From Alphaproteobacteria bacterium (GTDB lineage Bacteria > Pseudomonadota > Alphaproteobacteria > JABAAW01 > JAHZMA01), in assembly GCA_965206365.1 (NCBI GenBank), contig CBDBJL010000008.1, forward strand, positions 268-64,267: a stretch of DNA of 64,000 nt, read 5' to 3'. Shown one piece after another: positions 1-64,000 of the stretch; within the stretch, counting starts at the first letter, position 1; each line of letters opens with the position of its first letter. Position numbers and translations under genes: made by a program. Under the pieces are notes generated by a model, which worked only from the letters and a program-made list of their open reading frames with translations, made no database searches and was not told where the DNA came from.

Positions 1-280
1 AATGAATTACCATCGCTTGTCCATTAATTTGCACATCCAGAATGTAAGTTTTCGATGTGGATTCGCCATATATTCTCTCCTTTCAGAAAATATTCATTTC
101 CCTTACAAGCCTTTACCAAGCTTGAAATATTTTACTAAAATTAATTAACGCAAAAATTGAATCGAAATAAAAATTTGCCTTAATTGACCAATCAATTCTG
201 GCTCTAAACCAATAATTATGCGCCCAGGGTCGGCTTGATCCCGAGAAACATGGATGGTATTTTTGAAAAGTTCGATGGAA

Positions 281-1608
281 TTAATCAATCCCACGACTCA
301 CCCATTCTTGAGCCAAAGCGAGGATTTCAGCTTTGATATCTTTTGGGCGCACAACACCAACACGAAGCATATCCGTATCATTGCCAATTTTTGCCCGTGG
401 GATACCGAATGGATAACCGATTATTCATCTCGTAGCGAAGCAAATTAATAATGTAAAATACTTCTAGATCGGCAAAACTACGATCACTCACACCACTACT
501 ATTTGTTTTATAGCTTGTCAGTGCACGTTCAAGTGAAAAACTACCATCATTTTGTTGAACTGCCGTTGAAATTCCCTTTCCCAATCAAAATATTGCGCTC
601 TGTGTCCGAAAATCTTTTCTCGGCACTGGTAGGGATAATTCCATCCAATGCAATATATTGCAATGCCCGTGCTGGATCTTGTGCAGTTTCAAAAGCAACT
701 TTTGCCGCATAAATCGCAGCGATAATATATTCTGGCGTTGCGGAAATCACGCAATCCCAAAATACTCTCAAAGCGACTATTGCGACTTGTGGCAAATGTA
801 ATCAAAGCACTATAAAGATCTTTACGTGCTAAAAATTGAATGCCAGGTTTTTGTCGTGTGCCTCCATCACGTTGTTTTTAAAGATTGTTGCCAATATATT
901 TAACAAAGCAAGATCACGACTAAATGGATTCACAATTTCGCTCCACCAAACATCGCCTAAAGCCGCACCCACTATCGTACTATCAACCATGCCACTGCCC
1001 GCTTGATGTTTTGTAATTGCTGCGACAAAACCGATTGGGTTGCTTTCATTATCAGCAATATTAAATTGCGGGATCTCAGTGTCGAAACTAGAGCCCTTAT
1101 GCAGATAAGAAAAACGTACAATATTGCCATCTACCGTAACATTTTCAATAGAAAGATTTTTATCTGCTTGCAAAGCCGTTTGCATTTGCACGGCAATTTC
1201 TGTTGCTGTGCCTTTTACTGTGATCGCTATTTTTTTCCCATAAACATACAAAGTTGTTACTGTGGCTTGCGTAACGGATGTTCCTTCTAAGTTAATTTGC
1301 CAAATAATTTGTGTTCCTGTTGCTGGTTCTGCCAAAGGCAAAGCATAAATTTCTTGATAGGGATTAACCATAAATACGGCATCTAGCATCGTGCTTAGCA
1401 TCGAATTATTGCCAAATAGCTGAGCTTGCGCACCATTATTCACAATGATTGGGGTACCAATTTTTGCCGTTCCTATTGTCGTTTTATGCCCTAACAGCAA
1501 AATTTTATGCGGAAATCCATTCAAGCCCCGTTGTGCCTTACTAGAATTAAATTCTGCAAAACTGCCTGGTAACTTAAAATCCACCGGTATCGTATAAAAA
1601 TTTGTCAT
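281..1608 (-). pseudogene. Phage contractile tail sheath protein (Mu gpL-like), split over four reading frames
   Basis: ORFs 829-1608, 547-795 and 378-584, plus a further frame ending at TAA (plus-strand tta 281-283), read consecutively as one sheath-like protein. N-terminus MTNFYTIPVDFKLPGSFAEFNSS; middle DPARALQYIALDGIIPTSAEKRFSDTERNILI; C-terminus AKIGNDTDMLRVGVVRPKDIKAEILALAQEWVSRGID. Confidence 0.6.
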
Positions 1609-1763
1609 CCACGTTTTCCTTTCTCTTTTACGATCGTGAGATCGCCATCAACAATGCGGCGCGCCCAAAATTCATTCATAATTATATTTGTCTCCTCAAT
1701 GAGGTTATCTCCATTTTCATCGGTAACCTCACGCCCTTTTACGGGTTTAACAATAATTTTCAA
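1605..1763 (-). CDS. Small phage protein, DUF2635-like (TTG start)
   Basis: My translation is (M)KIIVKPVKGREVTDENGDNLIEETNIIMNEFWARRIVDGDLTIVKEKGKRG. The stop overlaps the sheath ATG (ATGA). The W-RR-DGD motif and the position just before the sheath fit DUF2635. Confidence 0.4.
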   Translation of the reverse strand: MKIIVKPVKGREVTDENGDNLIEETNIIMNEFWARRIVDGDLTIVKEKGKRG

Positions 1764-1785
1764 TTTCTTTATTTCCTTTCATTTT

Positions 1786-2321
1786 TCATAAATTTAAAAT
1801 GTCTGAAACATTTTGTGCATGCTGTAACCACCGTAAATTAAAGCCTTGTAAGGGCTCGCTTGGTTGTAAATTTGGCTCTAGGGTAAAAGTACTTTTAAAT
1901 GTTAATTTCCCGGTTGCCAGATGCAAACCATTATCAATTTCTGCGGGCAAAATTTGAAACTCTACTAATCGCAACGGTTCAATTTCTAGCCCCAAAGTTT
2001 GGTTGGTTAACAACCCCGCAGCATCCAACATCATCTGGTAAATTCCAGGATTTGCCTGTTGTCTTACAGCTGTTTGATTTAACAATGATTTTGCCTGTAG
2101 CCATATTTTCAAAAATGGGGGGTAAGATGAATCCCCCCCCCATCATGATAGGGTGCATCTTTATGGCTGGCATTATGCAACCATAAAGCAGGAAATTTAC
2201 GAACTTTGCTTCGAGCGAGTTCACTATCAGCTTTTGCATTTAAAATAGTTAAAACACCATAATCATAACCAAAAACCTGACTTTGTGCCTGTTGAAGCTT
2301 CGCCCGCCATAGCCTCTTCAA
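1786..2321 (-). pseudogene. Mu gp37-like (DUF1834-like) virion protein, one frameshift
   Basis: ORFs 2109-2321 and 1786-2112 abut at a T5/G6/C9 homopolymer cluster (2106-2141) and together give about 178 aa. The gene lies between the gp36-like and DUF2635-like genes. The family call is mostly positional. Confidence 0.35.
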
Positions 2322-2736
2322 TTTCCCCTAGCATGATGCACTCTTTTGCTAGATTATCGGATTTTCTATGCGATCTTTTCAGCTGTATTTGGCTGGGTAA
2401 ATCGCGCCAATCCCATTGCCCTGAGGCAATTGCCCTAAGCATTTCGCGTGCACGCATTTCAGCTTGCTCGACTGCTTTGGGGGGATGAGGTTGAAAATAT
2501 AATGCCCGTACGAGGTCAGCTGCAATTTTCACCCATAAATCAGGACATTCTGGTAAGTTCTGCAAACCCCTTTGGGATAGATAAAAATCCATTTCCGCAT
2601 GGGCATCGGCAATTCTTGCCTGTAACATCTCTGCATCAAGCGTACCTGTTGCCATGGGATCATTACCATGGGTAACTTCGGCAAGCCCAAAGCGGGTAAT
2701 AAGCCCTGCTTGAGTAATATATTGTTTTGCTGACAT
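2263..2736 (-). CDS. DUF1320 (Mu gp36-like) head-tail connector family protein
   Basis: 157-aa ORF starting MSAKQYITQAGLITRFGLAEV, then LQARIADAHAEMDFYL, then PDLWVKIAADLVRALYF. It lies directly downstream of the major capsid gene. The C-terminal tail may be extended by read-through. Confidence 0.5.
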   Translation of the reverse strand: MSAKQYITQAGLITRFGLAEVTHGNDPMATGTLDAEMLQARIADAHAEMDFYLSQRGLQNLPECPDLWVKIAADLVRALYFQPHPPKAVEQAEMRAREMLRAIASGQWDWRDLPSQIQLKRSHRKSDNLAKECIMLGEIEEAMAGEASTGTKSGFWL

Positions 2737-2759
2737 TTCGTTCTCCTTAGTTGCAATGA

Positions 2760-3711
2760 TTACGCGATTACATTTTTCAGCAAATAGCCTGCACGGTTAG
2801 CCGCGGCAACTTCGCGACAACTCAATGTAACTTTAACAATTTCGGCACCATTGAGCCCAGCCCTTTCATCGCGCCCCCGCTTTACCAAAATATCTTCATA
2901 GGTTGCGGTATAGCCCCACGAAACTCCATGGCGCGTTCCAACAACAGGATCGATATGTAGCATCGCAACATGTTTTCCCCAACTGGATGCGAAATTAGCA
3001 GTCTCACCACGGCGTGCCATGTTGATATAGCTGGTTCCCACAAGAATTTCATCAACTTCTAAAAGCCCAGCAAGCTCTTCGCGTCCAACAAATTTTCCAT
3101 TAGAATTACTGCCATATAAAGCACTAATCACTTTGGGATGGTGCCGTAGACGACTCCAAACTTCTTGGCCAATGATGATTTTATTCGGGCGTAAAAGCGG
3201 TTTATCCAAAGCCTCTAACATTGCTTTGATCGGATTGCTACTATCCGTGCTCCAAAGATTAGTTCCCGCAAGAGTGGTCTGCAAATTACTCGCATAATTA
3301 TTCGTATCACTCACTAAATCAGCAAACACGTTTTTCGCGATCCAACTGCAATAAACCGGTAAGATACATTACCGAAGCCATTAAAGGATCGAATCCACGT
3401 GCACTATTTCTTGCTTGCAAAATATCATCTAAGGGAATAGAATCCTCTAATCCATAATCTAAACAAGCATCTACTTTAATGCTGGATTCAAGTGCAATTC
3501 TATTTGCGTATGAGGTTCGCCCGAGTTTCGTATCAGGAACGGTCATAAAAGTTTCATCATCATAAACAATGTAATCAAACTTTTTGGTTCCAACACCAAT
3601 ATGTGGCAACACCTTATCAGCAATCAAACTCGATGCTGGATTTTGATAAGCGACTGCCACGCCTGTCAGTTCTGAATCAATATAAAAAGGGGTTGTGTTT
3701 GGGGTTGTCAT
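2760..3711 (-). pseudogene. Phage major capsid protein, one frameshift
   Basis: ORFs 3319-3711 and 2760-3329 join as LLQLDREK|VFADLVSDTNNY at an A5 run (plus-strand T-run 3331-3335). The combined protein is about 316 aa. It follows a DUF2190 gene, as is typical for this head module. Confidence 0.6.
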
Positions 3712-3729
3712 AGTTGCATCTCCTTTATG

Positions 3730-4089
3730 TTAGGCTTTGCCATGTTGTACAAGCACGCGAATAATTGTATCCGCAGTGATTGCGGAATCTAAAGCGATCC
3801 CGATTACGGCTTTGCCAGTTGTGGCGGTGATAACGCGCGATTGCTCATCCCAATGCAACAGATCGCCATGTAATACGTTTGCACCGACTTTAACTTCAGC
3901 AATACCCATCAATAAGGCATCGGCAAAAGCGTCTTTTTTTAAGTTGCCCCCAGCCAATGCAATTCCAATAGCCTTATCCGCTGATAGTTTCGCAGGTTTT
4001 AATTTGCCTTCGGAATCAAGTGCAACAATGGTTTGTTTCCTTAAATTTTCCTTGGCTTTGAATGCTTTCACAAGCAATTGTTCTGTCAT
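3730..4089 (-). CDS. DUF2190 family head protein (decoration/cement-like)
   Basis: Intact 119-aa ORF, Gly/Ala-rich, containing KAIGIALAGGNLKKDAFADALLMGIAEVKVG. It lies between the scaffold and major capsid genes. Confidence 0.5.
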   Translation of the reverse strand: MTEQLLVKAFKAKENLRKQTIVALDSEGKLKPAKLSADKAIGIALAGGNLKKDAFADALLMGIAEVKVGANVLHGDLLHWDEQSRVITATTGKAVIGIALDSAITADTIIRVLVQHGKA

Positions 4090-5101
4090 TAAATTCTCCT
4101 AGTTTGTTTTGCGTGATAAATTGCCTCCACCATTGTGGCGACATTGCCTTTGGCACGTTCTTGTGCCAAAAATTTACGGGCTTCAGCACCAAGCTGATAG
4201 CCTAAAATACGTGCTTGTTGCTGGCTAGAATGGTGAGTGAAATTCATGGCGGGCATGATCGTTTCACTAAATTCTAACGCACTATTTTTTACTTCCTGTT
4301 GCAGAGCTAAAATCTGTTGAATAAAATTCTTCAGATGATTTTGCTGATCTTCATCTTGTTGTAAATTTTGTAAGAATTCACGACTTTGCTGCAATAATCG
4401 CTCTTTTTGCGCGGGTAGAATACTTCCTGCATCCAAAAAATCATCCAAGAAATCATCAGAAAGAATAGCTTTATCGCCATGTTCTTCCTGAGTATTTCTA
4501 AGTAATTTTCCATCTCTCAAATCCTTGAAACAAACTTCGAACCGGAGTTTTTCCGAAATCTTTTCGTAAATCTCTATTCGTATTGGAATCTTGCTTAGAA
4601 TTATTGGAAATATTTTCTAGACTTGAGTTCATTTCATCGCCTTTCAGTGTCATCGCAAACTCCACATTATCGTGATTGTCTAATTTTTGACTAAATTGCA
4701 CCTGCGATAACCCTTTCACTGCAGGCGCTACCGCGCCTAGGAATCCAACATGGCGAGGATACCAAATGCCCGGTTTTGGATTTTTATCGCTATCAGGGTG
4801 ATAAAAACTCATAGATATTTTACGGTAATAACCTTTTTTAATCGCAGCTTTTAACTCACTGTTAAATTGCGCCGCATGAGCAAATAATTTGCTGCCTTGC
4901 AATGAAAATTTTTTTAATCCAACCAAAAGCAGGTTCATTATCATGCGGATGCCCAATCACGATCGGGGCTTCGCTCATCTTAGGATGATATTGCCGAACC
5001 ATCTGTTTCAGCGCATCATCGCTAATTTCAATTTCTTTTCCAGTTTTATCCTTATGAATACCGCTTCGAAAAACTTCAAATATCGGAAGTGGTTTTTTCA
5101 T
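4089..5101 (-). pseudogene. Prohead protease/scaffold protein (Mu gpI/gpZ-like or P2 gpO-like), two frameshifts
   Basis: Three overlapping ORFs (4862-5101, 4498-4956, 4089-4520) lie in successive frames. N-terminus MKKPLPIFEVFRSGIHKDKTGKEIEISDDALKQMVRQYHPKMSEAPIVIGHP. The C-terminal part is coiled-coil and Q-rich, as expected for a scaffold. Confidence 0.5.
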
Positions 5102-5145
5102 TATCTTACCTTTCTATTTTTGTTAATATTATACATGGTTTTTGT

Positions 5146-6225
5146 TCATGTATTTTCAGTTGTAATTCCAGCATTATGGCCACGAGATAATATCGGGAGA
5201 GGAATGTCTGTACCAAAATTCCACTCACATAACCATTTAACCACCTGTTTGCTAAAACTTTCTGAAATTAAGTCACAATCGGCCTGTACCAATCGACTCC
5301 GCACCCGATCATGAACATTGGCTTGTGCATAGGATCCTCCTTCATCTGTTGTTAGGGTTTGCCCTAAAATTAATTTTGCAATGGAACGATCGGCATGATC
5401 TACCAGCGGGTGATATTCACCATTGCCTGTGCGTTTCGCTTCTAGAAGCTCTAATATCATAGAATCTGGAATCACTGCAGCGGTATCGCGCCGAATATTC
5501 GCTGCTGCTTCTAACAAGGCTTGCTTTTCACTTTCGCGAACTCTGGCAGCTGGGTATTTCCCAATGACTGTTGGGCTCGCATATTTTTCTAAAAATAATT
5601 GCCATTGCTCTAAACAATCATGTTTCATTTTCACGGGTGCATATAACCATTCACATAGGCCCTCTCCTCTAACCTCATCACTAGAGATACCACCTGAGGT
5701 TACGCACCAAAATTTTCTTTCGGGCAAAGCTTGCTTGGTCATCGGCTCGGATGGTGAATTAATATAAAGTTTGCCCTGAATATCAAAATTAAAATGCTGT
5801 GGGTGCCTAGGTTTAATGGCTTCGATCATAATTTTGCCTTGTTTATTCTCCCAAATGATTTCGGCAATACTGTAGCCATAATAACGAGACCACAACATTT
5901 GTTCGGTGATCCTATCAATATCTAATCGGCAAATATTTTGCCAAACAAAATCTGCGATTTCTTTCGCTTTAAGTGTTTCATTGCGCGCAGTGACAAAATA
6001 ATCCAACGCCACGGCATTATAAATACGTTGTTGCATGCATGCCATCACCTGCGGATCTTTTCGAGTTTGCTTGGCTTTATGCCAAAACAAATAATCATTT
6101 TGCGTAGATTGTAGGTGAGTATCGGCAAAGGGCGCGAATGGATTAAGTTTGTGCCATGTGGCAGCACTCATAATTTCACGCGCCTGCTTTTGTGTGGGTT
6201 TCGGCGGAATTGTTGTTGTTGGCAT
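5146..6225 (-). CDS. Phage portal protein, DUF935 (Mu gp29-like), probably C-terminally truncated
   Basis: 359-aa ORF directly downstream of the terminase, containing DPQVMACMQQRIYNAVALDY and YGYSIAEIIWENKQGKIMIEAIKPRHPQHFNFD. No Mu gpF-like gene follows. Confidence 0.55.
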   Translation of the reverse strand: MPTTTIPPKPTQKQAREIMSAATWHKLNPFAPFADTHLQSTQNDYLFWHKAKQTRKDPQVMACMQQRIYNAVALDYFVTARNETLKAKEIADFVWQNICRLDIDRITEQMLWSRYYGYSIAEIIWENKQGKIMIEAIKPRHPQHFNFDIQGKLYINSPSEPMTKQALPERKFWCVTSGGISSDEVRGEGLCEWLYAPVKMKHDCLEQWQLFLEKYASPTVIGKYPAARVRESEKQALLEAAANIRRDTAAVIPDSMILELLEAKRTGNGEYHPLVDHADRSIAKLILGQTLTTDEGGSYAQANVHDRVRSRLVQADCDLISESFSKQVVKWLCEWNFGTDIPLPILSRGHNAGITTENT

Positions 6226-7603
6226 TTATGTTCTCCTTATAAAAAATTCGCTACGCTGAATCCCCTGATAATCAACATGAAAATCATTGGTATTGGCAGC
6301 TTCATTTGCCATTGCCATTGCCCAAAATCGATCTGCATGTCCTTGCTTATGATCTTTGGCATGGCTATTTTTGGCTTTTAATATCGGTAACCCTGATGGG
6401 CTATAGGATAATTGCGGAGTATGTAAATCACGACGCAATTCATCATTGATCGGAATTCGAATAGTTCGGTTTTGAAACCGATATTTCAACAGATTTGCCA
6501 AATGCATTTTACGCGTATGAGTAAAATGAATACCTTCCACTATTGAACCGTATCTATGCTGAGCCTTTTCAAAGGGCATTGCACCCATTCCGGTTGCATC
6601 CATAATCATGCGCACCGGGTTATAGCGCATGATATTTTCATCAAGCAAGGCTTCTTGCTCGGCAAAACTAATATTATGTGCGGTTTCAATATGCCGACAC
6701 CAAAGCGTATCGGCAATATTTTTCTAACACCACAATCGCATATAAATCATGTTTTAAAGAAATATCTACACCCATAAAAAATTCACCTTTATTGCTTTCA
6801 TTAAGAAGGTTCTTGGTTGAAAATTTTTCTGCGCAATGATCATCTTCACATGAAATAATGAGCCCATAATTGAGCCAAGCCTGTTTATCATCAAGCCAGT
6901 TAAGTTCAAATTCTTGTTGCCATAAATAATCATCGCCGGCGCCTCGTCGTAGCATATCAATATTGCGTGGCAAACCTTGTGCAATCGCTTGATGAATATT
7001 AACGATATGGCGCGACCAAATATCAGCTTGCTTTAAGGTGTTGTTTTGATTTTCATTCTGGGTCATCAGTTGATAAAATTTGTTATTTTTCCCAGCTGGA
7101 GTCGATGTAATTCTAATCTTAAATTGTGGCGCAGAGATGATTGGATACAAAGCTTGCCAAACTTTCTGGCTGTTACGATGGAACGCAAATTCGTCTAAAT
7201 ATAAATTGGCTGAAAACCCTCGGGCAGCATCTGCATTTGCCGGTAAAGCCGTAATGCGTGAACCACCTGGCAAACATATTTCATTGGCTGAGAAAATTAA
7301 TTTTTGCTTTGCTAAATCAGCCGATATGGGGAGTAATGCACAATAGGCTTTGGCAAATGGTTTTAAGTAATTTTCGATCATTTCACGAGCCTGACGCTCA
7401 CCGCGCGACAAAATAATCCAGCGTGTTTTCTGTCCGGCTAATTCAGCATTTAAACAATCCTGTAAAATTTCGGCAGCATTGATAAGCGTTTTTCCAGTTT
7501 GCCGTGCAAACATACCAATTTTAAATCTATTTTTATCCAAAAGCCATTTTCGTTGATAGGGCAAAAAATTGATCAAGGGTTTCATTGTTGGCATTTTATT
7601 CAT
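6226..7603 (-). pseudogene. Terminase large subunit, one frameshift
   Basis: ORFs 6686-7603 and 6226-6648 are joined by a third frame reading NIADTLWCRHIETAHNISFAEQEALLDENIMRYNP. The break is at an A5 run (plus-strand T-run about 6719-6723). Walker-A-like ARQTGKT sits near the N-terminus. Confidence 0.7.
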
Positions 7604-8151
7604 TGGGCTGGCTTTTCTTTCGGGTTTTCTATCGTTATATCCGTAGAAATAAGGTTAGTTTCATCTGCTTGCTTCGCCTCTTTCGCGCAATTATATTGTT
7701 CGTCGCCCAACAACCCCAAAGCCAGCATCGCTTGCTTGATGGCATGAGTTGAAGATGTTGATTTTGACAATTTTGGCGGTATCATTTTTTCATTCATTAA
7801 AATAATTTCTTTCAATGCCCGAGCTAAATGTACAGTATCAGCAGGTTTTAATTCCTGCCCTTGAATATCGCTAAGCAATAATTTCAGGATCAAATCTTGA
7901 AGCAATTCATAATTTAAGCGTAATTTTGCTCCTCCCTTTGCGGTTTTCGAATAGCCCGTTGCCAAGCTAGAAATTTTCTTTGATTCCTCTAATTTCAGTG
8001 CCAAAAATTGCAGATCAAGAACCGGTAAATCATGACAATCAGATAAATTAAGATTGTTAACCTTGACTTTTCTATGAGAGGTTTTCTTCAGCAAAGCCGT
8101 ATCTTGAACCGCTTGTTTTTCAACTTCTGTATTTAAATCAGTGTTTTTCAT
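7600..8151 (-). CDS. Possible terminase small subunit or other phage protein (positional call)
   Basis: 183-aa ORF whose stop overlaps the terminase large-subunit start (ATGA). I recognise no diagnostic motif. Confidence 0.3.
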   Translation of the reverse strand: MKNTDLNTEVEKQAVQDTALLKKTSHRKVKVNNLNLSDCHDLPVLDLQFLALKLEESKKISSLATGYSKTAKGGAKLRLNYELLQDLILKLLLSDIQGQELKPADTVHLARALKEIILMNEKMIPPKLSKSTSSTHAIKQAMLALGLLGDEQYNCAKEAKQADETNLISTDITIENPKEKPAQ

Positions 8152-8432
8152 GAATGAATTCCTGAAATCTTCAGTAAATTTTCTGCAGCATCCCGCCCAC
8201 GTCGCCTAATATAAACAATAATCAACCCATCGAGGGTTTTGATATGAAGCAATTTTCTTTCTTCAAGCATCTGCAAATCTTGCAAAAATTCTTCATAGGC
8301 AACAGCATGCCCTAAAGATTTTCAGTGCCGTTTCTAACCACAGCCTCCATTCACGCTTCCCTGAGGAATATTGGCTAATATTTTTAAAATTGAAAGCCGA
8401 CGATCTGCGGTTAAATAATCGTTAAACTTCAT
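8148..8432 (-). pseudogene. Small winged-helix-like phage protein carrying in-frame TAG and TGA (or two compensating indels)
   Basis: My translation is MKFNDYLTADRRLSILKILANIPQGSVNGGCG*KRH*KSLGHAVAYEEFLQDLQMLEERKLLHIKTLDGLIIVYIRRRGRDAAENLLKISGIHS. The stop overlaps the next gene's ATG. Confidence 0.35.
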
Positions 8433-8495
8433 TTTTGATGCTCCAAAAGATAATTTTCAATGCGTTTCACAGCATCATTAATTGAGTGTAATTGC

Positions 8496-8747
8496 TCATT
8501 TTGTGCTTTTTGTGTGGCTTTGATCGCCGATATTTTCAGCGCAAGGCGATGTAAAATCAATTCGAGATGCACATTTCTCTTCCACCAAAGCAATGAATTT
8601 TTCATTACTAATCACTCTATTTTCTAACCCGCGTAAATCATCTTTTGATGCGGTAAGTTTCTTAAGTGACCATAATCCCCATAGTGCCAAAATTGTCATT
8701 ATCGATGAAATCGGTCGCCATAAAGTAACAAAATCACGCCATTCCAT
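8496..8747 (-). CDS. Hypothetical small membrane protein (phage)
   Basis: 83-aa ORF with one hydrophobic helix (ISSIMTILALWGLWSL) followed by a helical segment. Confidence 0.3.
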   Translation of the reverse strand: MEWRDFVTLWRPISSIMTILALWGLWSLKKLTASKDDLRGLENRVISNEKFIALVEEKCASRIDFTSPCAENIGDQSHTKSTK

Positions 8748-8750
8748 TGA

Positions 8751-8954
8751 TTATGTTTCCCTTCCTAAATGTAAAGATGGGGTTGCTACTTTCTCAACGA
8801 TCCCGCAAGATTGAATACAATGCACTCTACCCAGATCATAAAAGGCTTCACCGCCACAATGATGGCAAGTAATGGGTTGCTTTTTCATAAATGCTAATGG
8901 CTCTGCCCAACCACTCATCTCTAAATTCATTTCAGCAAAATCGGCATTATCCAT
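8751..8954 (-). CDS. Hypothetical zinc-ribbon-like phage protein
   Basis: 67-aa ORF with C-x2-C (CHHC) and C-x3-C (CIQSC) pairs. Confidence 0.3.
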   Translation of the reverse strand: MDNADFAEMNLEMSGWAEPLAFMKKQPITCHHCGGEAFYDLGRVHCIQSCGIVEKVATPSLHLGRET

Positions 8955-9184
8955 GGTAGACTCCTTTTATCTTGATTTTTTGGTATTACGCTTTTTCACA
9001 TAATTGCTATAAATTTCCTGATTCATCATATCTTGCTGCGCCCGTCGTAGCGATATTTCCAATAAATGTGTATTAATCTTATCATTCGGTGAAAAAGTTG
9101 ATTTTTTTGCATCAGCGAAACATTTTTTAACAATTTTCATGATCAAAGTTAAAAAGGTTGAATTCATAAATTTTATCTCCTAAC

Positions 9185-9711
9185 GTATCCAAAGGTAATC
9201 TTAATATCGGCAGGCAATCTTCGCTGTAGGTAACAAAGCAGAACTGGGTCGTTTACTGTTGTTAGCAATCTTTCCGAAGCGCGAACCTCCCCAGCTCGGG
9301 CGTATTGGAACTGCACTTCGCTATGGTAAATTTTTAATTGCGCCGCTCCGATTTCATTTGCGTAGGCATTGGAGTCGATTTTTTTTTAAAAATTGATTTA
9401 GCCAGCTTGAGGTTGTTGTTTTGCGCTCAAAAAGTCCGCATTAAAATGTTGCGCCGCCTAAGTGCGTCATTATTGCTAATTTGCAAGCAATGATCTGGTA
9501 GACCTGTATCTGCTTCCCATTCGCTCAATAATGCACAAGCACTTTGTGGGTTGAGGTTGATTTTAAATTCTTGGAATTTCCGATAAAGCGTATCCAACTC
9601 ATCACCCAATGCAAGAGCAAAACTTTGAATGTAATGATCATTAGGATTCCATACGGCTCCTTGCGGTAAAAGTTGAACGAACATGTCTCGATAACGCATA
9701 ATTTGGGTCAT
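9185..9711 (-). pseudogene. Baseplate/tail protein of the DUF2313 (Mu gp48-like) family, frameshifted
   Basis: ORF 9427-9711 starts MTQIMRYRDMFVQLLPQGAVWNP and contains LLSEWEADTGLPD. Another frame downstream reads YHSEVQFQYARAGEVRASERLLTTVNDPVLLCYLQRRLPADIKITFGY, which resembles the usual C-terminus. Confidence 0.5.
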
Positions 9712-9713
9712 AA

Positions 9714-10178
9714 TTAAATTAACCTTTCATAATGATTGCCATCAAAAGTTAAAAACATACCACGATTATCATCAGGATTGGGCATTAGCTGAATATGCAC
9801 CCAACCTGATTGCGCTTTGTTTTTTTGATAATATTCTAAAATAATTTTGTCGTAATCTAGATATTCACTACACCAAATTGCAAAATCATAATTATCCCAA
9901 CCCAGCAATTCCAAATCAACAGCAAGCCCTTGCGTATGAAAACTATTTTTGGCACCCCCAATAAAATTATTTAACTCAGCAGAGCGGTACCAACTTTGTG
10001 GAGAAAAAGGCTCACCATATTCATCGCGAATTGGTTCTAAAATATTTTGTGCCATAATCTCTAAATTATTGTTCAAATTCTCGGGGGCTTGATTATGAAT
10101 ATGATTGCGCAAGGCTACGTGGCTTTTATTAGCCTCATTTATGTTAAAATGATCTGAAATATACATTATTTTCTCCAT
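9714..10178 (-). CDS. Peptidase M15-family cell-wall hydrolase (phage endolysin-like), intact
   Basis: 154-aa ORF containing SWYRSAELNNFIGGAKNSFHTQGLAVDL. This matches the S-x-YRS...GG...S-x-H...G-x-A-x-D pattern of M15 D-Ala-D-Ala/L-Ala-D-Glu peptidases. Confidence 0.6.
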   Translation of the reverse strand: MEKIMYISDHFNINEANKSHVALRNHIHNQAPENLNNNLEIMAQNILEPIRDEYGEPFSPQSWYRSAELNNFIGGAKNSFHTQGLAVDLELLGWDNYDFAIWCSEYLDYDKIILEYYQKNKAQSGWVHIQLMPNPDDNRGMFLTFDGNHYERLI

Positions 10179-10193
10179 CGTAATTTATTAAAT

Positions 10194-10704
10194 TTATGTC
10201 TGTATTTTTTTAGCAAGCTGGGCTTCTCGTATTTGACAAGCTGGGCATTGATAAAAAACTTTTTGTTTCTTGTTTTTGCTTTCACGAATCGCCATATGGG
10301 CAATTGATCTATCTGTGCGTGCCAATAATGCAATCTCAATAACAGTTTTTTCTGGATAGGCATCGCATAATGCAATTGCCGTGTATATTTTCGGAAACTA
10401 ATTTATTTTTTTTGGGGAAATGAATATAAAGCCCCCCCATTTCTGCAGATAATTTCTGAAGGGAATTGATGCCAATAACCCTTGCAAGTGGGTGCTTTGC
10501 GGTAGCTAAAGTTGGAACATAAAATGCGTTTTTTATTTCGCGCTGATTATGCCACCGAATTAACCGCAATAAATTATGAATCCCGATAATATTTGCGATG
10601 CTACTTAAATTTGGATTCAAATAGGGATACGAATTTACTGGACGCCCGACGCCTCGATAAATTATTTCTTTTTCTCTGTGTTCTTTTCTCATTTTTGCTA
10701 TCAC
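10194..10704 (-). pseudogene. Mor-like phage transcription activator, one frameshift
   Basis: ORF 10336-10704 ends with GGLYIHFPKKNKL (compare Mor GGxxxYIP). A third frame continues YTAIALCDAYPEKTVIEIALLARTDRSIAHMAIRESKNKK (HTH-like) to TAA (plus-strand tta 10194-10196). Confidence 0.35.
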
Positions 10705-10889
10705 CTAATATGTTTCCGGTAGAATGTTTTTCATAACTCACCATAACTTAAAAAAAGAAGAATGGTTAAAGTATTCACCATTTGTTCACCAATTTCTTAA
10801 AAAACCCTTGTTTTTCATAGCTTTCCGTGTCATCATTCTTTCCTTTTTTTCTCACTTATTTTTGCAAATTTTGAATATTTTTTTAGATT

Positions 10890-27854: not shown

Positions 27855-29231
27855 ATGAATAAAGAATTTTTTACCGCACCCCGAAAAAAATACTTTGGCA
27901 CCGATGGTATGCGTGGTACTGCCAATAAGGCCCCTATCACTCCCGATTTAATCATGAAACTTGCCGTGGTAACCGCACATTATTTTAAGAGTCAAGGCAA
28001 AATAACCACCAATCGAGTTATTATTGGCAAAGATACACGCCTTTCTGGCTATATGCTAGAACCTGCCCTCACCTCAGGCTTTATATCGATGGGTTTTGAT
28101 GTTTTGTTGTTGGGCCCTGTGCCCACACCTGGCGTTTCCATGCTCACCCGTTCTTTGCGCGCGGATATTGGCGTTATGTTATCCGCATCCCATAATCCTT
28201 TCCAAGATAATGGTGTTAAGCTTTTTGATTCCCGAGGGTTGAAATTAAATGATACTGCTGAACTAGCAATAGAAAGCCACATGGAAGATCCAATTCCTCT
28301 TGCCAATGCCACAATGCTAGGGCGGGCAAAACGCTTAGAAGATGTTCCTGGACGCTATATTGAATTTTTAAAAGCCCAATTTCCGAAAGGGATGCGTTTG
28401 GATAATATCCGAATTGTGGTGGATTCTGCTCATGGTGCAGCTTATAAAATTGCCCCCGAGATTTTTTGGGAATTAGGTTGCGACGTTATCTCGACAGGAA
28501 TTTCCCCTAATGGTAGAAATATTAATGATCAATGCGGAGCCACCCACCCTGAACATGTCAGTGCAATGGTTCAAGAACATAAAGCTGATTTAGGAATTGC
28601 CCTGGATGGCGATGCTGATCGAATTCAAATGATCGATAAAAATGGTAAACTTTATTCTGGCGAACATCTTCTGGCAATTTTAGCCAGCTTTTGGTGCAAA
28701 AATAACCGTTTGTCGGGGCATGCACTTGTTTCTACGATTATGGCAAATTTAGGCTTTGAAAAATATCTTGCATCCATGAATTTAGGGTTATGGCGCACGC
28801 AAGTTGGGGATCGCTACGTTGCTGAAAAAATGACTATCGAGGGTTGTAATTTAGGGGGCGAGCCTTCCGGGCATCTTATTATGAACGATTTTACCAGCAC
28901 TGGTGACGGTGTTATGAGTGCCCTGCAAATTTTAGCCTGCCTCCGGGAATTTGGAAGAAATTTAGAGGATTATGCGCAACTCTATGAAAACACCCCTAGC
29001 TATAACCGCAATTTAAACTTTGCCACATTCCCGAAAAACCCTCTTTTCTTAACCGATGTTATCGCGCAGATTAATTCTCAAAATCAAAGACTTACCACCA
29101 AAGATGCTCGCCTTATTGTTCGAACATCGGGCACAGAACCCTTGATTCGGATCACTGCCGAAGGTGATGACAAAACTTTAATCCATGATTGCGTCGATAC
29201 CCTTTATTCCTTCATCCAAAAATCAAAATAA
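27855..29231 (+). CDS. glmM: Phosphoglucosamine mutase
   Basis: YFGTDGMRG, the active-site motif SASHNP, and DGDADR. Confidence 0.9.
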   Translation: MNKEFFTAPRKKYFGTDGMRGTANKAPITPDLIMKLAVVTAHYFKSQGKITTNRVIIGKDTRLSGYMLEPALTSGFISMGFDVLLLGPVPTPGVSMLTRSLRADIGVMLSASHNPFQDNGVKLFDSRGLKLNDTAELAIESHMEDPIPLANATMLGRAKRLEDVPGRYIEFLKAQFPKGMRLDNIRIVVDSAHGAAYKIAPEIFWELGCDVISTGISPNGRNINDQCGATHPEHVSAMVQEHKADLGIALDGDADRIQMIDKNGKLYSGEHLLAILASFWCKNNRLSGHALVSTIMANLGFEKYLASMNLGLWRTQVGDRYVAEKMTIEGCNLGGEPSGHLIMNDFTSTGDGVMSALQILACLREFGRNLEDYAQLYENTPSYNRNLNFATFPKNPLFLTDVIAQINSQNQRLTTKDARLIVRTSGTEPLIRITAEGDDKTLIHDCVDTLYSFIQKSK

Positions 29232-29244
29232 TGATCATTCTTCG

Positions 29245-30204
29245 ATGACCGTTACCTTATTCCCACTAAATCATACCGAATCTCTGCCCGAAAAGTATCG
29301 TGGGGGTACAGTAATTATTGGCAATTTTGATGGCATTCATCGCGGACATGCCGGCGTGATTGCCTTGGCAAAAAATTGCCCCCATCCCCATTTGTTGCTT
29401 AGCTTCAGCCCCCACCCTATTGTATTTTTTCAACCCCAAAATACTCATTACCAACTTTCCAACGCCTGGCAGAAAACCTATTGGCTAGAATCTTTGGGAA
29501 TTGATGCTTTAATTGAACTTAAATTTGAACAAGCTTTAGCGGAAACATCAGCGGATGATTTTATTACCAAAATTTTAATACAAAATTTAGCTGCCCATAC
29601 TGTGATTACTGGCGATGATTTTCATTTTGGCAAAAACCGCACGGGCAATGCCGAAACCTTAAGGAAATATGCCAAAAAGCAAGCCTTCCACTATATTGAA
29701 GCCCAAGCTCAAAACAATCAACAAGGGGTTCGTTTTAGCTCTAGCGCAGTGCGTCAAGCCCTGAAACAAGGGAAAATGAAAGTAGCAAACCATATTTTAG
29801 GACGCCCTTATCAAATTAGTGGCATGGTGATTGCAGGTGAAAAAATAGGGCGCACTCTAGGCTTTCCTACTGCTAATATTAACCCAGGCATATATTTTCC
29901 GCCACCCTATGGCGTTTATGCCATCAGTGCAAAGCATCCCGACACTGGAAAAATTTTGCCCGGAGTTGCCAATTTTGGCACACGCCCTGTACTCGGTGGC
30001 AAAAAACCTATGCTAGAGAGCTATTTTTTTGATTTCCATGACGATCTTTACCGTAAATATATGGCAATTAATTTATGGTATTTCTTGCGCGCTGAAGTAA
30101 ATTTTGCCACATTAGATTTACTAAAAATTCAAATTGCCAAAGATTGCCTCCAAGCGAAGCAAGCTTTAGCCGATCAAGATTTTACGAATCATTTTGGAAT
30201 CTAA
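29245..30204 (+). CDS. ribF: Bifunctional riboflavin kinase / FMN adenylyltransferase
   Basis: GNFDGIHRGH, GDDFHFGKNRTGN, LGFPTANI and ESYFFDFHDDLY. Confidence 0.9.
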   Translation: MTVTLFPLNHTESLPEKYRGGTVIIGNFDGIHRGHAGVIALAKNCPHPHLLLSFSPHPIVFFQPQNTHYQLSNAWQKTYWLESLGIDALIELKFEQALAETSADDFITKILIQNLAAHTVITGDDFHFGKNRTGNAETLRKYAKKQAFHYIEAQAQNNQQGVRFSSSAVRQALKQGKMKVANHILGRPYQISGMVIAGEKIGRTLGFPTANINPGIYFPPPYGVYAISAKHPDTGKILPGVANFGTRPVLGGKKPMLESYFFDFHDDLYRKYMAINLWYFLRAEVNFATLDLLKIQIAKDCLQAKQALADQDFTNHFGI

Positions 30205-30207
30205 TTT

Positions 30208-31011
30208 ATGAAAATTACAATTGCTGGTGCCGTAGGGCGCATGGGACAAGAGCTATTAAAGCTCATCCATAACCACCCTGATCCTAACGTAAGCCTGTAT
30301 GGGGCGACCGTTGCGAATGATGACCCCCATATCGGGCTGGATAGCTCAACCATTCATGGTGGCAAAGAAACCGGAATTCTATTATCCAACGACCCAATTC
30401 GCATTATTATGCACAGCGATGTTGTGATTGATTTCACCCAGCCTAAAGCGGCCCTCGAAAATGCCCAACTTTGCGCAAGTGCCAATGTTGCCTATATTTG
30501 TGGCACCACAGGATTTACTGCGAAACAAGACCAATTATTACAACATTGCTACACTCATATCCCGGTTTTGCGCGCCGCTAATTTCTCACTTGGGATCAAT
30601 CTTATGCTTTCTTTAGCGCGCCAAGCGGCAGCAAAATTGCCTGAGCTTTATGATATTGAAATTTTAGAAATGCATCATAATCAAAAAGTTGATGCCCCCT
30701 CTGGAACCGCACTTGCTTTAGGGGAAGCTTGTGCCAATGGGCGTGGAATTTTGCATGATAGCGCAAAAACTCCGCCTTATTATGGAATTGGGACCCCACG
30801 AGAAACTGGAAAAATTGGTTATGCCACTTTGCGTGGTGGCACAATTGCCGGTGAGCATCAAGTTATTTTTGCCGGTATCGATGAAAGGCTAATTCTTGAA
30901 CATCGAGCCAGTTCACGCACGATTTTTGCCCAAGGCGCATTGCATGGGGCTTTATGGTTATATCAAAAACCTGCAGGACTGTATTCTATGGCAGATCTGC
31001 TTGAAGTTTAG
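30208..31011 (+). CDS. dapB: 4-hydroxy-tetrahydrodipicolinate reductase
   Basis: MKITIAGAVGRMG, ANFSLGINL and EMHHNQKVDAPSGTA. Confidence 0.9.
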   Translation: MKITIAGAVGRMGQELLKLIHNHPDPNVSLYGATVANDDPHIGLDSSTIHGGKETGILLSNDPIRIIMHSDVVIDFTQPKAALENAQLCASANVAYICGTTGFTAKQDQLLQHCYTHIPVLRAANFSLGINLMLSLARQAAAKLPELYDIEILEMHHNQKVDAPSGTALALGEACANGRGILHDSAKTPPYYGIGTPRETGKIGYATLRGGTIAGEHQVIFAGIDERLILEHRASSRTIFAQGALHGALWLYQKPAGLYSMADLLEV

Positions 31012-31042
31012 CATTTGATAATAAATTTTAGGAGTAAAATCT

Positions 31043-32464
31043 ATGGGTGAGCATTTTTTTACAGAGTTAGACCGCGATCTGATTCACAATCAATTAGGTG
31101 ATATTTTGCAAGGAAGCCATGGTGGCGAACTTTTCTTAGAACATTTAACAAGCGAAACTTTATTACTTTCTGATCATATTATCAAGAATGCTAGCTACGA
31201 TATTTCTTCAGGCTTTGGTTTAAGAAGCGTGCACACAGATGCAGCATCTTATGTGTTTTCTTGCGATGTAACAACGCAACAACTCAAAGAAGCCGGCAAG
31301 ATTGTCCGCAATATTATTCCTAAAAATACGCCAATCCAAATTCCAAACAAACAGGCTCCTAAACAAGCTCCTAAACCTTATTATCAAAATCGTTCACCCT
31401 TAATTGAATCTGATTTTGCAGAGAAAACTCAACTATTAGCCCAGCTCGATCATTATGCCCGTAGTCAAGATCATCGAGTACGGCAAGTTACGATCAGCAT
31501 CAGCACTCAATATCAATATGTTGAAATCATTCAACCTGATGCGCCTATTATGATTGATCAACGCCCTTTAACGCGCTTAAATGTTAGCATCATTGTTGAG
31601 GTTGATGGTCGCATGGAACAAGGAAGCTATGGCTTTGGCGGGCGCAATAAATTGCATGATTATCTCACCACAACTACATGCGAGTTTGCTTGCGATGAAG
31701 CTTTACGCCAAGCCTTGGTTAACTTAAAAGCGATGCCAGCCCCCTCTGGCGAATTGCCTGTAGTGTTAGGAGCTGGCTGGCCAGGAGTTTTATTGCATGA
31801 GGCCGTTGGCCATGGGCTGGAAGGCGATTTTAACCGGAAAAAAACCTCATTATTTTCTGGAAAAATGGGGAAAAAAGTTGCTGCCAAGGGGGTTACTGTC
31901 ATCGATGATGGCAGCCTTGAAGGTCGACGCGGTTCGATATATATCGATGATGAAGGCACTTTTGGTGCCCGCAATATTCTCATTGAAGATGGGGTACTCA
32001 CTGGCTATATGCAAGATAAAATGAATGCTCGGCTGATGAGCATGCAACCCACAGGCAATGGCAGACGTGAATCTTTTCAACATTTGCCCATGCCACGCAT
32101 GACAAATACTTTCATGGCAAACGGCAATCACAACCAACAAGAAATGATTGAATCAATTCAGCAAGGTATTTTTGCGGTTAATTTTGGGGGTGGGCAAGTA
32201 GATATTACCTCAGGGCAATTTGTATTTAGTTGCACCGAAGCCTATAAAATTGAAAATGGCAAAGTAACAACACCGATTAAAGGCGCAACTTTAATCGGCA
32301 ATGGCATTGATGTGATGAATAAGATCTCAATGATTGGCAATGATCTACAACTTGATACCGGTATTGGCATGTGTGGCAAGAATGCCCAAAGCGTTCCTGT
32401 CGGTGTCGGGCAACCTTCGCTTAAAATTAATAGCCTTGCCATCGGTGGCACAGAATTTGCGTAA
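31043..32464 (+). CDS. tldD: TldD-family metalloprotease
   Basis: LLHEAVGHGLEGD, GNGRRESFQHLPMPRMTNTF, and a C-terminal Gly-rich region. Confidence 0.85.
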   Translation: MGEHFFTELDRDLIHNQLGDILQGSHGGELFLEHLTSETLLLSDHIIKNASYDISSGFGLRSVHTDAASYVFSCDVTTQQLKEAGKIVRNIIPKNTPIQIPNKQAPKQAPKPYYQNRSPLIESDFAEKTQLLAQLDHYARSQDHRVRQVTISISTQYQYVEIIQPDAPIMIDQRPLTRLNVSIIVEVDGRMEQGSYGFGGRNKLHDYLTTTTCEFACDEALRQALVNLKAMPAPSGELPVVLGAGWPGVLLHEAVGHGLEGDFNRKKTSLFSGKMGKKVAAKGVTVIDDGSLEGRRGSIYIDDEGTFGARNILIEDGVLTGYMQDKMNARLMSMQPTGNGRRESFQHLPMPRMTNTFMANGNHNQQEMIESIQQGIFAVNFGGGQVDITSGQFVFSCTEAYKIENGKVTTPIKGATLIGNGIDVMNKISMIGNDLQLDTGIGMCGKNAQSVPVGVGQPSLKINSLAIGGTEFA

Positions 32465-32720
32465 TCAATGCAAAATTTTCTCGACAAAACGATAAAAATA
32501 GGTCTATCTAGTATGGTGATGGTGGCGATAGCAATTATTAACTTGAATTTTTATTTTCTTTCAATATAAGTTTGCTTGGATAGATTTAAATACTTGCATA
32601 AATCATTATAAATCTGCATAAGTAATCATGAATATACATCAATGGTGAAGAACTATTATTTTTATAATGATAAATATGCAAAGCTATACTATTAAAATTT
32701 CCAACAAGATGGAGTAATTT

Positions 32721-34520
32721 ATGCGTTTAATTTTAACAATTTTTTTGGTTTTAATGTCGTTATCGATGAGTATTGTCCTCGGCATTGTGAGTTTGGCTTA
32801 CGCCCAAGAAGAAACACAATCAATATCTTCTGTGGCTCAGGAACAAAAATTTATAACTGCGGCACGCAATGGTAATTTACAAGAAATTACTGAGCTAATC
32901 GCATCTGGCATTAAAGTTAATGTAACCGATGTTAATACTGGGCGTAATGCTTTGCATGAAGCGGCTAGCCGTGCGCATCTTGGTGTTATTGAAGTTTTAC
33001 TTGCAAATGACCGAGAAATTATTGACCAGCAAGATGAGAGTGGCTATACCGCACTTCATATTGCCGTTGATAAAAGGCATCTAAGCGTGGTGACCTCGCT
33101 TGTTGATAAAGGGGCAGATATTAACATTGCTCTGGCAAATGGAGAAAGTCCGTTACATACCGCATTACGCAAAAATTACATCCCAATCGTTCGTTACCTT
33201 ATGGGCAAAAATGCAGTAATTTCTGTAGATAATAAAGGCCTAACACCGCTTCATTATGCAGTTTCGGGTGGCTATATTGATATTGCTGAACAAATTTTGG
33301 CTTTAGAAGCAGAGATTGAACTCCCAGATCAACTTGGCAACACTCCTTTGCACTATGCAGCCATGTCGGGTCAACTGGATATGACTGCCTTTTTACTCCT
33401 AAAAGGTGCTGATCCCTATGTACGCAATGGAAAACAACAAACCCCTTCAATCCTTGCTAGTGGCAATGGCCATCCCCGCGTTCTCTCACTCATCCGTATT
33501 TATCAAAACGACCCCTCTTTGGCAAAAGTGGTGTTTCGCAGTAATGTCACCCCTGATTTTAGTGGCTGGCGTGATAGCTTGCCTGCGCGTATTGCCGATG
33601 GTGCTAACCAAAATGCCCTCCCTCAATTGCAAGATATGGTGACACAAATTTCAGAACGTTATTTAAGCTTAGTTGATATTACAATTCCCAGACTTATTGA
33701 ACGCCCTCAGCTTCCAGCACCTTTAGATGTTCGCCAAACTTTGTTTGAATCAGATTATGAATTTGATTTCAGGGTGAATAACGAGGTCGGAGAATATAGA
33801 AATATTTTCTATCGTCTCCAACAAACCTTTGGACAAGATGTTAACAGCCGTAACGCACGAATATCTTCATTACGCGAACGCGTAGCGTTACGCCGTAGTA
33901 ATCTTGATAAAATGTTGCCACTTTTCAAACGCGATGCCCTATACGAGATTATGCGTAGTTTTCGCCTTGAAGATCCTTTATTTAATGCCAGAACCGGTGA
34001 GCTTTCATTCTTATTAACGGCAACGGGTGCTGTTTATCAACAAAGAATTGCAATTCAGCCCCATGATGCTGATATTGTCGAAAAACTTTATACAGCACCG
34101 CAAAATGCCGATGTATCAGTAACCTTAATTATTGAGGCTGATTATATTGTTTTGGGTGATGTTTACATTGAATATGATGAAGAAATAATTTTTAAAGCCG
34201 AACTTGTAACCATTGATGCAGATGGCAATACCATCAGCCGTGGCAGTGCGTTAACAATTAATGGCGATGCTATTGGTAACAAAGTAGAACAAGCTTTAAC
34301 GCTTGATTCTGTGTTTCAACAACAAGATCCAGATCTTGTAGTAAACGCAACAATTGCCAATGTTCGCTACTCTGATAATCGTGGTGTTCCTATTATTTAC
34401 AACGATAACGTCGCTGAAGTTTTAAATGAATTATCCGATGATGATGTTGATGCCCGGTTAGATAATGATGAAGAATCTGATATTCTTACCGATGATATCG
34501 TTGCATCTTCAGAACTTTAA
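32721..34520 (+). CDS. Secreted ankyrin-repeat protein with an uncharacterised ~350-aa C-terminal region and acidic tail
   Basis: Signal peptide MRLILTIFLVLMSLSMSIVLGIVSLAYAQE. About 6 ANK units (NALHEAASRAH, TALHIAVDKRH, SPLHTALRKNY, TPLHYAVSGGY, TPLHYAAMSGQ). The remainder has no motif I recognise and ends DDDVDARLDNDEESDILTDD. Confidence 0.7.
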   Translation: MRLILTIFLVLMSLSMSIVLGIVSLAYAQEETQSISSVAQEQKFITAARNGNLQEITELIASGIKVNVTDVNTGRNALHEAASRAHLGVIEVLLANDREIIDQQDESGYTALHIAVDKRHLSVVTSLVDKGADINIALANGESPLHTALRKNYIPIVRYLMGKNAVISVDNKGLTPLHYAVSGGYIDIAEQILALEAEIELPDQLGNTPLHYAAMSGQLDMTAFLLLKGADPYVRNGKQQTPSILASGNGHPRVLSLIRIYQNDPSLAKVVFRSNVTPDFSGWRDSLPARIADGANQNALPQLQDMVTQISERYLSLVDITIPRLIERPQLPAPLDVRQTLFESDYEFDFRVNNEVGEYRNIFYRLQQTFGQDVNSRNARISSLRERVALRRSNLDKMLPLFKRDALYEIMRSFRLEDPLFNARTGELSFLLTATGAVYQQRIAIQPHDADIVEKLYTAPQNADVSVTLIIEADYIVLGDVYIEYDEEIIFKAELVTIDADGNTISRGSALTINGDAIGNKVEQALTLDSVFQQQDPDLVVNATIANVRYSDNRGVPIIYNDNVAEVLNELSDDDVDARLDNDEESDILTDDIVASSEL

Positions 34521-34613
34521 GAAAATATCCAGCGCAAAAAACGTCTTGTTCTCATTTTAAGATTTTATGAGCTGAAACAATCGTTCGCTGACTAACATAT
34601 TCTTAACAATATG

Positions 34614-35072
34614 CTATTTTGTTGCTTCTTGATAGGCGCGGGAAATAAAGGCATCTGCCATATGTTTGCTCATTTGCTTCATCATCAACTTTACCATCTG
34701 GTTATAAAGCGCAGATTTCATCGTAAAATTAATACAGAGCTGGATATCTGTTTGATTTGCGGCCAAAACGGTTAATTGCCAATAAGAATCGAGCTGTTTA
34801 ATCACCTGATTACCATGTATTTTCTCAGCCAAACACCCCCGCATCTCCACGCGCCCAATATCAGGCATAATGGAAACTTCTGAGGTGAATTTTTCTCGTA
34901 AATGTTGAAACCCAATTAACAATTCTACCACAATATGATGCTCACTTGTCTGCTTAGTAATACGGCTACCGTAACACCATGGCAAAAAATATTGATAATT
35001 TTCTACATCCGAAATAACTGAAAATATTTTTTCCTGAGGCAAAGATATTTGCTGGTGATCGTGATATTCCAT
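34614..35072 (-). CDS. SRPBCC-fold protein, RatA/Coq10-like
   Basis: FSVISDVENYQYFLPWC, LLIGFQHLREKFTSEV and YWQL. It sits next to lipA, as is common in Alphaproteobacteria. Confidence 0.65.
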   Translation of the reverse strand: MEYHDHQQISLPQEKIFSVISDVENYQYFLPWCYGSRITKQTSEHHIVVELLIGFQHLREKFTSEVSIMPDIGRVEMRGCLAEKIHGNQVIKQLDSYWQLTVLAANQTDIQLCINFTMKSALYNQMVKLMMKQMSKHMADAFISRAYQEATK

Positions 35073-35122
35073 CCATAAACCTAAAAAATCTAACGCACTC
35101 TATGCAAGCATACTCGCATTTC

Positions 35123-36118
35123 CTATATTTTTGCCATATTTTGCCGTGCCCGTTGCAATTTTTTAAAATCATCACCAGCATGATGCGAAGAACGAGTTAA
35201 AGGCGAGCATGAAGCCATCACAAATCCCTTGGCATAGGCAATGGCTTCTAATTCGGTAAATTCATCAGGGGGCACAAACCGCATTAAGGGGGCATGTTTT
35301 GGCGTGGGTTGCAGATATTGTCCAATTGTAATAAAATCCACATTTGCCGCCCGTAGATCATCCATAAGTTGAGTAATTTCAGAAAATTTCTCACCCAAAC
35401 CTACCATAATCCCTGATTTTGTAAATGTACCGGGATATAATCGCTTTACCCTATGCAAAAGTTCAAGCGAAGTAAAATAACGCGCCCCGGGACGAATGGT
35501 TGGGTAAAGACTAGGAACAGTCTCTAAATTATGATTAAACACATCTGGTAGGCTTGCCGCCACTTTCTCAATTGCCCCTATTTTATCACGAAAATCTGGT
35601 GTTAAGATTTCTATTGTTGTCTCTGGACATTTTTCCCGAATCGCTGTAACAACGGCAACAAAAGCTTCAGCCCCCCCATCTTGTAAATCATCACGATCTA
35701 CCGATGTAATCACCGCATGGGTTAAACCCATCTGCGCAATCGATTCTGCAACACGAAACGCCTCAAAAATATCAGGGGGTAACGGTTTTCCCGTTGCCAC
35801 ATTACAAAATGCACAAGCGCGCGTACAAATAGTGCCTAAAATCATAAAAGTAGCATGCCGTTTCGCCCAACATTCGCCAATATTTGGACACGCCGCCTCC
35901 TGACAAACCGTTACCAAATTATTCTTTGTAACAATCTCTTGAGTTTCAAAATATACCGGATGATTTCCTGCTTTTACCCGAATCCAATCGGGCTTGCGTC
36001 CGGAAAAATGATCAGGATTTTTCTGTTTTTCCGGATGGCGCAACGCCCCCGCTCTTACTACAGATTGTTTGTTCATCATCATAGCAGTATAACCCCAAGG
36101 TTTTCCCTTGTCATGCAA
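35123..36118 (-). CDS. lipA: Lipoyl synthase
   Basis: [13 protein letters not shown] and the radical-SAM motif [10 protein letters not shown]. The start may be a few codons downstream of 36118. Confidence 0.9.
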
Positions 36119-36124
36119 AAAAGC

Positions 36125-38842
36125 CTAATTCGCTTGTCTGCGTAAAAATGCCGGAATATCCAATTCTTCCCGACTTAATAACTCAGCACCCATTTCTGCC
36201 TCTGTCGCAATTTGCGCATCGCTAACATTCTCATCAAAAGGCAATGAAAAAATATCAGGTTGTGCTTCGTTACTAAATTCTTGTTTCTTTTTCTGCATGA
36301 TTCGATTTTTTTTATCATTTTGCTTTTTTTGCTTCTGATTTTCTTTTACCGGATTTTCCTCTTGAGCGCGCAAACTTATGCCTCTACTGTTGGCTGGACT
36401 ATTCATCGCTTCGTGATAGTGACTATTCTTCGAATTTAGAGGTTGTTGTTGGTTGGCAAATTCGAAATGTTCGGTTTCCCCATTATGGGCATATGAATAT
36501 TGTTGGTCTGCATTTTGTTGCCTGGCAATTTTCTCATCGGCAATTTTCTTAGCAGCAATTTTCTCAGCGGCAATTTGCACATGTTCTTGTCTTTGTTGTA
36601 CTTCTTCTGCGCGTTGTTGCACATGTTCTTGTCTTTGTTGCACTTCTGCGCGTTGTTGCGCATATTCTTGCCTTTGTTGCACTTCTGCGCGTTGTTGCGC
36701 ATATTCTTGCCTTTGTTGCACTTCTGCGCGTTGTTGCGCATATTCTTGTCTTTGTTGCACTTCTTCTGCGCATTGTTGCGCATATTGCTGCTCTCTTGAT
36801 TGCAATTCTGGCCTCGCAATCGCAGGGTTTTGCGCCATGTTCGCACGAATTTTATGCATTGCTTGAGTTGGATTTTGTGAAGCCCGCTCTATTTCTGCGT
36901 CAATTTGTGATAATTTTGCTTCCACCTCAAAAAGATTTTGTATCGCTAAATCTTCATTATTTTCTATAATTTTAGAATCATCTGGAAGCTGATTATTATG
37001 TGCAATTTGAATTTGCGCCCGCAATTGCTTAATTTTCAATTCCGCCTCAGCAATATTCATTTGCCGAACATTCCCCTTCACTGCTAAATTGTGTGCCTGT
37101 AAGTTTTGTGCCTGTAAGTTTTCGGTATGGCTTGGTGCAAAATCAGCTTGCAACCTTTCTGCTTGGGAAATTTCTGGCATTTCGCTTTTTTCAAGTGCAT
37201 ATTGCGTATTAATATCTTCTACCTGTTTCCCCGCGATTGAACGATTAATATTCGCTACAGTCTCATTGGTGAAATTGGCACAAATCGCATCGTCAATCAC
37301 CATTTCATGAATGGGTGGCAAAGGTCCAAATCTCTTCCCTTGCAACTTTGTGGCCTCATTATTGGGCGTCGTTACCACCTCATTTGCAACCGTCTCATAG
37401 TAATTCTCCACCGGCTGCATTATTGCTGGTTGTTGAACTGCTGGTTGGGGTGTTGGCGTTTGTACCGTTGTTGGTTGTTGAACTGCTGGTTGGGGTGTTG
37501 GCGTTTGTACCGTTGCTGGTTGTTGCGCTGTTGGTTGTTGAACTGCTGGTTGGGGTGTTGGCGTTTGTACCGTTGCTGGTTGTTGCACTGCTGGTTGGGG
37601 TGTTGGCGTTTGTACCGTTGCTGGTTGTTGCGCTGTTGGTTGTTGAACTGCTGGTTGGGGTGTTGGCGTTTGTACCGTTGCTGGTTGTTGCACTGAATTG
37701 ACATCAAAGTTTAATTCAGGCTCTAATTTAGGCTGCGTAGTAACTGGTTGAGACTCTTTTTTTGCTTCGATTCTGGGTTCCAATAAAGCTTCTGCCTGAA
37801 AATCGGACGCAGAATAATTTTCTTCTGAATCTGCGGGTGAAGATTCTTCTTGATGAATTGGCTCAACGCCCGTAGCAAGAATCGTAATTCTAATTTTATC
37901 TTGCATTTTCTGGCTAATAGAGGCTCCAAAAATCAATTGTGCCGAGGCTGGTGCAGCCTCTCGAATCATGGTAACGGCTTTGTCTACCTCGATTAAACCC
38001 AAATCCGAACCGCCAGAAACATTAATTAAAAAACCCCTCGCCTTGCCAATATCTACGCCATCCAAAAGCTGGTTGGATAACGCCTTTGTAGCAGCCCGTA
38101 AAGCACGCCCCTCTCCCTCCTCTTCAGCAGAACCAATCAAGGCACGCCCACGTTCATTCATGATTGTCGCAATATCAGAAAAATCTAAATTAATCACCCC
38201 AGGCAAGGTCATCAAATCTGTAATCCCTCTAATTCCTGATGCCAACACATCATCAGTCATTTTAAAGGCATCCTTAAATGTTGTCTTTTCATCCGCAATC
38301 ATTAACAAATTCTGATTGTTAATAACCACCAAAATATCAACATGTTTCCCTAATTCTTTAATTCCGCGCTGAGCTAATTTTAAGCGCATATTGCCTTCAA
38401 AGTGAAAAGGCTGCGTTACCACCGCCGCAGTTAAAACACCCATCTCACGTGCATATTTTGCAACCAAAGGCGTTGCCCCCGTGCCTGTGCCCCCCCCCAT
38501 ACCAGCGGTAAGAAATAATAGCTGGGTATCACGCAAAACCTCTTTAATATCTTCGCTAGCTTCTTGCGCAGACCGCGCGCCAATATCGGGCTTGGCACCC
38601 GTACCTTGCCCTTGAGTAATTTCAAAACCCAATTGAATTTTTTTATTCGGCAAACTTCTTGATAACGCTTGCTGGTCAGTATTGCAAACGATAAACTCCA
38701 CACCCTCCATATTCGAGCGGATCATCGAATCGACAGCATTGCCTCCGGCACCACCAACACCGATAACTTTTATTCTTGCCCGAATATTTTGGAAGCTTTG
38801 AGCCTGTTCATTTTTATCAACCAATGAAATATTAAGCACCAT
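36125..38842 (-). CDS. ftsZ: Cell division GTPase FtsZ with a very long (~560 aa) repeat-containing C-terminal linker
   Basis: Tubulin signature GMGGGTGTGATP in an N-terminal GTPase core of about 320 aa. Conserved C-terminal peptide DIPAFLRRQAN at the very end. Everything in between is low-complexity. Confidence 0.9.
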   Translation of the reverse strand: MVLNISLVDKNEQAQSFQNIRARIKVIGVGGAGGNAVDSMIRSNMEGVEFIVCNTDQQALSRSLPNKKIQLGFEITQGQGTGAKPDIGARSAQEASEDIKEVLRDTQLLFLTAGMGGGTGTGATPLVAKYAREMGVLTAAVVTQPFHFEGNMRLKLAQRGIKELGKHVDILVVINNQNLLMIADEKTTFKDAFKMTDDVLASGIRGITDLMTLPGVINLDFSDIATIMNERGRALIGSAEEEGEGRALRAATKALSNQLLDGVDIGKARGFLINVSGGSDLGLIEVDKAVTMIREAAPASAQLIFGASISQKMQDKIRITILATGVEPIHQEESSPADSEENYSASDFQAEALLEPRIEAKKESQPVTTQPKLEPELNFDVNSVQQPATVQTPTPQPAVQQPTAQQPATVQTPTPQPAVQQPATVQTPTPQPAVQQPTAQQPATVQTPTPQPAVQQPTTVQTPTPQPAVQQPAIMQPVENYYETVANEVVTTPNNEATKLQGKRFGPLPPIHEMVIDDAICANFTNETVANINRSIAGKQVEDINTQYALEKSEMPEISQAERLQADFAPSHTENLQAQNLQAHNLAVKGNVRQMNIAEAELKIKQLRAQIQIAHNNQLPDDSKIIENNEDLAIQNLFEVEAKLSQIDAEIERASQNPTQAMHKIRANMAQNPAIARPELQSREQQYAQQCAEEVQQRQEYAQQRAEVQQRQEYAQQRAEVQQRQEYAQQRAEVQQRQEHVQQRAEEVQQRQEHVQIAAEKIAAKKIADEKIARQQNADQQYSYAHNGETEHFEFANQQQPLNSKNSHYHEAMNSPANSRGISLRAQEENPVKENQKQKKQNDKKNRIMQKKKQEFSNEAQPDIFSLPFDENVSDAQIATEAEMGAELLSREELDIPAFLRRQAN
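36575..36790 (-). repeat. 39/42-nt tandem repeat in the ftsZ linker (encodes EVQQRQEYAQQRA units)
   Basis: Translation reads AEEVQQRQEYAQQRAEVQQRQEYAQQRAEVQQRQEYAQQRAEVQQRQEHVQQRAEEVQQRQEHV. The plus-strand unit is CACTTCTGCGCGTTGTTGCGCATATTCTTGCCTTTGTTG. Confidence 0.85.
37426..37695 (-). repeat. 45-nt (plus 15-nt insert) tandem repeat in the ftsZ linker (encodes QQPATVQTPTPQPAV[QQPTA])
   Basis: Five 45-nt units start at 37426, 37471, 37531, 37576 and 37636. 15-nt units lie at 37516, 37621 and 37681. The units are almost identical at the nucleotide level. Confidence 0.9.
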
Positions 38843-39115
38843 GCGTTTTGCAATCCCTCGAATGAAAATCTTTTCTAAAAATCCTAAGTTTCCTTAGGAT
38901 TTATCCCGAATTCCTCCGCTGAATCCCCAAACGATGATCACAGATAACTTTCGTAAAATGCGACCCCATTGACTATATTTTCGTTATTTACAGGCATTAT
39001 ATACGCCCTTAAGAAATCGCAAAAATCTTATAATCTTGATAAGATAACCTATCCCTGATTTTTGGTAACCACCCGCAACCCCTTATGGATCTAAAATGGC
39101 CACTCGCCTTGCAAC

Positions 39116-40462
39116 TTAACTTGCTAAACGTCTTTTTTGATTCCTGCTAGGTGATTCTTTGCTTAATTTCTTTAATTTGTCAAGCCATGAATTTGATTTT
39201 CTTTCCTTTTTTTGCATATGCGCATAATCTGGAACCTGAGTATAGGCTAATTTCAGCAATCCAAGTGCTGTAGTATAAGCCCGACTATTCCCAGAAAATG
39301 TTAAGCCCAAAGCGTGCGGAGCGGTTTGCATCAAAATCCGCCTTGATAAATATTCACGAGCAATCGGCAATAATCCCGGCAACTGCCCCCCACCCCCAGA
39401 AAGCACCACCACAGCATCTTTTGGCATTTTTGTAAAAGTTTTCGCAACATAATCAAAAATTTCTTCCACGCGTGGGGTAATAATACGGGGTAACAACATA
39501 GTAATATCTGCTCCTTTTTGGGCAACAGAACTTTGTATGCCAAATTGACTACGTTTTATCTGATTTTGTATTTCTTCTCGCCCACATCCGTTATTTTTAT
39601 CGGTCATTTTGCCCACAACAAAACCTTTTTCGCATTTTAGGCTTTCCGCCTCAAGCCGACTCACCCCAAAAGCTTCCATAATATCACGCGTAATATAATC
39701 GCTACCAATATTCAACCACCGCAATTCTTGTAACAATCCGCCCTGAAACCAACCTATGGTAACCATATGCGTACCCATATTCAAAATAATCGTTTCATGA
39801 TCTAATAACATGTTTTCTTGGATTACAAAGAAGTCTGCATACGAGCTTGCCACAATTTTTATAACCTCAACACCCACCAAATCAAGCAATTTTATCAGTT
39901 GCTGGTGAACATTTTCTTTCATGGCAATCATGCTTAATGTTGCATCTAATTTTGCCGAACACGCCCCAACCGGATCCGCGTGAGGCAGATCATCTAGGGC
40001 AAAAGATTTTACCAAAACATGCAAAATTACTCTTTTGCACCCCCCGACAACCATCTCATCTAGCCCTTCTTTTGCGCTAATAAAATCATCCGAGGCATTT
40101 TGCAACCAATCCTGCAATTGGGCTTGAGTTAATGCAAGAGTGCCTAATTTTTTCGTGAGATTAAATTCTTCACGATGCAAATGGGTTGCCGAGAAACTTA
40201 ACAGAACTTGACTAACAGTAATTCCTGCATCTTTTTGTGCGATGGCAATCGCCGCGCTAACAGATTTTTCAGCAAGCTTAAAATCAAAAATAGATTCTCC
40301 CAAAATACCACAAGATTCCACCCGTCCCAATCCACATAATTCTATTTGCTTACTAGCATTTTTTTTCGCAATCAAACAGGTAACATAGCCTGAGCCAATA
40401 TCCAACACAGCAACATGTTCATCATCCTTTTTCAGGGTTTGATGGAAAGTTGTGGTGATCAT
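39116..40462 (-). CDS. ftsA: Cell division protein FtsA
   Basis: Actin-like ATPase pattern (VLDIGSGYVTCLIA, NMGTHMVTI, VLSGGGGQLPGL). It lies between ftsQ and ftsZ. Confidence 0.85.
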   Translation of the reverse strand: MITTTFHQTLKKDDEHVAVLDIGSGYVTCLIAKKNASKQIELCGLGRVESCGILGESIFDFKLAEKSVSAAIAIAQKDAGITVSQVLLSFSATHLHREEFNLTKKLGTLALTQAQLQDWLQNASDDFISAKEGLDEMVVGGCKRVILHVLVKSFALDDLPHADPVGACSAKLDATLSMIAMKENVHQQLIKLLDLVGVEVIKIVASSYADFFVIQENMLLDHETIILNMGTHMVTIGWFQGGLLQELRWLNIGSDYITRDIMEAFGVSRLEAESLKCEKGFVVGKMTDKNNGCGREEIQNQIKRSQFGIQSSVAQKGADITMLLPRIITPRVEEIFDYVAKTFTKMPKDAVVVLSGGGGQLPGLLPIAREYLSRRILMQTAPHALGLTFSGNSRAYTTALGLLKLAYTQVPDYAHMQKKERKSNSWLDKLKKLSKESPSRNQKRRLAS

Positions 40463-41250
40463 GAATGTTTGTTATTTTCTAAAACTGGTGTTAATTGATA
40501 AGGATTATTGCTAATTGCGGCACGATCAGGGGTTCGTAGATCAATTACGGAAGATTGCATCGATAAAATCTGGAACTGCGTGTCTAGCCATTCCAGCCGA
40601 ACAAAAGCTTCGTCGATATTCGTTCCTGGCAAATGCACCACAATGCCATTTTCCAAATAAATACTCCACCGAAACGCCCGTGAAATTTTCGCACCAATAA
40701 ATTTATTTTGTAGTGCCGGATATGATCCCAACACTGCTGCTAATAAATAAAACGATTCAGGTGCATCTGTGCCTGAAATCACCGGTAAATCAGAATAAAT
40801 TTTCAAATCATCCACACTGCCAATGATACTGCCATCATGGGCAATTAAATGCATTTCTCCTTGATTTTGCCAGATCGCCTCAGGGCGATGCTCAGTCAAA
40901 TAAATATGCACACTTCCGGGCAACACCCGAACAATGTGGCTGTGGCGCACCCAAGGAAGGGAATCGATTCGAAACTTCACTTCGCGCAGATTAACCGCAA
41001 ATACCGAAAAGCCTTGCTCAAGCCCGGAAGCTTTTAATAATTGCTCACGCGGAGTTGCACTAATATTAAAAATTTGCACTTCCTGAAGAGAAAACCCACC
41101 ATAGCGTGTAACCTTATAAAAACCATCTCCCCAAATCAGCCACCCTAAAAAAACTACACCACTCAACCAAAATATCGCGCGAAGATAATAGGGGATCGTT
41201 TTCGCATAATTCGCCCCTAACCGTTCCTGATTTGCATACGCATCACTCAC
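40459..41250 (-). CDS. ftsQ: Cell division protein FtsQ
   Basis: One N-terminal TM helix followed by a POTRA-like region (VQIFNISATPREQLLKASGL...NLREVKFRIDSLPWVRH). The position is conserved. Confidence 0.8.
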   Translation of the reverse strand: MSDAYANQERLGANYAKTIPYYLRAIFWLSGVVFLGWLIWGDGFYKVTRYGGFSLQEVQIFNISATPREQLLKASGLEQGFSVFAVNLREVKFRIDSLPWVRHSHIVRVLPGSVHIYLTEHRPEAIWQNQGEMHLIAHDGSIIGSVDDLKIYSDLPVISGTDAPESFYLLAAVLGSYPALQNKFIGAKISRAFRWSIYLENGIVVHLPGTNIDEAFVRLEWLDTQFQILSMQSSVIDLRTPDRAAISNNPYQLTPVLENNKHS

Positions 41251-42254
41251 AAGCCCTCTCCTAACTTTTGTTTTTTTAACTTTCGGGGAGATTCCTGTAA
41301 GGCTTGAAGCACAATTTCATCACATAAATCAACAAATGAGAGCTGATTTAATCTTGCCTGTTCTGGCACTAATGATAATTCAGTCATGCCGGGATGCGTG
41401 TTAATTTCTAAGAAATAGAGTGTATCTTCTTCAGGGGAATAGCGAAAATCAGAACGGCTTAATTGCTTGCAACCCAACACCTCGTGCGCCAGTTCAGCCT
41501 GTTGTTTACATTTTTCACTTAAAGTTTTAGATATTTCTGCCGGGCAAATATGAGTGGTAATCCCATCATGATATTTGGCATCATAATCATAAAACCCACG
41601 ATTGGGAATTAATTCGGTAACGCCCAACGCACCACGCCCTTGCAATACAGCTACAGTAAGTTCCCTTCCCGGAACATAACGTTCAATCATATGCGGAGTT
41701 CTCATTTTCCATTCCCTTCGCTCATGCGATTCACGATTCATAATTATATGAACGCCCCGACTTGAACCATCACTTACCGGTTTCAGTACGTAAGGAGGCG
41801 CAAGAGGAAATTCTTGCGGTGAATCTGCATTTTTATTTATTAAATGACTTTTTAATAAATAACTTTTAGCAAATGTTATGCCAAAAGGGGTGAGAATTTT
41901 CTTCGTGAGCAATTTATCCATTGCCATTGCCCCGGCCGCAATGCCCGAATGGGTATAGGGAATTTGCATCAAGCTCAGCAAACCCGCAATCGAACCATCC
42001 TCGCCATAATTGCCATGCAAAGCATTAAAAACCAAATCTGGTGGCGTTAGCCGTAGCGCATCTACCAAATTTTTAACATCGCCATAAGCATCGTAAAATA
42101 TCGCATTCCAGCCTTTTTTTTTCAGAGCATCAGCACAATTTTTACCTGAATTTAATGAAACTTCACGCTCTGACGACCAGCCCCCAGAAAGTACCAAAAT
42201 AGTAGTAGAGTGACGCTGTGCAAGTGAGATTTCAACCATGCCAATATCCAACAC
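41247..42254 (-). CDS. ddl: D-alanine--D-alanine ligase
   Basis: VLSGGWSSEREVSLNSG, HGNYGEDGSIAGLL and EINTHPGMT. An alternative start is at 42239. Confidence 0.9.
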   Translation of the reverse strand: MLDIGMVEISLAQRHSTTILVLSGGWSSEREVSLNSGKNCADALKKKGWNAIFYDAYGDVKNLVDALRLTPPDLVFNALHGNYGEDGSIAGLLSLMQIPYTHSGIAAGAMAMDKLLTKKILTPFGITFAKSYLLKSHLINKNADSPQEFPLAPPYVLKPVSDGSSRGVHIIMNRESHERREWKMRTPHMIERYVPGRELTVAVLQGRGALGVTELIPNRGFYDYDAKYHDGITTHICPAEISKTLSEKCKQQAELAHEVLGCKQLSRSDFRYSPEEDTLYFLEINTHPGMTELSLVPEQARLNQLSFVDLCDEIVLQALQESPRKLKKQKLGEGL

Positions 42255-43146
42255 GCCGAATTTCCCATTCCAACAAAATGCCAGAATTCATTTGAACCTG
42301 AGCGCGCACCGCTTCACCCAAATTTTCTAAATCAGCCCCGCTAGCCTTATTTTTATTAATCATAAAATTGCAATGCTTATCCGACATCATCGCATCACCC
42401 ACGCAATAACCGCGCATACCTGCTTGCTCAATTAATTCCCAGGCTTTCCCATCCTTAGGATTCTTAAAAGTAGAGCCCCCTGTACGGCTACCGATCGGTT
42501 GCGTTTGCGCTCGTCGGGTTTGAATTGCCAAAATCGCCTCTGCAATTTTTGCCTGATCTCCGGCCTGAGTTGCAAAGCGTGCCTGCAGGATAATCGCACC
42601 TTCAGGCAATAGAGATTTACGATACGCAAATGCCAATTCTGCGCTTGGAAACCATTGCCGCGAACCATCAACATTCATAATTTCTACCGCTTGCAAACAT
42701 GCCGCCGTATCGGATTCATATGCGCCAGCATTCATCGCCACCGCGCCGCCTACTGTTCCAGGAATCCCAGCGTAAAATTCTAAACCTGTCCGACTGCAAG
42801 TTTGTGTAAATCGTGCCAAATGTGCATCCATAACCGCCGCCCCCGCAGTGATGATGCCGGTTTCGGCATCATAATCTAACCCCGAAAACCCTTTGCCAAG
42901 CTTCAACACAATGCCAGCAATGCCACCATCGCGCACCAATAAATTAGAACCAACACCAATGGGGAAATAAGGCATATTTTTGGGTTTTTGTTGCAAAAAA
43001 TTACTTAAATCCTGGGCATCTTGCGCAGTAAAAAATAATTCTGCCACCCCGCCAGTGCGAAACCAAACATGGCGCGCCATCGTTTCAGAACAACTAAGTT
43101 TTCCTTTCAGCTCTGAGAAAATACTTTGCTTAGGTTGCATGATCAT
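42232..43146 (-). CDS. murB: UDP-N-acetylenolpyruvoylglucosamine reductase
   Basis: FRTGGVAELF, GVGSNLLVRD, GIPGTVGGAVAMNAGAY and GSTFKNP. Confidence 0.9.
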   Translation of the reverse strand: MIMQPKQSIFSELKGKLSCSETMARHVWFRTGGVAELFFTAQDAQDLSNFLQQKPKNMPYFPIGVGSNLLVRDGGIAGIVLKLGKGFSGLDYDAETGIITAGAAVMDAHLARFTQTCSRTGLEFYAGIPGTVGGAVAMNAGAYESDTAACLQAVEIMNVDGSRQWFPSAELAFAYRKSLLPEGAIILQARFATQAGDQAKIAEAILAIQTRRAQTQPIGSRTGGSTFKNPKDGKAWELIEQAGMRGYCVGDAMMSDKHCNFMINKNKASGADLENLGEAVRAQVQMNSGILLEWEIRRVGYWHG

Positions 43147-43160
43147 TTAGCAATCATCGA

Positions 43161-44579
43161 TTATAAAAGTTTTTGCAATTGGGCGGGCACAGTATGCGCC
43201 CAGATTGTACTAGAGCCCGCACCTAGAAAAATAATCATGTCGGTCTTCACACTATGATTCTCTTGCACGAGCCTACTTAAAACCGTTGCCAAATCTTCAC
43301 CGCCTGTAACCCCAATCACATGTTTATGCCCAGAATCACTAATCGCTTGCACCAAAGAATCACGATCAACCCCCTCAATAGGAACCTCACCCGCTGGATA
43401 AACATCACTAATCAACACAATATCAGCATCATGAAACGCAGTTTGAAATTCATTAAACAAACTTTGCAAACGCGAGTAACGATGCGGTTGGGCAACCACA
43501 ATTAATTGCCCATGGCAAATACCACGACACGCCTTCAACACAGCGCGAATTTCAACAGGATGATGCGCATAATCATCAATAATCTTAATCCCTGCCACTG
43601 TTCCCGTATGGCTAAAACGCCGTTTGACACCCTCAAAATTACTTAAACCATCACGAATGGTTTGTAGCTCAAAATTAAATTCCAGCCCGATTGTAACCGC
43701 TGCCAATGCATTTTGCACATTATGTTCACCATACATGGGGAGAAATAATTTTTCCAAAACCACCCCATCATATTGGGAAAAATTAACCTCAACATCAAAA
43801 TATGTACCCTCACGACCAGATTGCAAATTGAAAGCCCGCACCATAGATTGCGTATTAAAGCCATAAGTTAATACGCGCCGATCTGTTAACTGTGACATTA
43901 ACCGTAAAACTTCGGGATGATCTGCACACAAAACCGCAAACCCATAAAAGGGAATATTTTGAACAAAGCGTAGAAATGTCGCTTTTAAATTTTCAAAATC
44001 ACCATAATGTTCCATATGTTCCGGATCAATATTCGTAATCACGGCAATGCTTGCCGGCAATTTCACAAAACTACCATCGCTTTCATCCGCCTCAGCAATC
44101 AACCATTCGCTTCTACCTGTGCGGGTATTGCTACCATAGCTATTAATAACCCCACCATTCACCACCGTAGGATCATAATTTGCAGTTTCAAATAATGCCG
44201 CAACCAAAGATGTTGTCGTGGTTTTTCCATGCGTACCACCAATGGCAATCGATTTTTTTAGGCGCATCAATTCTGCTAACATTTCCGCACGCTGAATTAC
44301 CGGAATATGCGCCACACGTGCCGCTTGAATTTCAGGATTATCTGCCGGTACGGCTGAAGAAATTACCAACACCCCAATATCTTTAACATGCTTGGCATCA
44401 TGCCCAATCATAATCGGAATTTCTTTTTTTCGCAATCGTTCCACATTCGCATTATCGGTAAGATCCGAACCTTGCACCCTACAACCTAGATTATGTAACA
44501 ACTCAGCAATTCCCGACATTCCAATGCCACCAATGCCTGTAAAATGGACAATTAAATGATTATTCGGGAAATTAAGCAT
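43161..44579 (-). CDS. murC: UDP-N-acetylmuramate--L-alanine ligase
   Basis: HFTGIGGIGMSGIAELL and GGTHGKTTTTSL. Confidence 0.9.
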   Translation of the reverse strand: MLNFPNNHLIVHFTGIGGIGMSGIAELLHNLGCRVQGSDLTDNANVERLRKKEIPIMIGHDAKHVKDIGVLVISSAVPADNPEIQAARVAHIPVIQRAEMLAELMRLKKSIAIGGTHGKTTTTSLVAALFETANYDPTVVNGGVINSYGSNTRTGRSEWLIAEADESDGSFVKLPASIAVITNIDPEHMEHYGDFENLKATFLRFVQNIPFYGFAVLCADHPEVLRLMSQLTDRRVLTYGFNTQSMVRAFNLQSGREGTYFDVEVNFSQYDGVVLEKLFLPMYGEHNVQNALAAVTIGLEFNFELQTIRDGLSNFEGVKRRFSHTGTVAGIKIIDDYAHHPVEIRAVLKACRGICHGQLIVVAQPHRYSRLQSLFNEFQTAFHDADIVLISDVYPAGEVPIEGVDRDSLVQAISDSGHKHVIGVTGGEDLATVLSRLVQENHSVKTDMIIFLGAGSSTIWAHTVPAQLQKLL

Positions 44580-44583
44580 GGGG

Positions 44584-45771
44584 TTATGCCTCCTTTGCTA
44601 ATTTTTCTTGTAGTGAATCCAAAATTAACATTACCATATTTTCTGCAGCTTGCGGATTCCCAAACCTGCCCGCACAAGCGGCTGCCATTTCAAGACGATA
44701 AGGATTCGAAAGCAGATTCATAATCAGATCTGAAAGGGTTGCAATATTTAAGTGGCTTTGCGGAATCGTCCAACCCCCACCCGCCTCAGTAATACGCGTG
44801 GCATTGATCATTTGATGATCATCAGTGGCAAAAGGATAAGGCACAAAAATCGCCGGACGCCCAATTGTTGTAATTTCTGCCAATGTTGCCGCACCTGAAC
44901 GACAAATAATTAACTGAGCTTGAACCATTTCCGTACTAATATCAGTAAAAAAACTCGCAATATCCGCTGTAATATTCTGTTTTTGATAAAATTCTTTTAC
45001 GGTTTCTAATTGCTCAAAACGCACTTGCTGCACAATATGTAAGCGTTTTTTAATATCATCTGGTAGGTTGGCAAGTATCGTCGGAATTTTATCACCAAAA
45101 ACCCGCGCCCCTTGCGAGCCACCCACAATGAAAATTCTTATTTTCCCGGTTTTCCCGGGCTTGATATAGGGTTCTTGCGCTTTCACCATAATTTCTGAGC
45201 GCACAGGATTCCCACTCCACATAATCTTGCCTTTCGACGTTTCCGGAATCCCATCTGTAACTTCAAAAGCAGTGGCGATATAATTCATACCGGGGGCTAA
45301 CAGCCGATTGGTCCGTCCTAATCTGGCATTTTGTTCATGAATCATGGTTGGAAAATCCAACAAATTCGCTGCAAACATCGTTGGCAACGAGGAATACCCC
45401 CCAAAACCAACAACAATATCGGGCCGCAAACGATGCAACAACCGCCATGCCTGCAACAAGCCAGCCAAAAGCTTTACCCCGGCACCCAAAATTTGCCAAG
45501 GTTTGCGCCCAATAATGCCAGCAGCATAAATCTGGAAAATCGGCAAAGATTGAAAAATTGTTACCATACGCTCATTACCTCTTTTATCCGTAATCATGCA
45601 TATTTTGAATTTCTGCGGATGATTCTGCAAAGCTCGAATCAATGCTTCGGCAGGAAAAACATGCCCTGCCGTTCCCCCTGTTGCCAAAACCACATGAGGG
45701 ACATATTCGGCTTTGCGAGGTTGATTGCCATTTTTCCTTAAATTTTCTTTTGATTCAACAATATTCATCAC
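44584..45771 (-). CDS. murG: Undecaprenyldiphospho-muramoylpentapeptide beta-N-acetylglucosaminyltransferase
   Basis: LATGGTAGHVFPA, GGSQGA and RSGAATLAE. Confidence 0.9.
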   Translation of the reverse strand: MMNIVESKENLRKNGNQPRKAEYVPHVVLATGGTAGHVFPAEALIRALQNHPQKFKICMITDKRGNERMVTIFQSLPIFQIYAAGIIGRKPWQILGAGVKLLAGLLQAWRLLHRLRPDIVVGFGGYSSLPTMFAANLLDFPTMIHEQNARLGRTNRLLAPGMNYIATAFEVTDGIPETSKGKIMWSGNPVRSEIMVKAQEPYIKPGKTGKIRIFIVGGSQGARVFGDKIPTILANLPDDIKKRLHIVQQVRFEQLETVKEFYQKQNITADIASFFTDISTEMVQAQLIICRSGAATLAEITTIGRPAIFVPYPFATDDHQMINATRITEAGGGWTIPQSHLNIATLSDLIMNLLSNPYRLEMAAACAGRFGNPQAAENMVMLILDSLQEKLAKEA

Positions 45772-45817
45772 GATCTTTACGTATTTTCTAAAAAGTTAAT
45801 TCCATTCACAGTGCCAG

Positions 45818-46954
45818 TCAGCCCTGCCCAATTTCGCTTTCTTGCATTTGATGCGTATTTTCATCTATTACAGACTTTCGGCTCAGTGCCAACAAAGTCC
45901 CCATCGCAAACCCCATGGCTAACATAGCAGTTCCCCCTGAAGAAATGAAGGGCAAGGTTGTACCTTTCGGGGGAATCACCCCAACAACCGAGCCAATATT
46001 AACCCATACTTGCCCGGCAAATTGCGTTAAGATCCCCAGCAAAGTGAAAACAACAAATAAATCATCACTATCCATTGCCCGCAATATCCCCCGAAGTACA
46101 ATAAACGCATAAGCAATAAGCACAATCACGCAGGCCATAATGCCTAATTCTTCACCCAATACGGCAAAAATAAAATCACTTTGCGCATCAAAAAGATAAC
46201 CCTTTAATGCGCCACCACCAAGCCCTTCACCCAAAAATCCACCAGAATGAAAAGCTTTCAAAGAAAGATTAACTTGTGAAAAATGATCTGCACCACTTAA
46301 AAAACCTTGCACCCGATCGGTAACATGTGGAAACACAACATAAGTGGTTACCAGCCCCAATAAGATAATACTGACCCATAATAAAATAAAAATAATCGGC
46401 ATGCCAGCCACAAACCATTGCACCAAAAAAATTAACGTAACAAAAACACTTTGCCCAACATCAGGCTGTAGCAATAATAGTACCATCATGCTGGCGTAAA
46501 TTCCCCAAACAAAACCCAATCCTGGCACAGGCTCACCCTTATTTTGCATCGCAAGCAACCATGCAGTAACAATAGCAAAAGCCGGTTTCGCAAATTCTGA
46601 AGGTTGCAACGTAACGCCCCATATTGCTAACCAACGGTTGGAACCATTATAGGCCTCGCCCCAAAATAGAACCATAATCAACATAATGAAAGTTGTAATT
46701 AATAAATATAACCCTAACCTTTTAATCATACAGCTATCGAATAATGAAACCACAATAATTAGCATAAAGCTAATCATGGCAAAGAAACTATGTTTTGTTG
46801 CTAAATAATAAGGTGGAACTTGCAAACGAGTTGCAATTTCTGGCGATATCGAAAAGCTAAGAACGCACCCCATCACCAAAAGCAATAAACACGTAAATAG
46901 CGACCAACCATCGAGTGATGTTAGCCAATCACGTGCCGGATCAACCACTCGCAT
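45818..46954 (-). CDS. ftsW: SEDS-family cell division protein FtsW (lipid II polymerase/flippase family)
   Basis: Polytopic membrane protein containing LQPSEFAKP, QPDVGQ and PPKGTTLPFISSGGT. Confidence 0.85.
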   Translation of the reverse strand: MRVVDPARDWLTSLDGWSLFTCLLLLVMGCVLSFSISPEIATRLQVPPYYLATKHSFFAMISFMLIIVVSLFDSCMIKRLGLYLLITTFIMLIMVLFWGEAYNGSNRWLAIWGVTLQPSEFAKPAFAIVTAWLLAMQNKGEPVPGLGFVWGIYASMMVLLLLQPDVGQSVFVTLIFLVQWFVAGMPIIFILLWVSIILLGLVTTYVVFPHVTDRVQGFLSGADHFSQVNLSLKAFHSGGFLGEGLGGGALKGYLFDAQSDFIFAVLGEELGIMACVIVLIAYAFIVLRGILRAMDSDDLFVVFTLLGILTQFAGQVWVNIGSVVGVIPPKGTTLPFISSGGTAMLAMGFAMGTLLALSRKSVIDENTHQMQESEIGQG

Positions 46955-48431
46955 TTTTCAGTTTCTCTACCGCATCAACAAAGACATCTCCGCGATGCAT
47001 GAAATTATCAAATTGATCAAATGAGGCCGCTGCTGGGGAGAGTAAAATTGTCGCAAAATTCGCTTTGTCTGTATCCCCTTGATCATCCGCAAAATCTTTG
47101 ATCGCCTGGCTGTAGGCTGCATTAATGGCTTGCTGCATAGTTTGAGTTTTCATGGCAACCATGCTTTGCGCAAAAATTTCATGCAATCTGTCTGCGCCAG
47201 AACCATAAAAAAATCCTGCTTTCACATTGCCAATATAATCATACAATCGCCGATGATTTTCATCTTTCAATTTCCCACCCGCAATCCAATAAATATTGCG
47301 ATAACTCAACAACGCCATTTGCGTTGCTTCTACATTGGTAGCCTTGCTATCATTAATAAAATGCACATTATCGCAAGCACCTAAATATTCTTGCCGATGT
47401 GCCAATCCGGGAAAAGTTTCAAGCCCGGTCAAAATATCTTCACGACTCATATTATTGGCACGACAAATTATATAAGCTGCCGCAATATTTTCTGCATTAT
47501 GTCTGCCCGGCAAATGGGGTAATAAATTCAAATCAATAATTTTTACGCAAGGCTGCCCTTCTTGTACTTCTAGCAAAAAATTATTCTCGCGATAAATCCC
47601 ATTGCCGACGGGAACTAACCCCGAAAATAAACTAAGCTTACGCTGTTCTGCAAGCATTGCCCCGGCGATGCCAAGCCCTGTTTCACTACTTACCCCAATA
47701 ATCGCTAAATCATCTTCTGCTTGATGCGTAAAAATTCGTAATTTTGCGTTAATATAATTTTCCATCGAACCATGATGTTTCAAATGATCTGGCGTAATAT
47801 TAAGCAAGGCGGCTTGCCCAAAGCGAGCATAACGAACATGATGCAATTGATAAGATGAAAGTTCCAACACATAATAACCACCCGCACTTAACAGCGGTAA
47901 ATCCAAAACAGGTTGCCCCAAATTGCCACCGGCAATAACTTCAAGCCCAGCCTGGGCCATAATATGCGCAACCAAAAAAGTTGTGGTAGATTTACCATTA
48001 GTGCCGGTAATCCCAATAAAATTACATTGCGGTGCCGCTTGATAGAGTAAATCAACATCACTTAAAATTTGGCAATCAAACAAATTGGCTCGCAAAAATG
48101 CCACATGATCATCAGGAATCCCCGGAGATGGCAACAAGGCATCAACATCTTGCCAAGAAAACGTATCATTAATATCACAAGGGCGCAAAGCATAATGTTT
48201 TTCCATAGCCACGCGATGCGCATGATTATCATCCCAAATCTTTACTTTGGCACCCGAAAGCAAAAAACTTTCAACAGCTGCCCTACCGCTAATGCCCAAT
48301 CCCACTACAAAAATTGTTTTGCCGGAAAAACCTGGTAATTTTTGTCCCACGAACTCTTCATTCTCCTGATATTTTAGCGTAATTTTAAAGTTGCCAGCCC
48401 AATGAAACCCATAATCACGGCAATAATCCAA
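46941..48431 (-). CDS. murD: UDP-N-acetylmuramoylalanine--D-glutamate ligase
   Basis: VVGLGISGRA and GITGTNGKSTTT. The true start is probably downstream of 48431 (for example a GTG near 48350), because the ORF overlaps the mraY 3' end. Confidence 0.85.
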   Translation of the reverse strand: MDYCRDYGFHWAGNFKITLKYQENEEFVGQKLPGFSGKTIFVVGLGISGRAAVESFLLSGAKVKIWDDNHAHRVAMEKHYALRPCDINDTFSWQDVDALLPSPGIPDDHVAFLRANLFDCQILSDVDLLYQAAPQCNFIGITGTNGKSTTTFLVAHIMAQAGLEVIAGGNLGQPVLDLPLLSAGGYYVLELSSYQLHHVRYARFGQAALLNITPDHLKHHGSMENYINAKLRIFTHQAEDDLAIIGVSSETGLGIAGAMLAEQRKLSLFSGLVPVGNGIYRENNFLLEVQEGQPCVKIIDLNLLPHLPGRHNAENIAAAYIICRANNMSREDILTGLETFPGLAHRQEYLGACDNVHFINDSKATNVEATQMALLSYRNIYWIAGGKLKDENHRRLYDYIGNVKAGFFYGSGADRLHEIFAQSMVAMKTQTMQQAINAAYSQAIKDFADDQGDTDKANFATILLSPAAASFDQFDNFMHRGDVFVDAVEKLKNASG

Positions 48432-49453
48432 AACCTAATCACAATCGTTGCTTCTGCCCAGCCACGCTTTTCAAAATGATGATGCAGTGGTGCCATCGCA
48501 AAAATACGTTTCCCCAATAATTGAAACGATGCTACTTGAATAATCACTGAAACAGTTTCTAGAACAAACAAACCTCCAATAATACCCAGTACGATTTCAT
48601 GTTTTGCCAACACACTTACCATGCCTAGCGCACCACCAATGGCAAGTGCCCCTGTATCGCCCATAAATATTTTTGCTGGCGGAGCATTAAACCACAAAAA
48701 ACCTAATGAAGCCCCCATCAAACTTGCACAAAACACTGCCAGCTCACCCGCATCACTAATATAAGCAATGCCTAAATAAGTTGCATAAACACTATGCCCT
48801 GCCAAATAAACAATCATACCCAAACAACCGGTCGCAATAATCACAGGCCCAATTGCCAACCCATCAAGCCCATCGGTTAAATTAACGGCATTGGCAGAAC
48901 CCACAATCACAAAAGCAGCAAAGGCCAAATAAAACCACCCTAAATCTAGCAAGAAATTTTTAACAAAGGGAAAAGCCAAATGATTTGCCAAATCGGATAT
49001 AGAAATATATGCCAACAAACTGCATGCACAAACCGCAAGCAATAATTCAATCCCCAAACGCAACCGCGCCGAAAGCCCTTTATTTCTACCCCTTACCTTA
49101 TGGCGATCATCCACAAAACCAATCAGCCCAAAACTTGCAGTAACAAAAAACACAAGCCCAATATAAGGATTGCTTAAATCTGCCCAAATCAATGTACTTA
49201 CCAGCATCGCAATCAAAATCATTAACCCACCCATTGTTGGTGTTCCGATTTTTTGCAAATGCCCCTCAGGCACATCTTCACGCACAGTATTGCTGCCCTT
49301 TTGTTGCGCTTTTAGCCAACGAATAATCGGACCGCCAATGATAAAGCATACCAATAACGCACTAATAAAAGCCCCACCACTTCTGAACGTAATGTAACGA
49401 AATAAATTAAAAAAAATATTAATATCTGAATATTGACTAAGATAAGCGAACAT
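48374..49453 (-). CDS. mraY: Phospho-N-acetylmuramoyl-pentapeptide transferase
   Basis: GTPTMGG, NAVNLTDGLDGLA and MGDTGALA. Confidence 0.9.
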   Translation of the reverse strand: MFAYLSQYSDINIFFNLFRYITFRSGGAFISALLVCFIIGGPIIRWLKAQQKGSNTVREDVPEGHLQKIGTPTMGGLMILIAMLVSTLIWADLSNPYIGLVFFVTASFGLIGFVDDRHKVRGRNKGLSARLRLGIELLLAVCACSLLAYISISDLANHLAFPFVKNFLLDLGWFYLAFAAFVIVGSANAVNLTDGLDGLAIGPVIIATGCLGMIVYLAGHSVYATYLGIAYISDAGELAVFCASLMGASLGFLWFNAPPAKIFMGDTGALAIGGALGMVSVLAKHEIVLGIIGGLFVLETVSVIIQVASFQLLGKRIFAMAPLHHHFEKRGWAEATIVIRFWIIAVIMGFIGLATLKLR

Positions 49454-49497
49454 TATTTTATTTTATCCTTTTAAAAATTAAAAACATACCTAAATTA

Positions 49498-52494
49498 TCA
49501 GCGCGCCAATTGTGCAATAATTTCTTGCATCCGCATGCTCGCGGAACCTTTCACCATCACAAGATCATCAGCTTCAAGATTATCTAACAATTGTGTAGAT
49601 AACGCACCTACATCACAACTATAAATACCGCGCTTCTCGTTGGGAAGCAAATCATATAGCTTTGCCATGGCTTTGCCCACAAGATGAACTTGATCTAACA
49701 ACAAGCAATGTTGATATAAATCTTGATGATAAAAATCAGTTTGCGTGCCAAGCTCTAGCATATCACCTAATACCGCAATTTTTCTTGCCCCCATTTTGGG
49801 GTAGGAAGCCAATGCGATAATTGCCGCCTGCATCGCATCTGGGCTCGCATTATAACTTTCGTCAATTAGGGTAATATTTCCGGCTTTACATTTGCCTGCA
49901 CGAATATTGCCTCGCCCCAATGCGGGTTGCATTGCCGAGAGATTCTCGGCAATTTGCATAAGAGCTAATTTTGATTCATTTACACTATTTACGCCTCGCA
50001 TAAGATTGCGCGTAGAATCGACAATCAAACCAGCCGCATAACCTGCTGCCATAATGCTAGCAAAAATTTGCCCCCATTGGATGCCATGAACAAAACTTGT
50101 AATTCGATAATGGATTCCACAATGGATAATGGTAAAATAATAAATTGGCACGAAAGCATCAGATTCAATTTCACCAGCTTTTGCGACCGAATTTTCGATA
50201 CCGCAAAATTGAAAATCAGCATCTGGCGATGCTCCAAAACTAATAATATTCAATTTTTTTTTCTTAGCTTCCTCTGCCAAAACCGCAAAATAATCACTAT
50301 CACGTGGCAAAATCGCAAAATAATGCTCGGAATTGCCCGGATCATTCATCGAGGTAAAAATTTCGCTCTTCGCATGCGCAACAGCCGTTAAAGATGCAAA
50401 ATGTACCAGATGCGCAGGAGTAATCGCGGTAATGATCGCGATATTCGGGCGCACCATTTTTGTTAAATCGGCAATTTCTCCGGAATGATTCATTCCGATC
50501 TCAAAAATTGCCACTTGGCTATCCACAGGCATCAACGCCAAAGATAACGGCACCCCAATATGATTGTTAAAACTCAATGCCGAACTATAGGTTTTCCCAT
50601 AGGGCATGAAAATCCGTTGCAATCCATTTTTAACCGTGGTTTTCCCAACACTCCCCGTTACGCCAATTCGAATTACTGGGTTGGGTTGGCGTAAATTTTT
50701 CTCGCTTGCATAATGCGCAATTTCGCGTAAAGCCTTAAACGAATCCGCTACTTTAATATCCGCATTTTCTTGCCCAAGAATTGCTGAAGCCTTCGACTTA
50801 CGTGCCGCTGCAATAAACTGGTTCCCGTCGCGAGCCCCCTGCAGAGCCACAAACAAATCACCCTTGATGATTTTACGACTATCAATACCAATCCCATAAA
50901 TTTCTAGATCACCATGATCACCATGGGTGGATGCCGTAATTTCAGCAATTTGTTTGCTCTGCCATAGGGGCAGAACTGCATTAAAATCTCTTGCCATTTC
51001 TCGGGCGCAAACTGCATCATCAAACGCCACTTTCCCGGTATTTTGAATCTGATAATCTTCATGCCCTTTCCCGGCAATAAGCAATAGATCCTTGGCTTTC
51101 AGCCCACGTATCGCGGCTTGAATTGCCATTTCTCGTCCAGCAATATTATCGGCATGATCCCCTATACAGGCACTAAGCACTTCAAGCCTAATTTGGGCTG
51201 GATCCTCATGGCGCGGATTATCGTCGGTAACAATAACATGATCTGCATATTGTGTGGCAATCGCCCCCATTTGCACACGTTTCCCCGAATCGCGTCCACC
51301 CCCACAACCAAACAAACAATGTAATTTTCCTACTGAAACCTCATCTGCTAGCTGATTACAAGCCTGCATACTATCGCGCAAAGCCAATAGGGCTTGTTGC
51401 AAGGCATCGGGCGTGTGAGCATAATCTATAAAAATTTGCGCCCCATTTTTCAGCCTTGCCACAGCTTCTAATCGCCCCCATACGCTGGGCATAGTGCATA
51501 GTGCCTCAGCAATCACAGCGGGCTGAACACCGGTTAAATATGCCACTGCCGCTGCCGCAATTGCATTCTCCCACTGAAACCTACCTTCAAGGGGAAATTG
51601 AATCGCAATTTGCGTGGCTTGCAATTTCAACTTTGCATGCAAAATTCCCTCTACTCGCCGACAATCAAGCATGGCAAAATCATTATCAGCCGCAAAGCCA
51701 TAGCGAAATAAGCGCGTTTTTGTAGCGGTAATCTGTTTAATCTGCTCGCTTTGTTGATAATTCTCACAAATTAAAGCAATCCCATCTGATTTTAAATTAT
51801 CCGCGAATAAAATATGTTTGGCATCTCGATAAGCATTGAATGTTTCGTGGTAATCCAAATGATCTCGAGATAAATTTGTAAAAACACCAATATCCACTTT
51901 TATTGCCGCAAGCCTTGATTGCTCTAGCCCATGGCTCGACGCCTCCAAGGCAACATAATCAATATCTGCATGGGCAAATTGCGCCAATATTTTTGCCAAA
52001 TCAACCGCATCAGGCGTGGTTAAATCACAGCTTCCTACACGCTGATTGCCATGATAAATGCCGTGGGTACCCACCGAACCCGCTTTGCCACTTCGCGCCT
52101 CTGCCTTTTGCCCATAATTCCAAATATGACGCAAAAACCACACAATCGAACTTTTCCCATTCGTACCCGTAACCGCAGTTACATGTTTCACAGATTCACC
52201 ATAAAATTCATTTGCCAACAACGCATAATCGCGCCGAACATTTGGGCTTACCCATACGGGTAAAATATCGGTTGGACAATCAGCATCTCCCAAAACATAA
52301 ATTGCCCCGTTGGCTTTCGCATCTTTTATATAATAAACGCCATCTCGGGCCGAATCCGTACCCGTCGAGCTGGGCAAAGCCGCAAATATAAAACCTGCTT
52401 TTACATATCGACTATCGGCAGTAATGCCGGTAATTTCTGTTTTCACTGCACAAAATTGGCGCATAATATCTGAATATTTCTTGTTGTCTGCCAT
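49498..52494 (-). CDS. murE/murF: In-frame fusion of MurE (UDP-MurNAc-tripeptide synthetase) and MurF (D-Ala-D-Ala adding enzyme)
   Basis: A single 998-aa ORF. The MurE half carries VTGTNGKSS, DYAHTPDAL and GCGGGRDSGKR. The junction reads AFDDAVCAREMARDFNAVLPLWQSKQIAEIT, with LPLW at 50962-50973 (about residue 508). The MurF half carries GIDSRKIIKGDLFVAL, GVTGSVGKTT, DESYNASPDAM and VKGSASMRM. Confidence 0.85.
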   Translation of the reverse strand: MADNKKYSDIMRQFCAVKTEITGITADSRYVKAGFIFAALPSSTGTDSARDGVYYIKDAKANGAIYVLGDADCPTDILPVWVSPNVRRDYALLANEFYGESVKHVTAVTGTNGKSSIVWFLRHIWNYGQKAEARSGKAGSVGTHGIYHGNQRVGSCDLTTPDAVDLAKILAQFAHADIDYVALEASSHGLEQSRLAAIKVDIGVFTNLSRDHLDYHETFNAYRDAKHILFADNLKSDGIALICENYQQSEQIKQITATKTRLFRYGFAADNDFAMLDCRRVEGILHAKLKLQATQIAIQFPLEGRFQWENAIAAAAVAYLTGVQPAVIAEALCTMPSVWGRLEAVARLKNGAQIFIDYAHTPDALQQALLALRDSMQACNQLADEVSVGKLHCLFGCGGGRDSGKRVQMGAIATQYADHVIVTDDNPRHEDPAQIRLEVLSACIGDHADNIAGREMAIQAAIRGLKAKDLLLIAGKGHEDYQIQNTGKVAFDDAVCAREMARDFNAVLPLWQSKQIAEITASTHGDHGDLEIYGIGIDSRKIIKGDLFVALQGARDGNQFIAAARKSKASAILGQENADIKVADSFKALREIAHYASEKNLRQPNPVIRIGVTGSVGKTTVKNGLQRIFMPYGKTYSSALSFNNHIGVPLSLALMPVDSQVAIFEIGMNHSGEIADLTKMVRPNIAIITAITPAHLVHFASLTAVAHAKSEIFTSMNDPGNSEHYFAILPRDSDYFAVLAEEAKKKKLNIISFGASPDADFQFCGIENSVAKAGEIESDAFVPIYYFTIIHCGIHYRITSFVHGIQWGQIFASIMAAGYAAGLIVDSTRNLMRGVNSVNESKLALMQIAENLSAMQPALGRGNIRAGKCKAGNITLIDESYNASPDAMQAAIIALASYPKMGARKIAVLGDMLELGTQTDFYHQDLYQHCLLLDQVHLVGKAMAKLYDLLPNEKRGIYSCDVGALSTQLLDNLEADDLVMVKGSASMRMQEIIAQLAR

Positions 52495-52498
52495 TTTT

Positions 52499-54244
52499 TT
52501 AACGCGACTCTTGTGGTTGCATTGGAAGAAAACCTAATCCCTTTTGCACTGCAACATTTTTTTCGTTGGCAAAAGCAACATGCGTAAACGGTATCATCTG
52601 TTGAATAATGGCTTTCACCACCGGAGCCACCACGCGCGCGCCACCCACAATCCCACTTTGATTTTTCCCTTTCGGATCATCCAGCACAAGATAGATAAGA
52701 TATTTGGGTTGATGCATCGGAAAGGCTCCCAAAAAAGAAGAAACCGAAAAATCTGCACTATATTGTAGCCCCAAAGAGGTTTCCACCAATTTCTCTGCTG
52801 TACCGGTTTTGCCACCCACATTATAACCTGGAATCCTAGCATTTCTGCCCGTGCCTTCTTTTACCACCAAATACATCATTTGGCGCACAGCACGCGATAC
52901 CTCAGAGCTAACCACCCTGTGCCCCAAACCAGACTTCGCGCTCAGCTCAGGGATATGCAATAAAGTGGGTTGACGCAAAATTCCATCATTGATAATCCCC
53001 GAAACCGCACTGGCTAGATGCATCGGACTCACCGCAATACCATGACCAAACCCAATGGTCATCGTGCTAAGTTCCGTAATTTTCTTGCCAATGATCGGCT
53101 TGCTTTTCCCTTCAAGCTCAATGGGTAGCATCTCTAACAAACCCAATTTTGCTAAAAATTCTCGTTGTCGCACTCCACCAACATCACGTGCAATTAAAGC
53201 CGCACCAATATTAGATGAATGCACAATTATATTTTTCAAACTATAAGGGTATGCACTTAGATGCAAATCAGAAATCACTTTCCCATCATGGCGAATCGGA
53301 CGCGTGGTGTCGTAGATTGTCTCTAAGGTTGCAACGCCACTTTCAAGCCCCATTGCCGCCGTGATTAACTTAAAGGTTGACCCCAACTCATAAGAGGGTT
53401 GGGTAACGCAATTAAAATATTTATCGGGTGTAATGCTTGCTACATCATGCGGGTTATAGGTGGGAAAGGATGCCATTGCCATAATCTCAGCTGAATCCAC
53501 TGCCATAATTACTCCGCAGGCTGATTTCGCACCTTGCACCTGAAAGGCTTCTTGTAGCGCATGAGTCAAAATATATTGCATCCGAATATCTATCGAAAGC
53601 TGAAGCGATTCTTCACCTTTACTCAAAAACGAATTAAATTTCAGCTCAACACCACTTTGCCCTAAATTTTCATTATCCACAAAACCTACCAAATGTGCGG
53701 TCATTTCTGCAAAAGGATAAATTCTACCTTCCTTGCGCAAAGTATAAATCCCAGGAATCCCTAATTGTCGAACCTGCCAAACCTGTTCGGGCGTTAAGCG
53801 ATTACGAATTGGAAAATGTGATAACCTACGAAACTTATCACGCAATTTCTGCGGATCCAAACTCGGAAATAAAGCGACTAATTTTTGAGTTGCTTCATCA
53901 AAATCAACATTGGCACGTATCATTAAAGGAACTTCTGCATTTAAACTTTTGATAATGGCTGCACTTGCCAATAATTTCCCATGCCGATCAATAATATCAC
54001 TGCGTAATGTTTCCGTAACCTGAGAAGCATTTCTGTTTGAAAGATCTGAAATAGACAGAAAAGGCAATAAGACAATCCGAACCCCCAACCCCAAAAATGC
54101 CAGCCCCATCATAATCCATATCAACAACAAACGCGCCCGACATAATTCTAGCATCTGGTAATAATAGTAACCACCACCGCGATGTGGCGTTGCGGTGACT
54201 GTGTCTAGGAACCGCCCAAATTGATTATCTTCTGTTCGTTTCAT
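52499..54244 (-). CDS. ftsI: Peptidoglycan D,D-transpeptidase FtsI (PBP3)
   Basis: N-terminal TM helix. Motifs are SxxK (GSTFKLITA), SxN (HSSNIG) and KTGT (GGKTGTAEK). Confidence 0.9.
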   Translation of the reverse strand: MKRTEDNQFGRFLDTVTATPHRGGGYYYYQMLELCRARLLLIWIMMGLAFLGLGVRIVLLPFLSISDLSNRNASQVTETLRSDIIDRHGKLLASAAIIKSLNAEVPLMIRANVDFDEATQKLVALFPSLDPQKLRDKFRRLSHFPIRNRLTPEQVWQVRQLGIPGIYTLRKEGRIYPFAEMTAHLVGFVDNENLGQSGVELKFNSFLSKGEESLQLSIDIRMQYILTHALQEAFQVQGAKSACGVIMAVDSAEIMAMASFPTYNPHDVASITPDKYFNCVTQPSYELGSTFKLITAAMGLESGVATLETIYDTTRPIRHDGKVISDLHLSAYPYSLKNIIVHSSNIGAALIARDVGGVRQREFLAKLGLLEMLPIELEGKSKPIIGKKITELSTMTIGFGHGIAVSPMHLASAVSGIINDGILRQPTLLHIPELSAKSGLGHRVVSSEVSRAVRQMMYLVVKEGTGRNARIPGYNVGGKTGTAEKLVETSLGLQYSADFSVSSFLGAFPMHQPKYLIYLVLDDPKGKNQSGIVGGARVVAPVVKAIIQQMIPFTHVAFANEKNVAVQKGLGFLPMQPQESR

Positions 54245-54620
54245 TTGCCTGAATTCTGTTGCTAGGTAGTTTTTTTTGTAGAAAAATTGAATCCGCCTCT
54301 ATGATTTTACCCTGATGCTGCCATTTTAATAGGCCATCTTGAGCCAAAAACGGAATGTAAATATTCTTAACATTAGGAGATTGCAGATGAGGTAAATTTT
54401 GTTGACTTAATTTTTCAATCCGCTGAGGATGTGATAAATATTCAATTTCAGCTTGCAAATTACGAATATTTTCTTCTTCGCGTACAATCTGTAATTCATA
54501 ATCACGAATCTGCACCTGTAGACGACTCACACCACGGTTATTCGCTAAAACCACCAACAATAACCCAACCCCTAAAATCAAAAGGCAAACAACAAAAAAT
54601 TGATTTAATCTATTTACCAT
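54225..54620 (-). CDS. ftsL: FtsL-like cell division protein
   Basis: 131-aa bitopic protein with a TM helix (FFVVCLLILGVGLLLVVL) and a coiled coil (LQIVREEENIRNLQAEIEYL). It lies between rsmH and ftsI. Confidence 0.7.
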   Translation of the reverse strand: MVNRLNQFFVVCLLILGVGLLLVVLANNRGVSRLQVQIRDYELQIVREEENIRNLQAEIEYLSHPQRIEKLSQQNLPHLQSPNVKNIYIPFLAQDGLLKWQHQGKIIEADSIFLQKKLPSNRIQANETNRR

Positions 54621-55549
54621 TTCTGTCCCACACGCATTCGCGCCGAACGCGCCCGAGCATTGCGCTCAATTTCAGCTTCATCTGGTAAAATTGCCGATTT
54701 CGTCAATAATTGATAACCTTTTTTCTTGGCAATTTCAGGCAAATGGCGTGATCTACCACCTTCGCCTCGCAAATGGCGTGCGATAATTTTATCTTCTAAC
54801 GAATGAAAACTAACCACAATTAATTTACCGCCCGGTTTTAACAATTGATCAACGCCCAATAAAGCTTGCGACAATGCATTTTTTTCTTGATTAACCTCGA
54901 TTCTAATCGCTTGAAAAGCCAAAGTCGCCGGATGCCTACCAATTTTATGATGTTTGCGCGCAATGGCACGCGCAATAATTTCAGCCAGTTGCACCGTATC
55001 GGTAATTGGTTTCGTTTCACGCCCACGCAAAATCGCATGAGCAATCGATTTTGCAAATTTAACTTCACCTCCACGAGCCAACATTGCCATTAATTTGGCA
55101 GCGTCCCATTCATTCACAATATCCACCGCGCTTAATCCCTGTTTCGACATTCGCATATCTAAATGCCCTTGTTGATGCAACGAAAACCCGCGCCTAGGAT
55201 CATCTAACTGCCGAGAAGAAACCCCTAAATCAAACACAATCGCATCCACCATTTCTATATTTCGCCGTTTCATTTCGGGCACAAGGTTACGAAAACTTGC
55301 ATCAATAAGATGCAAGGATTTATGTTTTTCCTCCATTTTTCTTAATTTTCCCATCGCAATCGCCTCAGGGTCGCAATCAAATGCGAAAACCTGCGCCTGA
55401 CGTTGCAAAAATGCCACACTATAATGTCCGTCACCATAAGTCGCATCAATAATTTTATCGTGGGATTGAATCTCAAGCCATGCCAAAACTTGCGTTAACA
55501 TTACTGGTACGTGCGGAAAATCTCGTAAAAATTCTACCTCTGCTACCAT
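54614..55549 (-). CDS. rsmH: 16S rRNA (cytosine1402-N4)-methyltransferase
   Basis: HVPVML, DATYGDGHYS, FDLGVSS and SFHSLEDKI. Start chosen at 55549. Confidence 0.9.
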   Translation of the reverse strand: MVAEVEFLRDFPHVPVMLTQVLAWLEIQSHDKIIDATYGDGHYSVAFLQRQAQVFAFDCDPEAIAMGKLRKMEEKHKSLHLIDASFRNLVPEMKRRNIEMVDAIVFDLGVSSRQLDDPRRGFSLHQQGHLDMRMSKQGLSAVDIVNEWDAAKLMAMLARGGEVKFAKSIAHAILRGRETKPITDTVQLAEIIARAIARKHHKIGRHPATLAFQAIRIEVNQEKNALSQALLGVDQLLKPGGKLIVVSFHSLEDKIIARHLRGEGGRSRHLPEIAKKKGYQLLTKSAILPDEAEIERNARARSARMRVGQKW

Positions 55550-55837
55550 AAACCCTAATTTCACACAACCAATCTGGGCAATAATGTTTCATTATCGCCA
55601 ACCCACCGTTCAATGATAGCCTGATTTCATCGAATCTGCAAGCCATTGCGAACAAATCTACAAATCAAATCATCCTAAGCGTAGGCTTCATTGCTCTTCC
55701 CTAAAAATCTTAAAAAATAACCCCGAATCAATTGATAAAGCAAAATTCAAGGGGACAAGCAAAATCTCCCCTTGTCGCGCAATTTTATTTATCCTATATT
55801 GCATCTTAAAAATTAGGATAATTTGGAGAGTTTTTTC

Positions 55838-56077
55838 ATGAAAGCACGCCCTTTTTCTGCAGAAAAACTGCATGACATTGTTGAACGGGTTGAACGGCTT
55901 GAAGATGAGCGTCGTGCGATTGGCGAAGATATTCGTACTCTCTATTCCGAAGCCAGGGGCTTAGGTTTTGAGGTAAAAATTATTCGCCAAATGGTGAAAT
56001 TACGGCAAATGGATCGCTCTGATTTGGCGGAGGCTGATGAAATCATCACGCTATATCGTAGTGCTTTGAATTTATAG
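55838..56077 (+). CDS. gapR: GapR/DUF2312 (UPF0335) nucleoid-associated protein
   Basis: LHDIVERVERLEDERRAIGEDIRTLYSEARGLGFEVKIIRQMVKLRQMD. GGAGAG lies 7 nt upstream of the ATG. Confidence 0.8.
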   Translation: MKARPFSAEKLHDIVERVERLEDERRAIGEDIRTLYSEARGLGFEVKIIRQMVKLRQMDRSDLAEADEIITLYRSALNL

Positions 56078-56194
56078 CCACAAAGCTTAATCTTAAAAAA
56101 GATTCGTCATGCTTGAAATAAAAATTGTGAATTGTGTTTTTATCCTGGGCTTGTTTGAAAAAATCACTTAACGATAACGTGTTTATGAAACCCA

Positions 56195-64000: not shown

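What the first reader, a model, noticed from the sequence alone, without database searches (positions are those of the whole stretch)
36125..38842. 905-aa FtsZ: a giant disordered linker built from two young tandem-repeat arrays
The GTPase core (GGGTGTG signature) and the terminal FtsA-binding peptide (DIPAFLRRQAN) are canonical. They are separated by about 560 residues of low-complexity sequence. For comparison, E. coli FtsZ is 383 aa in total, and Caulobacter FtsZ, with its already long linker, is 508 aa. Two arrays are almost identical at the nucleotide level: five 45-nt units plus 15-nt inserts at 37426-37695 (P/Q/T-rich QQPATVQTPTPQPAV), and 39/42-nt units at about 36575-36790 (charged, helical EVQQRQEYAQQRA). 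Smaller NLQAQ and AAEKIA repeats are also present. T7 and T8 runs inside the gene (for example near 36300-36340) remain in frame, so the ORF is under selection. Linker length is known to affect Z-ring function and cell-wall synthesis, which makes this an extreme natural variant.
Basis: partly seen in the sequence, partly recalled or inferred. Interest (0 to 1): 0.7.

Follow-up and report, generated by a model that had tools for sequence, protein, structure and literature searches.

The report
Giant repeat-expanded FtsZ division protein

Summary
ORF 36125-38842 (-) encodes a 905-aa FtsZ with a canonical core (aa 23-327), a canonical FtsA-binding peptide (DIPAFLRRQAN) and about 565 residues between them. 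It sits in a dcw cluster directly after ftsA.

Both tandem arrays are real:
- Five 45-nt units plus two 15-nt inserts lie at 37436-37690, with 2 nt differences in total.
- Five 39/42-nt units plus one degenerate unit lie at 36563-36802.

The interpretation needs three corrections:
- Giant size is a lineage trait. The only relatives found (7 proteins, 64-69% core identity) are 702-833 aa. The two arrays are absent from them and add about 137 aa.
- The spacer is not uniformly disordered filler. It carries islands conserved across the lineage: LPPIHEMV, two amphipathic helices, a basic patch and a 54-aa C-terminal module. In relatives the linker dN/dS is about 0.29.
- AlphaFold2 predicts the charged array as one roughly 100-residue helix (pLDDT 85-95). 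Only the P/Q/T array looks disordered.

A profile of the tail found just 4 clusters among 1.84 billion representatives, all of them FtsZ. Published linker ranges are 2-330 and 13-433 aa.

Verdict: a new variant of a known kind, of moderate interest. Repeat copy number and function are untested.

The parts
36125..38842 (-). ftsZ coding sequence, 905 aa plus stop
   Evidence: ORF list; Pfam Tubulin + FtsZ_C; TIGR00065 363 bits; the only FtsZ-like sequence in the window
37862..38776 (-). GTPase/polymerisation core, aa 23-327. Includes the G-box GGGTGTG (38477-38497) and the T7 loop NLDFSD (38174-38191)
   Evidence: Pfam; PDB FtsZ chains aligned over aa 18-327, E about 1e-87; invariant columns in A1
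37691..37861 (-). Proximal acidic, Ser/Pro-containing linker segment, aa 328-384 (NCPR -0.16)
   Evidence: composition; no predicted structure, pLDDT <35
37436..37690 (-). Tandem array 1: five 45-nt units (QQPATVQTPTPQPAV) plus two 15-nt inserts (QQPTA), aa 385-469. Uncharged, 26% Pro, 29% Gln, 20% Thr
   Evidence: absent from all relatives; predicted unstructured
37289..37321 (-). Conserved linker island 1, LPPIHEMVIDD (aa 508-518); PIHEM is invariant in the lineage
   Evidence: alignments A1/A2; absent from the 113 other top FtsZ hits
36995..37045 (-). Conserved helix island 2, AELKIKQLRAQIQIAHN (aa 600-616); K603, L607, R608, I611, A614 are invariant
   Evidence: predicted helical at modest confidence, block-mean pLDDT about 42-69
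36875..36937 (-). Second amphipathic helix, NLFEVEAKLSQIDAEIERASQ (aa 636-656), with heptad-like hydrophobic spacing
   Evidence: predicted helix; 3.5-residue hydrophobic periodicity, reached by 4% of shuffles; partly conserved
36563..36802 (-). Tandem array 2: one degenerate plus five 39/42-nt units (EVQQRQEYAQQRA), aa 681-760
   Evidence: insertion relative to all relatives; each unit contains the small palindrome TGCGCGTTGTTGCGCA
36503..36805 (-). Predicted continuous alpha-helix of about 100 residues (aa 680-780), covering array 2 and the (A/D)EKIA repeats (36524-36565)
   Evidence: AF2 pLDDT 85-91 in the full-length model and 83-95 in the tail-only model; no Pro/Gly in aa 679-787
36284..36355 (-). 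Lys-rich basic patch, aa 830-853 (NCPR +0.33); contains the A8/A7 runs (T8/T7 on the + strand)
   Evidence: basic patches at the equivalent place in relatives
36128..36289 (-). Lineage-conserved C-terminal module, aa 852-905: KKQEFSN-x6-FSLPFD-x-VSD...EA..G..L.R.ELDIPAFLRRQAN. The last 13 aa (36128-36166) are the canonical FtsA-binding peptide
   Evidence: dN/dS 0.13 in relatives
39116..40462 (-). ftsA, immediately upstream; the presumed membrane tether that binds the C-terminal peptide
   Evidence: Pfam FtsA 5.4e-17; same gene order in relatives L059-L061

Best explanation
This is the bona fide division FtsZ of an uncultured, ankyrin-rich and probably host-associated alphaproteobacterium. It belongs to a rare lineage in which the C-terminal linker has grown to roughly 370-580 residues and become modular.

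Modules of the linker, in order:
- a disordered acidic and P/Q-rich spacer;
- a short conserved motif (LPPIHEMV);
- two conserved amphipathic helices;
- a variable middle section;
- a basic patch;
- a conserved 54-residue C-terminal module ending in the FtsA-binding peptide.

In this genome two recent in-frame tandem duplications, probably by replication slippage or unequal recombination, added about 70 residues of P/Q/T spacer and about 67 residues of E/Q/R/A sequence. The second addition is predicted to form part of a helix of about 100 residues. Together they push a roughly 770-aa protein to 905 aa.

Mechanism (inferred):
- The core polymerises with GTP.
- The terminal peptide docks on FtsA at the membrane.
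- The long linker acts as a flexible tether and spacer between filaments. Its length is loosely constrained, so in-frame repeat gains are tolerated.
- The conserved islands are likely docking or self-association sites specific to the lineage.

Shown here: identity, anatomy, the arrays' absence from all recovered relatives, the conserved islands, and purifying selection in relatives. Inferred: all biochemical behaviour.
For: - FtsZ identity and intact catalytic motifs.
- dcw context (ftsQ-ftsA-ftsZ-lipA), syntenic with relatives.
- Relatives are 702-833 aa and share the linker islands.
- The islands are absent from the 113 other top FtsZ hits.
- The tail profile hits only 4 clusters among 1.84e9 representatives, all FtsZ, so it is not a fused foreign domain.
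- The linker matches no Pfam, NCBIfam or PDB family.
- The arrays are insertions relative to every relative and nearly identical at the nucleotide level.
- Relatives carry their own small, different tandem repeats in the linker, so repeat turnover recurs here.
- dN/dS for P0005 versus P0007 is 0.026 in the core, 0.29 in the linker and 0.13 in the C-terminal 54 aa.
- The C-terminal peptide is in frame after the linker in all members.
- Literature: a wide range of linker lengths is tolerated in vitro and in vivo, and alphaproteobacterial linkers are typically 3-6 times that of E. coli.
Against: - No reads or population data are available, so repeat copy number is unverified.
- The window's own proteins are not on record elsewhere.
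- dS between the window gene and its nearest relative is saturated, so selection on this particular linker and on the arrays themselves could not be measured.
- The tail has the lowest Lempel-Ziv complexity of 115 alphaproteobacterial FtsZ tails (0.87 against a median of 0.98).
- Low-complexity tails and a rigid helical linker were deleterious in B. subtilis FtsZ. Tolerance here is therefore not a given.
- AF2 used only 6-7 sequences and even part of the core was modelled poorly.
- Only 64 kb of the genome was seen, so a second ftsZ cannot be excluded.
Confidence: 0.78

Rival explanations
1. The linker is an active structural module rather than a passive tether. The conserved amphipathic helices and the repeat-built helix of about 100 residues would self-associate or act as a rigid rod. 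FtsZ would then have a built-in cross-linker or spacer, doing the job of a Zap-type protein, or a strong tendency to form condensates. On this reading the repeat expansion is adaptive. This overlaps with the best explanation except on whether the arrays are functional.
For: - High-confidence long helix in two independent AF2 runs.
- No Pro or Gly over 109 residues.
- Conserved helices, one with 3.5-residue periodicity.
- The linker is under purifying selection in relatives.
- A long alphaproteobacterial FtsZ linker promotes condensates in Agrobacterium.
Against: - The long helix is built from an array that no relative has. Relatives have a D/Y/E-rich, probably disordered segment at that place.
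- The repeat helix shows no 3.4-3.75-residue hydrophobic periodicity above shuffles. It is only 32% charged, with 8 opposite-charge i/i+4 pairs per 100 residues. It is therefore neither a canonical coiled coil nor a canonical ER/K single helix.
- AF2 monomer models with shallow alignments readily draw helices for E/Q/R/A repeats.
Confidence: 0.2
2. The gene is real, but its exact length is an assembly artefact: the repeat copy number was expanded or collapsed during assembly.
For: - The arrays of 255 and about 240 nt have units that are 98-100% identical, which short reads cannot fully span.
- No independent copy of this allele exists in the collections searched.
Against: - The arrays carry positional variants: a synonymous T/G change, an A-to-T change, 15-nt inserts in a regular 105-nt higher-order pattern, and 39- versus 42-nt units. 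These are typical of a resolved rather than a collapsed array.
- All units are multiples of 3, so the reading frame and the conclusion of a giant FtsZ survive any miscount.
- Without the arrays the protein would still be about 770 aa, like its relatives.
Confidence: 0.12
3. This is a decaying or accessory ftsZ copy in a reduced symbiont genome, with division carried out by another FtsZ or by the host.
For: - Ankyrin-rich context suggests a host-associated lifestyle.
- The tail is unusually repetitive.
- Alphaproteobacteria often carry extra ftsZ copies.
Against: - The full-length ORF is intact and every catalytic motif is invariant.
- It occupies the canonical position after ftsA in a complete dcw cluster.
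- In relatives core dN/dS is 0.026 and C-terminal dN/dS is 0.13.
- Known extra alphaproteobacterial copies lie outside dcw and are truncated, not lengthened.
Confidence: 0.04

Closest known systems
Giant FtsZ of uncultured 'Alphaproteobacteria bacterium' MAGs (P0002-P0007 and fragment P0121; e.g. contig CBDETR010000004.1, 833 aa; JAHZMA01 X_S6_bin.7, 810 and 827 aa)
   Same: - 64-69% identity over the core.
- Same ftsA-ftsZ-lipA-polyketide cyclase order, with ankyrin genes nearby.
- Same linker islands (PIHEM, the K..LR..I..A helix, a basic patch, QEF..F.LPFD..DIPAFLRRQAN).
- P/Q-rich proximal linker.
   Different: - They are 702-833 aa.
- They lack both large arrays.
- They have only short tandem repeats of 9-36 nt in 2-7 copies, different in each lineage.
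- Where the window has the EVQQRQEYAQQRA helix they have a D/Y/E/H-rich segment.
Caulobacter crescentus FtsZ (508 aa, 172-aa linker) and Agrobacterium tumefaciens FtsZ-AT
   Same: - Alphaproteobacterial architecture: N-terminal peptide, core, long linker, and a DIPAFLRRQAN-type peptide that binds FtsA.
- Linker longer than in E. coli.
- Linker implicated in lateral filament interactions, cell-wall regulation and condensates.
   Different: - The linker here is about 3.3 times the Caulobacter one.
- It contains near-perfect tandem arrays and a predicted helix of about 100 residues.
- The linker island R-x-PSLFERVTG-x-GR was matched by a loose pattern in 55 of the 121 FtsZ proteins held, mostly alphaproteobacterial. 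It is not recognisable here. FSLPFD after a basic patch may be its diverged counterpart, which is conjecture.
Engineered B. subtilis FtsZ linker variants (Buske & Levin 2013; Cohan et al. 2018, bioRxiv 10.1101/301622)
   Same: They address the same variables: linker length, rigidity, charge patterning and sequence complexity.
   Different: - In those experiments a rigid helical linker and low-complexity tails impaired Z-rings or lowered protein stability. All 1,209 natural tails examined were of high complexity.
- This natural protein combines a repetitive tail (lowest complexity of 115) with a predicted long helix.
- My own approximate calculation of the charge-mixing parameter kappa is about 0.17, inside the natural range of 0.13-0.36.

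Membership tests
FtsZ (bacterial tubulin homologue, TIGR00065 / PF00091 + PF12327) | Tubulin/FtsZ GTPase domain with the glycine-rich G-box GGGTG(T/S)G | tested here: met
   PF00091 at 1.6e-43 over aa 23-183. GGGTGTG lies at aa 116-122 and is invariant in A1.
FtsZ (bacterial tubulin homologue, TIGR00065 / PF00091 + PF12327) | FtsZ C-terminal subdomain and T7 synergy loop (N-x-D-x-x-D) | tested here: met
   PF12327 at 2.4e-27 over aa 232-327. NLDFSD lies at aa 218-223 and aligns with NLDFAD of a solved FtsZ.
FtsZ (bacterial tubulin homologue, TIGR00065 / PF00091 + PF12327) | Score above the curated equivalog cut-off | tested here: met
   TIGR00065 scores 363 bits against a cut-off of 295.2.
FtsZ (bacterial tubulin homologue, TIGR00065 / PF00091 + PF12327) | Conserved C-terminal peptide that binds FtsA/ZipA-type anchors | tested here: met
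   ELDIPAFLRRQAN lies at aa 893-905. A matching [DE][IL]PAFLR[RK] peptide is present in 110 of the 120 FtsZ hits.
FtsZ (bacterial tubulin homologue, TIGR00065 / PF00091 + PF12327) | Position in the dcw cluster after ftsQ-ftsA | tested here: met
   ORFs at 39116-54244 include ftsA and a double Mur-ligase ORF (Pfam). Their order and sizes match the ftsW-murG-murC-murB-ddl-ftsQ-ftsA cluster annotated upstream of ftsZ in relatives.
FtsZ (bacterial tubulin homologue, TIGR00065 / PF00091 + PF12327) | GTP-dependent polymerisation and Z-ring formation | not testable with these tools
   Requires purified protein or imaging.
Intrinsically disordered FtsZ C-terminal linker (CTL) as defined in E. coli, B. 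subtilis and Caulobacter | No stable secondary structure along the linker | tested here: not met
   aa 328-575 and 781-870 are unstructured in AF2. aa 576-669 and 680-780 are predicted helical, the latter at pLDDT 85-95. This is a prediction only.
Intrinsically disordered FtsZ C-terminal linker (CTL) as defined in E. coli, B. subtilis and Caulobacter | Poor sequence conservation between orthologues | tested here: inconclusive
   Most of the linker is hypervariable (33-40% identity between lineage branches). It nevertheless contains invariant islands, and dN/dS is 0.29.
Intrinsically disordered FtsZ C-terminal linker (CTL) as defined in E. coli, B. subtilis and Caulobacter | Length within the reported natural range | tested here: not met
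   The linker is about 565 aa. Published ranges are 2-330 aa and 13-433 aa in 4,603 species.
Canonical coiled coil | Continuous hydrophobic seam with periodicity of about 3.5 residues | tested here: not met
   For the repeat helix aa 681-780, power at 3.4-3.75 residues is no higher than in shuffles. The 13-residue unit gives peaks near 3.3 and 6.6 residues. Helix 628-669 alone shows a 3.5-residue peak, reached by 4% of shuffles.
ER/K single alpha-helix (SAH) domain | Very high E/K/R content with dense i/i+4 salt bridges | tested here: not met
   The region is 32% charged and 32% Gln. It has 8 opposite-charge i/i+4 pairs in 100 residues.

The most novel reading that the evidence does not exclude
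In this rare alphaproteobacterial lineage the FtsZ 'linker' may have evolved into a functional scaffold rather than a passive tether. On this reading the conserved short motifs and amphipathic helices recruit lineage-specific partners or cross-link protofilaments. In this genome a tandem repeat would have created, de novo and recently, a rigid helical rod of about 15 nm inside the tether. That would be a natural experiment contradicting the B. subtilis rule that FtsZ tails must be flexible and of high complexity. It would also show how repeat expansion builds new structure in an essential cytoskeletal protein.
Probability: 0.2. Interest if true: 0.65.

Novelty: new variant of a known kind. Interest (0 to 1): 0.45.

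Why it matters
FtsZ linker studies rely on engineered variants of up to about 250-330 residues. They conclude that the linker must be flexible, well mixed in charge and not of low complexity.

This gene and its seven relatives are natural counter-examples at the far end of the distribution:
- Tails (from the end of the core) run from 371 to 580 residues.
- The linkers contain conserved embedded motifs.
- This one also has near-perfect tandem repeats and a predicted long helix.

They offer ready-made constructs for asking three questions: what limits linker length, whether embedded motifs are partner-binding sites, and whether repeat-born helices are tolerated or exploited. The finding also shows that an essential, highly conserved division gene can undergo rapid in-frame repeat turnover. 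It is not a new kind of system.

Tried and rejected
- Same or near-identical allele elsewhere, to check repeat number. Exact-protein look-ups for FtsZ, FtsA and the downstream 152-aa protein found nothing. A lineage-specific DNA pattern (QEF-x8-FxLPFD) found only three relatives' loci among 185,579 species genomes and none in JGI metagenomes.
- Taxonomic placement. Related-locus scans with FtsZ and PGK returned only distant hits of 36-59% identity from many phyla. Rfam found no rRNA in the window. The lineage stays 'unclassified alphaproteobacterium'.
- Fusion with a foreign domain: rejected. The linker has no Pfam, NCBIfam or PDB match. The tail profile found no stand-alone homologue among 1.84e9 representatives.
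- Canonical coiled coil or ER/K single helix for array 2: both tests were not met.
- Two ftsZ alleles in the MAG JAHZMA01 as evidence for paralogues: rejected. Both are followed by ORFs of the same size and order as lipA and the cyclase gene, and their dS is about 0.5, so they are co-binned relatives.
- Literature on tandem repeats in FtsZ linkers: none found.
- A structure-library search was not run, because isolated helices and low-pTM models (0.24-0.30) would give meaningless matches.
- dN/dS for the window gene itself was not computable, because dS is saturated against its nearest relative.
Full report
**Observation**

The ORF at 36125-38842 on the minus strand is intact and encodes 905 residues.
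- Pfam finds the Tubulin/FtsZ GTPase domain (aa 23-183) and the FtsZ C-terminal domain (aa 232-327).
- The NCBIfam ftsZ equivalog scores 363 bits against a cut-off of 295.
- Solved FtsZ structures align over aa 18-327 at about 1e-87.
- The G-box GGGTGTG, the T7 loop NLDFSD and the terminal ELDIPAFLRRQAN are all present.
- The gene lies directly downstream of ftsA, in a run of minus-strand ORFs that matches the dcw cluster annotated in relatives. It is followed by lipA.
- It is the only FtsZ-like sequence in the window.

**The repeats**

Array 1:
- It consists of five 45-nt units encoding QQP(A/T)TVQTPTPQPAV, at 37436-37690.
- Two 15-nt inserts (QQPTA) interrupt it, giving a 105-nt higher-order period.
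- Two units each differ from the other three, which are identical, by one nucleotide.

Array 2:
- It consists of five units of 39/39/39/42/39 nt encoding EVQQRQE(Y/H)(A/V)QQRA(E), at 36563-36760.
- A degenerate sixth unit lies upstream.
- Units 2 and 3 are identical.

Neither unit occurs elsewhere in the window, and shuffles gave no matches.

**Relatives**

- A search of 5.8 billion proteins found six complete relatives at 64-69% identity over the core, of 702, 723, 794, 810, 827 and 833 aa. Everything else is 57% identical or less and at most 667 aa.
- Their loci share the ftsA-ftsZ-lipA-cyclase order and ankyrin-repeat neighbours. One lies on a 1.93-Mb contig. The window also encodes large ankyrin proteins.
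- This points to a host-associated alphaproteobacterium, but I could not place it taxonomically.
- A profile of the tail (from aa 502 to the end) was searched against 1.84 billion cluster representatives. It hit four clusters, all FtsZ of this lineage, one of them a new fragment.
- The architecture is therefore very rare, and the tail is not a fused foreign protein.

**Anatomy of the linker**

The alignment of the seven proteins shows the linker is not featureless. Invariant or near-invariant islands are:
- LPPIHEMV-DD (aa 508-518);
- a helix carrying K603, L607, R608, I611 and A614;
- a second amphipathic helix (about aa 636-656);
- a basic patch;
- a 54-residue C-terminal module, KKQEFSN-x6-F(S/D)LPFD-x-VSD...EA..G..L.R.ELDIPAFLRRQAN.

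None of these islands occurs in the other 113 top FtsZ hits. A loose pattern for a different linker island, R-x-PSLFERVTG-x-GR, matched 55 of the 121 proteins held.

Both large arrays are insertions relative to every relative.
- Array 1 lies in a region that is P/Q-rich in all members.
- Array 2 replaces a D/Y/E/H-rich segment.
- Counting one ancestral unit each, the arrays add about 70 + 67 residues. Without them the protein would be about 770 aa, inside the lineage range.

Relatives have only short, lineage-specific tandem repeats in their linkers. In one relative the last 21 nt of ftsZ, including the stop codon, are themselves tandemly repeated downstream. Repeat turnover at this locus therefore recurs.

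**Structure prediction**

Two AlphaFold2 runs, full length and tail only, used alignments of 7 and 6 sequences. They agree:
- aa 328-575, which includes array 1, and aa 781-870 have no predicted structure (pLDDT about 25-35).
- Helices are predicted at about aa 576-616 and 628-669, with modest confidence.
- One continuous helix is predicted over about aa 680-780 at pLDDT 83-95. This is array 2 plus the EKIA repeats.
- There is no Pro or Gly in aa 679-787.

By simple tests the long helix has no hydrophobic periodicity of 3.4-3.75 residues above shuffles. It is only 32% charged, with few i/i+4 salt bridges. It is therefore neither a textbook coiled coil nor an ER/K single helix.

Confidence is limited. 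The alignment is shallow, pTM is 0.24-0.30, and even part of the core was modelled poorly.

**Selection**

- Between two relatives (P0005 and P0007, dS about 0.5-0.9), dN/dS is 0.026 in the core, 0.29 in aligned linker codons and 0.13 in the C-terminal 54 residues.
- The linker is thus constrained, though much less than the core.
- For the window gene dS is saturated against its nearest relative, so no such estimate exists for it or for the arrays.
- The strongest evidence that the linker is translated is that the conserved C-terminal module stays in frame after 370-580 linker codons in every member.

**Comparison with what is known**

- Reported linker lengths are 2-330 aa (Vaughan 2004, as cited in bioRxiv 10.1101/171280).
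- A survey of 4,603 cultured species gives 13-433 aa, mean 128 (bioRxiv 10.1101/2025.11.25.690400).
- Caulobacter's linker is 172 aa. Alphaproteobacterial linkers are typically 3-6 times the E. coli one and promote condensates in Agrobacterium (PMC13170164).
- The linker here is about 565 aa, or about 524 aa if the conserved C-terminal module is excluded. That is outside these ranges.
- I could not run a length-filtered survey of all public FtsZ proteins, so I do not claim a record.
- Linker lengths of 25-250 aa behaved alike in vitro, which fits tolerated expansion.
- In B. subtilis a rigid helical linker and low-complexity tails were deleterious, and all 1,209 natural tails examined were of high complexity (bioRxiv 10.1101/301622).
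- This tail has the lowest Lempel-Ziv complexity among 115 alphaproteobacterial tails under my own normalisation (0.87 against a median of 0.98).
- My approximate charge-mixing value kappa, about 0.17, is within the natural range.

**Most likely mechanism**

Shown here: a canonical FtsZ in canonical context, with a lineage-typical giant modular linker that two recent in-frame tandem duplications lengthened further.

Inferred:
- The core polymerises and the terminal peptide binds FtsA.
- The linker is a long tether and inter-filament spacer whose length is loosely constrained.
- The islands are lineage-specific docking or self-association sites.
- The arrays arose by slippage or unequal recombination. 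Each 39-nt unit carries a small palindrome that could favour slippage.
- The arrays are more likely tolerated than adaptive.

Rivals:
- an active scaffold or rod function for the helices and arrays (about 0.2, partly overlapping with the best explanation);
- a miscounted repeat number in the assembly (about 0.12, which would not change the main conclusion);
- a decaying or accessory copy (about 0.04).

**Verdict**

The finding is real and was read mostly correctly, but with three qualifications. The giant size is largely a lineage trait. The linker is modular, with conserved islands. One of the two 'disordered' arrays is predicted to be a long helix. I rate it a new variant of a known kind, with interest of about 0.45.

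Noticed in passing
window 49498-52494 (-): A single 998-aa ORF carries two complete sets of Mur-ligase domains. It looks like a MurE-MurF fusion within the dcw cluster.
   Followed up: partly
window 21571-21796 (+), inside the ankyrin-repeat gene 21407-23215: A 63-nt tandem repeat in 3.6 copies at 96% identity encodes an acidic segment. Recent in-frame repeats are therefore not confined to ftsZ in this genome. A second ankyrin protein lies at 32721-34520.
   Followed up: partly
window 38490-38498: A 9-base homopolymer (C9 on the + strand, G9 on the coding strand) encodes the GGG of the essential GTP-binding G-box of FtsZ. That is a slippage-prone tract in an essential motif.
   Followed up: no
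L085 2466-2554 (relative P0007, contig JAHZMA010000126.1): The last 21 nt of ftsZ, including its stop codon (CTGCGCCGTCAAGCTAATTAA = LRRQAN*), are tandemly repeated about four times just downstream of the gene.
   Followed up: partly
P0008-P0065 (alphaproteobacterial FtsZ hits): A loose pattern for a basic-flanked linker island, R-x-P-S-L-F-E-R-V-T-G-x-G-R, matched 55 of the 121 FtsZ proteins held, 51-130 residues (median 68) from the C-terminus. Many also carry QPRLxGLDPxDR just before the C-terminal peptide. I did not search the literature for this motif specifically; none of the papers I opened here mentions it.
   Followed up: partly
window 13699-13938 (-): A cobalamin riboswitch (89.7 bits) lies between the pgk gene and a 213-aa ORF at 12763-13404.
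   Followed up: no
window 5146-6225 (-): An ORF encodes a Mu-type phage portal protein (PF06074, 2e-81), suggesting a prophage or gene-transfer-agent remnant.
   Followed up: no
L061/L062 and L085 (MAG JAHZMA01, X_S6_bin.7): One MAG holds two giant ftsZ alleles of 810 and 827 aa. Their cores are 97% identical and dS is about 0.5. Both are followed by ORFs of the same size and order as lipA and the cyclase gene, so the bin probably mixes two related populations.
   Followed up: yes
L060 6390-7866 (relative P0002): ftsA is called as two genes of 253 and 219 aa in this relative. This may be a frameshift or an assembly error in a contig with 4x coverage.
   Followed up: no
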